Positions 1 through 64,000 of a DNA stretch of 64,000 nt are shown piece after piece; within the stretch, counting starts at the first letter, position 1; the number at the start of each line of letters is the position of its first letter. The notes beneath the pieces are model-generated. The model saw nothing but the letters and a program-made list of their open reading frames with translations. It ran no database searches and was not told where the DNA came from. Made by a program: the position numbers and the translations under genes. Source of the stretch: a virus; IMG/VR virus record IMGVR_UViG_3300048691_000181, positions 42,964 through 106,963 of that record; one strand, 5' to 3'.

Positions 1-2
1 TC

Positions 3-194
3 TTAACTACGATAACGTCTCAATCAAATGTTGTTTACGATACGCTTAATAGCAGATACGAGATTCAGTTCAAGGCGCTTGATAATCTTCTGAATAATAC
101 TGGAACTATGAAAGTTAACTATACTGTTTCAGATGGTACTTCTACGATAAGCCTATTCCAATATATCTCTTTAGACAATAAGAATTTATGCTAA
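3..194 (+). CDS. 3' end of a virion/fibre-type protein with an Ig-like motif (partial)
   Basis: Open frame from the window edge to TAA 192-194, reading ...MKVNYTVSDGTSTISLFQYISLDNKNLC. YTVSDG resembles the cadherin/Big-type Ig motif. Confidence 0.55.
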   Translation, partial: LTTITSQSNVVYDTLNSRYEIQFKALDNLLNNTGTMKVNYTVSDGTSTISLFQYISLDNKNLC

Positions 195-221
195 GAGAAA
201 ATAACACTTAAATTTACTATT

Positions 222-329
222 ATGCGTATCAATATATTACCTAATCCTGCATCGGCTTATTTCGATGATGAGACATTGGAACTGTTTGCTATTTATGCTC
301 AAGGGCGCATTAATCCTTTTGGACTCTAA
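222..329 (+). CDS. 35-aa small ORF (MRINILPNPASAYFDDETLELFAIYAQGRINPFGL)
   Basis: ATG after an AT-rich leader, TAA stop, then a terminator-like hairpin. Below the ORF-track cutoff. Confidence 0.4.
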   Translation: MRINILPNPASAYFDDETLELFAIYAQGRINPFGL

Positions 330-348
330 GATAGCATACACTAAAAAT

Positions 349-394
349 AAAAAGCGTTTTTGGTATCTCCAATGATACCAGACACGCTTTTTTT
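349..394 (+). terminator. Intrinsic terminator-like hairpin
   Basis: aaaaagcgt-ttt-tggtatc-tccaat-gatacca-gac-acgcttttttt: interrupted stem with flanking A and T tracts. Confidence 0.65.
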
Positions 395-397
395 ATG

Positions 398-405
398 TAT
401 ATTTG
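398..405 (+). promoter_or_regulatory. Bacteroidota-type -7 promoter box (TATATTTG)
   Basis: Matches TAnnTTTG, just after the terminator and ~40 nt upstream of the tail operon ATG at 446. Confidence 0.55.
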
Positions 406-445
406 TATTTAAAGTAAAAAAAGAAAATAAGAAAATCATAACCAG

Positions 446-1177
446 ATGAACTTAAAAACACATATAGACGCACTTAAACAGTTAATGCATGGCGGCATCC
501 CTTCTGATGATAGACGCCTTTCTGACGGCTTCTTATCGCATATTCTCTTTGCGGTCAGAAATGACCTTTTGAGAAAACGCTTAGACAAGGGAGTGGCTCT
601 ATCGGAAGAAGTTTATAGTACACTTTGTATGGATGTTTCAGATTCCGCCTTTCATAATTGTAATTGCGCAGAAGGTGGATGTCCTGTAAAGAGGACTGTC
701 TTTCACGTACCTAATGCACTTCAAACAAAGAAAGGCGTTACATTAAAGGTGATGAATCTAAATGGAGAAGTTATAGATAACCTGAGTGTAGATACCAACA
801 AATACTCTAAAGAGCATGGACTCATACAACGCCTTAAAAGCCCCGATTCCTTTGATATAAGCCAGATGAATTGGTATTTCCACGCGAACCACATCTTCGT
901 TCAAAACAACCCGCATATCAAAAAAATACTTGTCAAAGGCGTCTTTGCAGAATCCGTTTCAAACTTAAATCTTGAACAGTGTACAGGCATAAATACTAAT
1001 TGTGTCTATCCTTATTCTGATTCAGGATTCATTGACCAAGACTTATTACCTGCGCTTTATGCGATGAGTCTTCATCTGATTAACCGTCCTGTTCAAGATA
1101 AGGTGTCAGATGAAATAGATGCGACTGTGCCTACGGAAGCCATGAGTCAAAGGCAGTCCAGAAGAAGAACTAATTAA
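446..1177 (+). CDS. crAss-like conserved virion ring/tail-associated protein
   Basis: SDDRRLS...RNDLL...C...C...RT..P pattern; sits before IHF-like/Ttub/Tstab as in the crAss gene order. Confidence 0.55.
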   Translation: MNLKTHIDALKQLMHGGIPSDDRRLSDGFLSHILFAVRNDLLRKRLDKGVALSEEVYSTLCMDVSDSAFHNCNCAEGGCPVKRTVFHVPNALQTKKGVTLKVMNLNGEVIDNLSVDTNKYSKEHGLIQRLKSPDSFDISQMNWYFHANHIFVQNNPHIKKILVKGVFAESVSNLNLEQCTGINTNCVYPYSDSGFIDQDLLPALYAMSLHLINRPVQDKVSDEIDATVPTEAMSQRQSRRRTN

Positions 1178-1231
1178 GAAAAGAGAAGTAAAAAATAAAA
1201 GAAGAATAACTAAGAATAAAAAATAAAAAGA

Positions 1232-1843
1232 ATGCAATTAAGAGATACATATTTACCAGAATATTTAGAACTATTCGATTATACCGAAAAAGATAAGAGT
1301 TTAGTCGCATCAAGAAAAACAGTAGGGCTTAAAGACTTTTATCTTCATTATGCCTCTGATAGAGCAAAAGAAGGGAAAGCAGTAGAATTCACATTCTCTG
1401 AATTTAAAGAGTTCTGTTCTATTTATAACGAATACTTAGCTCAAGAGATATGTCGAGAAGGTACATGGATTAAATTACCTTTTGGTATGGGACTAATAGG
1501 TATATCTAAATTTACGCCAAGATACTATAAACCACGGTTTAAGAAAGAAGGTGTAGAGCTATATACGAATCCACATTCAGAAGGTTTTGTCGCTAAGTTC
1601 TCGTGGGATAAAGAGAAAGCTATGCTAACGAATAAGACTCTTTGGAGGCACGTAGCTCCATCTTCTCTTAGGCAGAATATAGCTAAGGCTATCTTCAACT
1701 ATGATGCTGCTGGTAAATACCATATCTTAGATAGAGAATCAGAGAAGTTAACACGTCAAGCGTTTAGGAAAGAAAAGAAACAAAAAGAAATGAACGAACG
1801 AGCTGAAAAGCTTAATCTAAAACAAGGAAAAACAAAAGCTTAA
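1232..1843 (+). CDS. IHF/HU-like protein of the crAss structural module
   Basis: KLPFGMGLIGI...NPHSEGFVAKFSW...APSSLRQNIAKAI resembles the crAss IHF-like gene; conserved position before the tail tubular gene. Confidence 0.6.
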   Translation: MQLRDTYLPEYLELFDYTEKDKSLVASRKTVGLKDFYLHYASDRAKEGKAVEFTFSEFKEFCSIYNEYLAQEICREGTWIKLPFGMGLIGISKFTPRYYKPRFKKEGVELYTNPHSEGFVAKFSWDKEKAMLTNKTLWRHVAPSSLRQNIAKAIFNYDAAGKYHILDRESEKLTRQAFRKEKKQKEMNERAEKLNLKQGKTKA

Positions 1844-2673
1844 TGAAATACGTCTCAATAAAATCCATCCTCTATGACCTCTCAACCACGATAGAGCCAA
1901 GCGAATGGAACGAATCTACGGTTATAGAATGGGCTCTAAAGGCTTCGAGAAAGATAGGTGTTATAGATATGTTGACACCTAAGCACGAGTTATGTGAAGT
2001 TATTGGACATACGTTTAAGAAACCTGACGACTTAAAGACTTTAACTCAAGTATGGGTTTATACACTTTCTGTTTCTAATCCCTACTTTAACTCTTCAATA
2101 GAGTTGGCAAGACTTAGGCAACAAGTTGTAGACAGACTTCAAGTACCTAAGCCAGACATCTGGTTAGATGGTATTCTCAATGCACGAGGAGGTTCAATTT
2201 CTCAAACATCAAAGACATGGCGTGTGCTCTATAAGAATACGGGAACACCTATGATGCCCTGCTTACAAGAGAAAAGTTGTATGATGGAATATCGAGAAGA
2301 AGGTAATGCGATTAAGGTAACCCCTAAAACAGCAATTGTTTTATTGTCTTATCTGGCTTATGCCCAAGACAATGGAGAGTATATGATTCCTGATAACGAG
2401 AATTTTAAAGAAGCCTTGACCAATTATATCCTTTATCGCCTATACGACGCTAAAGTAAAAGTAGAGCCTAACCAGTTCAATCAAGCTGAAAGGAATATGC
2501 ATCTTCAACGATATAATACACTGGCTGCACGTGCCAAGGGTGAATTGAATTCACCTGATGTAGGCACACTTGAAAACTTGAAGAATATTCGTACCAGAAT
2601 GATGCCTAAGGGGAATCTCTTTGAATCAGGTTTTCAATCTCTAAATCAACCAGAAAGAGGTAACCGCTTCTAA
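1843..2673 (+). CDS. Tail tubular/ring protein (P22 gp4-like, crAss Ttub)
   Basis: MKYVSIKSIL...IEW...LSY...DNGEYMIPDNENFKEALTNYI pattern; synteny; TAATG coupling to the upstream gene. Confidence 0.7.
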   Translation: MKYVSIKSILYDLSTTIEPSEWNESTVIEWALKASRKIGVIDMLTPKHELCEVIGHTFKKPDDLKTLTQVWVYTLSVSNPYFNSSIELARLRQQVVDRLQVPKPDIWLDGILNARGGSISQTSKTWRVLYKNTGTPMMPCLQEKSCMMEYREEGNAIKVTPKTAIVLLSYLAYAQDNGEYMIPDNENFKEALTNYILYRLYDAKVKVEPNQFNQAERNMHLQRYNTLAARAKGELNSPDVGTLENLKNIRTRMMPKGNLFESGFQSLNQPERGNRF

Positions 2674-2685
2674 ACCAAAAAGAAA

Positions 2686-5600
2686 ATGCAAAAGACACTA
2701 TCTAATACTTTTACAGGCGGGATGAACTGGGCGCTTCTTCCACAACTGGTACCGCCTAATCAATACGAGCAAGCCCTTAATGCTGTAACACAAGATAGAG
2801 AAGGGCAATTAGGTGGCTTATCTACGGAACAATCTAACTTCAAGTGTGGTACACTTCCATTAGACTATGTGCTCATAGGGCATCAACTTCTTTCTGATAC
2901 AGATAAAGAACTCTATGTCTTATTCTATGCAGGAGCTAATGGCTATGGAGAAATAGGTATTCATAATCCTACTGATTGTGGTTACACTAAAATAGTCGGT
3001 TCTACGTGTTTAAACTTTAATGAACAATATCCTGTTTCTGCCTTGTTGAAAATACAAGACAATTCAAATCGGTTTGTTTATTTTACGGATGGCGTAAATC
3101 CATACCGTGTAATAAATATAGACGATAAGGCAAGATATGTTACAGACCCTAATCTTCCTACTGAGACACTTATTTGCGACGCCCTCTTGTTTGCGCCTAA
3201 TATGGAAACACCTTATCTAAAGGCTATAGAAGTCTTAGATGGCGGTTCTTTGAAGATGGGGCATTATCAGTGTTATGCACGTTATGTTGATAAAGAACTT
3301 ATCGTCACAAATGTCATAGCTCAGTCTAATGACGTAATGATAAATAGATACGCTGCTTCAGAAGGATATTTCACTATAGATGGAGGCTACAATATTTCTG
3401 ATGCTGGCATAGCTGCTGGTACAGAGCAATATCCTAAGACTAATAAGTCTATCAAGTACACTTTATACAACACGGACAATCGGTTTGATTATGTCGAATT
3501 CTTGATTGTCCTTTTTACTGGTGGAGACAATGCTATCTCTACGGTAGAAAAGAGTGCCCCTATTGCTATATCCAAAACTTCGTCAAATCCAACAGACCCT
3601 AATGGTACAGTAACATGGGTTTATACAGGATATAATGGACTATCGGGATATTCTATCAATGAGGTGATTATAGATAAGACCATCCTTAGCACAGTAAAAG
3701 CGCATATTCAAAAAGACAATAGACTATTTATTGCTAATACTGTTGAAGAAACGACTATGGACTATTCTCTAATCCAACAAGCAGCATTGTCTATACCAGT
3801 TAGATGGAGAGCAGAACGATTACCTAAGTTTACAGCAAATATAGAAGGAAACTCGAAAAATATGTTAGAGCACAAGACGTATATGCGTGATGAAGTATAT
3901 GCCTTAGGTGTTCAAGGAAGAAAGAAGAATGGTCAAAGGACACCTGTATTTCATATTCCTGGAAGAGCTCCTTTAACAGGGATAGGAGCGCCCCTGTCCT
4001 CTGGTGAAATATTTACTATTCGTACCAACCCTACCTCTGGTTGGGATAAGAAACTCTTAAACATAGTATCTTCTACTACGATTGATGCTACGGGAAATTC
4101 TGTTCAAACACATGAAGTAGAACACTTGACCAAGTATATAATAGGAAATCAGATAGAACGTTGGAGAGTTTATAACACGTCAAATATAGATATAGTTACG
4201 CCAACAGAATTTGGAGGCATCATGGCTTACTATGAATGCGATGAAGTTTACCCTACGATTAAGACACCAAACGGTTTAAATCTTTATGGTTCTTTAACAG
4301 GAAAATCTATTAGGCATCATAAGATGCCTGATACAAATACGATACTCCACTGTACAGATGACGAAGTTCGGCCTTTATCTTTAGACATCGATTTAAGTCT
4401 ATTTGTCTCATCTCTGCCGTCCGTTATTACAAATCAGGTAGAATCATGGCATATTGTACAAGCTGAGCGTACAGATGAAAACAAGACCGTTCTTGACAAA
4501 GGCTTTACCACGTACAACGAGTTTAACCTATATAGAGATACACCTCTTGCCTTCTATGATTCAGATAAAGTTATTTCTTTCTATTCTCCTAAGTCTGTAT
4601 TCCAGAGAGCAGGACTAAATGGGACACACTATAAGATAGAATGGTATAATCGAGAACAAGATGTAGAGGCAAATGTTTCAGACTATACATATTTACAACC
4701 TAATTTTGTTTCTATGGGAGGAGATAACAGAAAGATAGTACGAGAGTTTATTCAAAAGTTAGACACACTTGGACCACTTAAATACAATCCTTCTAATTTG
4801 GCAATAAAGGCATTTACTTATATTTCTCCTACGACATTGAGCTTAACCACAGATAATTTCACATTAGGAAGTCTGGGCAATATTACTGTAACGTTAAGGA
4901 ATAGAAGCTTCTCTAATGCGCTTTTGTTGTTTCAGATGGAAAATGGAAAAGTAATAAAGAATCCTACTGATTCTGCGGCATTCCCTAATGCCAAACCTTT
5001 CTTGACGTATGGTGCTATTAAGCAAGAGAAGTCTGTCTATGGAAACTTAGACCTATTGACCTATTTCGATACCTCCAGAATGCTCAATAGTCCAAACATT
5101 AATACGACCATTAATTCTAATCTTCATATTATCAAATCAGGAGATACGTTTATTACACCTTTGCACGTACATAATATAGCTTTCATTAACTACGGTTCAG
5201 TCCAGAACAATATCACAGAAGATTTCTATTACTATATAGTAGAGTCTGATTTGAATGCGGGTATGAGGCATCAATGGAATGTGAATCAAAAGACTCAGGG
5301 TAATCTTTATCATAAAGGATGGTACACATGGAATGGTGCACCTCAACGCTTTGGTGAAGACATTGAAGAATATTTAGTCAGAATGAACGGAGGTATATAT
5401 GCTGGTTTCTGGTCTAATTCAACGGCAGACAAAAGACTATTTGCTCCTGCCTATCTCTATAACAAAGACTACGGCTATCAGGCTCCAATTAAGCCTCAGT
5501 ATGCCTTGTCGGGACAATACGATTATATCAAATTCTCTGAAAAAAATAGGCACTATTATCGAATTAGATATTCAGAGAAGTCTTTCCAATCAGCAAGGAC

Positions 5601-6951
5601 AGATGCTTATAGAGACTTGCGTCCTAATAACTATGTAGATATAGATGCTCAGTATGGACAGATTAATGACCTGTTTGTGGACAAGAATAATATCTATGCA
5701 CGCACCCATAAGTCTATCTTAATGGTTCCTACAAATGTCCAACAGATAGAAGGCAATGAGACATCTGTCTATCTCGGTAAAGCAGAAGTTATTCCATACG
5801 AACCTAAGGCAGTTTCAAACACAACTTGGTATGCTGGTGGTTATAATTTTATGCACCGCGTAAATACTGAATTTGGTACACTATTAGTAGACATCTATAA
5901 CCATAAGATATTTCTGTTTAGAGACGGTTTAGAAGACATTACCTTATCTATGCAACCTTTCTTTGATTCGTTCCTTAGATGGGACTTATTAGACTTTAAC
6001 GTTGATTATAAATATAATAGAGTTATTACATACTATGATGCATGGAGAAAGAGAGTTCTTATTACAATGCACCGTTGGGTATTGAATCCGAATACGCTTG
6101 AGAAGATTAAGGCTGGGCCAATATCCTATAATGATTCAACTAAACTCTTTAGATTTTCCTATAATGTTCTTGGAGTTCCATTTGAAGACTTACCGATAGA
6201 AGATATAGCAACCTTAGAGAAATATACCATCTCTTACGACTTCTCTAATAAAGCATGGGTGTCTTTTCATTCGTATGTTCCAGATTATGCTTTTGGACTT
6301 AAACAGGGATTCTTAACTCAGCATAAATATCCAGATAGTACACTAAACACAAATGCACTATGGCAACACTCTGATTCTAAGTTCAATGACAAGTCATACC
6401 TCATGTTTCAAGAACAGGACTATTCCTTCTCGATTGAGACAACAATTAATGGAGCGAACGAGATGTCTACTTACCAGAAACAGTTAGATACGTTGATTAT
6501 AGATTCTGCTCAATCGAAACAAGATAGTATAAATACAGTTAGGTGGGATACATTAGAAGCGTATACAGACAAACAACATACGGGCGTAATTAACATATTA
6601 CCTATTGTTCAAGATAAGACTTCGATGATACGTCAGAATCTTTATTCTACTAACTTTGCTGAACTATCAGAGAAAGAAGGTTATTATCACATCAACAAGA
6701 TACTTGATAGAATTAAGGTCGTGAACAATTCGGCTAACTTTATCTGGACATTTAATAACCGTTTAAGAAAAACACTCGATACGGCCAATATATACACGTC
6801 TCAAACAATGAATGCTGGAAGACTAAGTTCTAAGTGGATACGTGTTAAGTTAGGCTTACAATACAATAAAATAACAGACATCGGAATTACGAATAAGGTC
6901 AAGCAAACAATTTTTTCTCTTGGTTCAGATGTAGATATAGTTCTAAGATAA
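2686..6951 (+). CDS. Tail stabilization/muzzle protein (P22 gp10-like, crAss Tstab)
   Basis: NTFTGGMN start, YFTDGVNPYRVINID, DNRLFIAN, YMRDEVYALG, TPVFHIPGR, IRHHKMP, WVSFHSYVP; 1421 aa, beta-rich. Confidence 0.8.
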   Translation: MQKTLSNTFTGGMNWALLPQLVPPNQYEQALNAVTQDREGQLGGLSTEQSNFKCGTLPLDYVLIGHQLLSDTDKELYVLFYAGANGYGEIGIHNPTDCGYTKIVGSTCLNFNEQYPVSALLKIQDNSNRFVYFTDGVNPYRVINIDDKARYVTDPNLPTETLICDALLFAPNMETPYLKAIEVLDGGSLKMGHYQCYARYVDKELIVTNVIAQSNDVMINRYAASEGYFTIDGGYNISDAGIAAGTEQYPKTNKSIKYTLYNTDNRFDYVEFLIVLFTGGDNAISTVEKSAPIAISKTSSNPTDPNGTVTWVYTGYNGLSGYSINEVIIDKTILSTVKAHIQKDNRLFIANTVEETTMDYSLIQQAALSIPVRWRAERLPKFTANIEGNSKNMLEHKTYMRDEVYALGVQGRKKNGQRTPVFHIPGRAPLTGIGAPLSSGEIFTIRTNPTSGWDKKLLNIVSSTTIDATGNSVQTHEVEHLTKYIIGNQIERWRVYNTSNIDIVTPTEFGGIMAYYECDEVYPTIKTPNGLNLYGSLTGKSIRHHKMPDTNTILHCTDDEVRPLSLDIDLSLFVSSLPSVITNQVESWHIVQAERTDENKTVLDKGFTTYNEFNLYRDTPLAFYDSDKVISFYSPKSVFQRAGLNGTHYKIEWYNREQDVEANVSDYTYLQPNFVSMGGDNRKIVREFIQKLDTLGPLKYNPSNLAIKAFTYISPTTLSLTTDNFTLGSLGNITVTLRNRSFSNALLLFQMENGKVIKNPTDSAAFPNAKPFLTYGAIKQEKSVYGNLDLLTYFDTSRMLNSPNINTTINSNLHIIKSGDTFITPLHVHNIAFINYGSVQNNITEDFYYYIVESDLNAGMRHQWNVNQKTQGNLYHKGWYTWNGAPQRFGEDIEEYLVRMNGGIYAGFWSNSTADKRLFAPAYLYNKDYGYQAPIKPQYALSGQYDYIKFSEKNRHYYRIRYSEKSFQSARTDAYRDLRPNNYVDIDAQYGQINDLFVDKNNIYARTHKSILMVPTNVQQIEGNETSVYLGKAEVIPYEPKAVSNTTWYAGGYNFMHRVNTEFGTLLVDIYNHKIFLFRDGLEDITLSMQPFFDSFLRWDLLDFNVDYKYNRVITYYDAWRKRVLITMHRWVLNPNTLEKIKAGPISYNDSTKLFRFSYNVLGVPFEDLPIEDIATLEKYTISYDFSNKAWVSFHSYVPDYAFGLKQGFLTQHKYPDSTLNTNALWQHSDSKFNDKSYLMFQEQDYSFSIETTINGANEMSTYQKQLDTLIIDSAQSKQDSINTVRWDTLEAYTDKQHTGVINILPIVQDKTSMIRQNLYSTNFAELSEKEGYYHINKILDRIKVVNNSANFIWTFNNRLRKTLDTANIYTSQTMNAGRLSSKWIRVKLGLQYNKITDIGITNKVKQTIFSLGSDVDIVLR

Positions 6952-6968
6952 ACAAATCTTAAACGAGA

Positions 6969-9938
6969 ATGAAAAAGAAAATACAAAAACTTAGTCAAGG
7001 TGGAGATATTCTTGGAGGTATATCTAAATTTGCACCTCTGTTAAATATGGTAGCACCAGGATTAGGAACAGGCATAGGTGCTGTTGCGGGATTAGGTTCT
7101 TCCTACTTAAATAACCAAGAGATGAAACAGAAACAAGCAGAAATGGCTATGAACAATCCTGCTAACTATTCTAATCAGAATGCATTTGGTTATGCTCAAG
7201 GCGGTCCAGTTCTTCCTGCTCGAGACAATACATCTGTTCCTAATCCGATATTAAGACCTACGTGGATGGGAAATATGCAGAATCAACAACACTTCTATGC
7301 TCATAATTCTCCAACACAAGCGAATCTAAACATGATGAACATGTACGGACAAGGAGCTCAAGACCTAAATAACCAGAATGCAGCATATAAGAAATCTTTA
7401 ACAAGTCCTTCTACATTAGGTTCTGTTATGGGCAACACAGCCCTTGATGCTTTAGGCTTGTTTGGAGGCAATATGATTAAGCCTGCTGTCAAAGGCGTTC
7501 AAATGGGAAGTGCAAATAAAGTAGAAGACCTTATGCCATTCTCTAATCTATTGAGATGGGCTGATGACATTAAGGTTCTTCCTAAGTCTAATATAGGATT
7601 TAAAGACGGTGGAGACTTGTCTAAATTAGCCCAAGGTGCTGGCTTAGTTACAGGAGCTCCTAATCAGATAGATGGTAATAACATGAACTATAAAGGTTCT
7701 CCAATAGCCCTTAATCATGGTGAGACCTTAGATACGAATAAGGATAGAGTTATCTCTACCAATTACTTTAATCCTGTTACAGGAAAGAAAATAGTAGATG
7801 AAGATAAAGCGTTAAAGAGAAGTAGAGGGAAAGCAGAAAAGATACTTCAGAATGGTTCAGATGTAGCTGCCATGAATACTGTTAAATATACACAACAGAA
7901 AGAAGATGGACTCTATCGTATGCAAGAGATGATTGCTCAAATGGCAGGAGATAGGAATAGACCACAAGACCAACCTCCGCAAGGATATTACAAAGGTGGA
8001 GAGATTGGCAATGAACAAGGAGTTCCTCTAAACAAGTTCTATGAAGAGATGATGAATTCACAAGGAAGAGGCATTCAAGTAGAACAAGTTACAAATAACG
8101 ATACTTTGAATCAAGTAATAGTAGATGCATCTAATAAAGCAGCTAAAAATATTAAACAGAATAAAAAGTCTATTGCTCATTCTGAAGATACGGCTAAGAT
8201 TCAGAGAGAACTAAAAGCTCTTGGTTACGATTTAGGTAATTATGGGAATAAAGGCGTAGATGGTATATGGGGTAAGAAAACTGAATCTGCTTATAATGAT
8301 TCGGTTAAGAAAGGAATATACTATAAAGAAGGAGAGTTAGATTTAACAGATGAGCAGCAAGGATATCAAGCGAAGTTTAAGCATGGCAATAAAGATACAG
8401 ACGCTTTTCTTACTGGGCTTCAAAATTCTAATGCTCTAAAGTTTGATGAATTTAATAGTGGAAATGGATTACTCGATAGCATGATTTATGGACTTGGAGC
8501 GAATCAAAGAAAACATGATGAAAAAGTTCAAAAATGGTATGAAGCTCATCCTTACGAAGGTGTTCCTAAATCTTCTCTAATGAGTAAAGAAAACTCAATT
8601 CGCAAACAAAAGGTAAAAGCTGCTATTTCTAAAAAAGAGATGATTCGTCCTGATGATAGTTCAACTGTCATAGGTACTCCATTTGTGACCAATAGCACTA
8701 CTAAAAAAAAAGAACCTGTTTCAGCTCCCATTAAATCTACTCCAAATTGGGAAAATGCTCCATTGATTGAAGCGTATAGAAATGACCCTGACAAGAGTAG
8801 TTATCGTAATGCGCCTAAAAAAGAAGAAGGCAATTCTATGTTATGGCAAATGCTAACTATACTAAAGAATAACGAAGAAGGAAAATCATTAAGAAATGGT
8901 AGAGCTCAAGACGAAGTTACTAAGCAGGTATTATCTAAAAAGTATGTTACAGGTGGTCCAATAGACTGGGAAAAGAATATGCAAAACTTAGGGAATGTGA
9001 ATCAACGCTATATGCCTGATGGTTCAGAGATTGACCCGATATACGGAACTAATCCTTTGCCATTAAGAACACCTATGATTCCAGACTCTATTCAGTCTAT
9101 GTTTAATCCTGATGCTGGTAGGGGAGATAATGGCGCTTTCTTAAATAGGAGTAATCACTACATTACGGCGCCTTTGCCATTAGGAAGAGAAAAAGGAAGT
9201 CACGCATTAGATGTTCGAGTTAATCCTGATTTAGCTTCTTTGGATACAGACCCTTATGGGAATGCGCTTCAGACTGCTTTATCAGAGCAAGGAGCTGGCA
9301 TTGATACTAAGTTTGCGCCTAAGCAACATAATCCTAATTTCTGGTCTCAATCAACACAAGGAGAAAAGATAGGCATGGCAGGACAAGCAGCTTCTCTTAT
9401 TGCTAAAGGAATAGAATCCTTTCAACCGCTTCAACAACAAGCTACACGTCTTAATACAGCTCCTATTTCTTTAACTCAATTAGACCCTTCTTCTATCTTA
9501 AACAGAAATCAACAATCCTACCAATCAGCCTTAGCAGCCAATCAAGGCAATACCTCTAATCAGAATGTAGGTATACAACAAGCCTTATTTGCAAACAAGC
9601 TATCTGCGGATAATCAAGCACTTTCTCAATTTCAACAACAGAATGCTTCGCTCAAAGATAACTATGAACAAAGATTGGCTCAACGTATGGGAGAGAATAA
9701 TCAATCTGCTAACCAAACAGATGATATTATGGCAAGACGTAGAGGAACACGAGAAAACATGAGAATGGGACTTTATGGAGATGTTGCTACTATGGGTATG
9801 AATGTAGGTAACTTGATGAATACACGTATGTCTAACCAAGCAGGCTTACAAATGATGAAAGGAATAGCACCTGATGTATGGGCTAATCAAATGAAAAATA
9901 TGTCTCCAGCAATGAAGCAATACTTTGGACTTCAATAA
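6969..9938 (+). CDS. Internal virion cargo/ejection protein with a peptidoglycan-binding domain
   Basis: Gly-rich hydrophobic N-terminus; five xxxGG motifs; PG_binding_1-like IQRELKALGYDLG...VDGIWGKKTESA; Q/N-rich C-terminus. Confidence 0.65.
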   Translation: MKKKIQKLSQGGDILGGISKFAPLLNMVAPGLGTGIGAVAGLGSSYLNNQEMKQKQAEMAMNNPANYSNQNAFGYAQGGPVLPARDNTSVPNPILRPTWMGNMQNQQHFYAHNSPTQANLNMMNMYGQGAQDLNNQNAAYKKSLTSPSTLGSVMGNTALDALGLFGGNMIKPAVKGVQMGSANKVEDLMPFSNLLRWADDIKVLPKSNIGFKDGGDLSKLAQGAGLVTGAPNQIDGNNMNYKGSPIALNHGETLDTNKDRVISTNYFNPVTGKKIVDEDKALKRSRGKAEKILQNGSDVAAMNTVKYTQQKEDGLYRMQEMIAQMAGDRNRPQDQPPQGYYKGGEIGNEQGVPLNKFYEEMMNSQGRGIQVEQVTNNDTLNQVIVDASNKAAKNIKQNKKSIAHSEDTAKIQRELKALGYDLGNYGNKGVDGIWGKKTESAYNDSVKKGIYYKEGELDLTDEQQGYQAKFKHGNKDTDAFLTGLQNSNALKFDEFNSGNGLLDSMIYGLGANQRKHDEKVQKWYEAHPYEGVPKSSLMSKENSIRKQKVKAAISKKEMIRPDDSSTVIGTPFVTNSTTKKKEPVSAPIKSTPNWENAPLIEAYRNDPDKSSYRNAPKKEEGNSMLWQMLTILKNNEEGKSLRNGRAQDEVTKQVLSKKYVTGGPIDWEKNMQNLGNVNQRYMPDGSEIDPIYGTNPLPLRTPMIPDSIQSMFNPDAGRGDNGAFLNRSNHYITAPLPLGREKGSHALDVRVNPDLASLDTDPYGNALQTALSEQGAGIDTKFAPKQHNPNFWSQSTQGEKIGMAGQAASLIAKGIESFQPLQQQATRLNTAPISLTQLDPSSILNRNQQSYQSALAANQGNTSNQNVGIQQALFANKLSADNQALSQFQQQNASLKDNYEQRLAQRMGENNQSANQTDDIMARRRGTRENMRMGLYGDVATMGMNVGNLMNTRMSNQAGLQMMKGIAPDVWANQMKNMSPAMKQYFGLQ

Positions 9939-9958
9939 CCTAAACAAAAAGAAACGCA

Positions 9959-12094
9959 ATGCCAATTAATCAATATTTTAACTACCAACCACTACAACAG
10001 GCAGACTATTCATTCCATGCACCATTAGAGATGATGGGTAAGACTTTGTCCTATCTTCAGGATAAGTCTGACAAGAACTATGCTGCATTAGGAGAAGTGC
10101 CAAGTCTGCTCAATGTTCCTGTTTTAGAAAAAGATGCTCAGTTAAGAGCCAATATAGAGAATAAGTATAGAGATAGGATTAAACAATTAGTCGATAAAAC
10201 AGGAGGAGACTATTCTGGTGTCCAGAAAGATGTACTTGCTATCCAGAATGACCTTAGAAAAGACTTATCTTTCTCTGGAAACTTAGGCGCGTTGAAGTCT
10301 AACTATGACGAGTTTGGTGCTTACCAGAAAAGATTAACAGACAATAAAACCCTAACGAACTACCAGCGTTCAGGTGCAATAAATACATCTCTAAAGAATT
10401 ATCAAGGTGCAGGAGAGGTAGACGCTTTAACAGGCAAGTATAACCGATTCTCTGGTATAGACATAGATGGATTTGATGTCCAGAAACATTTGCACGATAT
10501 TAGAGACCTTAAACCTTCATCAGAAGAACAGATAAGAACTTATAAAGAAGGTAATGACATCATAGATAGAAAGTCTGCTGTTAAGGGTGTATCTTATAAG
10601 AATGCCTATGAAGTAGCCAAAGCTGACTTATTTTCCAATCAGGCTTATCAACAACATAGGAGACAAATGGCAGCTATTGGAATGGCTATTGACCCGAGAG
10701 ATGAACATGCTGCCTTAGATGCTTTTGCAGAACAAAGAAGCTTTAAAGAAGTATCAGATGACTTAAAGAGAACCAATACTGGTGATAGAGAATTTGCAGA
10801 AAGAAGAAGACACAATTTAATGATGGAAGGATATATGAAACCCGAACCTGTTGGACAATTAACATTAGAAGCTGGTAAAGGGAATGGAATACCATTAGAA
10901 AGAGAAATTAATACCACATCTAAATTAGAGCCAATTTATGATAAAGACTTCATTGAACTGTCTGAAGGACAGGCATATCTTGGATATAAGCCAGTATCTA
11001 AAGGTGATGAAACATTAGACTATAATCACTCTTATGTTAAAACAGACCAATATGGAATATCTGGTCAAGCTCTAACAATGGCAGGTAACCAATTAATGAG
11101 AGGTCAAAAGACAGCATTGAAGATGAAAGAAGTTAAAGATAAAGATGGTAATAAGACTCAAGTACCCGTTCCTTTCTCTGAACTCAATATTGATGAGAAG
11201 CAAGCTCAATTAGGTGCATGGAATAAAGACAAGTCAACTCAACAATCTCTTGTTCAGTTTACTAAGAATAACTATGGAACAATTGCACGTCAAAAGAACT
11301 TTACTTCCTCTTCAGTATTTACTATTGGAGATACTAAGAAACAAGATGAATTAGGTGGGTTGTATGAAGGTCAATCAGGATTGATTACTGTTTCAGATAC
11401 CCAAGGTGCTTCACAAGGAACACTTCAAGACCAGATATCGGCTTTCTCAAATACAGTAGGCGATGGCTCTAAAGTTAAAGTAACAGCAATTGGACCTTCT
11501 CCTTCAGCCAATCCTTCTGTAACAGGAAAGATGTCAGTTCGTCTTACTGTTCAAGGAAAGGCAGGACAACCTATTTCTAAGATACTATTCCTCGACAATC
11601 AAGACCCTGCTCTTCAACAGACTTATAAATCTGCTGTTGCAGCCTTTGCTCCTAATCAAGAGCAATTTGTATTTCAGCATAACGGAAAACCTGTACATTA
11701 TGAAACATCTTATACAGAGTCTTTAACGTCTCCAGATGGAAGTATATCTTCTATGTTTAGGGTTGCTCGACCTACTTCGCCATCAGAAATAGCAGAGAAT
11801 AAGCGCTTAGGAATTGATGGGACTGCCTTCATAGACAATGAAGCTGCTCTTAGCTTAGGCTCTCAAGTAGGTGTTAACCATACTATTATTGGCGGTAATA
11901 ACAGAAAGGGATTAATTGAAGTGTTAGAGAATCTACCAAATGGCAAGTCTGTTAAAAAGACTTATCGGATTAATTCTCTAACACAATTGTATCCTTCTTT
12001 ACAGGAAGCAACACCTCAATTAGCGCCATCTAAAGCAACAAAGTCTACTCGTTATAGTCAATCCCAATCTTCAAGTTATTCGGAGAATGATTAA
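9959..12094 (+). CDS. Internal virion cargo/ejection protein
   Basis: Helical N-terminus (Y...PLEMM...LQDK.D.N) and position directly before the giant RNAP gene, as in crAss-like phages. Confidence 0.55.
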   Translation: MPINQYFNYQPLQQADYSFHAPLEMMGKTLSYLQDKSDKNYAALGEVPSLLNVPVLEKDAQLRANIENKYRDRIKQLVDKTGGDYSGVQKDVLAIQNDLRKDLSFSGNLGALKSNYDEFGAYQKRLTDNKTLTNYQRSGAINTSLKNYQGAGEVDALTGKYNRFSGIDIDGFDVQKHLHDIRDLKPSSEEQIRTYKEGNDIIDRKSAVKGVSYKNAYEVAKADLFSNQAYQQHRRQMAAIGMAIDPRDEHAALDAFAEQRSFKEVSDDLKRTNTGDREFAERRRHNLMMEGYMKPEPVGQLTLEAGKGNGIPLEREINTTSKLEPIYDKDFIELSEGQAYLGYKPVSKGDETLDYNHSYVKTDQYGISGQALTMAGNQLMRGQKTALKMKEVKDKDGNKTQVPVPFSELNIDEKQAQLGAWNKDKSTQQSLVQFTKNNYGTIARQKNFTSSSVFTIGDTKKQDELGGLYEGQSGLITVSDTQGASQGTLQDQISAFSNTVGDGSKVKVTAIGPSPSANPSVTGKMSVRLTVQGKAGQPISKILFLDNQDPALQQTYKSAVAAFAPNQEQFVFQHNGKPVHYETSYTESLTSPDGSISSMFRVARPTSPSEIAENKRLGIDGTAFIDNEAALSLGSQVGVNHTIIGGNNRKGLIEVLENLPNGKSVKKTYRINSLTQLYPSLQEATPQLAPSKATKSTRYSQSQSSSYSEND

Positions 12095-12125
12095 GATGAG
12101 ACATATCAAACTAATCGCTATTGCC

Positions 12126-12133
12126 TATCTTTG
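12126..12133 (+). promoter_or_regulatory. Bacteroidota-type -7 promoter box (TATCTTTG)
   Basis: Exact TAnnTTTG in the short intergenic gap, ~40 nt upstream of the RNAP ATG at 12173. Confidence 0.6.
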
Positions 12134-12172
12134 CCGTAAAAAATAAAACATAACTTCTAAATTCTACCTTTC

Positions 12173-15100
12173 ATGGACGAACAAGGACAAGACCCGTTTG
12201 CAGGAGGACTGCAACCACTAAAGAATACATACCAAAGACAATTTCAGACATTAGATAAGCCGACAGAAATGGAGGCTTATAATGAATACGATAGAGGCTT
12301 TATTCCTAATTCAGGAATGAGTCAAGAACACAATAGAGCAAATAACCAGTCAAGTGGAGACTTACTTGCTAAGGCTGTTAAACGCTTAGCAATCTCTACT
12401 CCATTAAAGTTTGCTGAAAGTATCTCAGACTTAGGAGGTTTCTTGACAGGAACTTCAGCTATGGACAATCCATTATCTGTTGGATTAAGACAAGCAGAAG
12501 ATGCATGGAAAGAAATGAATCCTGTTTATCGTTCTCAAAAGTATGACGAAGGAACAGTATGGGACAAGATGACATCTGGTTCATTCTTAGCTAATGACCT
12601 TATTGATGGTGTGGCTTATATGGCTTCAGCATGGGGTGGTACAAAGCTGATTGGTGCTGGTGTAGGAATGGCACTGAAGGCTACTATGCCTGAATTGGCA
12701 TTAGCAGAAGCAGCAATGGCTAATGGTCAACAATTGAGTGGCGGTTCTAAGTTTGTCCAGACACTTCTTAATCGTGGCTTAGACGCCAATAATATTACAC
12801 GTGGTACTGTAACAGCTTTAAATACGATTTCAGAAGCAACAGCAGAATCCGTAGACTCTTATACTCAAGTCAAACAAAACTTGCTCAGAAAGAAGCAATT
12901 AGGGCTTATGGGCCATTCTGGTTATGAGGACTATGCAAATATAGGAGATGACCAAATAGAATCTGAAGCAAGAAGTGCTTATAAGGAAACCTTTGTTGGT
13001 AATGCGGCTATCTTAATCCTGCCTAACTGGTTAGAATCTGGTTGGTGGTTAGGAAAAGCAGGTAAAGCAGGTGCTCGTGCAACCTTAACAACAGCTTTCA
13101 GAGCAGGAGAAACGCAATTGGCTCAAGAGGCAGAAAAAATGGGTTTCAAACATGGAGCTATTGCTTTTGCTAAAGGCTTTGCTACGGAAGGCTTATGGGA
13201 AGAGAATCTTCAAGGCGCACTTCAAATGTACGAGAAGTCTATCTCTGACCCGACACTCTCTAATCGCGATAGAGGGCTATTTCCTGGCATTGCAGGCACT
13301 TTAAAGAATTCAGCAACAAACTTAGCAGGGTTTAGCAAAAGTCTCTTAGGAGGCAATATTGATGCCAATTCAGAAGAAGGTCAAGGTGCTATCTCTATCT
13401 GGTTAGGCGGTGCTTTAGGCTCTCCTATGGCATTGATGGGTCATTACCGTGAACAAGTGGACAATAAGAAACAGAGAACAGAACTTCAGGCTGAGTTAGA
13501 TAGAGCACATCAGAATAGTAAAATATTAGGTCATGGATTCAATAAAGAGATAAACTTTGCTGTTGACTCGATTGAGAAAGATGATACTGGAAAGATAAAG
13601 AAAGATGCTGAAGGTAATCCTATTATCAAGTTTGATATAGAGAAGAAGACTCGAGATTTGATTTCAGGATTTTTTAAAGAGATGTCTGCTAACCATGCTG
13701 TTTTAGCGGATATGGCAGACAATGAAATCTATGGTGCTGTTAATACACATTTCTCTGCCTTCAACGCGGCTATGGAAATAGAACAGTCAAGATGGGATAA
13801 AGGGATTAAGGATGTCTTTGCTGAAAGATTGGTTAAAAACTTTGAAGAGATGTCTAAGGGAACAGAAGCTGTACCAGAAAGTAAAGACGAACAAGGCAAT
13901 GTTATACCAGCTCAAGAAGCTGTTGAAGGAACGAATGTAGGTAGAGGACTTTTTAAATTAGAGCTCTTAAACTCTTATCGTGACTTGTACCGTAATGAAT
14001 ATCAAGCAGCCTATAACAAAGCATTTAGAAGCTTTGACGGCAATGACGAGAACAAGAAACGTTTCTTATTAGACATGGTTCAGAATAGAACGATTGAGAT
14101 GTTTAGGTTACAGATGTTAAAGAGCTTGAGAGATGGTAATGGTTCTCTAACAACAGATGGTTTAGCAGAACCCTATATCAAGTCTAAGCAAGGAAGAGAA
14201 GACATAGAGAAGTTGATTGCCGAGAAAGAAGCTCAAATAGAAAAGTTTAATCTTAGGACAAACTCGAAAGGCATAGAAGCAATGTATGGAGAATATCAGA
14301 AGTCTCAATCGGTAGATGATGTTCAGGAAGCATTGGGTAATGCAGTAAAAGAAGTAGCAGATTTAACCAAAGAACTTTCTGCAACAACAGAAACAGAGGT
14401 AGAGCAAACAACTAAAGATGCAGACGGCAAAGATGTAGTGACTAAAGTAAAGCAACAAGTAGGCATTTCAGAAGAAAAAAGAAAAGAGCTGAATCGGAAG
14501 ATTCAAGAAAAGAAGAATGAAGTATTTCTTAAACGTCAAGAATATGAAGAACAGGCTGGTATTCACGCTAAGTCTATCTCAACCAACTTTTATCATGATA
14601 AAGACCTTGCAAAAGATGCCTTAGCTGGTAAAGATGTTAGAGGAATGGGACGTTACCAATATGAAAGGTTAGCTCATTCAAGAACTAAGATAGGTGGTAG
14701 ATTTAGTAGATACCAGAATAGAAGAATGGGTCAAGTTCAAGATAGTCTTATCGCTCAAGTAGCGGCTAATATTCAAGCGAATAGAGAAAAGATGGCAGGG
14801 GACTTAACCTTAGTTGACCGTGTTCAAGACTTGATGGACCAATATGAAGATGCACTACTTAATCCTCAAGCAGGTTCAGAAGAAATACGTCAACAATTAC
14901 AAGAAAATGAAGAGAAGTCTCATCTATTATATCAAGAAGAAAAAGATTTAGATTTAAGATATACAGAAGAATTAAAGTATGCAACAACTTCTTTGTTGCG
15001 AAATCGCATTGATAAGACTTTCCAAAAACAAAGAGCCTTATTAAGTGAAAGAAGAGAGCTGTTAATTAACGAGTATAAAAACTTAGAGCAAGAATATAAA

Positions 15101-18100
15101 GACTTTGCTGATGACAAAGCCTTAGATATTATTGAAGAAATGCTTCAACTGATAACCCAGAATCAACGTGTCTTATTTCAAGCTTCTTTGTTTGATGGTT
15201 CTGTTATAGCTAAGTTTATGAATTTGGTTGAGACCATTAGAGATAAATCAGAAAAGGCAATAGTAGAATACAATGACCTTATTGAACAAAGAGATGAGTT
15301 AGGGCAGAAGATTCAAGAAGGTGTATTTGATAAACCTATCATAGAAGGATTACGAGAACTAAAGAATATAGACCTATATGGAATTAAACCAGAATACTTC
15401 TTATCTACGCCTATTGTTAAAGATGAAGATGAAGATGGTAATGAATTTGCTTTAGGTTTTGGTATAAGACAAGGAACACATATCTTTCCTTCTAATTTTG
15501 ATGATGTAGTTGAACTTCAAAAGAACTTATTAAAGGCAATTAAAGCAAAGGATGATGCGCTTAACCAATATAAAACTCTTTTAAGTCAAATAGACGAGAA
15601 AGATTCTCTAACACGTAAATATGCAAATATTCTTAATGGAGCAGAAGCTACAGCTGCTTTACCAGAAAGGGCTGGTTTAGAAGAAGCAGTTACTAAATAT
15701 AAAGAGCATGTTAAAGAAAGAAGTAAACTTAATCTTGAACACACTAAGCTAAAGGACTATGATAAGAAAGCTCAATTAGCAATAGAAACAGAATGGTTGG
15801 TCAATCCTAATGAAGCTTACTTTAGACAATATCTCGTAGAACAAAATACGGATGATGTCTTAAACGCATTGTCTATCGAGTTCTCGAACATAGCTGCTGG
15901 TAAACTCTTTGATTCAGCTTTCGATATTGACGATAAATCTACATGGACTATTCTTCCCGATGTAGCTTTTACAATGCCATTGGTTACTGCACGCTACTTT
16001 AAAGAGAAGTTAGAGGAAATAGTCAATATGACTAAGCATACAACAGAAGATGAGACAGCAAAAGGAATTATAGAAGCCTATAAGAAAGTGTCTCAAATAA
16101 TGGGGATGGGTAAATATGAGATTACACTGCCTAAAGCTCTCGATATGCTAAATGCCATTATTGCACACGAAGACAATCGTCAGAACATTAATATTGGTAG
16201 AATGGAAGCCTTTGAGAAGAATCAGAAAGCGTCACATCAAGAAGTCTTAGATATTATTCATGGTTCAGATGCAATTAAGCTGGATGACTCTTATGGCCTA
16301 TTTCGTGAGCTGCAAGCGATTAAATCCAGCGAGCGGTCTACTAAGAAGGCTGATGCTTTAAAGAGCTTAGAAGCAAAAGAAAAGGCTATCTTGCTTGAAG
16401 TAGATACTTTGATTGCACAGATGGGCATAACAGCATTGCCATCTGGTTATGAGTCTATGTCTGGTACGACCAAGCTGAATGCACTCTTATTCTCATTAGG
16501 TGGACTAAGTTCTTTTCTCTCTTTAGCAGGAGGAGAAAAGTTAAATGAACAGATGCGTGTAGCATTTAAGTTTCATGCCTTTGTTCGTGTGCTTCAATCA
16601 ACAGGAGACATCAATCAGACACTCTACGAGATTTCTAAGGACGCTAAGTTAAATGATACTCAAAAAGCACAACTTACTGGCTTAATCACAAAGCTTACTT
16701 CCCTCTCTCCGATTGAGACAGCACAAGGATATTTGAATTCTACGATTGGTGATAAAGGGAAGAATGATGCTAAGTATCAGGCTTTTGTAAATATCTTAAC
16801 CAGTATAGATAAAGCACCTATGGATGGATTAGGCTATTCGCCCAACTATCTTCAGATGAATGCCTTTATCGAATCAGTTATCAACTTCGACTTATCTCAA
16901 AAAGAGAACGAATCTCGTGTTACAGGCCTTAAAAAGAAGTTCAATTCGGACTCATTCCCTCAAGATGTCTTAGCTAAAGAATATATTAAAGACTTAAACG
17001 ATAGACCTTTAAATGCGAGTTTACTCTTAGGCGTTTCTGGTTCAGGAAAAACAATAGGTACTCAACTCTTAATCAAATATTACTTAGCTGCTGGTTCAGG
17101 AAATAGACCTTCTGAAACAAAGAGAGTTCTCTTAGTAGGACATACTTCTGCTTCTTCAGAGAATCTAAAGAACGAAGCTGTTAGAACTATTCCTGCTGCT
17201 AATGCGATGACTGCTGTAACCAATGTCGAGTTCTATAACATGACACCAGAGCAGCGTTCAGAGTTTGATTTGATTATTGCAGACGAACAGTTTACTCTTT
17301 CTACGGATGAGTTTAGAATATTCCAGAACGCGGGGAGAAATGCGTACAATGACGAAGGTGGCCCAGCAGTCTATGGTAAAGACGGATTAAAGATTCTTCA
17401 AACACCTGTTCTATTTATTATGGGTGACTCTTCTCAACCACGAGGAGAGATTATGAACTACCTGACTGATTTAGAATCTGTTAAAGATGCTGCATATAAG
17501 TCGGTTAAGAGACTAACGCCATTGTCTATTGGCTATCGCGCTTCTGTTCAAGCCATAGAGTCTGTTGCTTACCAGTTTAAGTCCAGCACAGAGCATGTCC
17601 AACTGGAAACAACTGAAGCCAACAAGACAATAGAAGAGTTTAGAATTCAAGATAAGAACGCTATTATTGCCGCTAATGATAACCAAGCTTTAAAGGAATC
17701 TTTGTCTATCATTGGACTTATCTCTGATAATGATGCAGATGAACAAACACGTCAGAATAAGATATTAGACTTGGTTACACTCTTAGACAATAATACATCC
17801 ACAGAGAAGACTGTTATTATTGTAGCCAACGAGAAGAAGAAGCAAGCATATATTGAAGGTTTAGTTAGGCTTAGTCCAAACATTAAGCCTGATTACGCAA
17901 AAGAAGGAAGGATTCAAGTAATGACCTTTAATGACGTTCAAGGGAGAACCTTTGATAACGTCTTAATCGACTATGTACCTACGGACAAGATGGTTCAGAG
18001 AAGTGTTGTCTTTAATCCTGCAACAAGAAAATATGAACAGAAATATACAGAGATAGCCTTAGCCGACTTACAATTAGCTGTCGGTTCAGAATACAAGAAG

Positions 18101-21100
18101 AACTCTAATGTCTATATGGCTATAACAAGAGGAAAGAAGTTTGTCTATATGAATGGTATTTCTCAAGCAAAGTTAGAGACAGATAATAAACTTCAGAAGC
18201 ACGTTTTTTCAGGCACTAAGGAAGCAGAAGCATTAAGAAAGAATTATGAAGAGGTTAAGAAGAACTTTGGGGTACAGGTCAATCAAGCAGTCACTACGAC
18301 GCCTATTGCACCAACTCCTGCTCCAGCTGCTTCTTCTACGAATACAAATCCTCCTCCTGCTGCAACACCTCCTGCTCCACCAGTAGCACCAACTCCTGCT
18401 CCAACCAATCCCCCTCCTACACCCCCTGTTTCAGATATAGATAATTCAACTCCTATTATAGATAATACTGTTGAAGAAGATGAGGACGAATTAACAGAAG
18501 ATGCTTTAGCAGATGTGAATACAGATGGACTTATTGAAGAAGATAAACAAGATTATCAAGACCAGATAGACCATATTGGAATAGCTCAAGTTATTGCTGC
18601 TATCAATCCAGACTTCTTTGCTGAAGGTTCAGATAAGATTATTCTTCAACACCCAGAGACAATAGAAGATATAACTATTAATGATGGTGATACACACCTC
18701 ATGGTTAAGCAAAGATTTAGAATACGTCAAGGGCTGGAGAATATTCATCAAGATGGCATAGATTATACGGTAGTTTATCCTGCTGCTATTGACTCTATTC
18801 CTGTTGAAGGAACAACTATTCCTAATTCGATTACGGTGCCTATCTTCTCAAACACAAACGATGGCAAGAGAGTAACTGTTCAAGTATATGTGCCTCTGGT
18901 TACGAAAGAAGGAGAGAGAGAACGTTTTACGGGTAGATATATCAATTCTGGAACATTTAGATATATGACAGAAGGTGTATTTAAGTCTGAAACAGAGCAT
19001 CTTGGCATGGGATTAGACACTGTCTTAAATGATATGAATTCTAATGAGATGAGTGAATATACGACAGAATCTAAATACTTCAATGGAACTACGCTTACTC
19101 AAAAAGAGATAGATGACCACAAGAAGGTCTTGAAGGACAAAGGATTAGATACAGACTTGCTTATGCAAGAGATGGTTGTTCACGAACAATCAGATATGAA
19201 CTTTAGAAACTATGACCCTACTAAGGCTGATTCCGATAAGATGAAGTCTGTTTCTCAAACAATAATACAAGTACTTACTGACCTCAAGAGCAAGGATAAC
19301 AACGTTAATGACTCTACGTTAGAAGCATTTATATCAGAGATAACAATAAACGAGAATGGTGTTATTCGATTAAATCCTAAGTTCCTATTAGACGGTCAAG
19401 CTAAAGTTCAGCAAAAACTACCTGCTATGTTATGGGAAATTTCTACGATGGCATTAGTTAATAGTAAATCAGAAAGAGGAGTGAACTTCTTATCTTCTGC
19501 TTCACCAGCATTAAAAGCAGCCTTTGGTCAAAAAGGACGTTCTAATGGTATTTACGGTATGCCTGTTATTATTTTAAAGAATATTCCTATTGGTACTAAG
19601 AACGGTAAGACTACAATAAGAGATTTCTTTATTCCGCTTAACCAGCCTAAGATGCAAGCAACATCTGAAATTGTATCTACATTCACTTCGTTGAAGTCTA
19701 ATCTGGATAACTTCAAAGCTGTTTTAGATGAAGTAGTAGCTTCCTTAGGAAGTGATGCAAGTACCGCTTCTATTTTAGGATTAGATGCGATTAAAGGAGA
19801 AGCAGAGAGAATAGAGAATAAGAATGGCAGAGAACGTGCATTAGCAAATGGCACTTCTCATATCGAGACAAACAATACGCAAACCAATCTTTTAAACACG
19901 TCTTTTCTTAATATGGTACTCTATGCTGGTCAAGACCTATTTGACCTTCAAGATGATACGTTTGCGCCCAAGACTATTTCTGATGCAGATATAAAGAAGG
20001 TGCTCTTAGATTCATTAAAGACATCATTTGAGGCGGCTAAGGAGAAGATAGTCTTAGAAATATTCAAGAATCAAAACTTAGGAAAGAATATAGATGAACT
20101 CTTAGCTAAGGATAAATCACCAGAAGCAACAAAGAGTAAGAGAGACCAATTAGCTAAGATTAAAAGGGAACAAGAAGATAAGATTAATTTCCCTCAATCA
20201 GAGACAAATATATTAGGAAGCCAATATGTCCTATTAACGCAAGGAATAATTGCTTCACCAGCTGAAAAGCTTCAACAATTAAAGAATGTTATCGTACCAA
20301 TGGTGTATGGTAATAAGGGCTCTTTCTTTGGTACAGCTCTAAAGAATAAGCCTTATACAGTAGAGCAAGTAGCAAAACAGACAGGAATTGAATCTGCAGC
20401 TGAAGTTGCTGGTAAGCAGCCTTCAGACTATCTTGCTGAAGAGATAATTAAACAATTTCTTTCTGGTTCAGACACCTTTAAGCAGTCTGATATAGGCTTT
20501 TATTTCAATCCTAACGAAGGAAATGAAGCTATGCAAACTAAGAACGAGTCGGTTAAATTTAAGCTCTTAGAAGGCAAATTACCTGCTGTTGTTTATGCGT
20601 ACTTGAATGCAATGAAGGATTCTTTAGATGGTAAAGATGTGAATACGATTCAATTAGAAGAACTCTTTAACATAAGAAATAAATCTAAGATTAAAAATGA
20701 TGCTGCCTTTACTTCATATCAAGAGTTAAAGGACGAGATAGCTAAATTAAATTTCAAGAAATTTAATTTTACCACAGAAACGACACCTCGAGAAATCTTA
20801 GAAAAGACTAAAGGATTTGACCTTAAAGCTTCTTTGGCTTCTAAGGCTCTCGAACACTTTGCTAAGGCTAACTATAAGATTAAGGATGAGAATGGCAACG
20901 AGAAAAGGCTCTTAATGTCTAAGCAAGATAAAAACAATCAGACTGCTGAACAAAGGTCTAAAACAGGTAGACAAGCACAATTCAATGTCTTTGCTCGTTT
21001 AACAGAGACTAACTTCAACTTTGCATCAAGACAAAAGCTCGTTAGAACAAAGCTTGAGCAAGCAGTTAAGTTTCAATCTAAGAGTCAGTTTCCTTTTGGT

Positions 21101-24100
21101 ATGTTTGAGATAGTTCAAGGAGAATGGTCTAATCAAGGTAAGATTAAGAAGAAAGATACTTATGGTGTTAATGATTCTATATTTAGAAGTTGGATGAATC
21201 AAGCAACTAATCCTAATCAAGATTTAGGATTTACGCCTATGTGGAATACGGGTACAGAAGTTAAAGAGTCTTTATTGAGAAAAGAACAAACAGCTCTTTA
21301 CTTAGCTATGTGGAGAGCTTTCTCTGATGATGCTTTAGGCTTAGCTCAATTTGTTAAGCACATGGAACAGATGGGGGACTCTTCTTATTCCGAAGCTTTA
21401 ACGGACAGCAATGGTACTCAATTGCCAGTTCCTATGACTGAGGGAGATATTCAACGTGTTATAGATACACCAACAAACTATAAGCAATCTGTTACTTTTG
21501 GTTTAAGGTCTAATGAAGATGAACGTACAGAGAACGAGAAGAAATTAGGCAGAGACGAACCATCTGAATTGAATACGACTTCTGTTCATAAAGCTTTAGA
21601 TACAACACAAGGAGCTACACAAGAACATGCTAAGAATATCTTAGACAAATTAGACGCTGCCTTTCCTGCTGTACCACTTTCTGTGACACCTAATAAGCTT
21701 GTTGTCCAGAGAGCTAATTCAGCTCAAGCACAACAAACTAAGACCGAAGAAGACACAACTGCTACACAGGAAGCTCCTACGCAACCTACTTCTACTCCTG
21801 AAGAAGCAATTACAAATGCACGAACAGAGGCGAATGATAATCTTGCTAATCAAGTAGCTAATGACCCTAATTCAACAGTAGCAACAGATGAGGATGTTGA
21901 CCCTTTGGCTGCACTAAAGAAGAGGATAGAAGGTGTTGATTCGACTCTTACTGGTAAAGATAAAAATGCTCTTATTGAAAATGCTATTACCAATACACTT
22001 ATTAAGACATTTGACAAGTATCCTTTAGCAACTATTCAGAAGTTGTCTAATATGATAATAGAAAGGATTGAAGGCAAATCAGAAGAAGTAGCTTATACTA
22101 ATTCTAATCTGTCTGAAGCAGAAGATGCACTTGGTCATTCAATGTCCTTAGTGAAATCAGTAGCACTTATGGGACAGGCTCTTTCTGTATTAGATAGTGT
22201 TTCAGATAAGCAAATTACAGGAAAGATAAAAGTAAAAAGAAAAGACCATACTGTCGCTTTCCAACAACAAGATGTGAATGAGGCTGTTAAAGCTATCCGT
22301 AGAAGAATAGAAGGAGATGTATTGACTTATGCTCAATCAGTACTATCTGATTTTGGTATGGATATAGGAACAGTTAAGATGGTATCTCGTTTAACAGATG
22401 CAACTATGCAATCCGCACAAGGTAATAAACCTGTTTGGGGATATGTAAAACATGGAGCCATAGCACTTGAGAAATCAGCTACACGTACTGATTTTAACCA
22501 CGAGTTCTTCCATTATACGTTCCGCTACTTAATGACCGAACCAGAAAGAAGGTTGCTCATCGAGAACGCAAAGAGTGAATTTGGAGAAGCCTTTAAGAAT
22601 ATGTCTTTTGCTGAACAAGAAGAATATTTGGCTAATCAGTTTGAGAAGTATATGCAGTTTAGAAAGTTTTCTCCTGAAACAAAAGAAGAAGCTAAGGCTA
22701 AGAAAACATTCCTTCGTGCTATGTTTGATAGATTTATCGAACTATTTAACTGGATAATCGGAGCAAGGAACATAGTAGTAAATAAAGCATTAGGAAGAAA
22801 GGCCAATGCAGATTTCGAGGCTATTCGGACAGGCAAGTATAAAATCTATAATGCAGCATGGGATATGCTCTATTCAGGGAGGCTCTATGAAGCAGCCTTT
22901 TCTAATGGTGCACAATTGGAAGGAATTGAAGACGAATTCTCTATCGAAGGAGCAACCCTTCAGGGTTTAATCAGAGAGATATTCTCTGAATTAAAGGACG
23001 CTTCATCACAAGACTATATAGACTATGTATCTCATGTCGAGTTAACAATAGGGATGTTGTATGCTGAAGGGCATAGAGATGGCTATGTTATGACTTATCA
23101 TCAGGCAATCGGGCAAGCCTTTAATAAGATTCAGAAACAATTAGAAGATAAAGAAGCCATTCCCAAGATATTCACTAAGCTTGAATCGCTATTCTCTAAA
23201 GAGTCTCCTGATAAAGTACGTTCTAAGATGCACTCTATCTTTACCGAAGTAATCAAGTCTCTTATCAACAATATAGATATGCATGTTGATATCGAGAAAG
23301 ATAATACAGTAGATATGGGCGAAGGTGTTAAGAATGTAGATAACGAGAAAAAGAAAGCGGAAGACAATCCAACTACGCATTTACGTCATGTGATTAAGAC
23401 ATTCTTCCGTATCGCTGGTTCAGACACTAAAGGGAAGTCGCTTATTCCTATCTCTAAGGAAAAGATATTTAGAGATACGATTAACCAAGTTCACTTCGCT
23501 GATTTAGCGCGTCTCGATGAAGAGATAGAGGTTTGGTTAACGAGTAATACTTTAGCAGCAAGGATTATTGAAGGTAAGAAGTCTTTAGAATTTGGTAGAG
23601 CTATCTTAGATACAAGTGAGAATAATGCATTAGCGATTAAGAGGAGAATTATTCAGATTCGGAAAGATAGTTCCATTAAGAACAGTGGCTTAACCGACAA
23701 TCCAGGATTAGGAATTAGAACGCTTCCTGTTAACGCAGGAAACATGGCTTATGTCTATGATAAGCATAAGCAAGGCTATGGCTTAGAATATACAAATGGT
23801 GGCTTCTCTAAGACTTATTATATTGATGGTAGGATAGCTGGTAATACGAAAGCTTCTTCACCAAAACAGATACATGACCAATTATCTCTTGATTTAGAAT
23901 TATATTTAGACAAGAATCCTTCTGGAGATAGAGAAGCTTTATTAGCTATGATAAGGAATCAGACGAATTTTAACTTACTTGTTAGAAGAGCTGAAGCAGA
24001 CCAACAATTAAAAGCTTTGTCTCAAACAATAGGCTCATTGGGCGAAGTGAAGATGACTTCTGATACGGAAGGATTTGAGAAAGGGCAGTTATTCTTGAGA

Positions 24101-27100
24101 AGGATGTTAAACTCTTCTGCTGTGTCTTATGAAGACATTAGAACCACTGTTTCAGATTCTATCATATCTGGTATTCAAACATTGCTTTTAACTGGACCTT
24201 TTACACCTGAACAATATACGGCTAATGCTAAAGCGTTTAAGGACAAGATTAAGAAAGAAGCATTGAAGGTTAAAGGCTTCTCTGATTCGGATATTAGTGG
24301 AGAATTGAAGAATGCTTCTACTGTAGCAAGCTTAGTAGCATTAGACAACTTATTCGATGATATGTACGATTGGATGAGCCTGCCAGAAAATAGGAACAGA
24401 TTTTTAAACAGAAATAACCTTAACCAGTTAGAAGAAGCTGAATCTATACTTACCGATATGGAAGAAGCTAAGTATAAAGGCACTTCTGGCAATACAAAAG
24501 GAGAAGTTGCAATAAGCTTCGGACAACGTATCATCGAAATAACCAAGTTCTTAAACAGCTTAGATACAGAGACTATTCGCTTAACCATGAAGTCGATGAG
24601 TGGAGATATGCTCTATGCGTTTCAAAACTCTACTTTTATGATGGACTTATGGCATGACATGAAGGATACGGATATTACTTTAGATAAGCTTCAATCTCTC
24701 TATCCTTTCTTAAAGTCTAAGAACTTTGAACACAATTCCTTTAACAAGACAGGTGTTGGTTCTAATCACATTATAAACTTCTCTACATTTGATGCGTATA
24801 AACAAACCTTTACGGGTTCTGTAAAAGTACACAAAGCAGAGAATGAACAAGAGTTCTTACGTCGGGTTATCAACTTCCATTTCTTACACAATATGGCTGC
24901 GGCTGATGTTTCTTCTTCTGGTACGGTGAATAGACTTACGTATGACCAAGAGACATTCCCCTTAGAAGGACGTGCAAGACTTCAGATGGCAAATATCAAC
25001 TTCTTAAACAAAGAAGAATTGAAAGGTAGCTTAAATAATATTCTACTTCAATTACGCAATAGAGAACATGATATGATTCAGACATGGGTTAAAGGACAAC
25101 CTACGAAAGACAAGAATGGCAATTGGACGGCACATGTCTTAAACTATCTGGGTATGTCTAAATCTATGCTCTTAGGAGAAGGTGTTACAGAAGAGCAGAT
25201 AGATGCCTTTGAGAAGGCTTTAACAATGGAGACGATAGCTAACAAGGAAATCCCATTATCTTCTGTTACAGAGAAATTGAACAATGCTCTTGCTCCTTTA
25301 ATGGAACAGTTAGGAAGGGCTATCTGGCAGAATATGGTTAAGTATAATAAGACAATACATCCTCAAATCTTAACCGCAGCAAGAAATATGAAGTCTCAAG
25401 GATGGATGACTCAAGCTGAATTAGATGAGATGGTTTCTATCTTATCTCCTACTGCTACAGTTGGTTCATTCCCTACTATTGCTAAGTATAATAAGAATAA
25501 GGATTTAGGGACAACAACTTACTTTTATAATGATATTTCTGATGCGGATAAAGTTAAGTTAGATGGAATCGTAGGTAAGATGTTTGGTGCTTACCAGTAT
25601 AACCGTTATGTAAACTCTTATCATCTTAACCAGATGATAGCAGGCGACTTATTGATGTACGGTAAAGACTTAGACTTAATCAAGCGTTTATTAGGCACTT
25701 CAACTCCGGGACAACACTTCCAAGTTGACAATACACAAGGAGAACAAGGTACTATGAAGGATGCAGAATATAGGGCTAAGCTAACAGCGACTTCACCTTA
25801 TACGCGAGCTATTGTGGTTAGTGATGCGGTTATGCCTAATACAAGGTCTAAAACAAAACAGAAGATAGAAGACATAGATGAAGACGGTAATCCGATAACA
25901 CGAGAAGTAGAACCAGAAGGATTTGACAACAAGCGCTCTATGGAAACTACGCTTCGTCGTATACTTCAACCACAAGACGAAGAAGCAAGGAATCTACTCT
26001 ATACAGATAAGTCTCAATTGTTATATAAAGATGAGATTGAAGCTGCGATTAAGAAGATTACGGAAGCGCATGGCGATAAAGGCTTTGAGATTACGGACGG
26101 TTATTGTTTAATGACACAAGCTGGTTACGAGAACTTGAAGAAAGGTTTATCTGAAGCATACGATTTAGGTGATGCTCAAAAGCTTATCTATTTTGGTATA
26201 GATGAACATATAGAACAATTACGTGGTGTAGATGGTAGGGCTGGTGTAGCTACTCCTTATTATGTTAAATCTTCTTATCTTGTTTTGTCTCCTGCTTTAA
26301 TTGCACAGTATCCTGCATTGAATAGACTGAACCAATTCTTAATTGCTGCTAAGGCGGATGAACTTCACTTTGGTTCTTCTGTTAAAGTAGGTGCACCAAA
26401 GAATACGACAAGCTATGAAGATATACTTCATTCTGACGATAGAGCAAGGACTTTAGGAAAGTTTGGCTTAGACAATGCCAATGTAGTTAGAATGAACAAT
26501 AAGTATCGGAGAGCTGTCTATAACCCTATTGCCAAGTTAGATTCTAAGATTTCTTTATTTACCCAGATGTTCTATATGCAGATGGTAAATACGCCTTCGG
26601 GAGAGAAGTCGGATACAATTACATCTGCCTTAGCCTTCTTGTTTGAGAAAGGAATTGAAAGAGAAACACGTTTAATGAAGAATAATTTTGGTGCTTTTAT
26701 CCAGAAGACAATCAAAAATGCACCAATCTTAGCTTCTTACGATGAATACTTAAATGGAACATTAGACGAAGATACGATTAAGCGGTTGATGACAGATGCG
26801 ACAATACGTAAAGCTGTTCAGACTGCTATTGTCTCAACCATAACAAAGAAGGCTATTAACGTAAACTTTAAAGGCGCTAAGCTAATTTCTGCGCCAGCAG
26901 GCTTATTAGATAGTTCTGGGTCTAAACCTTTAACACTTAGACACGAAGTTATTACAGACGAAGCTGGTAATAAGACTATCCAATATACAGCAGACTGTAT
27001 TGTTTCAGAAGGGATGTTAGATGCAGCTCAAAAGGCTTTCTTAGACGGAGACAAAGATTATCACCAATCTGGGATAGATAAAAATAGCGGTATAAACATA

Positions 27101-30100
27101 GATGGACATAAGGTTTACTTCGAGAAAGGAGACTTCTTGTCTATGCGATTACCTACAACAGGTAAGCATAGTGGTGTAGTTCTACGTGTCGTAGGTTACC
27201 ATAAATCTCCTGCTAACATAGTCTTTGTTGCACCTGAATCCTCTAAGATATTAGGAGAGGATTATGACGTAGATGCACGTTTTACTGTGTTTAGAGAGAC
27301 ATGGAAAGGAAAGGATGGGTTTGAGATGAGCTATAATATTGGAGGGATAGAAACAAAACTTAAGGTAGACAACTTTCAACCAATAGGCTATATTAAGAAA
27401 AAGATAGGCTATCGGAAACAGGTTATGCAAGGCAATGACCACAACGACTATAAGTTGTCTAAGGAAACACAACACATAGCTTGGTCAACCTCTAAGGATA
27501 TTATGTTAGAGCAAACTAAGACATTGGATAAGTTGAGAAAACATATTTCAAGTCTTATCGAAAAAGTTGTAGATGCTCAAAGTGAAGAATATGAGCTCTA
27601 TTATTCTCAGTTAAAGAATCTTGAGAAGTATGAAGATGCACTCTTGCGTAATATTATTGTAGAGACTATTATGGATAATCTATCTTCTCCTGACCATATT
27701 ATTGAGATGTCTTTACCGATTACAACAGAACACTTTGTTCCTTTGATTAAGACCTTAGAAATTAAATTAGGCTGGCATAATGAAATTAAAGAGAAGTATA
27801 ATCCTTCTATCATTAGAGACATCTTAGGCTTACATTCTAATATACATGGTGGAGATATTATAACGGGAGCAGGAGCGAATGGCTTTAAGGAATTAGCCTA
27901 TATTTTCAACACGGCATTGGATGATAAGGGGGAAAAAGAATTAAAGGCATTAAGGAATAAGTCTAATGCAAGAGCCAGAGCAAGAAAGAGAGTTGCAGGT
28001 ATAATGAAGTCTTATGGGGAGACTGAAATTACTCCAGAGTCTATTCAAAAAGCCAAAGAAGACATTTCAAAACAAATAGAAACGCTTAAACAAGAGATTG
28101 TTAACGATAGAGAATATCTTGATAATATATTAAATAGACCTCTTTCTGGAAAAAGAAATGAAGAGCAAGAACGAGAAGATGAAATTGACTTTTTGGCAAA
28201 TGAGATAGATTCTAAGTATAAGCAGATAGAAGAATTTAAGACCTACCGAATTACAGATGAAAACATAGAATATACAAAAGGAACTGAATCAGAAGAAGCT
28301 ATGAAGACAGAAAGACTTCAAGATTTAAAGGCCCTGAACGCTATTTATAAAGCTTCTAATCAACGTTCTCTTGCTCATGGTAATGTTCCTTCATCTAATA
28401 GAAGAACAGGGCTTAGATTCAAGCAAATGCCTATTTCTATCTCTGACTCTAACGGTACCATCTCTTATGGTCATATCACAGAGAATGGCTATTGGATGGA
28501 AAATAAGAAAGAAAGGTTTGGCCTATCTATTTGGGAACAGTTAGATGCGATTATTAACTTAGCATTGGACAACTTGAAAGAAAACAAGTTAGGTAAGCTC
28601 TCTATTTCTAATGATACGTTTCAGGCTATCTTAGGTGGTTTAGCTTTAGGGATGCCATTTCAAGAAGAGAATAACCTCATAGGAAATCTTCTTTACCAGC
28701 CAGCTATTAAGATGCTTACACATTCTCAATATGTCGGCATCTCTGATATTCACGATAGAATAGGCTTAAAGATGATTAAGAAAGGACAGAAAGATAATAT
28801 GGAACGTGCTGTGGCATACGAAGAGGCTTTTAAGGAAGATCAAGCAAATACTATTGGAGATACGTTAGTGAAAGTTCTTTCTGTTATGGACAAAGAAGCA
28901 CTTGAATTATCTCGGGTAGAGAATGAAGCATCGGAAGGTGCCGACTTCTTCGATTTAAGCGTCTATCTAAGTGGAACCTCATCCAATGCAGGTATATGGG
29001 AAGAGAACGCGCACAAAGGATATTTCAAGGTAATGGAAGCAGTTCTTGAAGTTTTAAATAAGACAGATAACTGGGATATTCAAGGTTGGGCAGGTAATGG
29101 CGAAAGAACTCAAGACTTGGTAAAGAAAGCCAATGGCGTACTTAGAACTATCTTGACCGATAAGTTTACACGTGCATTTGACGATACTCGACTCTTCGAT
29201 AATGACTCCTTTATCATCTTCCTTAAACAGAATCTAAAGGCTCTAACCGTATTTAAACAGTTAGATATTCTTGGTGCAGATATCAATACGATGAATAAGC
29301 CTATTGCTGCGCTACGTATCAATCCCACTGATGCTGTTGAAGTTCAGGAGACTTTGTCTCAAAATGGTATATTTGGTCCAACCTTGACCAATATAAAACC
29401 GCGCTATAAGAGATATATGGGCTTCTCCGAATTCAAAGATAAGTTAGATGAATCAGATGATCGTATTACAACTCAATCGCTTTCAATCAATCCAGAGAAC
29501 TTTATCAATAAGCAACCTCATATTAAAGGAGCACTCTTAGGAGCTCAAAGTGCTCAGGCTATGAATGCTCGTTATATGATTATCGAAGACCCCTCGTTTA
29601 AGCAGATGATAGAAGATACGCTTGAGATGTTATCCGAAGGCAAGTATAATAACATTATATCTGTTAGAGCAGACAACCATATTTCAGAAGAAGCTCGACT
29701 CATCTTAATCAAAGAAGAATTAGCTCGATTTGCTATCTTTAACGAGTATAAAGACTTTATGGAAGCAGAAGAATCTCCTTATGGTAAAGAGATAGAGTTT
29801 GGTTCGATGAAGGATAATATTGGTGTTATCTTAGAAGCATGGAAAGTAAAGGATAAGAATGTTATAATAGCAACAGAGAACCTAATCTTAGATGCTATTC
29901 GTTTTGATAATAGAGGTAAACTTCGATTCAGAGGGTCAGATATCTTAGATAAGAAGAATCATCAAGCTTACTTAATGGCAGCAGAAGATTTATCTAATAT
30001 GTACTTTGACCAAGTATCTGGTAAAGTATTGGCTGGAGAAGAACGAATAAAACAAGAAGAAAAGAACTGGATAGATACTAAATTGTCTGAACCAGAGAAA

Positions 30101-31156
30101 ACAAGAAGGAGAGGCTTAATAATTCCTTTAGATTTATTCTTAGGTATCTATCTTAAACTTGAACAGCAAGGCTATGGTACAGAACATAAAGCATATCAAC
30201 TACTCTCTAAAGATGTTAGAGACCTTATTGCTGATTTAGCTTATACGGGTATGGAGAACTTGAAGGATGTTATTGATTCTGGTACAGAACAAAAAGAAGT
30301 AGATGGTATTCAAGGAAGAGAATTCTCTGAAGAGTTGACCAATCTACGTCAAGCCTTTACTGAATCTGTTCTTCGTAGAAACTTAGAGTCTGTTGGAGAT
30401 GTTTATGAAACAGCAACCAATGGGATTAAGTTTGTTCCTTCAGAGAGTAAGGATATGATTCTATTTGGCGGAGAACAAAAAGCTCGAGTTGACCTTTCTG
30501 GTTTCGAGAAAGAAGTTAAGATTAACGAAAGAGGTTTCTTCTATGATTTGAAAGTTGTTACTGATAAGGAAATGCCTCCTTACATTAAAGCTAATGGGAA
30601 TCTCTACGTCCGACTATTGTCTACGTACGACGAGAAAGCGGAAATATCTAAGAAGAAAGACAAACAAGGTAAAGAAATAGAAAGTAAGGCGACTGAAGTA
30701 AAAAAGAACAATACTCATTTCTTTGTTAAACTACCACGTTCTACAACCTTTGCTAAAGAATCTTTTCTCTCTAACAGGTTAGATACTTCTTATTTGTCTA
30801 TTATTCCTTACCAGAAACAAGCTACTACTTTTGCTGTAAGAGAAAGTTTGATTAAGCGATTGGAAGCTTCTATTAAAGAGAATAAAGGAATCATTTTTCT
30901 TTACGAGAAAAATGATGTATCTTTGTCTAACCCGATACCCATTAAGATTAAGGAAGGTTCTACGGAACAAGAGATAACAACTTCGGGCAAACAGAAGCCT
31001 ATCTATCGTGTTTACGAATATACAACTTTTCCAGAGATACATACGGCTAACTATCGAAAACAATTGCCTATGCCAATCAAGAGTACACATAGTCTTTTCT
31101 TGGCTGGTAGAGCCTTAGAAGAAGAAGATGCCTTAAGAGACTCTTGTGATGTTTAA
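12173..31156 (+). CDS. Giant virion RNA polymerase polyprotein (6327 aa): ejection N-terminus, SF1 helicase, zincin, two-barrel RNAP
   Basis: RNAP: KRLLGTSTPG, TDGYC, YYVKSS, SSVKVG, RLPTTGKHS and catalytic GEDYDVD (DYDVD at 27260-27274). Helicase: GVSGSGKT (17030-17053), IIADE, MGDSSQ, YRAS, QGRTFD, YMAITRG. Zincin: HEFFH (22499-22513)...EEYLA. Confidence 0.88.
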   Translation: MDEQGQDPFAGGLQPLKNTYQRQFQTLDKPTEMEAYNEYDRGFIPNSGMSQEHNRANNQSSGDLLAKAVKRLAISTPLKFAESISDLGGFLTGTSAMDNPLSVGLRQAEDAWKEMNPVYRSQKYDEGTVWDKMTSGSFLANDLIDGVAYMASAWGGTKLIGAGVGMALKATMPELALAEAAMANGQQLSGGSKFVQTLLNRGLDANNITRGTVTALNTISEATAESVDSYTQVKQNLLRKKQLGLMGHSGYEDYANIGDDQIESEARSAYKETFVGNAAILILPNWLESGWWLGKAGKAGARATLTTAFRAGETQLAQEAEKMGFKHGAIAFAKGFATEGLWEENLQGALQMYEKSISDPTLSNRDRGLFPGIAGTLKNSATNLAGFSKSLLGGNIDANSEEGQGAISIWLGGALGSPMALMGHYREQVDNKKQRTELQAELDRAHQNSKILGHGFNKEINFAVDSIEKDDTGKIKKDAEGNPIIKFDIEKKTRDLISGFFKEMSANHAVLADMADNEIYGAVNTHFSAFNAAMEIEQSRWDKGIKDVFAERLVKNFEEMSKGTEAVPESKDEQGNVIPAQEAVEGTNVGRGLFKLELLNSYRDLYRNEYQAAYNKAFRSFDGNDENKKRFLLDMVQNRTIEMFRLQMLKSLRDGNGSLTTDGLAEPYIKSKQGREDIEKLIAEKEAQIEKFNLRTNSKGIEAMYGEYQKSQSVDDVQEALGNAVKEVADLTKELSATTETEVEQTTKDADGKDVVTKVKQQVGISEEKRKELNRKIQEKKNEVFLKRQEYEEQAGIHAKSISTNFYHDKDLAKDALAGKDVRGMGRYQYERLAHSRTKIGGRFSRYQNRRMGQVQDSLIAQVAANIQANREKMAGDLTLVDRVQDLMDQYEDALLNPQAGSEEIRQQLQENEEKSHLLYQEEKDLDLRYTEELKYATTSLLRNRIDKTFQKQRALLSERRELLINEYKNLEQEYKDFADDKALDIIEEMLQLITQNQRVLFQASLFDGSVIAKFMNLVETIRDKSEKAIVEYNDLIEQRDELGQKIQEGVFDKPIIEGLRELKNIDLYGIKPEYFLSTPIVKDEDEDGNEFALGFGIRQGTHIFPSNFDDVVELQKNLLKAIKAKDDALNQYKTLLSQIDEKDSLTRKYANILNGAEATAALPERAGLEEAVTKYKEHVKERSKLNLEHTKLKDYDKKAQLAIETEWLVNPNEAYFRQYLVEQNTDDVLNALSIEFSNIAAGKLFDSAFDIDDKSTWTILPDVAFTMPLVTARYFKEKLEEIVNMTKHTTEDETAKGIIEAYKKVSQIMGMGKYEITLPKALDMLNAIIAHEDNRQNINIGRMEAFEKNQKASHQEVLDIIHGSDAIKLDDSYGLFRELQAIKSSERSTKKADALKSLEAKEKAILLEVDTLIAQMGITALPSGYESMSGTTKLNALLFSLGGLSSFLSLAGGEKLNEQMRVAFKFHAFVRVLQSTGDINQTLYEISKDAKLNDTQKAQLTGLITKLTSLSPIETAQGYLNSTIGDKGKNDAKYQAFVNILTSIDKAPMDGLGYSPNYLQMNAFIESVINFDLSQKENESRVTGLKKKFNSDSFPQDVLAKEYIKDLNDRPLNASLLLGVSGSGKTIGTQLLIKYYLAAGSGNRPSETKRVLLVGHTSASSENLKNEAVRTIPAANAMTAVTNVEFYNMTPEQRSEFDLIIADEQFTLSTDEFRIFQNAGRNAYNDEGGPAVYGKDGLKILQTPVLFIMGDSSQPRGEIMNYLTDLESVKDAAYKSVKRLTPLSIGYRASVQAIESVAYQFKSSTEHVQLETTEANKTIEEFRIQDKNAIIAANDNQALKESLSIIGLISDNDADEQTRQNKILDLVTLLDNNTSTEKTVIIVANEKKKQAYIEGLVRLSPNIKPDYAKEGRIQVMTFNDVQGRTFDNVLIDYVPTDKMVQRSVVFNPATRKYEQKYTEIALADLQLAVGSEYKKNSNVYMAITRGKKFVYMNGISQAKLETDNKLQKHVFSGTKEAEALRKNYEEVKKNFGVQVNQAVTTTPIAPTPAPAASSTNTNPPPAATPPAPPVAPTPAPTNPPPTPPVSDIDNSTPIIDNTVEEDEDELTEDALADVNTDGLIEEDKQDYQDQIDHIGIAQVIAAINPDFFAEGSDKIILQHPETIEDITINDGDTHLMVKQRFRIRQGLENIHQDGIDYTVVYPAAIDSIPVEGTTIPNSITVPIFSNTNDGKRVTVQVYVPLVTKEGERERFTGRYINSGTFRYMTEGVFKSETEHLGMGLDTVLNDMNSNEMSEYTTESKYFNGTTLTQKEIDDHKKVLKDKGLDTDLLMQEMVVHEQSDMNFRNYDPTKADSDKMKSVSQTIIQVLTDLKSKDNNVNDSTLEAFISEITINENGVIRLNPKFLLDGQAKVQQKLPAMLWEISTMALVNSKSERGVNFLSSASPALKAAFGQKGRSNGIYGMPVIILKNIPIGTKNGKTTIRDFFIPLNQPKMQATSEIVSTFTSLKSNLDNFKAVLDEVVASLGSDASTASILGLDAIKGEAERIENKNGRERALANGTSHIETNNTQTNLLNTSFLNMVLYAGQDLFDLQDDTFAPKTISDADIKKVLLDSLKTSFEAAKEKIVLEIFKNQNLGKNIDELLAKDKSPEATKSKRDQLAKIKREQEDKINFPQSETNILGSQYVLLTQGIIASPAEKLQQLKNVIVPMVYGNKGSFFGTALKNKPYTVEQVAKQTGIESAAEVAGKQPSDYLAEEIIKQFLSGSDTFKQSDIGFYFNPNEGNEAMQTKNESVKFKLLEGKLPAVVYAYLNAMKDSLDGKDVNTIQLEELFNIRNKSKIKNDAAFTSYQELKDEIAKLNFKKFNFTTETTPREILEKTKGFDLKASLASKALEHFAKANYKIKDENGNEKRLLMSKQDKNNQTAEQRSKTGRQAQFNVFARLTETNFNFASRQKLVRTKLEQAVKFQSKSQFPFGMFEIVQGEWSNQGKIKKKDTYGVNDSIFRSWMNQATNPNQDLGFTPMWNTGTEVKESLLRKEQTALYLAMWRAFSDDALGLAQFVKHMEQMGDSSYSEALTDSNGTQLPVPMTEGDIQRVIDTPTNYKQSVTFGLRSNEDERTENEKKLGRDEPSELNTTSVHKALDTTQGATQEHAKNILDKLDAAFPAVPLSVTPNKLVVQRANSAQAQQTKTEEDTTATQEAPTQPTSTPEEAITNARTEANDNLANQVANDPNSTVATDEDVDPLAALKKRIEGVDSTLTGKDKNALIENAITNTLIKTFDKYPLATIQKLSNMIIERIEGKSEEVAYTNSNLSEAEDALGHSMSLVKSVALMGQALSVLDSVSDKQITGKIKVKRKDHTVAFQQQDVNEAVKAIRRRIEGDVLTYAQSVLSDFGMDIGTVKMVSRLTDATMQSAQGNKPVWGYVKHGAIALEKSATRTDFNHEFFHYTFRYLMTEPERRLLIENAKSEFGEAFKNMSFAEQEEYLANQFEKYMQFRKFSPETKEEAKAKKTFLRAMFDRFIELFNWIIGARNIVVNKALGRKANADFEAIRTGKYKIYNAAWDMLYSGRLYEAAFSNGAQLEGIEDEFSIEGATLQGLIREIFSELKDASSQDYIDYVSHVELTIGMLYAEGHRDGYVMTYHQAIGQAFNKIQKQLEDKEAIPKIFTKLESLFSKESPDKVRSKMHSIFTEVIKSLINNIDMHVDIEKDNTVDMGEGVKNVDNEKKKAEDNPTTHLRHVIKTFFRIAGSDTKGKSLIPISKEKIFRDTINQVHFADLARLDEEIEVWLTSNTLAARIIEGKKSLEFGRAILDTSENNALAIKRRIIQIRKDSSIKNSGLTDNPGLGIRTLPVNAGNMAYVYDKHKQGYGLEYTNGGFSKTYYIDGRIAGNTKASSPKQIHDQLSLDLELYLDKNPSGDREALLAMIRNQTNFNLLVRRAEADQQLKALSQTIGSLGEVKMTSDTEGFEKGQLFLRRMLNSSAVSYEDIRTTVSDSIISGIQTLLLTGPFTPEQYTANAKAFKDKIKKEALKVKGFSDSDISGELKNASTVASLVALDNLFDDMYDWMSLPENRNRFLNRNNLNQLEEAESILTDMEEAKYKGTSGNTKGEVAISFGQRIIEITKFLNSLDTETIRLTMKSMSGDMLYAFQNSTFMMDLWHDMKDTDITLDKLQSLYPFLKSKNFEHNSFNKTGVGSNHIINFSTFDAYKQTFTGSVKVHKAENEQEFLRRVINFHFLHNMAAADVSSSGTVNRLTYDQETFPLEGRARLQMANINFLNKEELKGSLNNILLQLRNREHDMIQTWVKGQPTKDKNGNWTAHVLNYLGMSKSMLLGEGVTEEQIDAFEKALTMETIANKEIPLSSVTEKLNNALAPLMEQLGRAIWQNMVKYNKTIHPQILTAARNMKSQGWMTQAELDEMVSILSPTATVGSFPTIAKYNKNKDLGTTTYFYNDISDADKVKLDGIVGKMFGAYQYNRYVNSYHLNQMIAGDLLMYGKDLDLIKRLLGTSTPGQHFQVDNTQGEQGTMKDAEYRAKLTATSPYTRAIVVSDAVMPNTRSKTKQKIEDIDEDGNPITREVEPEGFDNKRSMETTLRRILQPQDEEARNLLYTDKSQLLYKDEIEAAIKKITEAHGDKGFEITDGYCLMTQAGYENLKKGLSEAYDLGDAQKLIYFGIDEHIEQLRGVDGRAGVATPYYVKSSYLVLSPALIAQYPALNRLNQFLIAAKADELHFGSSVKVGAPKNTTSYEDILHSDDRARTLGKFGLDNANVVRMNNKYRRAVYNPIAKLDSKISLFTQMFYMQMVNTPSGEKSDTITSALAFLFEKGIERETRLMKNNFGAFIQKTIKNAPILASYDEYLNGTLDEDTIKRLMTDATIRKAVQTAIVSTITKKAINVNFKGAKLISAPAGLLDSSGSKPLTLRHEVITDEAGNKTIQYTADCIVSEGMLDAAQKAFLDGDKDYHQSGIDKNSGINIDGHKVYFEKGDFLSMRLPTTGKHSGVVLRVVGYHKSPANIVFVAPESSKILGEDYDVDARFTVFRETWKGKDGFEMSYNIGGIETKLKVDNFQPIGYIKKKIGYRKQVMQGNDHNDYKLSKETQHIAWSTSKDIMLEQTKTLDKLRKHISSLIEKVVDAQSEEYELYYSQLKNLEKYEDALLRNIIVETIMDNLSSPDHIIEMSLPITTEHFVPLIKTLEIKLGWHNEIKEKYNPSIIRDILGLHSNIHGGDIITGAGANGFKELAYIFNTALDDKGEKELKALRNKSNARARARKRVAGIMKSYGETEITPESIQKAKEDISKQIETLKQEIVNDREYLDNILNRPLSGKRNEEQEREDEIDFLANEIDSKYKQIEEFKTYRITDENIEYTKGTESEEAMKTERLQDLKALNAIYKASNQRSLAHGNVPSSNRRTGLRFKQMPISISDSNGTISYGHITENGYWMENKKERFGLSIWEQLDAIINLALDNLKENKLGKLSISNDTFQAILGGLALGMPFQEENNLIGNLLYQPAIKMLTHSQYVGISDIHDRIGLKMIKKGQKDNMERAVAYEEAFKEDQANTIGDTLVKVLSVMDKEALELSRVENEASEGADFFDLSVYLSGTSSNAGIWEENAHKGYFKVMEAVLEVLNKTDNWDIQGWAGNGERTQDLVKKANGVLRTILTDKFTRAFDDTRLFDNDSFIIFLKQNLKALTVFKQLDILGADINTMNKPIAALRINPTDAVEVQETLSQNGIFGPTLTNIKPRYKRYMGFSEFKDKLDESDDRITTQSLSINPENFINKQPHIKGALLGAQSAQAMNARYMIIEDPSFKQMIEDTLEMLSEGKYNNIISVRADNHISEEARLILIKEELARFAIFNEYKDFMEAEESPYGKEIEFGSMKDNIGVILEAWKVKDKNVIIATENLILDAIRFDNRGKLRFRGSDILDKKNHQAYLMAAEDLSNMYFDQVSGKVLAGEERIKQEEKNWIDTKLSEPEKTRRRGLIIPLDLFLGIYLKLEQQGYGTEHKAYQLLSKDVRDLIADLAYTGMENLKDVIDSGTEQKEVDGIQGREFSEELTNLRQAFTESVLRRNLESVGDVYETATNGIKFVPSESKDMILFGGEQKARVDLSGFEKEVKINERGFFYDLKVVTDKEMPPYIKANGNLYVRLLSTYDEKAEISKKKDKQGKEIESKATEVKKNNTHFFVKLPRSTTFAKESFLSNRLDTSYLSIIPYQKQATTFAVRESLIKRLEASIKENKGIIFLYEKNDVSLSNPIPIKIKEGSTEQEITTSGKQKPIYRVYEYTTFPEIHTANYRKQLPMPIKSTHSLFLAGRALEEEDALRDSCDV
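18290..18430 (+). repeat. Pro/Ala/Thr-rich linker with an 18-bp direct repeat
   Basis: gcaccaactcctgctcca at 18308-18325 and 18386-18403; encodes APTPAP twice just after the helicase domain. Confidence 0.8.
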
Positions 31157-31175
31157 ATGGCTTAGAATCAAAATA

Positions 31176-31207
31176 AACCACCTTGTACGTCATTATACAA
31201 GGTGGTT
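31176..31207 (+). terminator. 12-bp perfect hairpin between the two giant genes
   Basis: aaccaccttgta-cgtcatta-tacaaggtggtt. No strong U-tract on +, so it may be a processing or stability hairpin. Confidence 0.5.
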
Positions 31208-31229
31208 AACCTTAAAACTTTAATCTCCT

Positions 31230-34200
31230 ATGGGATGTTTAGTAAATAGAGATGTAAAAACAAAAGAAATCTTAAACACGTATGTACGAGATTCTGCATC
31301 GCCCTTAAATCCAAAGAAAGAGAACGGAAAGCCTATTGTCTCTCTACTCTACAATAAGCTCGTAGGTACGACAGTGGGTAGTGAACCAGAGTTAGGCTTA
31401 GCCAAACAAACAGCCTTATCTATATGGGCCATTACAACTACACCTCTATTTAGGAGTCAGTTTAATGGAACATTCGATAAGAATGGAGAACCTGAATTTA
31501 AAATTGGTACAGAAAATAAAGGCTCATTCGCTTATTGGGATTCTAAAGATGGTACTCAATTAATGAGAATAGAGTTAGGGGATAAGCGACTTCGTTACGA
31601 ATCTAATACCGCCTTAATTGCTGAACTCGTTAAAGATTCTGTCTTTGAAGATGAGCCAATTCTGCCAGAGATGAAAGAATACTTAGAGAAGTATGGTCAA
31701 GATGCTCTTAAACGAGCTAATGCTTCCTTAGGTGCAGCACTTGAATTTGTGACCGATGCAGATGCTTGGGAAAAAGCTAAGTCTGACCCTGATTACGAGA
31801 AGAAGAACTTTAGGATGAATGCTATGGGTCAGAAAGAACGTATTGATGGTAAAGGTCATCTCCTAACAGGTACTTCCTTTAATGGAAACAATCAAGTACA
31901 ACACTTAACCAAGGGGTTTGATAATACTCGATGGAATGATAGTTTAACTATGGGAGAAAACTTAGGTAATATGTTCTGGAACATAGGAAAAACCAATGCA
32001 ATAGATAAGTCCTTTAAGCTCTTGATTAACGACAAACTGGTAAACTATGCTGAATTTGTTAAAGAGAAAAATACATTGTTCTATAACGGTACAGACAAAG
32101 GATCTATTATTCATCTTCGTAATCAGAGACAGTACGCACGTAATCAAGAAGACTACGATACTATAACAGGAAAGATAAATGCCCTCATCTTAGCTAATAA
32201 TGCTCGAGGAGGCAAACTAACGGAAAATGCTTATTCTTTCGTTGAGACTATTCAGGCTGCTCAAGACCAAAAAATGGGTATTAATAAAGAAGCTATCGTC
32301 TTCTTTGAAAAGGTTATTCATGCGCCTGTTATGGGTATTCATGGCGTTATAGACAAGATGGTGATTAGACCTGATGGTAAGATGACTATAACAGAGATAA
32401 AGTCTTCAGGATTCCTTGACCAAAATAATAAGACATTCTCTTTCTTTAGGACAGATATTCAAGGTGACTTAGCTGTAGATATTGAAGTCTCTACCTTAAA
32501 CAAAGCAAAGGTTCAATTGGTCCAAAACATGATGGCTGTTGCTTTGACCTATCCAGGAATTAGATTTTCGCTATGTGGCATAGAAAACTTAGCTTCTATT
32601 GCCAAAGCCCAAGAGTCTGGTTTTACGCCTCTATCTAAGCGTGAAGTGTCAGATATAATGAAGATGCTTTTAGCTTTCTATAAGGCAGAAAAAGCATTAG
32701 GTAACAAGTCTCAGTTCTCTCATATCTACGACCAATTAATGGCTTTAGATAAGATTGCTATTAGAGATATTTACCTTAACCCAGAGAATGTAGATGCTTA
32801 TGTGGATGTTGTAGAATTAAAATACGTAAGAAAAGGGGATAAGAAAGTGCTTATGGCAACAGATAAATCTGAAGATAGATTGAAGATTCTTGAACAGCGT
32901 TTAGCTATGGGGGTAGGGATGCATGCTGATATGAATAGAGTCTCTAACTATATCAAATTTGAAGGAAAGGACAGTGGTCTTGGCAATAACTTTAATTTTA
33001 CCGAAGACATTAAAGAAATCTTAGCTATCTTCTCTAACTTAGGAGATGACCCTGCTATCTTTAACGATGATATTTCTTGGGCAAATAAGTGGATAGGTGG
33101 TACAACATCTAATGTCTCTCATCCTGTTATTCAAATCTATAACGAATACTTCCATGCGAAAAAGCTTCAACGTGATAAAGCGGCATTAAAGCTTAGAACA
33201 CAATATGATGCACATTTCTTAAACAGTTACAACGAATGGGCTATTGCTAATGGCATGACGCCTTTCTCTGGAACAAACAAATTTTCTGAACGGTTCTTCA
33301 CTTCTGGTGATGCGACTAAGTTCTGGGCTCATTTCTATAAGGAAATAAATGTCGGTTCTTATACTAAAACAGTAAGGATTACACAAGCTGAAGCAACGTC
33401 TAAAACAGACAAAGCGCTACTTAAATTTCTGGATGATTATTATGAGTCTGTTCTTTCTGATACCTATACCGAGCAGATAAAGACAATTGATAAAGACGGC
33501 AAAGAGACTACAACAGAAAAGAAAGCCTTTATCTATGATGATGCTACTTATACCGTAGATTCCTTTAACAGACCAAAGTCTATTAACCACTTAGAAGTCT
33601 TTCAAGGCAAAGGCTGGCAAATGGGTAATACGAATAATTGGAATTGGTTAGATGTTACTTCTGTTAAAGACGAGAATGGACAATTGATTCAACGTATTCC
33701 TTTTACACCAAATACGTCTATGTTGCCTTACGAATATGAACAAAGGTACGAATGGGATAAAGATGAAAAAGGAAATCCGATTAAATCTAAGTCTGCTTTG
33801 ATTCGTCTAAAGAACACGTTTTTAAAGCATCTAAGCGGTTTTTTTGATAGACAGGATAATTATAAAGGAGCATCTGATATTCGTATGGTAGAACTCAAAT
33901 ATTTAGGTTCTGAATCAGAGAATATAGCTAACTATTCGATGGACTTAGGTGCTCAGTTCGGTAAGTTTATGGAGAATATTGAGTCTAAGAGGCATATGGA
34001 TACTGTCTTAGCCATTGCTGAAGCTATTTCCACTCATTCAGAAAATACGTTAAAAGATAGAGGCTATAACGAAAACCAGATAAACATAGCTGACTGGTTA
34101 AGGAAACAAGCAAGATGGCAAATTAAAGGAGAGAGACCTGATGATGACCCTGTTCGTAATAATAGAGCTTTCGCTAAGACTTTGTTTAGGATACCTATTG

Positions 34201-35684
34201 CTGCCTATAACGAGAAAACAGGGAAATATAAAGAGTATATCTTTACACTTCATACAATCATTAGAGGCATGACTACTTTTGCTTCTTACGTGTTCATGTC
34301 TATAAATCCTAAAGGTAGTTTATTGAATGCTGCTCAAGCAGTCTTTACGTCTCTTAAGACAGGCTTATCTATGCAGAGCGCTTCTAAGTTCTTAGGAATG
34401 AAGAAACAGTTTATAGATTTGACCGTTGGAGATTATATTAAAGGACTAAAGATGTGGAGTACAATGCAAGAGTCTGCTATAAACGGAGACCCCGAATCAG
34501 CTAAGCTTTACCTACTTGCTAAAGAAATGTCTTATTTGCCTAATGACTACTCTTACTTTGACATTCAAGACTCTTTTGGCTTGAATCCGAACAGTTGGAA
34601 GAATCCTTCAGGCTTGATGGTTATGCATACGGCTGTTGAAGAAGCCAATGCCTTAGCTATACTCTACGCTCAGTTAAAGAGCTTAAAGATTGGACCAATT
34701 GACAAGGTTACTGGAGAACAATCTTCAGCATGGGATATGTACCAAGTAGACTCAACTGAGAAAGTAGGCGCTCAAACAATACATAAACTGGTCTGGAAAG
34801 ATGATTTCAATAGAGGTAACTCTTATCAGAATGGTGCTTATAGACCTACTTACGGCTTAACCGCTCAAGAAGTAATTAAGCTTAAACGGGTCTATGAACG
34901 GATACAAGGTAACTATAGGCACGAAGAAAGGTCTATAGTTGAGATGTATGTCTTAGGTCAATTCTTTATGCAGTTTAAGCGTTATTTGCCTTCTATGATT
35001 AGAGGTCAATTTAGAGGACGTATATCTGATTCGAGTTTAGGGCAGAATGTAGAAGTGAAACGTAATGGAGAAACTGTCTTAGAATGGAGGAATCGTATGA
35101 CTACTGGCAAATATATTCTTTTGATGAACTGGTTCTTTGGGGCTGTTCTTCGACCTTTAATGTCTAAGATTCCTGCCTCAACGGGACAATTGAAACATAT
35201 GACCGATTTAGGTTCTGTCAAAAGCAAGTATCTATTCTCGCAACAGTTGTCTTTTTCGGAGATGTCTGAGGATGAACAAACGATGGTCATGGATGCTATG
35301 CTGTCTCTATCAGTCTATTTTGCCATAGCCTTAGCAGGACTAAAAATGGAAGACGAGTCAGGCAAGAAAGACCCGTGGTATCTATTTCTCGAGAATATTA
35401 ATTCGACGATGGTTCAACCGTGGAATTTGTTTAAGTTAACGGATACAATCAAGAGCATGGCTACACCTGTTTCGGTTTCTTTAATGGGTAATATCCTCTT
35501 AGGTTTTGGTGAATTAGCCCATCGAGGATTTCAAGTAGGCTTAGGCTATAAGGAAGAAATGAGAAATGAGAAAGGTAATATTCCAGGAACTAAGAAAATC
35601 CTTAGGGGATTTCCCGTCTCTAAGGGCTTTGTTGATACGTGGGATACGGTTATTCGTAAAGGAGCTAAGGGAAATGAAGAATAA
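31230..35684 (+). CDS. Large virion cargo protein with a PD-(D/E)xK nuclease-like domain
   Basis: N-terminal TPLFRSQF...DKNGEP motif; GSIIH...E...HGVIDKMVIRPDGKMTITEIKS...QL; hydrophobic C-terminal helices. Confidence 0.65.
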   Translation: MGCLVNRDVKTKEILNTYVRDSASPLNPKKENGKPIVSLLYNKLVGTTVGSEPELGLAKQTALSIWAITTTPLFRSQFNGTFDKNGEPEFKIGTENKGSFAYWDSKDGTQLMRIELGDKRLRYESNTALIAELVKDSVFEDEPILPEMKEYLEKYGQDALKRANASLGAALEFVTDADAWEKAKSDPDYEKKNFRMNAMGQKERIDGKGHLLTGTSFNGNNQVQHLTKGFDNTRWNDSLTMGENLGNMFWNIGKTNAIDKSFKLLINDKLVNYAEFVKEKNTLFYNGTDKGSIIHLRNQRQYARNQEDYDTITGKINALILANNARGGKLTENAYSFVETIQAAQDQKMGINKEAIVFFEKVIHAPVMGIHGVIDKMVIRPDGKMTITEIKSSGFLDQNNKTFSFFRTDIQGDLAVDIEVSTLNKAKVQLVQNMMAVALTYPGIRFSLCGIENLASIAKAQESGFTPLSKREVSDIMKMLLAFYKAEKALGNKSQFSHIYDQLMALDKIAIRDIYLNPENVDAYVDVVELKYVRKGDKKVLMATDKSEDRLKILEQRLAMGVGMHADMNRVSNYIKFEGKDSGLGNNFNFTEDIKEILAIFSNLGDDPAIFNDDISWANKWIGGTTSNVSHPVIQIYNEYFHAKKLQRDKAALKLRTQYDAHFLNSYNEWAIANGMTPFSGTNKFSERFFTSGDATKFWAHFYKEINVGSYTKTVRITQAEATSKTDKALLKFLDDYYESVLSDTYTEQIKTIDKDGKETTTEKKAFIYDDATYTVDSFNRPKSINHLEVFQGKGWQMGNTNNWNWLDVTSVKDENGQLIQRIPFTPNTSMLPYEYEQRYEWDKDEKGNPIKSKSALIRLKNTFLKHLSGFFDRQDNYKGASDIRMVELKYLGSESENIANYSMDLGAQFGKFMENIESKRHMDTVLAIAEAISTHSENTLKDRGYNENQINIADWLRKQARWQIKGERPDDDPVRNNRAFAKTLFRIPIAAYNEKTGKYKEYIFTLHTIIRGMTTFASYVFMSINPKGSLLNAAQAVFTSLKTGLSMQSASKFLGMKKQFIDLTVGDYIKGLKMWSTMQESAINGDPESAKLYLLAKEMSYLPNDYSYFDIQDSFGLNPNSWKNPSGLMVMHTAVEEANALAILYAQLKSLKIGPIDKVTGEQSSAWDMYQVDSTEKVGAQTIHKLVWKDDFNRGNSYQNGAYRPTYGLTAQEVIKLKRVYERIQGNYRHEERSIVEMYVLGQFFMQFKRYLPSMIRGQFRGRISDSSLGQNVEVKRNGETVLEWRNRMTTGKYILLMNWFFGAVLRPLMSKIPASTGQLKHMTDLGSVKSKYLFSQQLSFSEMSEDEQTMVMDAMLSLSVYFAIALAGLKMEDESGKKDPWYLFLENINSTMVQPWNLFKLTDTIKSMATPVSVSLMGNILLGFGELAHRGFQVGLGYKEEMRNEKGNIPGTKKILRGFPVSKGFVDTWDTVIRKGAKGNEE

Positions 35685-35713
35685 GCCTTAGTAAGAACTA
35701 ATAAGCAGATGCA

Positions 35714-35753
35714 AAAAAAATCTACTTACCAATTAAGGTAAGTAGATTTTTTT
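35714..35753. terminator. Bidirectional intrinsic terminator at the convergence of the two gene blocks
   Basis: aaaaaaatctacttacc-aattaa-ggtaagtagattttttt: 17-bp perfect inverted repeat giving a U-tract on both strands. Confidence 0.9.
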
Positions 35754-35771
35754 CTTTTAAGGGTGATTACT

Positions 35772-36284
35772 CTATTCTGGTTCGTATTTAGCTTTTAAGA
35801 GAGCAAATCGCTCTCTTAAAAATTTCTCATGCAGTTCATTATGCCTTGCTTTTTCCATAGCAGTGTTTTCTGCTTCTATTTCAATCATCGCCTCTCTTGC
35901 GGCTTCCTTGAATACTTCTTTCAATAGGAGTTTGTCACTTTCATTAAAATAGCTTTCGCTGAAATCATTAAGTGCATCCTTAGGAAATGATGATTCTTCA
36001 TCATTGACACTATGCTCTTCTTTTAAAGAACGAACCGTATCGTATATCTCTTCTGAATAGCCTGTAACAAAATCTTTGTTATATTGAGGAAACGTTGCTT
36101 TAATACAAAGCGCTATTCGTTGTTGATAACTTTCACCACTACATGAAGTTGGCGAGCTTTCCATTTGGTTTATGTTATTGGCGGCATAATACAAACGTCT
36201 ACCAAATTCGCTCTGGTTAAGCCCTAATGCTTCCCTTACCGTCTTGATGCGTTCTCCGAACGTCATTTTTTTTGTTGATTCCAT
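35772..36284 (-). CDS. XRE/Cro-C1 family helix-turn-helix regulator
   Basis: TFGERIKTVREALGLNQSEFGRRL...INQME. Confidence 0.8.
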   Translation of the reverse strand: MESTKKMTFGERIKTVREALGLNQSEFGRRLYYAANNINQMESSPTSCSGESYQQRIALCIKATFPQYNKDFVTGYSEEIYDTVRSLKEEHSVNDEESSFPKDALNDFSESYFNESDKLLLKEVFKEAAREAMIEIEAENTAMEKARHNELHEKFLRERFALLKAKYEPE

Positions 36285-36295
36285 TTTTATTTTTT

Positions 36296-37201
36296 TTATT
36301 TTTTACTTTTCTTCATACGAGGCTGGAATGTTGTGAAAGATGTTTCATCAAATCCAAACCTGTCTCTTGTATATGCGGATGCAATTGCATCCATTTTATC
36401 TTTATCTTGTCTTAGCTGCTTTTCTTTCTCTTTTCGGAGATTAAAGTCAACCATCGCTTTGCCGAGAAGACTATCTGATATTTGCTTTTTGTCTTTCTCA
36501 ATTCTTCTGTTTTTTTTATTCCGCTTATTACGGCTTTCAAAGAAAGCCTTTGTGATATGTTTCCTAAGTGTCTTTTTATCCTTGAACCGAACACACTTCG
36601 TTATATCTATTATGTTATTGTCATAATAGCGATAATTTCGGTACATAAATCTTTCTGGATAGAGAAAGTAGTCTGCATCTTTTTTTGAGATATTTAGATT
36701 ATACTTATCTCTATCCTTATGTCCTTTAACGTGATAAGCGATAAAGTCGGCATATAGAATATGCTTATAGCTATATCCATAATAATGAAAATAATTAATA
36801 TACTCTTCTCCTTTATGCTTTATCAAAAAGAGTTGCTTGCCTACTTTACTTTCTTCTGTTATTAAGAAGAAAGTTTCATTCTCGAAGATGACATTTCTTG
36901 GTAATGGATTTCTGTCAAGCTTCTTATAATTGCGAATCTTGATAATACCATTTTCTATTTTATAAGCCGATTCTTCATCAAACCACCTTGATAGCACATA
37001 ATGCATCGGTTGAGACCAGTGTCTCAAGAAAGGCTTTACTTTTCTAAAACAAACCTTAAAAGGTCTATTCTCGTGACCTTTAACAAGCTGCTTTGTTTTA
37101 TACCACGATTTATCATCGTGGCTTTTCCTAAAGTATTCTCCTGAACGCTCTCGATAAATCATCCTCGCTCTAAAAGGACTATTGTCATCTATCCATTCCA
37201 T
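36296..37201 (-). CDS. Hypothetical basic protein
   Basis: 301-aa K/R/Y-rich ORF; no motif recognised. Confidence 0.6.
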   Translation of the reverse strand: MEWIDDNSPFRARMIYRERSGEYFRKSHDDKSWYKTKQLVKGHENRPFKVCFRKVKPFLRHWSQPMHYVLSRWFDEESAYKIENGIIKIRNYKKLDRNPLPRNVIFENETFFLITEESKVGKQLFLIKHKGEEYINYFHYYGYSYKHILYADFIAYHVKGHKDRDKYNLNISKKDADYFLYPERFMYRNYRYYDNNIIDITKCVRFKDKKTLRKHITKAFFESRNKRNKKNRRIEKDKKQISDSLLGKAMVDFNLRKEKEKQLRQDKDKMDAIASAYTRDRFGFDETSFTTFQPRMKKSKK

Positions 37202-37210
37202 GAAAGATAA

Positions 37211-37231
37211 GGTGCAGTGGTTAGCTGCACC
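37211..37231 (-). terminator. GC hairpin between genes
   Basis: ggtgcag-tggttag-ctgcacc, followed on - by ttatcttt. Confidence 0.5.
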
Positions 37232-37251
37232 ATTTTATTTGTGAGATAATT

Positions 37252-37866
37252 TTATTTTGCCTTTCTATGTCTTCTATGCTTAGAAGGCTTAGGAAGGGTT
37301 GCTGTATCTGTAATGGACTCAGCTGTTACATCAATAGTCTTAGTAGCCTTTTGAGCTCTAATCGCTGTAACAGCTTCTGATACAGCCGTATTCATAGTCT
37401 CTTCTTTTGTACCATGCTTGGCTATAAAGTAATAGCCATACAGGTTATAGATAAGTTCAATAAAGAGCATCCTATTAGGCTGGATAGACTTGAATAAGCC
37501 TATGAGTCTATTTTCTATCTGCTCTTTATAATATACTTTATCCTTTTGATAGAAATAGCGCTTATCCTTAACTTCTTCAAAATTAGCAACTGACAACAAC
37601 ATAAGTTCTGTCATTTGAGATTTCAAAGGTGTTAAATTTAAGACGCGTTCAAGGGGTGTAGCTTTATCAAAAGCAAGAAACTCTTGCCATTTAGCTTTTG
37701 TCGTATTGAATTTAGCAATAACGGCTAAGGCTGTATTTTGCTCTAATTCTGATAAAGTATATAAACGCTCTTTAGGCGTTGGATTAGAAGTAGATGTTAT
37801 AGTCGTTACTTCTTGAGCTATATGTGCTGTCTGTTCTCCAAACATGCTATTTAATCGTGAAAACAT
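37252..37866 (-). CDS. Hypothetical protein
   Basis: 204-aa ORF with ATG and an A/C-rich leader. Confidence 0.6.
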   Translation of the reverse strand: MFSRLNSMFGEQTAHIAQEVTTITSTSNPTPKERLYTLSELEQNTALAVIAKFNTTKAKWQEFLAFDKATPLERVLNLTPLKSQMTELMLLSVANFEEVKDKRYFYQKDKVYYKEQIENRLIGLFKSIQPNRMLFIELIYNLYGYYFIAKHGTKEETMNTAVSEAVTAIRAQKATKTIDVTAESITDTATLPKPSKHRRHRKAK

Positions 37867-37919
37867 TGTATGTCATGTTTTGATGCCATATATGGCGTTA
37901 TGTTAAAATATTCTTTTTT

Positions 37920-38699
37920 TTAAAGAATATTATATTGTACCTCAATTGCTTTACGCTTTACGAGGTTGTCTTCACCAAAGCGAGTAGACTTTGGCTGCTT
38001 TACTATTTCCGTGAATTTCGTAAGTGCTTGTTCGTACTTATCCTTAAATGCACGTCTGTTCTTAGAGATAGGATGTTGAAATATTTCATTCTCTAAGTCT
38101 GGCTTAGAATCAAGTTCTAAGCCTTCCATCATATGTTCAGAGATGCCCATTCATCTGGCTAATGTTTCTGGAACAGCCTTGCAGGAAGCAGTTTGATTAG
38201 CTTCTCCTTTTCTTAATGCACAGAATTTCATCTCGTTTAAGCCAGCCTTAAACAGTGTAGAGATTTCAAAATTCTCGGGAAAGAATTGAACACCACTACT
38301 ATTCTTCGAGTTAACGTATTCTCGCGACACCTTAGAGTACTTTCCTTCAATAAAGGGTTCTATGATGGTCTTTATATATTTAGGTCTTACGTCACAGATA
38401 ATGAGTGTATGTGGCCCATTATAGTGTAAGACTTTCTTTATTTCAGAGAAGGTTAAGAAAGGCGTATTCTTTTCTATGTTTCTGAAATAAGAGAGAATAG
38501 ATTCGTGCCTTTCTTCTTGTTCTAAGAAGCCGTTAAAGCAATAGATAAGCTGCTTAGTTCAAGAATCTTTATCTGATTCTAAACCAATATAGACACCGTA
38601 AAGTCCATGATGATGGTAAAGAATGTCTGTGTCTTTACCAGAGAGAAAACCGAGATAATGAAGAGATTTGTTATTGTGCACTGATTCGAGTAGGTTTAT
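37920..38699 (-). CDS. Hypothetical ~259-aa protein with two in-frame TGA codons (readthrough gene or pseudogene)
   Basis: One frame from ATA 38697-38699 to TAA 37920, broken only by TGA at 38559-38561 (DKDS*TKQL) and 38151-38153 (TLAR*MGIS). The track shows only the last 76 aa. Confidence 0.65.
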
Positions 38700-38737
38700 T
38701 TAATTTTCTAATGCGGATTTGCTTTTGAATAAAGTAA

Positions 38738-38764
38738 CCTACTTCTGATGTTTCAGTAAGTAGG
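38738..38764 (-). terminator. Terminator-like hairpin
   Basis: cctactt-ctga-tgtt-tcag-t-aagtagg, right after the stop at 38768; U-rich tail on -. Confidence 0.6.
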
Positions 38765-38767
38765 CGC

Positions 38768-39181
38768 TTAATTGTTCGGATAGAGCGATGATACGTCATT
38801 GGTGCTGATTTCTATTGGAAGCATAAACTTCCTTTGTTTTTGAATTAATAGCCACATTTTAGCGGCTGCTTCTACGGGGGAATTTTCCATCGTACTTATG
38901 AGCGTACTACCTGCTATATCTGTAATACGATAATAATAGTATATACAGCTCTTATTATTACTTGCCTTTTGAAGAGTTAGCTCGTATCGAGAACCATAAG
39001 TAGTAATCGCTTCTGGTAGTAATGTCCATATCTCATCAAAAGAAGGACAAGCTATCGGATTAGTCTCCGATTCTTTATAGTAGCCATTAGCTTCTTCAAA
39101 GGCTTTTGAGCGATAATGACATTCTATATCCTGTGTGTATCCTGCTTCTTTGAGTAGGATACATGTTGCTAAACTAAGCAT
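38768..39181 (-). CDS. Hypothetical phage protein
   Basis: LLKEAGY...CPSFDEIWTLLP...ENSPVEAAAKM resembles a common small phage protein pattern; function unknown. Confidence 0.55.
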   Translation of the reverse strand: MLSLATCILLKEAGYTQDIECHYRSKAFEEANGYYKESETNPIACPSFDEIWTLLPEAITTYGSRYELTLQKASNNKSCIYYYYRITDIAGSTLISTMENSPVEAAAKMWLLIQKQRKFMLPIEISTNDVSSLYPNN

Positions 39182-39195
39182 TTTTTATTAGTGTA

Positions 39196-39220
39196 TCCCC
39201 CTTAGTTGTTACAGGGGGGA
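39196..39220. terminator. GC hairpin between genes
   Basis: tccccc-ttagttgttacag-ggggga flanked by AT tracts. Confidence 0.45.
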
Positions 39221-39238
39221 ATATTTTATTTTTTGTCA

Positions 39239-40378
39239 TTAAAGTTCTAAAGTATAATTTGAATCAAAAATCCATTTGGATATATTAAAGATATCAAATT
39301 TCCTGTGCCATCGATAAGCTTCTATGTATTCAAAGATGCCTCTAAAATGACGATGAGTGCCATTTATTTTCCCGTAGCCGCCATTTAATCCTATATCCAG
39401 AGTTTTCTCAGACACTACGAATTTAAGAGCGCTCTGACCAAAGAATTCCTTCTTAGGAGCTACTATGAACTTAAATGGCATTAGCGTATACCCTTCTCTA
39501 AACAAATCTTGAAAATAGCCATCTGCATTCTGGATTAGCCACACGTAGAAAGCAGCTTGACGAAAATATCCGTATTTATAGAAGGCGTCTTCAAAGTCCT
39601 GTGGATTAGAAGATGTTGTTTTTAGGTCAATTGGCTCTATAGTTCTATCAAAGTGATTGACTATTACCAAGTCCAATAGGCCTTTAAATTGCATAACCCC
39701 ATCTTTGGCTTTACCCATAAGGTCTATATTAGGGTCAGATATATCTTCTGGATATGTAACAGTATGGTAGATAGGCACTTGATATAAGACCTCACGTGTT
39801 TCATCATTCTTATCCACACCAAAATAAGACCGTATGTCTGGCAACTGTTCAAGAGCCCTAACAGCTACGTCTATTTCCTCGAAGTCATCATTAGAGAGTA
39901 TATCTTTACCTTGTGCTTGTTCTCGAGCACGGTAATAGCCGCATAACTCGCCTTTGGTCCAGAAATCTTTTATGATGGCATTTATGTTCTTCTTATAGCC
40001 TGAATAAGCGTAAGCACGAAGATAGAGACCAATATTTATATTAGCCTTAAATTCGTCTTCATCCCATACTTCTTCATTCAGCTCGAATAGGGGTAGATTG
40101 TCTATAAACTTTAACATAAGACCTGTGGGGCGATTGACGTTAAAGACGAAGAATTGAGAAGAAAAGTTTTCTTTATCGGTTAAGAGACAATCTACGGCCC
40201 TTCCTATTCTAAAATGACGTATGTCCTCAGTCTCTAACTGAGTATTCTCCTCCCAATAACGAATCCAAGCAGGATTCTCTACTTTCTTAAGTAGGGAGTT
40301 GTTGACAGCCTTAGAAGAGAAGTATTTCTTAATTCTACCTTCTTCTGTTATGGCTTTATATGTATTTAAGGATTCCAT
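39239..40378 (-). CDS. PD-(D/E)xK exonuclease (RecE/exonuclease VIII-like)
   Basis: GRAVDCLL...QVPI...FKGLLDLV...IDLKTT...YGYFRQAAFY. Confidence 0.85.
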   Translation of the reverse strand: MESLNTYKAITEEGRIKKYFSSKAVNNSLLKKVENPAWIRYWEENTQLETEDIRHFRIGRAVDCLLTDKENFSSQFFVFNVNRPTGLMLKFIDNLPLFELNEEVWDEDEFKANINIGLYLRAYAYSGYKKNINAIIKDFWTKGELCGYYRAREQAQGKDILSNDDFEEIDVAVRALEQLPDIRSYFGVDKNDETREVLYQVPIYHTVTYPEDISDPNIDLMGKAKDGVMQFKGLLDLVIVNHFDRTIEPIDLKTTSSNPQDFEDAFYKYGYFRQAAFYVWLIQNADGYFQDLFREGYTLMPFKFIVAPKKEFFGQSALKFVVSEKTLDIGLNGGYGKINGTHRHFRGIFEYIEAYRWHRKFDIFNISKWIFDSNYTLEL

Positions 40379-40402
40379 TATTAGGTTCTTAAATGTTATT
40401 TT

Positions 40403-40864
40403 CTAAAAATCGAATATGGCTCTATCTGCTCTTTTTAATCTTAACCAGTAAAAACAGCAAGATAATATCTCCATCCAAGATATAGAAGCAATCTTATATA
40501 AAGGTGGATGCTGGTTGTAGACGAATCCGTGATAGTTGTCATGTAGTGCTTGTGTCAAGCGCCTCGAAGTGTCAATCGTACTTTCAGAGCCAAAAGACTC
40601 AGTTAAGAAGAAAGCTTCTGTTAGCCATACTTTCTCATTTTCTGTCACAATATTGTGAAATTCGGAAGAATGGTAATTGCCTTTTATGTGATGCTTCTTA
40701 CAAAAAGCATAGGCATCGTTATTCGTAGAAACAGAAGTCCTTACTTTGCCTAAGAAGAAACACCAAACAAGTTTAAAGTCTTTTGGATGAATTCTGCAAA
40801 TAAGACAAAACATGAAACGCTTCATCCTTAAACTGAAAAATGTGTTATAGAACCAGTTAGCCAT
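40403..40864 (-). CDS. Hypothetical protein
   Basis: 153-aa ORF overlapping the upstream stop. Confidence 0.5.
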   Translation of the reverse strand: MANWFYNTFFSLRMKRFMFCLICRIHPKDFKLVWCFFLGKVRTSVSTNNDAYAFCKKHHIKGNYHSSEFHNIVTENEKVWLTEAFFLTESFGSESTIDTSRRLTQALHDNYHGFVYNQHPPLYKIASISWMEILSCCFYWLRLKRADRAIFDF

Positions 40865-41423
40865 CTCTTTTTCGTTTAAGATTACTTATTTTTTCTTCAT
40901 GAAGCTCTTTGAAAGAAGGTAATCCTTTTCTTGCTCTTTGCTGGTTGGGCTTATAGCAGAAGCTATTATTCAGCTTACACCATTTGACCCAATCAGAACC
41001 AATTTCTGAGAGTTCTGATTGTTCCGTCTTTCTTTGCCATTTCTGAATCATGTGCAAAGGCTGAACCCAAAAGGATGCTGAACCAACTGTATAAAGCTGT
41101 TCATTAAAGTTATCCACTGGTCGAGACCGCTCTTGATAATCTCGTTCAAGATAGCGAATTCCTTGAATTGTTGCTTCAGAAACTTCCCAAAGCTCACAAA
41201 CGATATGACAATCTCTCTTATAGGCGGCATAAGGATAATCCATCCCTTTGTGCATATAGAGTGTATAGTGCTTTAGTTTCGTCAATCCAATAAAGAAGCT
41301 ATCTCTATCTTCAGTAATGACATTATGTCGTTTGCAGTCCTTTCTCAAAGAACCATAGATTAAAATATGGTGTCGTTCTGCTAAGGCTTCGCTTACTTCC
41401 GCTATGCGGATGTTGTTTTTCAT
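40857..41423 (-). CDS. Gamma-glutamylcyclotransferase (AIG2/GGACT-like)
   Basis: ILIYGSLRK...HN...YP...CELWEVSEATIQGIRYLE..Y. Confidence 0.8.
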   Translation of the reverse strand: MKNNIRIAEVSEALAERHHILIYGSLRKDCKRHNVITEDRDSFFIGLTKLKHYTLYMHKGMDYPYAAYKRDCHIVCELWEVSEATIQGIRYLERDYQERSRPVDNFNEQLYTVGSASFWVQPLHMIQKWQRKTEQSELSEIGSDWVKWCKLNNSFCYKPNQQRARKGLPSFKELHEEKISNLKRKRDG

Positions 41424-41431
41424 TCTTTTTT

Positions 41432-41692
41432 TTAGTTTGTGAAATGTCTAATTATGGCAATGAGCACTGGCACAAAGACTGCTATAAATATAGCACCATG
41501 TATTAGTCCTCTAATATAGAGCCAATTCCTATGTCTGTCTGAAATGTGTAACTCAAGTGCATTGTCTTTTAAGAGCGATGCTACAAACTTGTCTATCTCA
41601 GTCTTCGATTTAGTCTTTTTCAATCCCTCATGCTTAGAGAGATATTCTTTTTTGTGTGCTCGAATTATTGCCGAAAGTGGTCTCAATTTCAT
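41432..41692 (-). CDS. Small protein with a C-terminal transmembrane helix
   Basis: GLIHGAIFIAVFVPVLIAII. Confidence 0.55.
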   Translation of the reverse strand: MKLRPLSAIIRAHKKEYLSKHEGLKKTKSKTEIDKFVASLLKDNALELHISDRHRNWLYIRGLIHGAIFIAVFVPVLIAIIRHFTN

Positions 41693-42047
41693 TCTTAAGT
41701 ATTGAGTCTGGCGATATTTTAAAATAGAGTCCTGAACGGAAAGAATCGAGCATAGAAAGTGTTACCGAATCAGCAAAGAAGATATTTCTAAGAGCGTCCC
41801 AATGAGACGAGATAAATTCAGGGTCTTCTTGCCATGGTGTTCCGTTACAATATTGTCTTTCTTCTCGAAGTAAAACTTCGAGAATTTCTTCTCTAATTGC
41901 TCGCTCTTTTCTGAAGTGACCTATTTGTTCAGCCTGTCTTAAGGAATAAGCTTGAAGCTTTTCCTCTATGTATTTCATATAAGTCCATAATGACATTATG
42001 CACAATAATGAGATAAGAATAAATCCTCTCATGTTTACACATTTCAT
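41634..42047 (-). CDS. Protein with an N-terminal transmembrane helix
   Basis: GFILISLLCIMSLWTYM; TAATG-coupled to the endonuclease gene. Confidence 0.55.
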   Translation of the reverse strand: MKCVNMRGFILISLLCIMSLWTYMKYIEEKLQAYSLRQAEQIGHFRKERAIREEILEVLLREERQYCNGTPWQEDPEFISSHWDALRNIFFADSVTLSMLDSFRSGLYFKISPDSILKNEIETTFGNNSSTQKRISL

Positions 42048-42484
42048 TAGTCTTCCATTTTTAAACGTTTTTTAATATCCTCAACAGTAAGCAATGTATC
42101 CTTTTGAGAATGAGATACGTAAGCTAAACAGTAAGGATGATGTTCTTTCAACCAGAACTTGAATAGCTTCCATTTAATCATAAATTCTGGTGTAGCCATG
42201 CCTTTTGTCTCTATGACCCATTTCCAGTCAGGTGAGACAAAGTCTGGCGTATATGTCATGTCTCTACATGAACATGTTTGCTTGATGATTCCTTTCTTTA
42301 CGTCAAAAGAACAAAATTGAAATCTCGGATGAAGCATAACGCAATGCTCCTCGTAATCGAAAGGAATATTCTGGTCTTGAAGCAATTTAGAACAATAAGC
42401 CTCAAGACCAGAACGAAAGCCATTACCTGAAACGGCTTTATATTTATGTAAAGGGATGCGTTTCCCTTGTTTTCTTTTTATCAT
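42047..42484 (-). CDS. T7 endonuclease I-like Holliday junction resolvase
   Basis: FRSGLE...YE...YTPDF...IETKG. Confidence 0.85.
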   Translation of the reverse strand: MIKRKQGKRIPLHKYKAVSGNGFRSGLEAYCSKLLQDQNIPFDYEEHCVMLHPRFQFCSFDVKKGIIKQTCSCRDMTYTPDFVSPDWKWVIETKGMATPEFMIKWKLFKFWLKEHHPYCLAYVSHSQKDTLLTVEDIKKRLKMED

Positions 42485-42487
42485 CTC

Positions 42488-42823
42488 TTAATGTGCCGTA
42501 GTAGCACCTCTTATAATGAAATTCATAGCATCTACTACATCTTGCCTTATTTGAAGATGTAGTAGCTTTATATTTAAAGGATGAAGATTTGAATGGTTAC
42601 CTCTTAAATAACACCATTCAAATGCATTCCTCGTATTCCCAGTTCCCCTATCAAGGCTTATCCATTTCTTCTGAAAAAAGGATTCTGCTTTTCCGAATTC
42701 GTTTAGAATACAAATAATAACGCCTTCATGAAGGGAATCTAAAAACTCTATTTGTTGTTCAAGTGTATCAAACTTGAACTTTTCGAGATGCTTGAAGTTA
42801 TAATTAAACTTATGCCTTGTCAT
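42488..42823 (-). CDS. Hypothetical protein
   Basis: 111-aa ORF overlapping the primase stop. Confidence 0.5.
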   Translation of the reverse strand: MTRHKFNYNFKHLEKFKFDTLEQQIEFLDSLHEGVIICILNEFGKAESFFQKKWISLDRGTGNTRNAFEWCYLRGNHSNLHPLNIKLLHLQIRQDVVDAMNFIIRGATTAH

Positions 42824-44075
42824 TTTCGGCTAATTTAATACGAGCTTCCAGAATAGTCTTCATCATCTCCCAGTCTTCACCATAGTTCTGGATAGTTGCT
42901 ACAACAAAGTCATCGATATCCTTGAAGCCGATATTGTTATCGTCCATAAATACTTTATAAACATTCGTATAGCCTAAGCTTCTGAAGTGGCGCTCTTGAC
43001 TATTTGCTGCCTTTCTTCCTGCGGCATCGTTGTCCATCCAGATATAGATTGGATAAATTGGAATTATTCCAAACTCTATATCGATTTGGGTCATATATTC
43101 TTTAGACAATTTTGTTCCTTCACCGCACTTGCCTCCTATGATAAAGTCTTTAAGGAGTTTCTTAATAAGAAGTGCATCTTTAAATCCCTTTGTCACAATG
43201 AAGCCTTTCCACGGATAGCGTGGTAGAATACTTGATTCCGTACTCTGCATATCCTTTATCCATTTCTTCAGACTGTCTTTATCACAATTCTTGATTAAGA
43301 TATCTGGTGATGCTATGTTCTTAAACTTGTGAGCTTTGGACTCACTATATGGACGATAGACCTGCATAGGCTTGTCTTTATCGTGATAAAGGAACAAAGG
43401 TTGCTCTACCGTATCTAAGAAAACTGTCTTTTTATCGGTAAAGACCTTATTTAAGGCTTTAACGTGACGGTAAATATCTTCTGCGCCAAGTCCTCGTTTA
43501 GCCCAGAAGTCCATGTGATGCTGTTCAAAATCAAGCATTTCGTCAAACTGAAGAACTGGCTTTTCGAGTGACCAGTCTTCTTTCTTTTGCGCCTCTAATA
43601 AGGCGGCTTTCTTTGCCTCGTATTCGGCTGTTACAATTCCGTCTAACATCTTTTTCTCTTTCTTTTTTTGCTCCTTGAGCCTCTTTAATAAATCCTTACT
43701 ACTTATGTCACTTTCTTCTAAATATGGCTTAGAATCAATGAATAGCCCCTTCTCGTTCATCTTGCCCATGCAATTACCAAGATTGGCTAATATTTCTACA
43801 ACTTCTACGAAGTCTTTCCCTTGAGACACTTCGTAGGCTCGGAAGATGTCGTAGGTCTCTCCTGTTGCAAAATCATGGAATAGCCAGATTCTCGAATCTG
43901 CTTTATCTTTGAAGAAATTACAATCTGCGTGTTTGTCTAAACGAAAAGGGTTCTTAAAGCGTCTTGTAGGATGAAAAAAGCCAAGTGCGCTGTTAAACGC
44001 ACTTGGAATATCGACATGGTCGTAAATAATAGACTTAATCTCTTTCCAGTCGATTGCTTCTTTATTATGTATCAT
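42810..44075 (-). CDS. DNA primase (DnaG-like TOPRIM, crAss type)
   Basis: NPFRLDKHADC...FHDFATG; IVTKGFKD; WMDNDAAGRKAA; KDIDD. Confidence 0.85.
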   Translation of the reverse strand: MIHNKEAIDWKEIKSIIYDHVDIPSAFNSALGFFHPTRRFKNPFRLDKHADCNFFKDKADSRIWLFHDFATGETYDIFRAYEVSQGKDFVEVVEILANLGNCMGKMNEKGLFIDSKPYLEESDISSKDLLKRLKEQKKKEKKMLDGIVTAEYEAKKAALLEAQKKEDWSLEKPVLQFDEMLDFEQHHMDFWAKRGLGAEDIYRHVKALNKVFTDKKTVFLDTVEQPLFLYHDKDKPMQVYRPYSESKAHKFKNIASPDILIKNCDKDSLKKWIKDMQSTESSILPRYPWKGFIVTKGFKDALLIKKLLKDFIIGGKCGEGTKLSKEYMTQIDIEFGIIPIYPIYIWMDNDAAGRKAANSQERHFRSLGYTNVYKVFMDDNNIGFKDIDDFVVATIQNYGEDWEMMKTILEARIKLAENDKA

Positions 44076-44118
44076 TTCTATTTTTTTACGACCATTATGT
44101 TATGGAAGATGGTTTATT

Positions 44119-44802
44119 TTAGAACGGAAGTTCTCCGTCTTCTTCCGTTAAAGGAGCATCAACCCTATGTCCTTCTGGTTTAGAAGCTGAAGGAGCTAAG
44201 TCTGACTTAGAGCTTCCCGTGTAACCAGAAGTGTCGCGAGGCTTCATTCTTCTATGTAGATTTTTGTCAAGTTCCCATTGCGTGAACTTAATCTTAGATT
44301 CAACACCTTCTATGTGTTTCTCAATTTGAGGGCAAGTAGGTGTCCCTGCATTCTCGCTAAGTTTGGTCCATTCGTCTTTATTGTCCATAATCACCTTGAT
44401 ACTTACGAAGCGATTAGGCATTTTACGTTGCTTGTCTATATAGGAGAACATAGTCGAGATATTTTTCTCGTAGTCGGCAGTTAGATATTTGTCGATTTCT
44501 CCTTGTGTACCAATTGCATCACAAATCTCCATTAGCTTCAAGACTAACTTATCTTCAGCTTGTTTCTTAGTTAAGGTTACTTTTCCGTTCTGAACAAAGT
44601 CTTTCTTATTGATAAAGAGAGCTAAGTCAGCGTATTCGTCTGAAGTAGTAGACTCAAAGGTAAGCTTAAAGAAAGGAGTTTCAGGCTTAGTATCTACCTT
44701 TTCTGCTTTAGAAATAGTAAAGCGTGTGAAAATTCCTGGATTAGAGATTTTGATTTTCTCAATTTGTGAAGCACGTAGGCTTTCTGCGTATATATTAGAC
44801 AT
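44119..44802 (-). CDS. Single-stranded DNA-binding protein-like
   Basis: Beta-rich N-terminus and acidic tail EEDGELPF; lies between the ATPase and primase genes. Confidence 0.6.
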   Translation of the reverse strand: MSNIYAESLRASQIEKIKISNPGIFTRFTISKAEKVDTKPETPFFKLTFESTTSDEYADLALFINKKDFVQNGKVTLTKKQAEDKLVLKLMEICDAIGTQGEIDKYLTADYEKNISTMFSYIDKQRKMPNRFVSIKVIMDNKDEWTKLSENAGTPTCPQIEKHIEGVESKIKFTQWELDKNLHRRMKPRDTSGYTGSSKSDLAPSASKPEGHRVDAPLTEEDGELPF

Positions 44803-44883
44803 GTGTATATGTATGTTTTATCCCTATGTTGGGATTATTTTAATTTTCTATATATAGATAGTTAATGTGTTTATTTGTTTTAG

Positions 44884-44970
44884 TTAAAGAGTTCCAAATG
44901 GATGAAGTTCTAATTTATTCTTTAATTCGATTATAGATTCATCTGAAAATTTTCCAATTTTAACTCCCAT
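44884..44970 (-). CDS. 28-aa small ORF (MGVKIGKFSDESIIELKNKLELHPFGTL)
   Basis: ATG overlaps the ATPase stop (TAATG). Confidence 0.35.
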   Translation of the reverse strand: MGVKIGKFSDESIIELKNKLELHPFGTL

Positions 44971-45692
44971 TATGTAGTAGTTGAAGTTGTTTCAGGAATT
45001 TCTAAATCATATTTACGAATTAATCGAATCACTTCTCCTAAATCGTTTGACATAAACTTTGGAAGTACTCCATAAACAGACCTTGCTTCACAAAAACCTA
45101 AATTTTGCGTACGAAGATTAAATCGTTTTTCTTCTTCTGTTTCATCGATATCAAGAAACGTATATAGATTATAATTAGTAAATTTAGATAATCTACTTTT
45201 AGTTGCTTGTTTGCCAGGAAATAAAGTACGAAGATGCGTTTCTTTTAATCCTGTTTGAGTATTGACGCTATCATATTCCTCAGCATGGCATAGGAATATG
45301 ATAATTAAATTATCATCTCCTGCTCGTTCTTGCGAATTAGCAAAACTATATAAGTCGTAAGCGTCATCGGCTAAGTTTTTCCAAACGTCAAATCCTGGCT
45401 TTCTTCGTTCGTCTTGAAGATAATCAGTTAGTATTGTATTTAAAGTATCTAACACAATTATCTTTATGTGTGGGCGACTTTTGACAATTGCCGAAATATA
45501 ACTTTTTATTTTTCCTATATCACTTTCCCGTACGTAGTTTTTGTTTGTGGCATTATATTGCGAACGCCATCCAGAGTAGCTCATGCCTTTCTGGTCCGTA
45601 TCGATAATAAATGTTTCTTTCGGGTCTAATGTTTTTAATGAAAATGACTTACCTGTAGCTGGAAGTCCCGTGACTTGTAATAAAAGTGCCAT
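44970..45692 (-). CDS. AAA_24/Sak4-like P-loop ATPase
   Basis: GLPATGKS, IIDTD, IVLDT, IFLCH. Confidence 0.85.
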   Translation of the reverse strand: MALLLQVTGLPATGKSFSLKTLDPKETFIIDTDQKGMSYSGWRSQYNATNKNYVRESDIGKIKSYISAIVKSRPHIKIIVLDTLNTILTDYLQDERRKPGFDVWKNLADDAYDLYSFANSQERAGDDNLIIIFLCHAEEYDSVNTQTGLKETHLRTLFPGKQATKSRLSKFTNYNLYTFLDIDETEEEKRFNLRTQNLGFCEARSVYGVLPKFMSNDLGEVIRLIRKYDLEIPETTSTTT

Positions 45693-45730
45693 ATATGTTC
45701 ATGGTGTCTTGCCTATATATGTTATAGGTC

Positions 45731-46057
45731 TTATATTTTATTAACGTTCTTTGCGATTCAGCCAGCAACAGTTTCGTTATACAGCGAGAAATCTATAATT
45801 GCTCCTGCCGCATAACTATTCTTCTTTGGCTCAACCTTTTTACTTTCTTTTATCTCTTCTTTCTTAGGCTCTACTTTAGGAGTTGGTACAACTACTTTAA
45901 CTTCCACAGGAGCCTGTTTTGCTGCCTTCTCAGCCATTATTTGAAGGTTATAGCGCAATTCTACTATATTGTAGAAATATTGCATTAGAAACAAAATAAG
46001 AAAGATATAAGCAAGATTGTGAAAACTTGCTTTATATCCTTCAATAATCTCAATCAT
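45731..46057 (-). CDS. Membrane-anchored protein; TGA at 45758-45760 possibly read through to TAA at 45731
   Basis: TM segment LAYIFLILFLMQYFY. Readthrough gives ...NETVAG[W]IAKNVNKI. Confidence 0.55.
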
Positions 46058-46097
46058 CAAGGATGTAATTGAAACTGCTTTCTTGGGTTCTCTTATG

Positions 46098-46105
46098 CAA
46101 AGATA
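46098..46105 (-). promoter_or_regulatory. Bacteroidota-type -7 promoter box (TATCTTTG)
   Basis: caaagata on +; intergenic, ~40 nt upstream of the ATG at 46057, the same spacing as the other two boxes. Confidence 0.6.
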
Positions 46106-46174
46106 AGGATTTTCTCATTGAAAGTGGGTTGTTAGGTAATTTTCTTTCTAATTTCTTTCTTGCAAAGTGCTCTC

Positions 46175-47185
46175 TTAGATGAGCGTGTTTGTAGGCTGAT
46201 AAGCGTCTCTTATAGTAGAGTTCTTAAAATCAGCAATCATGTGAAGTACGGGACATTCGCCAAACCTATTCTTCAACAGGTGGAAGTATATCATAGGAAG
46301 ACCTGTTCTTAGGTCATATACAGGGTAGTTTAGGTCTCCGTACTCTTTGATTCCCCGTACTCTACTTGGATTCATACTAAACAGAACTATGTCCGAATTA
46401 GAAAAGATGGCAGACGAGCCAAATATGTCTGCTTCGGTCGGGTAGTGTAAGGCTTTATTTGACACCCTTGCTGAAGAGAAAATGTCTCTATTTGTTTGGC
46501 TTAAACAAAGAAAGATAATACTCAACCCCATATCTTCAAAATCCTTCTTCATGTCTACTAATTGCTGGTAGAGATTGTCTACAATACGCTTAGCGTCTTC
46601 ATCATTCTTTCCCTTCGTTAGAGTGATATAATCTATCGTGACAATGAGCTTTTTCTTTCTTCCTTCATCAGTAAGATTTCCTTCATTATCCCAAAGTTCA
46701 TCTAACTCACGGTCAATAACAAATTGACATATTTCTGTCTTTATTTGGGCTACAGATTGTGCTTTGTCTATGTTAAATACAGGTTTATCTCCAAGCGTCT
46801 TTATAGCTTCCTCGACAAGTGCTGCTTCCTCCTCAGTCATAACGTACCCTCTCGCAGATTGAAGACTCTTTAATCCAATGCCTGTCTTCTTTGATAGATG
46901 TCGTAGTATTTGCATACGCACAATCATATCGAACTCGAAAGATAAGCATTCGACCAAAGGGTCTTGTTCCATAATGAAGTACTTTATTTGCTCCATAATC
47001 GTAGATTTCCCTGAAGAAGGCGTACCTACAATAGTCATTAATGTCCACCACGGGATGCCGTCCAGTAACGCATCGTTAAGACCTCTGTACGGTGTTTCTG
47101 CTGAAGGAAGTAGCCCGTCTTTACGAGCAGTCATGTATTCTTTTGTTTTCCGTATATCTACGGATATGTGTTTATATGCACCCAC
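46175..47185 (-). CDS. dnaB: DnaB-like replicative helicase (C-terminal domain only)
   Basis: GTPSSGKS, FEFDM, TIDY, LSQTNR, S..I...SD, LKNRFG; GTG start. Confidence 0.88.
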   Translation of the reverse strand: MGAYKHISVDIRKTKEYMTARKDGLLPSAETPYRGLNDALLDGIPWWTLMTIVGTPSSGKSTIMEQIKYFIMEQDPLVECLSFEFDMIVRMQILRHLSKKTGIGLKSLQSARGYVMTEEEAALVEEAIKTLGDKPVFNIDKAQSVAQIKTEICQFVIDRELDELWDNEGNLTDEGRKKKLIVTIDYITLTKGKNDEDAKRIVDNLYQQLVDMKKDFEDMGLSIIFLCLSQTNRDIFSSARVSNKALHYPTEADIFGSSAIFSNSDIVLFSMNPSRVRGIKEYGDLNYPVYDLRTGLPMIYFHLLKNRFGECPVLHMIADFKNSTIRDAYQPTNTLI

Positions 47186-47223
47186 TTGCGTCTATGTATT
47201 ATTTATGGGATTATTTTACTTGG

Positions 47224-47448
47224 CTAAGAAATATAGCTTTCCATTTTTTCTATGGATATATAGATGTCTGCTACTTCTTTCTCAGCCAGTTCTTTGAGCT
47301 CTTTGAGAAAGAACTCAAAGAGCTCAAAGAACTCGATTAAGACATTTTTTTAAGATGTAGTCTTGAAAGATATATCTATAAAATGAGTATATCCATCATT
47401 CACCCAATGCCTATAATTCTTCTTCGTAAGTGTCGCCTCGTTCGACAC
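47224..47448 (-). pseudogene. Small acidic protein frame broken by one TAA
   Basis: VSNEATLTKKNYRHWVNDGYTHFIDISFKTTS*KNVLIEFFELFEFFLKELKELAEKEVADIYISIEKMESYIS; TAA at 47350-47352. Confidence 0.4.
47289..47332. repeat. 19-bp perfect inverted repeat with a 6-nt loop
   Basis: gttctttgagctctttgag-aaagaa-ctcaaagagctcaaagaac. Confidence 0.95.
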
Positions 47449-47608
47449 TTACTTCAATTATTTTCCAGTCAATGACGCCATCGTCATCTGCATCGTTGAG
47501 TGTATCTTTTTCATACTCAACGACTTCAGCAATTACCTTTTCTAATTCTTGTTTATCTTTACAAGAATATACCGCAGTCTTAGAGACTGTTACTTGTTTC
47601 CTAAACAT
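47411..47608 (-). CDS. Small acidic hypothetical protein
   Basis: 65 aa, in an overlapping chain of small ORFs. Confidence 0.55.
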   Translation of the reverse strand: MFRKQVTVSKTAVYSCKDKQELEKVIAEVVEYEKDTLNDADDDGVIDWKIIEVSVERGDTYEEEL

Positions 47609-47784
47609 TTTTTGATTCTTGTTTTTCTCTTAAAAATAATAGCACGACCAAATTCTTTTGATTGTTGCTTCTCGTCTAACTCTTTAGCGAGTTGACGCAT
47701 GGCTTCAATACATTCATCTACAATGAGCATAGATTCACCCTTTACTTCAAAGATGCTGGAGATTAATATTTTTTTTGATTGCAT
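47590..47784 (-). CDS. Small hypothetical protein
   Basis: 64 aa, TAATG-coupled. Confidence 0.55.
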   Translation of the reverse strand: MQSKKILISSIFEVKGESMLIVDECIEAMRQLAKELDEKQQSKEFGRAIIFKRKTRIKKCLGNK

Positions 47785-48050
47785 TATTCTTCCAGTTCTA
47801 TTTCTTCGACCTCTCCTTCGGTACAGGTCATTTGTCCTAACCAGAGATAAGGATGTTCTTTTTCGTAAATATCGACGATGCCATCAACTTGGCCTTCGAT
47901 TTCTTTCTCAAACTTCTCGATGATGTCTGGGTATTCTTGACCCTCAAATACCTCTTCGCTCAACTCTAACTCATAAGTTAGAGTTGCTTTAAATTTTCTT
48001 TTATACTTTAGCTCCATTTTAGATTGGTGGAGATAATCCCTTATCCCCAT
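47784..48050 (-). CDS. Small acidic hypothetical protein
   Basis: 88 aa, Glu-rich. Confidence 0.55.
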   Translation of the reverse strand: MGIRDYLHQSKMELKYKRKFKATLTYELELSEEVFEGQEYPDIIEKFEKEIEGQVDGIVDIYEKEHPYLWLGQMTCTEGEVEEIELEE

Positions 48051-49281
48051 TTAGCGAATAAAAGCACTTTTCGGCTTGAAGAAGTGCTGCTTGAAGGCAT
48101 GCTATCTGCCCTTCCCAATTAGTAGAGAATTCTTTAACATGGTTTTCATCGAACATAAATAAAGATTGTTCGATGAATGTATGTGAGAGAGACTTCTGGC
48201 AATTTTCTTTACCAAAACACTCTATATGTAATCTTCTATCTTTTATTATTTCTTCTGAAACAATAAAGATAGAGAAGGTTAAGCACTTTACTTCTCTCTC
48301 TGGTGGAGAATAGATAACGTAACCTATATTTGTATACCGCCATAACTGGAAATAGTATTCTCCAAATTCTTCACAAACGAAGTGGTCATTTACTTCTTCT
48401 GGTTTAGAATTTCTTATGTCTTTCTCGAGGTTCTTATAGTTCTCAGGGAAAGGAAGGTCACTGTGATACTCTGGCACTTCCTTGTCTTCCTTCTCACTAT
48501 CTCCCATACAGCAATTAGGACATTCTTCTCGAGGAAAAGAGTCTTTTATATATCCCGTTAGAGAAAGGTCGTAAGGAACCTCTTCTAAGCAGGAATCACA
48601 TGTCTTTATCTGATAGTAAGGCTGGTCTTCGTGACCATTTACCATTAGACAACTATCGCATGTATGAGCGCTAATAGTAGCCTTGTCTGTCCGATTGAGA
48701 TGCTCTTCAACAGTGACCATATAATCTTCACCACAGAGAGCACAATAGTCTATCTGAATCTGAAACATATCTTGCTTTAGATACTCGTCGTGCTCTTCAA
48801 ATCTGTCATCTATGTCTTCCATCTCCATTCGAGGATGATAGTCTTCTGACTCGAACTTGAGTTCACTAATGTCGTTCAAGCATTTATCGCAAACAAGCAC
48901 AGTTGCTTGAATAGCATCAAAGTTCTTTTGAGGAATCTGAAACGGGAATAAGAGCTTTCTCCCTGACATTTGATGTTGAAACAAAGCTGTTTCAGATTCC
49001 TCTGAGAATTCGATTCATTGGCGCATAGAGTCGGATAAAGGGTCGAATTTTATCCCTCTCTTATCGCATATATAGCACGTACAGCTCCGCTCAAATATAT
49101 CATCTTTACCAAAGCGGGGTAGCTCTCCATTGCGTACAAAAGAATAAACGTTCTTGTGTGCAATTTCTTCTAATCCTGCTTTTTCAAGATACTTTTTATA
49201 AGTTGAGCTGTACTTGTTTTTTATAAAGTTATTAGCGTCTGTATCCTTATTTTGGATAACGCTACAAATAGAACAACCCAC
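48019..49281 (-). CDS. Multi-zinc-finger protein (420 aa) joined across an in-frame TGA
   Basis: Track ORFs 49015-49281 and 48019-48984 are in the same frame, separated only by TGA 49015-49017 (DSMRQ*IEFSEESETALFQH). CxxC pairs occur in both halves. Confidence 0.7.
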
Positions 49282-49307
49282 ATGTTTAAGGTTCTTGTAC
49301 GTTTATT

Positions 49308-50486
49308 TTAGTTCTTGGGCAACTCGATACCCAATACGCTTGGGTCAGAACAGGTCGACCTGAAAATTTTATTAACCTGTTCGACGAGTCCTTTTCGCTC
49401 ACCTAAATTCGGATTCTTTTCAGCTTCGTCCAGCATCTTATTGGTTGAATTTAGCATCGTAATAAATGGCATACCACCCGTTGGTCCCATGGCTGTTTGC
49501 TTTTTCCTAATGACTTCTTCAAACTCATCGACTTGACTATCTGTGAGTTTAGCCGCATTCTTTAACAAGCGACGAATGATTTTATCTTCCTTCTCAGCCG
49601 CCTTTTTTTCTTCGGGCAATCGATTGTCGTCTGTTGGCGGTGTAACGGGCTTAGCTGGGTCGGCAGGTTTTGGATTCCCTTTTTCTTCCTCTTTTTTTGC
49701 TTTTCGGTCTGCCTTATCTTTGTCGATAAGGCTCTGATTCAGCTTGTCGATAATGGTAGATTCTCCCATAACCACGGCTAAAATAGCAATCATCACACCT
49801 TCTAATATAGAAGTGATAATGTGAACCTTGAACAAGAAGAACGAGTTGTTCATATTGAAGCCCAAGTAATTTGAAACTTCAACATTAGGGTCAAACCTTC
49901 CCCGATATGGAGCTGCTATTTCAGCAGGTGATTTCCAGAACATGAAAAATCTTTCAACCGCATAGTTAAACTCAGGTACCTGTTTAAAGCCCTTCGCAAT
50001 TAACGCACAGTTGCCCCATGCGATATAGAAAGTAGAAAAGACAAGGACGACTGACATGATTAGCAAGAGAAAGAATGCTGCTGGCTTAGCTGACCTGATG
50101 ACATCGCCTTTTTCGTTTCTTAAAGGACCAAAGAACTGAAGTCCTTGTACCGTCATCATCAGGAAAAACGGCGTTACACACGCACATAAAAATCCGACAA
50201 CAGAGATAACGTTGTGTTGCAAAAATCTTGCAATCATCGAGATAGGCTGTTCATCGGCAGGATGAACGAGCGTAGCAATATTTGCCTCCGTGATAAAGGA
50301 GGCAATATTCATAATAATAATGAGCATTAGAAAATTGCCCATGACGAAATGGGCAAAATAATGCTCCATTGTCGTTTTTTTTACTTTGGCTCGCCAAACG
50401 AGTCCTACCATGAATATGGCTAACATGATTACCGATGAATACATCAGTAAATCAGAAGTGAACTTGTCTCCGTCAACTGGGTGCAT
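49308..50486 (-). CDS. Polytopic membrane protein with a charged soluble C-terminus
   Basis: About five long hydrophobic segments, then a K/E/P-rich linker. Confidence 0.7.
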   Translation of the reverse strand: MHPVDGDKFTSDLLMYSSVIMLAIFMVGLVWRAKVKKTTMEHYFAHFVMGNFLMLIIIMNIASFITEANIATLVHPADEQPISMIARFLQHNVISVVGFLCACVTPFFLMMTVQGLQFFGPLRNEKGDVIRSAKPAAFFLLLIMSVVLVFSTFYIAWGNCALIAKGFKQVPEFNYAVERFFMFWKSPAEIAAPYRGRFDPNVEVSNYLGFNMNNSFFLFKVHIITSILEGVMIAILAVVMGESTIIDKLNQSLIDKDKADRKAKKEEEKGNPKPADPAKPVTPPTDDNRLPEEKKAAEKEDKIIRRLLKNAAKLTDSQVDEFEEVIRKKQTAMGPTGGMPFITMLNSTNKMLDEAEKNPNLGERKGLVEQVNKIFRSTCSDPSVLGIELPKN

Positions 50487-50522
50487 AAAACATTTTTTTT
50501 ATTCCGTTAAAGTATACTCTTC

Positions 50523-51125
50523 TTAACCAGCATAGTCTGGTCTATCCCAAGAAGACTCTAATTCGGTCATGCCGTCCTTAGAGTCTTCTTCTTTTATGTC
50601 AAACAAGGAATCCAAATAGCTATGCCATTGTTCCATGTTTTCTGTATGTCCTTTTATTCTACCAATTGTGTTTTGGACATTCTCAGTCTGAATAGTAGAA
50701 AGTTCATCTATCCGATGAAGGACGTATGGGCAGTCCTTCAACTTTTTACATATATGTTCACTATATCTCTTTTCCTGATAGCCTCCATCGCCAGCTAAGT
50801 CAAACTGAGCATCTTCTATGACCAGTTCGTCTTCGTTAGCGTATTGAAATAATGAAGACATGAAGCTCTTAAAAGGAATCCATTTTTCGCTATATTGTAC
50901 CAGTTCCATCTTCTCTTTAAGGAAAGTGGCATAAAAACAATGAGATGGATTTGAGTTATCGAGGTAAAGGAAGATAGAGTATTCTATCTTGTCAACCGTC
51001 AATGGCATCAACTCCTTTCTAAGAAAGTAATACCATTTAAAATACGTCTTTCCTAATGCCATTATCCTTGGTTTTACTACTTTAAATTCACATGCACATG
51101 AACTCCCGTTGCCCACGGAACCCAT
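50523..51125 (-). CDS. Hypothetical protein
   Basis: Real start probably the ATG near 51062 (MALGK). Confidence 0.55.
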   Translation of the reverse strand: MGSVGNGSSCACEFKVVKPRIMALGKTYFKWYYFLRKELMPLTVDKIEYSIFLYLDNSNPSHCFYATFLKEKMELVQYSEKWIPFKSFMSSLFQYANEDELVIEDAQFDLAGDGGYQEKRYSEHICKKLKDCPYVLHRIDELSTIQTENVQNTIGRIKGHTENMEQWHSYLDSLFDIKEEDSKDGMTELESSWDRPDYAG

Positions 51126-51823
51126 CTCCAGTGTTTTTCTTCATCAAGGGAAAGCATTCCTTTTGAAGACTGTTTATAGTCTTCGATAAAGAAGACTAAA
51201 TTGTATTTATTAAGCCATCCCTCCCCTGATTCAGACATCAACCAAGATGTTAATGTTTTAGAGTAATTGAGGTCAATGGCTTTGCCACACCTATGCCCCT
51301 TGCCGCCCCAATTACGATACGTGGAAGTCACAATTATGTCGGGTGCAGAGTAATCTGCTAAATGTGCGAGCGCGTCACGTATCTCGTACGTGAGTTTATC
51401 TCTGCCCTGATTTGCCTTTTTCTGGTAAGTAACTCGGCTCGTTGCCTTTTGTAATCCCTCCAGCTCTTGAATGTCTGAATGGGAAATACTATCGCTATTG
51501 CTAATTTTCTTAACCAACGCAATCTTGGTAATAGCAAGTGTAACATTGGTATGCTTGATACCACGAATATGATGGCTATGACTGCCATCCAAAAAATAGT
51601 CATATTTTGTTTTTCTTAAGTTTTTGATTGCAAGCGTAGATTCTTCTCGAGGACACTCTAAGAGGTCTTTTATCGAAACTACGCTTACAATCGAATTAAA
51701 TGATGTTTTAACGCATATTTGAGTTTTCTTTTTCTCGAAACTCATAAGTGGGAGGATAGCCAAAATCCAGATTAATTTCTTAATTTGAATAAGCCACCTT
51801 CCCCCTTTATTTATATGTACCAT
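51077..51823 (-). CDS. Peptidase M15/Hedgehog-DD-peptidase-fold zinc peptidase with an N-terminal hydrophobic signal
   Basis: VTSTYR...GHRCGKAIDL...HVHV; KKLIWILAILPLMSF. Confidence 0.7.
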   Translation of the reverse strand: MVHINKGGRWLIQIKKLIWILAILPLMSFEKKKTQICVKTSFNSIVSVVSIKDLLECPREESTLAIKNLRKTKYDYFLDGSHSHHIRGIKHTNVTLAITKIALVKKISNSDSISHSDIQELEGLQKATSRVTYQKKANQGRDKLTYEIRDALAHLADYSAPDIIVTSTYRNWGGKGHRCGKAIDLNYSKTLTSWLMSESGEGWLNKYNLVFFIEDYKQSSKGMLSLDEEKHWRWVPWATGVHVHVNLK

Positions 51824-51842
51824 CTTTAAAAGATTAGTTATT

Positions 51843-52361
51843 TTAAACTGAAGCTACAGTATTCTGAACGTATAATTCGTAATCTGCCTTTAATTGGATA
51901 TACGATTTAGTATTCAAATCAGGATTCATGGGCAGTACGAGCTTTTGAGCTTTACTCACCATGAACACTTCTGCGCTTTGCAACTTCGACAAAGTTACAC
52001 CATTTTTGTCTAAATGGTTTTTTGGCACATACTTCTCAACATAAACATCGGGATTCTTATCTTTTTTTCCCTTGAAAGAAGGGTTGAAATAGCCTGATGT
52101 TGAAGAGCTGAACCATGTCGTATTTGGATTGAAATATACAGGTGCACCATTCTTATTTTGGAATGTGTGCATTAGCCCTGATTCAGTATAGCTAACATTG
52201 TATATTTGCTTGGTTCTTTTATCCCTTAAACAGACAAGATTATTTTCTACACCAAGCAGTCATTGAAGGAAAGGGTCTATGACCCTTTGTGTTGAGGATA
52301 CAAGTTTGGTCGCAAAAGTTACAGTATTGGTTTTGCCATTTGTGGCGTCAGTGGTATACAT
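51843..52361 (-). CDS. Hypothetical 172-aa protein with an in-frame TGA
   Basis: ATG 52359-52361 after aaatttcaaatta; frame broken only by TGA 52260-52262 (IDPFLQ*LLGVENN), then continues into track ORF 51843-52172. Confidence 0.65.
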
Positions 52362-52425
52362 TAATTTGAAATTTAATCGTGAAAAAAAATAAGGTGTATG
52401 TTTAGGTTAATTTGCAAATTGGATT

Positions 52426-54054
52426 TTATGTTAAATCATCGTAGCAAGAATCGCAAACCTTCTTGCCTTTATAGAGATTCTTCTGTTCTTCGTCAAAAGA
52501 ATCGCCACATTCATCACAAGTGAATGTTTCAGGCTCGTCCTCTACTTCATTATTTTCCTCGAAGCAGGAATTGCACCAACGGGGTGTTCCATCCGAGTTT
52601 TCGATAGCCTCTTCAATCGTTTCATCGCAATCATTCATCCTGCGTTCAATCTCAAGGTTGAAAAATTCCAGTCCTCCCTTGCAATCGCAGTCACAACACT
52701 CGAAGTTGTATACAACTTCGGGAAATAAATCTTGATTAGGTACTTCAATGGGAGTAGCTTCTACTCGACTTTCCTCTGGCATGCTAAAAACACTCTCTTC
52801 AGCTTTCACTGGTGTCTCAAACATAGAGTAGTCGAAAGCCAGAATCTTCTCTATGTCTAAGGGCTCAATCGGAATAGGTGTAGTATCCATCTTGAGTTTC
52901 TTAATTGTTGGAGCTGCCGCTTTCATCTCTAAGATGAGATTCCAGAGCTCACTATAAACCGTATGTCTTTTTTCGTACACCGTGGTCAAGAAGATAGAAA
53001 GTGCTTTATCATAGCACATCTTTCTGGTCAAGCCAATATTCCATGGTGTCTTGGCCATTTCAATACATGCATACATATATTGATTTTGTGCGACATACCA
53101 GTCTTCGTCGCAAATCTTTAATGTTCCATCAGGAACTCCTACCATCCGATACTCAACCACGTTATTATTTCCTTTAACCGTGCTATTGAACATTCCCTTT
53201 AATCGGGTATCTCCTGAACCAGCCGCGTGAAGAAAAGCGGTATTAGGAACTGCTCCTTGTTCTTCGAGCATGTTAAATGCTCGATTCTTCATGTTCATGA
53301 ACTGAATATCTTGCATCTCCTTAGAGAGGTTGCCTTGAGCGTCACCAATACACCAAAGTGCATTAGCATAATCCTCGCCTAAACCTTTTCTGTTTGAGAT
53401 TTCAAGAACAAAATCACGAGCAAACCAGATAAAATTCCAGAATCGAGTAATGTTTATTTTCTGGTCAACTGGAGTTGAACCCCACAACTCGATGGAAGTA
53501 TTTAAGTGGGTAGAAGCGTCTGGACACCCGTACTTAAAACCAAAGAGTTTTCTCCACCAGAGAATACGAGCAATCTCTACTTTGAACAGAGGCATTGCTT
53601 TTAACGAAAAAGGGGCTAAGACAATCTCGATACCACCTAAGTCGTTATTTACGGTTTTATCGAAGTGTGGTTCTGCTACGATTGCGGTTGACAGGTTTGG
53701 ATAAACTGCAACCCTTAAGCACTCGAGAATCATATTTCGAGTTTGATGCGGGCCCGTATTCAACGGAACCGCGAAGTTCTTTTTGCCCATTTGGAATCGA
53801 GAAAACTTCGTAGATTCGGTCATTACTTCGTTTTCTGAAAGCAGACTGATAATTTCCATGAAACGTGATACAGGAAATTCTTCTGCGCATTCCATCTCGA
53901 TTCCACAACCTAAGCCGTGAGAATCTTCTTGAATATACTCATCTTCGGATGAGTAGTGAAATTCAACCTCTTTGTTGATGCCATTGTCGCTCTTGACACG
54001 GCGCTTAATCACAATTGACGGTAGCGGTTTTAACGCCTTTAAGAACTTACTCAT
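52426..54054 (-). CDS. Amidoligase (COOH-NH2 ligase, glutamine synthetase-like fold) with an acidic Cys-rich tail
   Basis: GCGIEME, HFDKTV, GIEIVLAP, ASTHLN, VEYRM; C-terminal CCDCDC, CNSC, CDEC, CDSC. Confidence 0.72.
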   Translation of the reverse strand: MSKFLKALKPLPSIVIKRRVKSDNGINKEVEFHYSSEDEYIQEDSHGLGCGIEMECAEEFPVSRFMEIISLLSENEVMTESTKFSRFQMGKKNFAVPLNTGPHQTRNMILECLRVAVYPNLSTAIVAEPHFDKTVNNDLGGIEIVLAPFSLKAMPLFKVEIARILWWRKLFGFKYGCPDASTHLNTSIELWGSTPVDQKINITRFWNFIWFARDFVLEISNRKGLGEDYANALWCIGDAQGNLSKEMQDIQFMNMKNRAFNMLEEQGAVPNTAFLHAAGSGDTRLKGMFNSTVKGNNNVVEYRMVGVPDGTLKICDEDWYVAQNQYMYACIEMAKTPWNIGLTRKMCYDKALSIFLTTVYEKRHTVYSELWNLILEMKAAAPTIKKLKMDTTPIPIEPLDIEKILAFDYSMFETPVKAEESVFSMPEESRVEATPIEVPNQDLFPEVVYNFECCDCDCKGGLEFFNLEIERRMNDCDETIEEAIENSDGTPRWCNSCFEENNEVEDEPETFTCDECGDSFDEEQKNLYKGKKVCDSCYDDLT

Positions 54055-54932
54055 AAAAATCTCTTCGTTTCTTTTTTATGCAATAATGCAGCATTGTCGC
54101 TTTGAGCTCTTTCGAGCATATCGGTCAATACCGACATAAAGAATACACAGCCATATTTAAGTCCTGTGTTTTGAAATTCTCTATTTGAATCCGTATAATC
54201 CGTTCTTTCTGGATTATAGAGAATTCCAATGGAATTAGTGTCCTTATAATAGAAGGCAACAATATGTTTTTGCCTTCTTCCATTTTCATCCTTTAATGGA
54301 TGTTCGATATATGCCAGAGGGAAGAAGTTCGAGTCTTCAACATAAGAACGAATAATGAGACAGTCGTCAACGTCAATAGCGTAAGACAGCTTTTCAGAAC
54401 CATTGCAGTCCGTGTTTGCTCTTACTGCTTCAGGGAATTCCATTCTTCCTTCAGGAGTTAAGAACATATTTCTTTTGTTCTTAGAACTAAGATAAGGCAG
54501 TTCGGCTATATAACTGTCAGCTTTCAATAAACAGAGCGCAGAATGACCAAGATATATTCTCGGCTTAGCCTTTTGACAGTTATTAGCGATATAGCTGTCT
54601 ATGTTTACATCTGTTTCTCGAACAAGTGGATTAGAGAGACAGAAAGGTACATTAGGAATAATGTCCACAAGCGTATCACTTGCATGGAAACGGGCATATT
54701 CCGTTGCTTCAATATCGGAAGAAGCAGGTTCTATCCACTTGAATAGCCCTACCTGTTTGAGCATCCGATTAAGCCGATAATTCATTGTCGAGCTTTCTTG
54801 CTTGAACTTATGAACAAGTCCAATGGCTAAGCTTCGATTACGAAAACTGGTAACTTTATCTAAGGCGACTGGTAAATTATAACCAGTCTTCATTTTTGGA
54901 CGCGAGAAACGTCCTTCTAATTCTGTTGTCAA
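54051..54932 (-). CDS. Degenerate class I glutamine amidotransferase/peptidase C26-like protein
   Basis: RETD...KPRIYLGHSALCL (cf. PILGICRGAQ.L) and YYKDTNSIGILYNPE (cf. G.Q.HPE); ATGA-coupled to the amidoligase. Confidence 0.5.
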   Translation of the reverse strand: MTTELEGRFSRPKMKTGYNLPVALDKVTSFRNRSLAIGLVHKFKQESSTMNYRLNRMLKQVGLFKWIEPASSDIEATEYARFHASDTLVDIIPNVPFCLSNPLVRETDVNIDSYIANNCQKAKPRIYLGHSALCLLKADSYIAELPYLSSKNKRNMFLTPEGRMEFPEAVRANTDCNGSEKLSYAIDVDDCLIIRSYVEDSNFFPLAYIEHPLKDENGRRQKHIVAFYYKDTNSIGILYNPERTDYTDSNREFQNTGLKYGCVFFMSVLTDMLERAQSDNAALLHKKETKRFL

Positions 54933-54991
54933 TGTACTTTATTTTTATTGTGAGCGAATAAAAAGTTTGAGGGGTAATAATCCTTACTATA

Positions 54992-55822
54992 TCACTTAGA
55001 TGCTCTCTTAAGGCAAATAAATGTACCTACCTTCCAGTTCTTTACCACATTGGGTTTGTTGATGGAAGCCAGTTTTTCAACTGTTAAAGAAGGGTGTGTT
55101 GCTCGCATAACAGCTACAAATGAAATAGCTGTTGTTTTTTCTTGAATGGCAACCTTCTCGCTGCACCTGCAATTGTAGACCCTTTTTTCTACAATTGGCT
55201 TTACCACTAAAGGTCGTATGGTATTTTTTTGGTCAACCGCAGTTTCTTCAACAGTAGAAGTAGCGGGAATACCAGCAGGGGATTTGTTAGCACGCGCTAA
55301 TTTCTCCGCAGGGCTCTTCATCGGTTTAGCGGGTTTTTCTGCTGGAGACACTAATTCAATTGTGTCATATTTGACTTCCTCAATCGGAGGAGGTGTAGCC
55401 AAATCGCGTGATTTAGTGATTAAAGCCGTCTTAGCCGAGTCTAAGACTCTTTTACTGTAAGCTTCAGGATTCTCAATCACGAGAGAATCATCCGAAGTCA
55501 GAGCGGGTACTTTTACGTCGCGGTAAGGATCATTGTCCCGTGATGAGAATTTAGGCAATTCAGTAGAAATTCCTAAGGAGTCTACAAATTGGGTTGATTG
55601 TTCCGTGTTATAGGGAACGGAGTTGTGACAGCTCACGGTTAAGAGCATCATCAACGAAAAGAACACTGTCTTAGGAAGATTACTTTTAGAAAAGCAAAAT
55701 AAAATTGGAGCCGTAATGGTATTATAGAAGGCAGAATATGCCAAGTCGAATCTCTTTAACATAAAATATGGAATTTTAAAAGAAAAATAAACTAAAACTG
55801 AAACTAAAAAGGGCTTAAACAA
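54992..55822 (-). CDS. Putative lipoprotein with a C-terminal LysM-like domain
   Basis: Lipobox LLTVSC (Cys 55628-55630); P/A/K linker; LTVEKLASIN...WKVGTFICL. Real start probably downstream of 55822. Confidence 0.55.
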   Translation of the reverse strand: MFKPFLVSVLVYFSFKIPYFMLKRFDLAYSAFYNTITAPILFCFSKSNLPKTVFFSLMMLLTVSCHNSVPYNTEQSTQFVDSLGISTELPKFSSRDNDPYRDVKVPALTSDDSLVIENPEAYSKRVLDSAKTALITKSRDLATPPPIEEVKYDTIELVSPAEKPAKPMKSPAEKLARANKSPAGIPATSTVEETAVDQKNTIRPLVVKPIVEKRVYNCRCSEKVAIQEKTTAISFVAVMRATHPSLTVEKLASINKPNVVKNWKVGTFICLKRASK

Positions 55823-56862
55823 GCCAATGGGAGTAGGTAACTGTACGTTAAACTTTCTTCATCCCATGCATCTCGGCACCAAGCATAGTCGTCTTGCATC
55901 TCGATGATTGTGCCAACCATACTATCTCGCAAGAGCTCCAAGTTTTCTCTTGCTTTGTTTCCATTCATCGAATCAGAGGTAAGAAAAGTATCCTCAAATA
56001 TTCTCTGATTAACGGGATGTAATTCAGGCAATACCGTTCTTAAACGAACAAGATATCTTGAATTACGCTGGAACAGTATTTGTATATTCTGAGTATTCGA
56101 TTCCTCACTTGTTATGCCTCGTTGAAGCATATTGACTATTTTTTCATCTGAACCAGGCAGCTCAATAGTCGTTAGTTTATCTACTTTTTCGTGTGTCCAC
56201 AAGGCAGTAAATACCCTTTGAGATATATAGGCTGCCACGGAATTTTTCTCTGTTCCAGAGGTAGATTCTGGATTTGGAATAAGCTTCTTTATGTCAGAAA
56301 AGTCTGAAGCCTTTTTTAATTTATCCACTAATATTTTATGTGGATTAAAGGGAATATCCACATTAATAGGATGTAACCATGCTGGTATCTGAGTGTAGAT
56401 ACCGTTTTTTTCAAGTATACTCTTCCCTTTACAGGTAAGAAGTATGTTTATCCAAAAGGCACCTCCTCTCCGTGTAAGGTCTTTAAAGTCCTCTTGGCTG
56501 CCAAGTGTGTTTTCCGCAACGTGAAATTTTAGTTTATTTGTAGTTTCACGAAGGTCGCTTGTTGTCCACAATGGTGCTGGATAAGAGCGTTCACTTGTTA
56601 TGTCTGGTTCGTGTCGTTTGATAATACGCTCTATGAGGGCACTATCAAACATGAAAAATCCTTCGGGTATATCTACCTGCTCCATGTTCTCAACCTTCTG
56701 GTCAGGTAGATAGAATTCGACATTAAGGATGCCTCTTTCGCAATTCTTAATATTCCATTCAAAATCTTCTGATATAGCCACTTGGTCTCCTATGTTAAAG
56801 CTTTTTGAGTTGTCTAATCTTAGTTTCTTATTCATGACTATACTCTTTAGCTTTATTTTCAT
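55804..56862 (-). CDS. Paralog array member 4
   Basis: FNIGDQVAIS ... YAWC...LLPLACL. Confidence 0.6.
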   Translation of the reverse strand: MKIKLKSIVMNKKLRLDNSKSFNIGDQVAISEDFEWNIKNCERGILNVEFYLPDQKVENMEQVDIPEGFFMFDSALIERIIKRHEPDITSERSYPAPLWTTSDLRETTNKLKFHVAENTLGSQEDFKDLTRRGGAFWINILLTCKGKSILEKNGIYTQIPAWLHPINVDIPFNPHKILVDKLKKASDFSDIKKLIPNPESTSGTEKNSVAAYISQRVFTALWTHEKVDKLTTIELPGSDEKIVNMLQRGITSEESNTQNIQILFQRNSRYLVRLRTVLPELHPVNQRIFEDTFLTSDSMNGNKARENLELLRDSMVGTIIEMQDDYAWCRDAWDEESLTYSYLLPLACLSPF

Positions 56863-57874
56863 CTTCTATATTCTTCATCAGTAATAGGGGTAACTTTATA
56901 TAGCACTCCCTCGGAACTTCATAATCTCCTCCTGAACGAACTCTATTATTGGACATATACTTGAAAAGTCCATAATATTCTGTTGCTTTATCTACATGTG
57001 TCTCACATGTAGGATTCTTCATTTCCATCAGGACAGGAAAAATAAGCTCCTTTTTAGGATAAAAACGATAAACCTCCGTCGCTATGTCTATTTGGCCCTC
57101 AAGATTCCTATTCGAGTCCACATCTTCCGTAAATCGAAGATTGTTTGCTTGTTCCATATAGATATGTTTAGCTATGGCAATAAGCTTGAATGAAGCGGAA
57201 ATATGCTCGCTGACGATTGAATCGAATGTCGTATTTGTCATCATCCTGTCTCTAATTTCATACTCTATCTGCTGAGCACTATGTAGTACTTTCTTCACAT
57301 ACTCATCCGTTAAAGGAATAGATATATGTCGAACAGTTTTCTCTATTGGCAAGCCTTCAAATCCCAAATCTTTATTATCAGGATGCCCTTTATTCACAGG
57401 TGAACAGTAAGATAATTCAAGCCAGATAATAGACTCGTTTAAGACTCTAAGTCTTCTTATGTCCGTTATCAGCACGTACGGCAGTAAATCTTCCCTTGAT
57501 TCGCAATATGGAAATTCGTCTATGTTTAGCTTTATATCATAATAGGGCTCGCTCTCTGCTTGACGTAGAGACACATGAGCACCATCTGGGTTATTTGGAT
57601 GCTTCTCGTCTATACTCTCAAACGGAAGAATATAGTTATCGTCCAATTCCCATTCACGAGGAGAAAACCCTAAGAGCTCTATCGGCAGATAGAAGGCTAA
57701 GGATACATGGTCTTGAGTATCTCCTTGAAATTCGTATTGTGTATATGCGTGAAACATAATACATTTTTTACTTTTCACCAGTTCGCTATCTGCGGACTCT
57801 TTTATCTTTGCTAATGAGATATTCCATATCTCATTAAAGCAATACTCTTCCCCTATTTCATAAAATATATCCAT
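56828..57874 (-). CDS. Paralog array member 3
   Basis: YEIGEEYCFNE ... YGLF...KLPLLLM. Confidence 0.6.
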   Translation of the reverse strand: MDIFYEIGEEYCFNEIWNISLAKIKESADSELVKSKKCIMFHAYTQYEFQGDTQDHVSLAFYLPIELLGFSPREWELDDNYILPFESIDEKHPNNPDGAHVSLRQAESEPYYDIKLNIDEFPYCESREDLLPYVLITDIRRLRVLNESIIWLELSYCSPVNKGHPDNKDLGFEGLPIEKTVRHISIPLTDEYVKKVLHSAQQIEYEIRDRMMTNTTFDSIVSEHISASFKLIAIAKHIYMEQANNLRFTEDVDSNRNLEGQIDIATEVYRFYPKKELIFPVLMEMKNPTCETHVDKATEYYGLFKYMSNNRVRSGGDYEVPRECYIKLPLLLMKNIEDENKAKEYSHE

Positions 57875-58765
57875 TTAGTCTTCTTTTTGAGGATTAATAG
57901 AATAGTGAGTGAGTACGTAGAGTGGTATGTTCATCATAAAATTAGTCGGATGTCCGAACCATTCGACACATGCGATGATGCTATTCAATGGTGTTTGAAC
58001 CACAATCTTAGAGTCAATAGTCTCTATGTATTTGTACTTCTTTAACGCATCTGGATTAAAACGTCTAAGATTATACTCCTTTCTTTTCCCTTCATCATCT
58101 AATCTATCTATTTCCTTATTCGCCTTCCATATATGGCATATTTGCCCTCTAAGACACGTGGGCGAAGAATTTAAGTATTCTGCATCAGGAAGCATGATGA
58201 AGCCTCCTGATTCAAATATCTCATTCCCCAAGAAGATGCCTGCTGGATATATCTCTTCTTTTTTATCTTTTCCGCCGTTAAAGAAATTAGCCATTTCTAC
58301 CTGAAGAAAGTTGACGGGCTTCGGATGTCCCATCTTGTATACCGCTTCTTCGGTATTGGCAATTGATAAGAACATCGAGTGTTCTTGACGGAAATTGGCT
58401 CTTATTTCTTTATCGTAAGAAAGAAAATAAGAATTTATGTTTTCGGTCTCGCAAAAGTAGGTTTTCTCTTTTGCTGCTTGCTGGAACTGATTTTTTGGTC
58501 CAGTTTTAGAATGTGTGGTCAGGTTAGCTAAAGCTTTAGATAAATAAGCTCTAACCATAAAAAATCCATTTCGCTTTTGCTCTACGGAGTCCTTTGTTCC
58601 AGCTAAATTATATTCGCCTATGGCGATATAGTTAATAGCAGGCTCGTTAAAAGTGACAATATCTCCAATCGAGTAGGATTTATGTTTTTGAGGCGCAATA
58701 GGTATGTAAAGCTTTTCCTTTGCTATCGCCTCCTTTCTTTTTTTATTTTTGAATTTATCTTCCAT
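57875..58765 (-). CDS. Paralog array member 2
   Basis: YSIGDIVTFNE ... IACVEW...NIPLYVL. Confidence 0.6.
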   Translation of the reverse strand: MEDKFKNKKRKEAIAKEKLYIPIAPQKHKSYSIGDIVTFNEPAINYIAIGEYNLAGTKDSVEQKRNGFFMVRAYLSKALANLTTHSKTGPKNQFQQAAKEKTYFCETENINSYFLSYDKEIRANFRQEHSMFLSIANTEEAVYKMGHPKPVNFLQVEMANFFNGGKDKKEEIYPAGIFLGNEIFESGGFIMLPDAEYLNSSPTCLRGQICHIWKANKEIDRLDDEGKRKEYNLRRFNPDALKKYKYIETIDSKIVVQTPLNSIIACVEWFGHPTNFMMNIPLYVLTHYSINPQKED

Positions 58766-58770
58766 GCTTG

Positions 58771-59790
58771 CTAACTCGAATTGTATTTTTTAATCAGACA
58801 AGTAGGAATTATTCCGAGCATCCGCTCTTCCTCGTTAAAGAGCGGTGCTGATTGTTCGATAAACTCTACAATGGCGTAGTGTTTATCGTTGAATATCTTA
58901 TTCGCAGTCAAGCCTTCTTTATAGAAGCGCATCTTAGAGATTACTTCTATCTCTTGACCTTGCGATGTGAGAAAGGAACGGGCCTTAGTTCCTTCTATTT
59001 CAGCATCCGTCATCTTTGTAAACATAGACTCTATTCTAAAGTCTATGCCTTCTAAGTTGACGAGAAGCTTTATGTGCGGATAGTCTGGCACTTTCTCAAT
59101 AAAGTTGGGCTGTGCTACTGTTTTGGAGTTCTTTTCTTGAGCTTCAAACTCCTTAAACATCTCTATTCTTTCCCTTAGTGCGTTTTTAATACGCGTGTAA
59201 AAGAGAGAAAGGTTGGGTACAGGACAAGAGACTTCCCTGTACTCAGTAGCAGCTTCTCGAGCCCCTTGAAATCGAATAGCATCAGAAGTTGCATAGCTTG
59301 AGCCTTTCTTATCAAGCTTGTGTCGATTGGGGTCTTTATTATCTTCTTTTATCCTTTCAAGGAACATTCTTAGTTTCTCGTTATCATAGACTTTACAGTC
59401 TTCAATCAACATGTCCTTAAAAGGCCAGGCAGAGTAAGTATTATATAAATCCCTTGCGAATTCTTCTATAACAGCGATTTTTCCTTGCACCGTATTGCGA
59501 TATGCAATCTTGGTTGCCAGTGCTGTTTTTTGAAGAATAAAGTTCTTTTCTGGTTGAACAAATTGGCTGTATATGTATTCATAATCCTGTTTGTCTAACT
59601 GCTTGTTAGGGATTAGATTATGTGCCAATGTGTTTAAAGGGATAATGATAGATACGCTCTTCTTGTTGAAGAAACATATGTCGCCTATCATTATCTTATT
59701 TTTTAGGTCTTGTAGTTTCTTAGCTGAGGCAGCGCTAACAGCATTGCCCCCATTTTGTGGTCTACGCCCTGCTCCTAAGTCACCATTCAT
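58771..59790 (-). CDS. Paralog array member 1
   Basis: IMIGDICFFNK ... YAIVEF...IIPTCLI. Confidence 0.6.
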   Translation of the reverse strand: MNGDLGAGRRPQNGGNAVSAASAKKLQDLKNKIMIGDICFFNKKSVSIIIPLNTLAHNLIPNKQLDKQDYEYIYSQFVQPEKNFILQKTALATKIAYRNTVQGKIAVIEEFARDLYNTYSAWPFKDMLIEDCKVYDNEKLRMFLERIKEDNKDPNRHKLDKKGSSYATSDAIRFQGAREAATEYREVSCPVPNLSLFYTRIKNALRERIEMFKEFEAQEKNSKTVAQPNFIEKVPDYPHIKLLVNLEGIDFRIESMFTKMTDAEIEGTKARSFLTSQGQEIEVISKMRFYKEGLTANKIFNDKHYAIVEFIEQSAPLFNEEERMLGIIPTCLIKKYNSS

Positions 59791-60563
59791 CTTTTCTTTT
59801 TAGAGTTTGAAAATGCTATATTAAGGTCTATATTCCCTTTAGATGATTCAATTTTCCCTTTATCTGTATATTGAATCATACATATAGGATTCTTAATGTC
59901 CCTATATGCGAACTCACTATTTTCAAGAATATCTTCTATATTCTTATAATGGGCTAACCAAAGAGGATAAGCATGAAGAGATAGAATTGGAAGTATCCAG
60001 CTCTCGTAATAGTCCTTATTCGTATAAATAATAGGTGTCCTTTTGGTAAGACGTGCTATCTCTTTAACAAACTGAACTAACTCCTTTTCCTCTTGTTTTC
60101 TTCGGTTAGGAAGAAAGAGATTGTCCTTTATAGGAGGATTCTTCTCAATGTCTATAACAGGAGCGAGAGTTATTACATCTCTATACGTCTCCCACTGTTT
60201 AAGGAAACTCTTTACTTGGTTGGGAACAGACTGATTCCACTTATAGAAGTGATAAATGCCTATATCTGAACCAGAGTAAATCTTGTACCTTCTTATGTTT
60301 TCCATGTTGAAGCTCAATGACTTATCTGGAACAGTTCCGCAAGTTGCTCTAAGGTAGATAAACTTAATTGCCTCTCGTTTCTCGTACATCAGCCCCCAGT
60401 CTATTGAGTTGTATTGGCTAATGTCTATGCCTACCTTTCCATTAGAAACTAAGGCGTTATTCGATGCTGTTAAAGCTTCTTGGACATCACTTATCTTGGT
60501 ATATTTTGGAGAGCCAGCGATAAGCAAGATTCCCAATAAAGAAAATACAAGATACTTTATCAT
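59787..60563 (-). CDS. GH25 muramidase (lysin) with an N-terminal signal/TM segment
   Basis: GIDISQYN, YLRAT.G, GIYHF, VIDIE (DxE), IIYT, LWLAHY, QYTDKG, DLN. Confidence 0.9.
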   Translation of the reverse strand: MIKYLVFSLLGILLIAGSPKYTKISDVQEALTASNNALVSNGKVGIDISQYNSIDWGLMYEKREAIKFIYLRATCGTVPDKSLSFNMENIRRYKIYSGSDIGIYHFYKWNQSVPNQVKSFLKQWETYRDVITLAPVIDIEKNPPIKDNLFLPNRRKQEEKELVQFVKEIARLTKRTPIIYTNKDYYESWILPILSLHAYPLWLAHYKNIEDILENSEFAYRDIKNPICMIQYTDKGKIESSKGNIDLNIAFSNSKKKR

Positions 60564-60577
60564 GTCCTATTGCTTTG

Positions 60578-60817
60578 TTAGTTGAACATGAAATAGCCAA
60601 TACCACAAGCAATAATTGTGGTAATAGAAGAGGCAAAAAAGAACTCGTTCTGTTTGTTGTTTGGCTTTTGATAAACCAAGAGCCACTTCTTTAGATTGAA
60701 AGAAGGCCAAACGGGTAATTTATCAACCCATGACCACATGTTTGCCACAATAAGAGCTGAACCAAGACCGACAATGAACTGAATCATTGTCCAAAATAAA
60801 AACACCTTTATAGACAT
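60578..60817 (-). CDS. Two-TM small membrane protein (possible holin)
   Basis: Two hydrophobic helices; directly upstream of the GH25 gene. Confidence 0.45.
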   Translation of the reverse strand: MSIKVFLFWTMIQFIVGLGSALIVANMWSWVDKLPVWPSFNLKKWLLVYQKPNNKQNEFFFASSITTIIACGIGYFMFN

Positions 60818-60849
60818 TTTTTTTAATTTTAAAAGTTAGATGCAAAGAA

Positions 60850-61036
60850 AAAACAGCTCTAACATAAGAACGGATGCAGATGCACCCTCAACCAAAATAA
60901 TACTGCGATAGATGCAGATGCGAAGGAGTAGGGTCATATAATGACAAACACTCTTCGTAGCTTAGCGAGCTTCCATATATAGGAATACTTCAATTCTAAG
61001 CGATTATTTTGATTTCTCTTATGTTAGAGCTGTTTT
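60850..61036 (-). ncRNA. Candidate structured non-coding RNA/element closed by 20-bp inverted repeats
   Basis: aaaacagctctaacataaga (60850-60869) pairs perfectly with 61017-61036; nested inner stems; U-tract at the 3' end on -. Confidence 0.6.
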
Positions 61037-61050
61037 GTTTAAGATGTAGT

Positions 61051-62853
61051 CTATGCTACATTCTTAGCTTTACCCCAGAGTGGGTAAGGCGTGGAGAACT
61101 CGACCGCGTGGTTGAGGTTCTTCCACTTCGGTTCTTTCGGCTGGAAGACGATGAATTCCATCGTCTTATGAAAGGGCTTGTACTCGCCAATCATCTTATG
61201 ACCAGCCTTGAGCGCAAGGAAAATATCCTTGGTTTCGCTCTTCGGAATCCAAATTGGTTCACAGCACCGAATTGTATCGGAATCTGTGATTACCATATTT
61301 GGTTGACCTCCTTTAGAGGTCTGGATAAACTGAATGGGTGCCTCAATTACATACGGCACCGTAATTTGGCGCTCGTAGTAGTCGAGGCTAAATCTGTCCT
61401 TAACCAGAACAGAAATAACACAACTTGGGTAGAAGAATCCCTCTTCTACGTTCAATTTGTGAAATCCAGCCGTAGCAACCGCAGGCAGTCCATTAGGCTG
61501 CTTCCCGTAATTCATAGAAACACGAGAAACGGCACTCGGAATACCAACGTTTGCCATCTTGCGGTCGAGGCAAGGGTATAGCGAATGAAGCGCTTTCGAT
61601 TCAGCAAATTCCTTATCGACCTTTCCGACGTTGAAATTAAGCTGAACTTGATTGCGGTCTGAGGCTTGTGCCATTTGACCGAGCTGTTTGCCGACCTGCT
61701 TGCGAGCGAACTTGTCTGCCGACTTTTGGCGAGAAGCCTGAAGTGGCTTCTTCGTCGTTTCAAGTCGTGCTTCAACAGCTTGTTTTATGAGCTTGCTGGC
61801 ATCAAACTTACGAGTTTGTTTCGGAGCCATAGCTGCAAACAAACCGTCATTCCCTACTTGAGCAACTGTTGCAGCCAAGTCTGCTGGCTGCGTAATGATT
61901 TCAGCTTTAGGGAAAACAGGTGTCTGAACAGGAACTTGAACCTGAGTTGCGAGCGTTTCGACGAAACGCTCCATTTTCACTTCTTCAGCCTCCATTTGCG
62001 CATCCACTTGCGCATGCGCCTCGATTTTCGCTTCGAGCACTTCTATCAAGTGCTCTTGAATTTGAGCCTCAACAAGCTGAATCACCTCTAATGTGGGTGT
62101 TTTGATAATCGCTTCAGCTTCCACTTCAATCTCTTCCCCTCTAATAGGGGTATCTTCAATCGAAGGAACAATTTCAACAGCCAAGTCCTGATTATCGAGA
62201 ACCACTTCTGGTTCTTCGATTGGAGAAATGGGTTTTTCAGTTATTGGTTCAACAACTGGCGCTACAACGGCATTAGCGCCGACTTGTACTGTTTCGTCCG
62301 AGAACAATGCCTCGTATACGGAAACGCCTTGGTCAAGCAAGTCGGCTGTTGCATTCAACAGAATGTCAGACGCAGTTTGCTCTTCTACCTGTGTTTCAGG
62401 TCCTTGAACAGCAGCAGAGCTCTGCTCCATGAATTCCAATTCCGCCATTTCGACCTCGTCGATATGGTTGCCTAATAACATATGAAGGCATTCTCCGTAG
62501 TTTTTAAGACACTTCTCGACGTACTTGCGATAGCCGTCTACAACGACGGCAGGTCTTGTTTTTGTTTTAGCCTCGACAAAGTCGAGAATTTCTTCATTGT
62601 CCCACTTAAATGGGTATGCAGCTGGGTTCGCTGCATCAAACGGCATAGCCAAGAAGTCGGAAACTCCGACTTGAAGAATTCCTTTTTGGAAGGCAGATGT
62701 TAAGCCGTCTGCTAATCCCTCTTGGATGTTAGCGAAACGCAGCGTCTCGATATTGTCCTTTGAGCCTGAGACAGTAAGCGCAGAAATAATGGCTGCGTAA
62801 GTTGAAGCTCCTACTACTAAGACAGAATTGCCTACGGCACTTGGATTTGACAT
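61051..62853 (-). CDS. Hypothetical 600-aa protein with a long acidic E/V/A/P-rich linker
   Basis: Long ORF, A-rich leader; globular-looking ends joined by a low-complexity region. Confidence 0.7.
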   Translation of the reverse strand: MSNPSAVGNSVLVVGASTYAAIISALTVSGSKDNIETLRFANIQEGLADGLTSAFQKGILQVGVSDFLAMPFDAANPAAYPFKWDNEEILDFVEAKTKTRPAVVVDGYRKYVEKCLKNYGECLHMLLGNHIDEVEMAELEFMEQSSAAVQGPETQVEEQTASDILLNATADLLDQGVSVYEALFSDETVQVGANAVVAPVVEPITEKPISPIEEPEVVLDNQDLAVEIVPSIEDTPIRGEEIEVEAEAIIKTPTLEVIQLVEAQIQEHLIEVLEAKIEAHAQVDAQMEAEEVKMERFVETLATQVQVPVQTPVFPKAEIITQPADLAATVAQVGNDGLFAAMAPKQTRKFDASKLIKQAVEARLETTKKPLQASRQKSADKFARKQVGKQLGQMAQASDRNQVQLNFNVGKVDKEFAESKALHSLYPCLDRKMANVGIPSAVSRVSMNYGKQPNGLPAVATAGFHKLNVEEGFFYPSCVISVLVKDRFSLDYYERQITVPYVIEAPIQFIQTSKGGQPNMVITDSDTIRCCEPIWIPKSETKDIFLALKAGHKMIGEYKPFHKTMEFIVFQPKEPKWKNLNHAVEFSTPYPLWGKAKNVA

Positions 62854-62925
62854 TTTTCTTTATTTTAATTTTTGAAAAAAAAGGAATTCTATTTTTTAGT
62901 GTTTCAAAGGTGGGCGACTTGGAAT

Positions 62926-63345
62926 TTATGCTGCCTGTGCGTAATCTACTTTCATAGTGCGTGGCTTATGCTTAGCCGAACCTGTTTTCACAGGCGTGTT
63001 AGACGGCTTACGTGGCTTTTTCATGTTGTTTGCCATCCAATTAGCCATTTGGTTCACGATTTGCTTGGAACGGTTAGCGTTACGCTTTTCAATCCGAGCC
63101 TCATTTGCTGCTTGAATGTCAGCACGTTTCTGAAGCACAGCCGATGCTATGGCATTAGCTTCTTCTTCGGTTAGCACTGGTGGATTACGTTTTAATCTTC
63201 GCATTTCCGCTTTAGCTTCTTTTGCTGCTAATTGCTTAGCAGCAGCTAATTTCTTGAAAGCGATACGCGCGTCATTACGCGCCTTTTTAGCTTTTTGGCG
63301 GTCGGCAGTAGAAAGAGTGCGAGGAATTGCGGTTGCAATAGTCAT
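62926..63345 (-). CDS. Highly basic K/A/R-rich protein
   Basis: KAKKARNDARIAFKKLAAAKQLAAKEAKAEMRRLKR; possible nucleic-acid binder. Confidence 0.65.
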   Translation of the reverse strand: MTIATAIPRTLSTADRQKAKKARNDARIAFKKLAAAKQLAAKEAKAEMRRLKRNPPVLTEEEANAIASAVLQKRADIQAANEARIEKRNANRSKQIVNQMANWMANNMKKPRKPSNTPVKTGSAKHKPRTMKVDYAQAA

Positions 63346-63413
63346 TCTTTACGGTTTTTAACAATTAAAAAAAAGAGAAATCGAAATAGTGTTTTGAAGA
63401 TTGGTGAAAACAC

Positions 63414-63998
63414 TTAATCTTCAAATTCCAGCGCCAACTGAAGAGAGTCTTCAAGTTGGTCAATGTCTTCAAACTCGAGGTCGTCATTGACCTCTTTGAA
63501 ATTAACCGTGAGCAGCATTTGCTGATAACCTCCACACACAACGAGTGCGTAGAAGTTAAAAAGTTCAATAATATACTGCTCGGGATAGAGCAGTTTTACC
63601 GTCCCCATTTGTTGAAGAAATCGAAGCACGTCTCGTGCTGATTCCATCCTGCGAAATGCAGGATGAATAACGATACGACCTACATTATTTTCGGTCATTA
63701 CGAAATCGAGTTCGCAATTTTGAAGATAGTCCAACCACCGCGAGTTGAGCACCTCTGAATCGATTTGAAATCTCATTGTTCCATTCTCGATAACACCAAT
63801 ACGTTGGTAACAAAACTGCGTTACCATCATTTTAAATCCGCGAGCCAATTGGAACAGAGAATCCAAGTCGGTTTCCTGAAGTGCTTCGTAGTCCAGTCCG
63901 ATGAAAAGCGGTGGTTCGGTTTTCGGCGACTTGAACTGGAATTCGATAGCATCAGAAGTTTGCTGGCTTCCCCAGAGGGCTCTCAACCAGAGAGTCAA
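63414..63998 (-). CDS. Hypothetical protein with an acidic C-terminus (probably 5'-truncated by the window edge)
   Basis: Frame is open to the window end. Confidence 0.6.
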   Translation of the reverse strand: MTLWLRALWGSQQTSDAIEFQFKSPKTEPPLFIGLDYEALQETDLDSLFQLARGFKMMVTQFCYQRIGVIENGTMRFQIDSEVLNSRWLDYLQNCELDFVMTENNVGRIVIHPAFRRMESARDVLRFLQQMGTVKLLYPEQYIIELFNFYALVVCGGYQQMLLTVNFKEVNDDLEFEDIDQLEDSLQLALEFED

Positions 63999-64000
63999 CC

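Follow-up and report, generated by a model that had tools for sequence, protein, structure and literature searches.

The replication genes of a complete crAss-like phage genome (106,963 bp, ~107 kb, AT-rich) carry a few in-frame TGA codons whose reading as tryptophan is supported by alignment with related phages; the genes upstream on the same strand still have TGA as a stop, and the virion genes on the other strand contain no TGA at all. The use of TGA is arranged by expression block, and we consider it probable that UGA-to-Trp suppression sets in later than the early genes, remains incomplete and has RF2 as a competitor. Block-wise TGA recoding is already known in crAss-like phages, and what is new here is a recoded replication block with a low density of recoded codons.

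The window, i.e., the whole stretch of 64,000 nucleotides that was analyzed, is a part of this genome. Its membership of the Crassvirales is indicated by a match to the muzzle protein (PF25731, crAss_MUZ; E=6e-50), by PHROG matches to TerL, portal and major head protein, and by a giant 6327-aa ORF, as expected for a virion RNAP-like protein. The following features are needed below (window coordinates):

1..35684, + strand, window part of the late block, with the muzzle protein, cargo proteins and the 6327-aa giant protein; zero TGA, sense or stop
37920..38681, − strand, 253-aa frame with TGAs at 38559-38561 (codon 41) and 38151-38153 (codon 177); under code 11 only stubs of 59 and 76 aa
45731..46060, − strand, 109-aa frame with a TGA at 45758-45760 (codon 101), then 8 codons and TAA
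48019..49281, − strand, 420-aa Cys-rich protein with a TGA at 49015-49017 (codon 89)
51843..52361, − strand, uncharacterized 172-aa small phage family protein with a TGA at 52260-52262 (codon 34); it opens the TGA-sense sub-block
54051..54053, − strand, true TGA stop that overlaps the start of the next gene as ATGA; marker of the upstream sub-block, in which TGA keeps its stop function

Three blocks can be distinguished. The full 64-kb late (virion) block uses only TAA and TAG as stops, TGA being the stop of none of its 39 genes versus 10/56 on the opposite strand (p=0.005). The early sub-block of the minus strand (~24 kb; window 54-64 kb and contig 1-14.4 kb) follows the standard code and contains eight genes ended by TGA, a kind of stop restricted to this upstream part; besides 54051, the window has such stops at 54992 and 59787. 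In the middle 18 kb (window 35.7-54 kb), where the replication and accessory genes lie, no TGA is clearly a stop and three to five TGAs are used as sense codons. This is a very low density, 3-5 sites per 107 kb, and TGA represents at most ~3% of the early-strand Trp codons (3-5 sense TGAs against 160 TGGs). The first-pass annotation had confined the readthrough to the early/middle strand, with a polarity reversed with respect to known crAss-like recoding. The confinement to that strand was borne out, also in two relatives with complete late blocks, but only its downstream, replication half is TGA-sense, whereas the upstream half keeps TGA as stop, and thus a three-block layout replaces the simple reversal. 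The same annotation described the plus-strand block as free of in-frame TGA and ended everywhere by TAA, which is true for the eight large ORFs of the window; the whole late block also uses TAG.

All five in-frame TGAs that had been proposed (38559, 38151, 49015, 52260, and 45758) were recovered with the same flanking residues. They bridge same-frame ORFs, code 4 joining 37920-38681, 48019-49281, 51843-52361, and 45731-46060, and two interrupted genes contain TGG as well (W314 and W388/389 in the 420-aa protein, W83 in the 172-aa protein). Three of them, i.e., 49015, 52260, and 38559, are solid sense sites. The other two are compatible with either stop or sense: 38151 is ambiguous because an ATG follows immediately, and 45758, in a TGA-A context, is the sole candidate TGA stop within the replication sub-block. 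Same-frame joining was dropped as sole evidence, since ~9% of the TAA/TAG stops likewise stay open for at least 60 codons. The backup stops behind TGA were also uninformative, the distance to the next stop being equal after TAA/TAG (medians 2-7 codons). The first ATG after TAA/TAG appears within 0-23 codons, while the first start codon comes 76 codons after TGA 38559, behind which all 76 open codons are coding-like, and 29 codons after TGA 52260. Moreover, in all segments scored, the coding signal was found in frame on both sides of every TGA. With code-11 gene calling, three to four genes of this phage come out truncated or split, and a TGA signal of this sparsity would escape predictors of the whole-genome code.

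All the solid sites of this genome lie in genes without assigned function, two of which have 0 or 1 homolog. No homolog of the 253-aa protein was found in any set searched, the seven fetched relatives included, and the 109-aa protein had none in these seven relatives. The sole full-length homolog of the 420-aa protein, P0006 (422 aa, 40% identity), runs unbroken across codon 89 and has W there, within a conserved segment; the predicted structure of the 420-aa protein has a pLDDT of 32, too low to be of use. The 172-aa protein has 49 homologs, and the P0008 alignment spans TGA 52260. In the predicted structure, codon 34 falls inside a helix (30-38; pLDDT ~90), and starting at M64, as under code 11, would drop the invariant residues R46, S57, G62, and L63. 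The homolog residues in the column of TGA 52260 are variable (Q, A, K, E) and do not include W, but members of this family in other phages have TGA at conserved W columns. The gene call in the closest relative begins 9 codons past the equivalent of TGA 52260, which suggests that a stop codon is also present at that site. The 172-aa model gave no match in the PDB with Foldseek, and neither the four TGA genes nor most of their neighbors matched Pfam or PHROGs. In the search for close relatives, megablast and tblastn gave no hit in GenBank phages, IMG/VR and JGI no locus for the 253-, 420-, or 163-aa proteins, and a scan for close relatives with the MCP only short, distant contigs.

These genes could instead be dispensable accessory genes with recent nonsense mutations, which would make them pseudogenes or divide each of them between two products. 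Every affected gene lacks an assigned function, 38151 and 45758 resemble ordinary stops, TGG becomes TGA by a single transition, and the 52260 column is non-W in the homologs. Nevertheless, we regard this explanation as improbable. The interruptions are all TGA, when TGA is expected to be only ~24% of random nonsense mutations (p ~0.004-0.015), and no frameshift or TAA/TAG accompanies them. The coding signature and the conservation are kept on both sides, the closest relative appears to have a stop at the 52260-equivalent site, and a similar block-restricted pattern affects the essential replication genes of the relatives, some TGA columns being shared between genomes.

The relatives are seven distant phages (G1-G7; this genome is G0) with a similar layout and proteins 30-50% identical. 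Homology-supported in-frame TGAs were found in four of the seven, and the 54 such codons of G0-G4 stand opposite mostly W, F, or Y. The three-part pattern (early TGA stop, replication TGA sense, virion TGA-free) is present in G0, G2, and G4, where the terminal TGAs of the early strand lie upstream and the sense TGAs downstream, and the block-restricted sense TGAs of the relatives include essential replication genes. Sense TGAs are confined to the early strand in these three genomes, the comparison of sense TGA with TGG in early versus late genes giving p=0.04 in G0, p=0.016 in G2, p=5e-5 in G4, and p=4e-8 in the pooled data. TGA stops are absent from the late blocks of these three phages (0/108) in contrast with 23/88 in the relatives with the standard code, G5-G7 (p=2e-9), which have TGA stops in every block, those of the replication block being found in G5 and G6. 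In G1, sense TGA also occurs in late genes, and thus virion exclusion is not a group-wide rule. Trees of TerL, portal, exonuclease, and helicase did not resolve the relationships of the relatives, and no convincing gene family limited to the recoding genomes was found.

The choice of tryptophan made in the first-pass annotation, in preference to Gly or Sec, agrees with W at the TGA column of the sole homolog of the 420-aa protein and with the residues opposite the in-frame TGAs of four related phages, i.e., W 64, F 34, Y 20, TGA 16, and at most 12 of each of the others. Thus, in-frame TGA stands against homolog Trp in conserved genes, the 52260 column being variable, and these alignments support UGA as tryptophan. 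The 16 TGA-TGA pairings between genomes occur despite a protein identity of 30-50%. It is hardly credible that the TGAs are assembly or sequencing errors, or that they encode Sec or Gly: the same fragment protein is recorded from two contigs, errors would have to create one codon repeatedly on half of one strand, and the aligned residues are aromatic, neither Gly nor Cys (Cys 1/204; W, F, and Y are aligned where selenocysteine would predict Cys or Sec).

Sense TGAs also have a biased context and position. The following base is A in 36 cases, G in 14, C in 5, and T in 1, while after TGG the counts are A 185, G 194, C 108, and T 126 (p=1e-6); T is also rarer after sense TGAs than after terminal ones (p=6e-4). 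Of the five TGAs in this genome, four have A as the next base, and 52260 has C. Sense TGAs are displaced toward the 5' ends of genes (median relative position 0.27 vs. 0.60 for TGG, p=6e-6), and among 33 genes, 22 have TGA as their first Trp codon, against an expectation of 15 (p=0.003), as do 4/4 in this genome. The idea that readthrough may gate or dose full-length proteins fits both biases.

The probable incomplete suppression can be set out as follows. Judging by the order of the genes and by what has been published on crAss001, the standard-code block, with its eight upstream TGA stops, is probably expressed first, when UGA would terminate translation. Suppression of UGA would turn on after these early genes and then persist, partial and in competition with RF2; the three to five sense TGAs of the replication block are read as Trp. 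Such a competition would account for the weak-termination context, for the 5' location, and for the exclusion from the high-output virion genes. A virion block without any TGA reads the same with or without UGA suppression.

The complete genome of 106,963 bp contains no tRNA(UCA) recognizable by ARAGORN or Rfam, thus giving a negative answer to the whole-genome scan for tRNA-Trp(UCA) suggested earlier, and no release factor or TrpRS. None of these three was found in any of the genomes, the relatives having been checked for tRNA(UCA) too. In the absence of an encoded tRNA(UCA), the decoder would be the host tRNA-Trp, as a near-cognate, or an unrecognized RNA or protein; an early product of the phage may favor near-cognate reading by weakening RF2.

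It seems unlikely to us that UGA is suppressed efficiently by a dedicated decoder that escapes the standard tools, either a non-canonical tRNA-like RNA of the phage or a host opal suppressor. Five strong tRNA-like genes do lie at contig 9.5-12.6 kb, in the early sub-block and upstream of the TGA-sense block, the non-canonical RNAs of this sub-block having anticodon loops of 8 or 6 nt, and most TGA-recoded crAss-like genomes in the literature also lack a detectable Sup-tRNA. However, UCA is at a plausible anticodon position in none of the tRNA-like loops, and G2 (95% complete) has sense TGAs without any tRNA-like gene. Furthermore, an efficient decoder leaves the avoidance of T, the 5' bias, and the virion exclusion unexplained. 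Two candidates were discarded. A UCA loop hidden in the CUUCAAUA stretch of the T-arm RNA (contig 9252) was supported by neither RNAfold nor the tRNA covariance model, and quadruplet decoding of TGAA by an 8-nt-loop tRNA was rejected since the frames go on in the zero frame past TGA.

A host that natively reads TGA as Trp, as in code 4, would require no switch, and suppressor tRNAs are found in neither the phage nor its relatives. We judge it very improbable, because TGA is at most ~3% of the early-strand Trp codons despite an AT-rich genome, eight upstream genes end in TGA, some with ATGA overlaps, the virion genes avoid TGA wholly, and the context bias implies release-factor competition. A more daring proposal, possible but rather doubtful, is a code switch free of suppressor tRNA. 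In this case, an early phage product, either a protein or an odd tRNA-like RNA, would inactivate RF2, outcompete it or reprogram the host tRNA-Trp, making UGA mean Trp for the replication genes; the small conserved gene 51843-52361 would mark where the switch takes place in all recoding relatives, and the virion genes would be TGA-free, near-cognate decoding being too slow or leaky for bulk synthesis.

Block-wise TGA-to-Trp (code 4) recoding has been published for crAss-like phages (Yutin et al. 2021, PMC7886860; Borges et al., bioRxiv 10.1101/2021.08.26.457843; Mgcod, bioRxiv 10.1101/2022.06.29.495998), and the same sources place the recoded codons chiefly among the late genes, for structure and lysis, the replication genes being standard or dual-coded. 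A suppressor tRNA is present in 35-40% according to a review (PMC10136315), and the crAss-like recoding literature gives Sup-TCA in only 3/17 complete code-11/4 genomes; a phage tRNA with anticodon UCA thus marks a minority of known cases, to which this phage does not belong. It shares with the published phages the order, TGA opposite Trp, one standard-code block, the abandonment of TGA as stop in the other blocks, and the frequent absence of a suppressor tRNA. In contrast, the concentration in late structural and lysis genes is not observed, since in this genome, G2, and G4 the replication block carries all the sense TGAs and the virion block none, and the sites are very sparse (3-5 in the 107 kb).

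A natural, leaky reading of UGA by tRNA-Trp is known from the A1 protein of Q-beta and, as low-level UGA decoding, from Bacillus subtilis. Cases of the Q-beta A1 type involve a single terminal UGA that yields a C-terminal extension, the following base matters, and the output is partial. The lack of a dedicated tRNA and Trp at UGA are common to both, and so would be a dependence on the next base and a partial output if suppression is incomplete here; the biases in the following base and toward the 5' end are indirect indications of such low-efficiency, near-cognate decoding by tRNA-Trp. Unlike in A1, the TGAs are within genes, near the 5' end, and the full-length protein depends on them.

In published models, the recoding of stop codons keeps the late and lysis genes of phages locked until a phage suppressor tRNA opens them. 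The phage described here and its relatives do not fit this model: the replication block is recoded, the virion block is merely made suppression-safe, and there is no tRNA(UCA). This offers a system for asking how most TGA-recoded crAss-like phages devoid of suppressor tRNA decode UGA, and for viewing an early, ambiguous stage of codon reassignment. An in-frame TGA in an early-region gene is shared with the "Agate" phages, in which a TGA-preferring intron homing endonuclease lies inside an early gene and a delay of the product has been proposed (Borges et al., bioRxiv 10.1101/2021.08.26.457843), but there a single selfish gene is involved, together with heavily recoded late genes and a suppressor tRNA.

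The first-pass annotation had placed five in-frame TGAs on the minus strand (38559, 38151, 49015, 52260 and 45758), and on re-reading all positions and flanking residues matched. It had also proposed that the interrupted frames join and, in fact, calling with code 4, in which TGA is read as Trp, gives single continuous frames at all four genes (window coordinates):

37920-38681, minus strand: 253-aa frame, TGA at codons 41 and 177
48019-49281, minus strand: 420-aa frame, TGA at codon 89
51843-52361, minus strand: 172-aa frame, TGA at codon 34
45731-46060, minus strand: 109-aa frame, TGA at codon 101

The segments on either side of every TGA, start-less gaps included, score as in-frame coding in a frame-specific codon model trained on the other minus-strand genes. 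Same-frame continuation is not rare in this phage (G0), since about 9% of its TAA/TAG stops stay open in the same frame for at least 60 codons. These control stops have an ATG 0-23 codons downstream; the first start codon lies 76 codons past TGA 38559 and 29 codons past TGA 52260. Recent nonsense mutations are a less likely rival; if single-base changes created stops at random in these genes, TGA would make up only 24% of them. TGA 38151 is directly followed by an ATG and reading through TGA 45758 adds 8 codons, and thus, taken alone, these two sites fit either a stop or a sense codon. G0 has only three firm sense sites, all in genes without assigned function. The helicase gene is followed by a 225-nt gap (47186-47410, minus strand) that could be non-coding or house a very small recoded gene; its sole long frame has 63 codons, four of them TGA.

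The 420-aa protein has one relative among 5.8 billion proteins, P0006 (422 aa, 40% identity), which is continuous across TGA 49015 and carries in that column, within a well conserved segment, the W anticipated by the first-pass annotation. Homology searches found no homolog of the 253-aa protein. The family of the 172-aa protein is uncharacterised and counts 49 representatives. The protein aligns with the homolog P0008 (163 aa, 45% identity) across TGA 52260, and the column is variable. Codon 34 is located in a helix with a pLDDT of about 90 (AlphaFold model, overall pLDDT 85; its fold has no match in the PDB), and a code-11 start at M64 loses four invariant residues. In the closest relatives, P0007 and P0056, the called start lies 9 codons past the position equivalent to TGA 52260, which hints at a stop there too. 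A scan with this family found the gene on seven IMG/VR records and three metagenome contigs. In 5 of 9 distinct loci TGA stands precisely at the W columns that the family conserves, and at every one of them. Judged from these loci, the small-protein family gene (homologs at L008 and L011-L014) is a hot spot for TGA. Sequencing errors, an improbable rival, would have to give one and the same codon time after time, within one half of one strand.

G0 was compared with seven IMG/VR records (G1-G7; six of 58-110 kb and one 35-kb fragment) that are 30-40% identical and whose tree gave no firm branching order. Code-4 ORFs, each TGA written as X, were compared all-against-all by BLASTP, which yielded 54 in-frame TGAs with aligned sequence on both sides (G0 1, G1 26, G2 2, G3 13, G4 12, G5-G7 0). 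In G4, TGA occurs in the genes for the exonuclease, the helicase and the Sak4-like protein. The residues aligned to the in-frame TGAs are W (64), F (34), Y (20), TGA (16) and others (at most 12 each). From these W/F/Y-dominated columns we conclude, in line with the earlier Trp assignment, that TGA encodes Trp in this phage group.

Judged from its gene content, G0 belongs to the crAss-like phages and has a muzzle protein (PF25731, E=6e-50) and crAss-type TerL, portal and major head protein. The 106,963-bp contig, of which the window covers bases 42964-106963, is rated 100% complete; its ends (1-149 and 106815-106963) form an exact 149-bp direct terminal repeat, even though the record lists it as linear and lacking end repeats. 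The late virion block occupies the + strand (contig 14.7-78.6 kb), with a GroEL-like chaperonin gene at its head (contig 18862-20568, +; PHROG 5725, E=7e-72) and a giant single-frame ORF of 6327 aa (window 12173-31156, +). The giant gene is present in the records covering the late block (5264-6419 aa), TGA being absent in all but that of G1; G2 and G4 especially mirror the G0 layout. The minus strand encodes the helicase, primase, exonuclease and Sak4-like protein, with a set of tRNA-like RNAs upstream, a gamma-glutamyl cyclotransferase-like gene (window 40857-41423; PF06094) amid the replication genes, and a Pistol ribozyme match (contig 13193-13254; 54 bits, gathering score 34.5) in or beside a 141-aa ORF.

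The confinement to the early strand noted in the first pass was borne out: G0 has every sense TGA on that strand and keeps its late block free of them (Fisher p=0.04). TGA is missing from the window's eight large + strand ORFs, which all terminate in TAA. The same restriction was observed in G2 (p=0.016) and G4 (p=5e-5; pooled p=4e-8). Moreover, none of the 108 late genes of these three genomes uses a TGA stop, versus 23 of 88 in the standard-code G5-G7 (p=2e-9). The early strand of G0 has eight clear TGA stops, all in its upstream, first-transcribed part:

54051, 54992 and 59787 (window), minus strand: TGA stops, upstream sub-block
821, 6284, 9638, 11245 and 12958 (contig), minus strand: TGA stops, upstream sub-block

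No TGA other than the five queried ones occurs in the downstream replication part. TGAs 38151 and 45758 would therefore more likely be sense than stop, since both lie where clear TGA stops are absent. This upstream-stop, downstream-sense split is also found in G2 and G4; the replication blocks of G5 and G6 use TGA stops. The TGA-sense zone opens with the small-protein family gene in G0, G1, G3 and G4 (4 of 5 recoding genomes, found by BLAST), and in G2 the first sense TGAs sit in a family locus from the scan. A host with code 4, an improbable rival reading, would read these codons as Trp, and would also have to accommodate the eight upstream stops.

The recoding described in crAss-like phages affects mostly late genes, replication genes being standard or dual-coded (PMC7886860; 10.1101/2021.08.26.457843; 10.1101/2022.06.29.495998). 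In contrast, G0, G2 and G4 recode the replication block only, and a full-text literature search found no description of this arrangement with a TGA-free virion block.

Sense TGAs are followed by A in 36 cases, G in 14, C in 5 and T in 1, whereas the TGG codons of those gene sets have A after them 185 times, G 194, C 108 and T 126 (p=1e-6). T follows 9 of 35 terminal TGAs in the same genomes (p=6e-4 versus sense TGA). At the five G0 sites the following base is A in four and C in one. Sense TGAs also lie toward the 5' end (median relative position 0.27 versus 0.60 for TGG, p=6e-6), and TGA is the first Trp codon in 22 of 33 genes (15 expected, p=0.003), including 4 of 4 in G0. The context dependence implies competition with a release factor. 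That the replication and virion blocks have lost their TGA stops implies that suppression is active during their translation. The absence of sense TGAs from virion genes and the 5' bias fit incomplete or slow decoding, which would burden the synthesis of bulk proteins but be tolerable where output is low. On these grounds, we favour an incomplete suppression that would begin after the early sub-block and be carried out by the host tRNA-Trp or an unrecognised factor.

Neither a tRNA(UCA) nor a release factor or TrpRS is encoded in the complete G0 genome; tRNA(UCA) is missing from the relatives too, and G2 lacks any tRNA. An efficient suppressor that escaped detection is a less likely rival: a suppressor tRNA was detected in a minority of TGA-recoded crAss-like phages (PMC10136315), and such a decoder would still have to account for the 5' bias and the TGA-free virion genes. 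Outside the window and upstream of the TGA-sense genes, the sub-block in which TGA is a stop holds five tRNA-like genes (contig 9532-12595, minus strand; 20-65 bits against tRNA or tmRNA models). Their anticodon loops have 8 nt (CUUGAAAG, UUAGGUUU, UUAUAAAA, CAUAAAAA) or 6 nt (UUUAGU), and UCA is absent from all five. G1, the one relative that also recodes late genes, has a single tRNA (G001:C1:8416-8490; L018:1501-1575) with a Trp-like D arm and the anticodon loop UUACAAU (anticodon ACA), which could pair with UGA if A34 were deaminated to inosine. A tRNA-like gene of G4 (L022:1501-1579, minus strand; G004:C1:78424-78502; 34.5 bits) combines a D region of 4 nt and a long variable arm with the loop CUUCUAA, a single base away from an opal-suppressor loop.

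Follow-up and report, generated by a model that had tools for sequence, protein, structure and literature searches.

A non-coding element of 187 nt, closed by a long perfect helix and placed directly before a holin-like gene and a muramidase gene, raises the question of whether it works as an RNA, as a DNA signal, or not at all. It lies in the window, the whole 64,000-nt stretch of DNA that was analysed, which forms the final 64 kb of an IMG/VR virus record of 106,963 bp; coordinates refer to the window unless they are given as genome coordinates.

The element as observed is real, and each detail listed for it in the initial annotation was found again in the sequence: the perfect outer inverted repeat (60850-60869 and 61017-61036, 20 nt per arm, 100% complementary), the inner stem of 12 nt with one mismatch, the two branch hairpins (P3 and P4, to which P5 and P6 are added here), the 11-nt direct repeat, and the U-tract behind the helix on the minus strand. 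The last of these reads U6CU3 and consists of the final four U of helix P1 together with the UUCUUU of its tail (Table 1). The 147 nt between the arms form five further helices, nested so that the 21-bp P1 encloses the 12-bp P2, with which it is coaxial, while P3 to P5 lie within P2 and P6 lies between P2 and P1. The single mismatch of P2 is an A-C opposition on the plus strand and a G-U pair on the minus strand. An A-rich run precedes the 5' arm of P1 on the minus strand, two similar hairpins display AUCU loops, and P6 was flagged as terminator-like by a terminator consensus scan.

Table 1. Coordinates of the element, its neighbouring genes and the related sites in the window
Feature	Position	Strand	Description
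15-nt box AGACTACATCTTAAA	61038..61052	-	1 nt before P1; overlaps the TAG of the 600-aa ORF
P1 5' arm (sense orientation)	61016..61036	-	20 perfect Watson-Crick pairs and one G-U; mean pair probability 0.96
P1 3' arm	60850..60870	-	ends in GAGCUG-UUUU
P1 tail	60838..60849	-	UUCUUU, then GCAUCU
P2 5' arm	61003..61014	-	12 bp; closes the inner three-hairpin domain
P2 3' arm	60890..60901	-	
P3 composite hairpin	60960..61001	-	base GCUUAG/CUAAGC, tip UUCC/GGAA, 7-nt loop; pair probability 0.73-1.00
P4 hairpin	60921..60957	-	stem CGAAG-AGUG with bulged C; tip GUCAU/AUGAC
P5 hairpin	60903..60917	-	CUGC-loop-GCAG; 5' half within direct-repeat copy 1
P6 hairpin	60872..60887	-	GGGUGC-AUCU-GCAUCC; holds direct-repeat copy 2; pair probability 1.00
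Direct repeat GATGCAGATGC	60873..60883 and 60911-60921	+	11 nt
Upstream gene, 600-aa orphan ORF	61051..62853	-	G+C 0.47; last gene of the higher-GC accessory/RNA module
Downstream gene, 79-aa two-TM holin-like ORF	60578-60817	-	G+C 0.36; start 60817
Downstream gene, GH25 muramidase	59787-60563	-	follows the holin-like ORF
Sister site	47288..47363	-	box and 20-bp perfect hairpin (47288-47333); upstream of a DnaB-like helicase gene
Block-terminal bidirectional terminator	35707..35753 (hairpin 35714-35753)	-	A7-stem-loop-stem-T8, then GCAUCU

The fold is robust and non-random. The minimum free energy, computed over 206 nt, is lower for the minus strand (-71.5 kcal/mol, z -7.4) than for the plus strand (-65.2 kcal/mol, z -6.6); 200 shuffled controls yielded no fold as stable, and the structure is unchanged within a 461-nt context. 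Mean pair probabilities range from 0.73 to 1.00 across all helices. Removal of the outer helix leaves the inner 147 nt with z scores of -4.0 (minus) and -3.0 (plus), and both strands of the 101-nt core score about -2.5. Perfect inverted repeats of 20 bp occur twice in the 107-kb genome, the chance expectation for such a repeat within 400 nt being about 4e-5 per genome by the authors' estimate, and only that of the element has a long spacer. The two strands are not equivalent. The minus-strand fold contains 72 pairs, 6 of them G-U, at -70.9 kcal/mol, and the plus-strand fold 66 pairs, 2 of them G-U, at -64.1 kcal/mol, a gap of 6.8 kcal/mol. Since the minus strand has more pairs, more G-U pairs and the lower energy, an RNA in the sense of the flanking genes is favoured, though modestly.

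The phage is crAss-like, and its genome includes an ORF of 6327 aa, taken to encode a virion protein with a polymerase domain. Its capsid protein is 28.7% identical to the counterpart in Flavobacterium phage FpV4 (INPHARED) and 47% identical to one on an 8.9-kb fragment. The first ~150 nt of the record (genome 1-150) recur at its end (window 63850-64000) with one 1-nt indel (GAGGCTC versus GAGGGCTC); this makes the genome circular or terminally redundant, whereas its IMG/VR label is linear. Minus-strand genes form a 42-kb block that runs from genome position 14124 leftwards over the record junction to 78735, and the element is situated about 17.5 kb into this block. That it fills the gap before the holin-like gene had been pointed out earlier and holds: of the 233 nt that separate the 600-aa ORF from the two-TM ORF it covers 187, and it begins 14 nt past the TAG stop codon at 61051, and ends 32 nt before the start codon of the 79-aa ORF, leaving the start region uncovered. 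Gene G+C content is 0.40-0.47 for all genes upstream in transcription order and 0.33-0.41 downstream, and the step from 0.47 to 0.36 coincides exactly with the element, which therefore marks the seam between two modules.

Few relatives of this region were found. The 600-aa ORF, whose central region is acidic and rich in E, V and Q, retrieved nothing but itself from 5.8 billion proteins, and it had no match in Pfam, PHROG or INPHARED and no usable match in the ESM Atlas. Queries with the 600-aa ORF, the GH25 muramidase and the amidoligase retrieved nothing from IMG/VR; GH25 relatives with 65-69% identity reside on JGI contigs of 1.3-3.5 kb, and the nearest bacterial ones belong to the order Chitinophagales. 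Judged from these searches, the phage appears nearly alone in the sequence collections covered. The higher-GC module also encodes a second cell-wall hydrolase with a Glucosaminidase domain (E 3.6e-29; genome 6284-7381, minus strand), so that, together with GH25, at least two muralytic enzymes are encoded on the early strand.

A first indication of what the closing helix might do comes from the terminator at which two gene blocks converge, a hairpin with a perfect stem and a 6-nt loop. In P1, an A-run is followed by a stem whose base is CAGCUC/GAGCUG (four G-C pairs in six), then by U6CU3 and GCAUCU, and this layout of A-tract, stem, U-tract and GCAUCU is common to both. P1 thus resembles the phage's own terminator and, as read from the sequence, looks like a phage-type terminator in which a folded 147-nt domain takes the place of the loop. 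GCATCT has ten copies in non-coding DNA genome-wide, four of them in or beside the element and one after the block-terminal terminator. Measured against intrinsic terminators in general, P1 has the G+C-rich stem base and the U-run and departs from the usual loop of about 3-8 nt; the terminator consensus scan did not call it. Its 21 bp, about two turns, also reach the length of at least 20 bp of uninterrupted double-stranded RNA that characterises an RNase III stalk.

On these grounds, the explanation tentatively preferred here is that the element punctuates the sense-strand transcript in cis, as a terminator or an RNase III stalk through which expression of the lysis genes would be gated; this is a real possibility, some way short of an established one. 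An attenuator processed by RNase III was among the readings offered by the initial annotation, and it survives on indirect support: the stable, non-random fold with better pairing on the sense strand, the terminator layout of P1, the placement between a stop codon and the next start codon at the G+C step, and an RNA-rich genome in which the same strand carries a Pistol ribozyme and tRNA-like genes with aberrant anticodon loops. Against it stand a 147-nt "loop" far outside the range of normal intrinsic terminators, whose arms would have to meet in time, the modest size of the G-U asymmetry, and the wobble-free pairing of P1 (20/20), which would suit a DNA-level or young element equally well. 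RNase III, moreover, is not encoded by the phage, the search for its domain in the phage genome having returned no match.

A further feature lies immediately upstream of P1, where a small hairpin with a bulge has the 15-nt box as its 3' arm. Elsewhere in the 107-kb genome this 15-mer is found once, at 47349-47363 on the same strand, and the match can be extended to 18 of 19 positions. At this sister site, the box accompanies the genome's only other 20-bp perfect repeat, a hairpin with a 6-nt loop, at a distance of 15 nt (47334-47348) versus 1 nt at the element. The probability that the box would come to stand next to both 20-bp repeats by chance is about 1e-4 by the authors' estimate. The shared box ties both long hairpins into one system, which would be read on DNA or on RNA. 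The sister site carries no U-tract on either strand, and termination therefore cannot be the function common to both sites, a further point against the punctuation of transcripts. The window also contains, at 42532-42565, a perfect 12-bp hairpin whose arms CTACTACATCTT contain the 10-nt core of the box; it lies within the 3' portion of a called ORF of 111 aa. The sister site itself belongs to a 650-nt gene-free stretch (47135-47783) upstream of the helicase gene, in which another long-range stem (47225-47287) and more small hairpins lie beyond its own hairpin; a fold of 246 nt there has a z score of -8.6. In other phages, the box gave 58 single matches in IMG/VR, approximately the number expected by chance, none of them followed by a stem of more than 9 bp.

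These observations bring in the alternative that box and repeat act as DNA, the repeat being prone to extrude as a cruciform and the whole serving as a promoter of the injected giant RNA polymerase, an operator for a phage regulator, or a site of replication or priming. Such a role is unlikely, though it deserves serious attention. The exact recurrence of the 15-mer on one strand beside both perfect repeats would be accounted for, as would the operator-like presence of the box core in both arms of the 42532-42565 hairpin, the 20/20 Watson-Crick pairing of P1 and the position of the sister site next to a helicase gene; the virion polymerase of crAss-like phages is active in vitro only on single-stranded or denatured DNA. 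Cruciform extrusion, however, is slow with a spacer of 147 nt, the spacing between box and hairpin is unequal at the two sites, the G-U pairs of the inner helices help only a sense-strand RNA, and just two or three sites are available for the 42-kb block. For the early transcripts of phage phi14:2, likewise, no upstream motif in common was found. In the promoter scans, the box next to the element matched neither the sigma-70 nor the TAnnTTTG type.

Some of these features bear on another alternative, that template switching or fold-back repair left a neutral palindrome without function in a non-coding gap. An orphan locus beside an orphan gene fits this account, and the perfect arms suggest a recent origin. 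Helices nested at five levels with high pair probability would be hard to obtain from a single replication accident, however, and the shared box, the shared terminator-style tail and the exact placement at the seam are likewise at odds with neutrality, which makes it a distinctly unlikely explanation.

Searches for relatives of the element and for genes that could move it were negative throughout. Rfam, scanned with cmscan and a 241-nt query at E<=10, returned no family (two irrelevant matches, E 0.27-4.8). The initial annotation had seen no tRNA T-loop or hammerhead core; the Rfam tRNA model was blank, and ARAGORN found neither tRNA nor tmRNA in the window. A search of the genome with a word size of 7 detected no second copy, and BLAST against 50,697 phage records yielded nothing. 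The terminal 20-mer and the correctly spaced pair of arms are absent from IMG/VR, from JGI/ENA metagenome contigs and from GTDB (one genome for each of 185,579 species), the one exception being a chance match within a coding region. The matches dismissed as chance, both within coding sequence, were an 18-mer in IMG/VR and a 20-mer in a Firmicutes MAG. BLAST against 401 genomes of the Chitinophagales, selected as the order of the nearest bacterial GH25 relatives, found no full-length copy, the matches of 23-37 nt being at chance level. Across the phage genome, there was no match to the tyrosine and serine recombinase families (PF00589 Phage_integrase and PF00239 Resolvase), to the reverse transcriptase RVT_1 (E<=1), or to Y1_Tnp and the TnpB zinc-ribbon domain of IS200/TnpB-type elements. 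A target-site duplication is also lacking: AAAGA on one flank and GTTTA on the other form no direct repeat and belong to an A-run and a T-run that are themselves inverted.

Because these searches for mobility genes, further copies and target-site duplications were blank, the MITE, inverton and retron readings, all raised in the initial annotation, each fail a defining test. In its broader form, the mobile-element reading holds that a non-autonomous, MITE-like element, or a foreign 147-bp sequence inserted into the loop of a former terminator, now persists as a passenger. The perfect 20-bp terminal inverted repeats, the 147-bp body and the total length below 200 bp are indeed MITE-like, the mosaic junction with its G+C step is suggestive, and the sister hairpin with its 6-nt loop offers the very picture of an "empty" hairpin. 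In contrast to MITEs, the element is present as a single copy in all searches, duplicates no target site and is accompanied by no match to a Y1 transposase, TnpB, integrase or resolvase, so that this origin is quite improbable. An invertible promoter segment that toggles the lysis genes is more doubtful by far and scarcely credible. Its length of 187 bp and its 20-bp inverted repeats would suit the invertons of Bacteroidota, which are reportedly comparable in size and repeats (Jiang and colleagues are said to have described them in 2019). The phage encodes neither a tyrosine nor a serine recombinase, no TTTG...TAnnTTTG promoter occurs within or beside the element, and the phage appears lytic because no integrase matched. 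The suggestion of a retron-like RNA finds no reverse transcriptase in the genome to work with. A 6S-like RNA is disfavoured by the multi-branch fold without a central bubble and by the absence of an Rfam 6S match at E<=10.

Several further candidates were set aside. The P2-closed core is cloverleaf-like and P5 presents CUA in a 7-nt loop, as a suppressor or otherwise odd tRNA might, but the order of the arms and the stems do not fit and both tRNA searches were blank. A small hydrophobic ORF of 33 codons (60836-60937, minus strand) has a length expected by chance where sequence is U-rich, and its frame crosses the helices. The 11-mers, 38 nt apart, recall the tandem repeats of type III antitoxins, although the units are otherwise without likeness. 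Sigma-70 promoter predictions occur at chance level, and the genome's one full match to TTTG-N17-23-TAnnTTTG, the Bacteroidota-type promoter, lies elsewhere and on the other strand. A connection with the early intergenic RNAs that are abundant in phi14:2 was rejected, as the 1.7-kb region concerned has no similar repeat. In the long non-coding early region of that phage (phi14:2 4000-4560), putative tmRNA-like ends seem, by eye, to be present (GGGGUCGAC... and a GGUUCGAAUCC T-arm).

The module upstream of the element is rich in RNA features (genome coordinates in this paragraph). A Pistol ribozyme at 13193-13254 on the minus strand, the strand of the early genes, scores 54 bits with a gathering score of 34.5; it lies within a called ORF of 120 aa that is possibly spurious. 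Four matches to the tRNA model, at 35-66 bits, follow at 9873-9946, 10301-10374, 11154-11227 and 12525-12595, all on the minus strand. Three of the four have anticodon loops of 8 nt (CUUGAAAG, UUAGGUUU and UUAUAAAA), the loop of the fourth (UUUAGU) measures 6 or 8 nt depending on how the stem is called, and ARAGORN assigns four-base anticodons to three. The same module encodes a 505-aa protein (3042-4559, minus strand) with a Ro60/TROVE fold and a DxSGSM MIDAS motif. Direct sequence searches of Pfam and PDB with this protein were blank; Pfam TROVE appeared in seven of the eight remote profile matches scanned, and hhalign aligned it to a Ro60-type vWA domain at 99.7% probability. Its AF2 model (pTM 0.74) retrieved Ro60 over the full length in all of the best 12 PDB matches, with Ro60 of phage phiLo first, and on this evidence the protein is Ro60-like. 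Its only close homologue, with 39% identity, is encoded on a 103,776-bp ENA contig that is probably the nearest relative of the phage. Since the module also encodes a Ro60-fold protein, the tRNA-model RNAs would be worth testing for tRNA mimicry of the YrlA kind. A unit of 144 nt (4577-4720) with a perfect closing stem of 13 bp abuts the Ro60-like gene, its end lying 17 nt from the start codon.

The presence of this protein raises the alternative that the element is a stable RNA acting in trans, its paired ends and branched interior binding a protein. One candidate is the Ro60-fold protein, of which the element would be a Y-RNA-like partner, and another is a factor that recognises the repeated GCAUCU hairpin loops. 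Y RNAs combine a long 5'-3' stem with a large internal loop, and their genes lie close to that of Ro60, in phages as well (PMC4201824, PMC12135203). With Y and Yrl RNAs, the element shares a long stem that joins its two ends, an interior that is large and branched, a 3' U-run and a Ro60-fold protein in the genome (PMC4201824, PMC12135203), and it adds two hairpins with AUCU loops. Other hallmarks differ. In Y RNAs, the helix is bulged and a GNCGAA(N)G or GGUCCGA motif lies close to the 5' end (PMC4201824), whereas P1 has no bulge and the only comparable sequence in the element, UACGAAG on the minus strand or UGCGAAG on the plus strand, sits in the middle of the molecule with its single CGAA paired inside P4. 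The length of 187 nt exceeds the 80-130 nt of Y RNAs, and the Ro60-like gene is not adjacent, being about 6 kb and seven genes away. The element matched neither Y_RNA nor any other Rfam family at E<=10 and has no similarity to the 144-nt unit adjoining the Ro60-like gene. Because motif, bulge, length and distance differ, it was not assigned to the Y RNA family. A trans-acting RNA is accordingly viewed as an unlikely but serious candidate. The more specific proposal, in which a divergent second Y-RNA-like partner of the Ro60-fold protein would be cut out at the 21-bp stalk and, with the tRNA-like RNAs, would redirect the RNA decay or repair of the host, is viewed as decidedly improbable.

Returning to punctuation of the sense-strand transcript, its course, from transcription through termination or cleavage to the gating of lysis, is one that we infer from the fold, its stability and strand bias, the layout, the G+C step and the box. 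The element would be transcribed on the minus strand within a long early or replicative transcript, and the inner 147 nt would fold first, the compact P2-closed domain drawing the arms of P1 together. The 21-bp P1 followed by U6CU3 might then halt RNA polymerase as an intrinsic terminator or attenuator, and P1, as roughly two turns of perfect double-stranded RNA, might also serve as a substrate for RNase III of the host, an enzyme that is assumed here. The transcript of the upstream RNA-rich accessory module would thereby be ended or cut, expression of the holin-like protein and GH25 would come to depend on read-through or re-initiation, and a stable RNA of roughly 150-190 nt would arise as a by-product.

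In other phages, the start and stop sites of virion RNA polymerases are marked by phage-specific motifs (10.1101/2022.12.01.518664), and abundant early intergenic RNAs are produced by a crAss-like phage (10.1101/2020.03.07.982082); none of these precedents matches the sequence of the element. Should the punctuation of transcripts be confirmed, a crAss-like lineage would punctuate a single, very long early transcript with RNA devices of several unrelated kinds (tRNA look-alikes, long perfect stalks and a Pistol ribozyme), and a gate directly before genes for cell-wall degradation would provide a handle on the timing of lysis. The transcription signals of the crAss-like group are almost unknown, and the 15-nt box represents a concrete candidate for a phage-specific signal of transcription or processing.

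Among known systems, the cassettes called PeSL, which Arbiol and colleagues reportedly described in 2010 in T4-type phages, are said to combine an early promoter with a stem-loop at module borders and to occur in dozens of copies. The element resembles them in joining a repeated short box to a stem-loop at the border of a variable module; it differs in having two or three copies in the phage rather than dozens, a box that is no recognisable promoter, and a large inner domain. RNase III stalks, such as the R sites of T7 early mRNA and the stems that bracket 16S and 23S rRNA, share with the element at least 20 bp of uninterrupted double-stranded RNA flanking a folded RNA in an intergenic region of a polycistronic transcript, although the T7 R sites, unlike the element, are 50-60 nt hairpins that contain an internal bubble. 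The phage's own terminator at 35714-35753 is alike in A-tract, perfect stem, U-run and GCAUCU and has a 6-nt loop where the element has its structured insert of 147 nt.

In phage lambda, the PR'-tR' late leader gives rise to a "6S" transcript of 194 nt that is read through by Q before the S-R-Rz lysis genes. Both systems place a non-coding leader of ~190 nt, with a hairpin and a U-tract, immediately before holin or holin-like and endolysin genes, and both have a short conserved sequence just before it. Unlike its lambda counterpart, the element has terminator arms 147 nt apart that enclose a folded domain, shows no sigma-70 or Bacteroidota-type promoter in the scans, and precedes lysis genes that lie within a replicative block rather than at the head of a late operon. 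By analogy, then, the lambda PR'-tR' leader may be considered the nearest working parallel to the element, and RNase III stalks and the phage's own terminators its nearest structural parallels.
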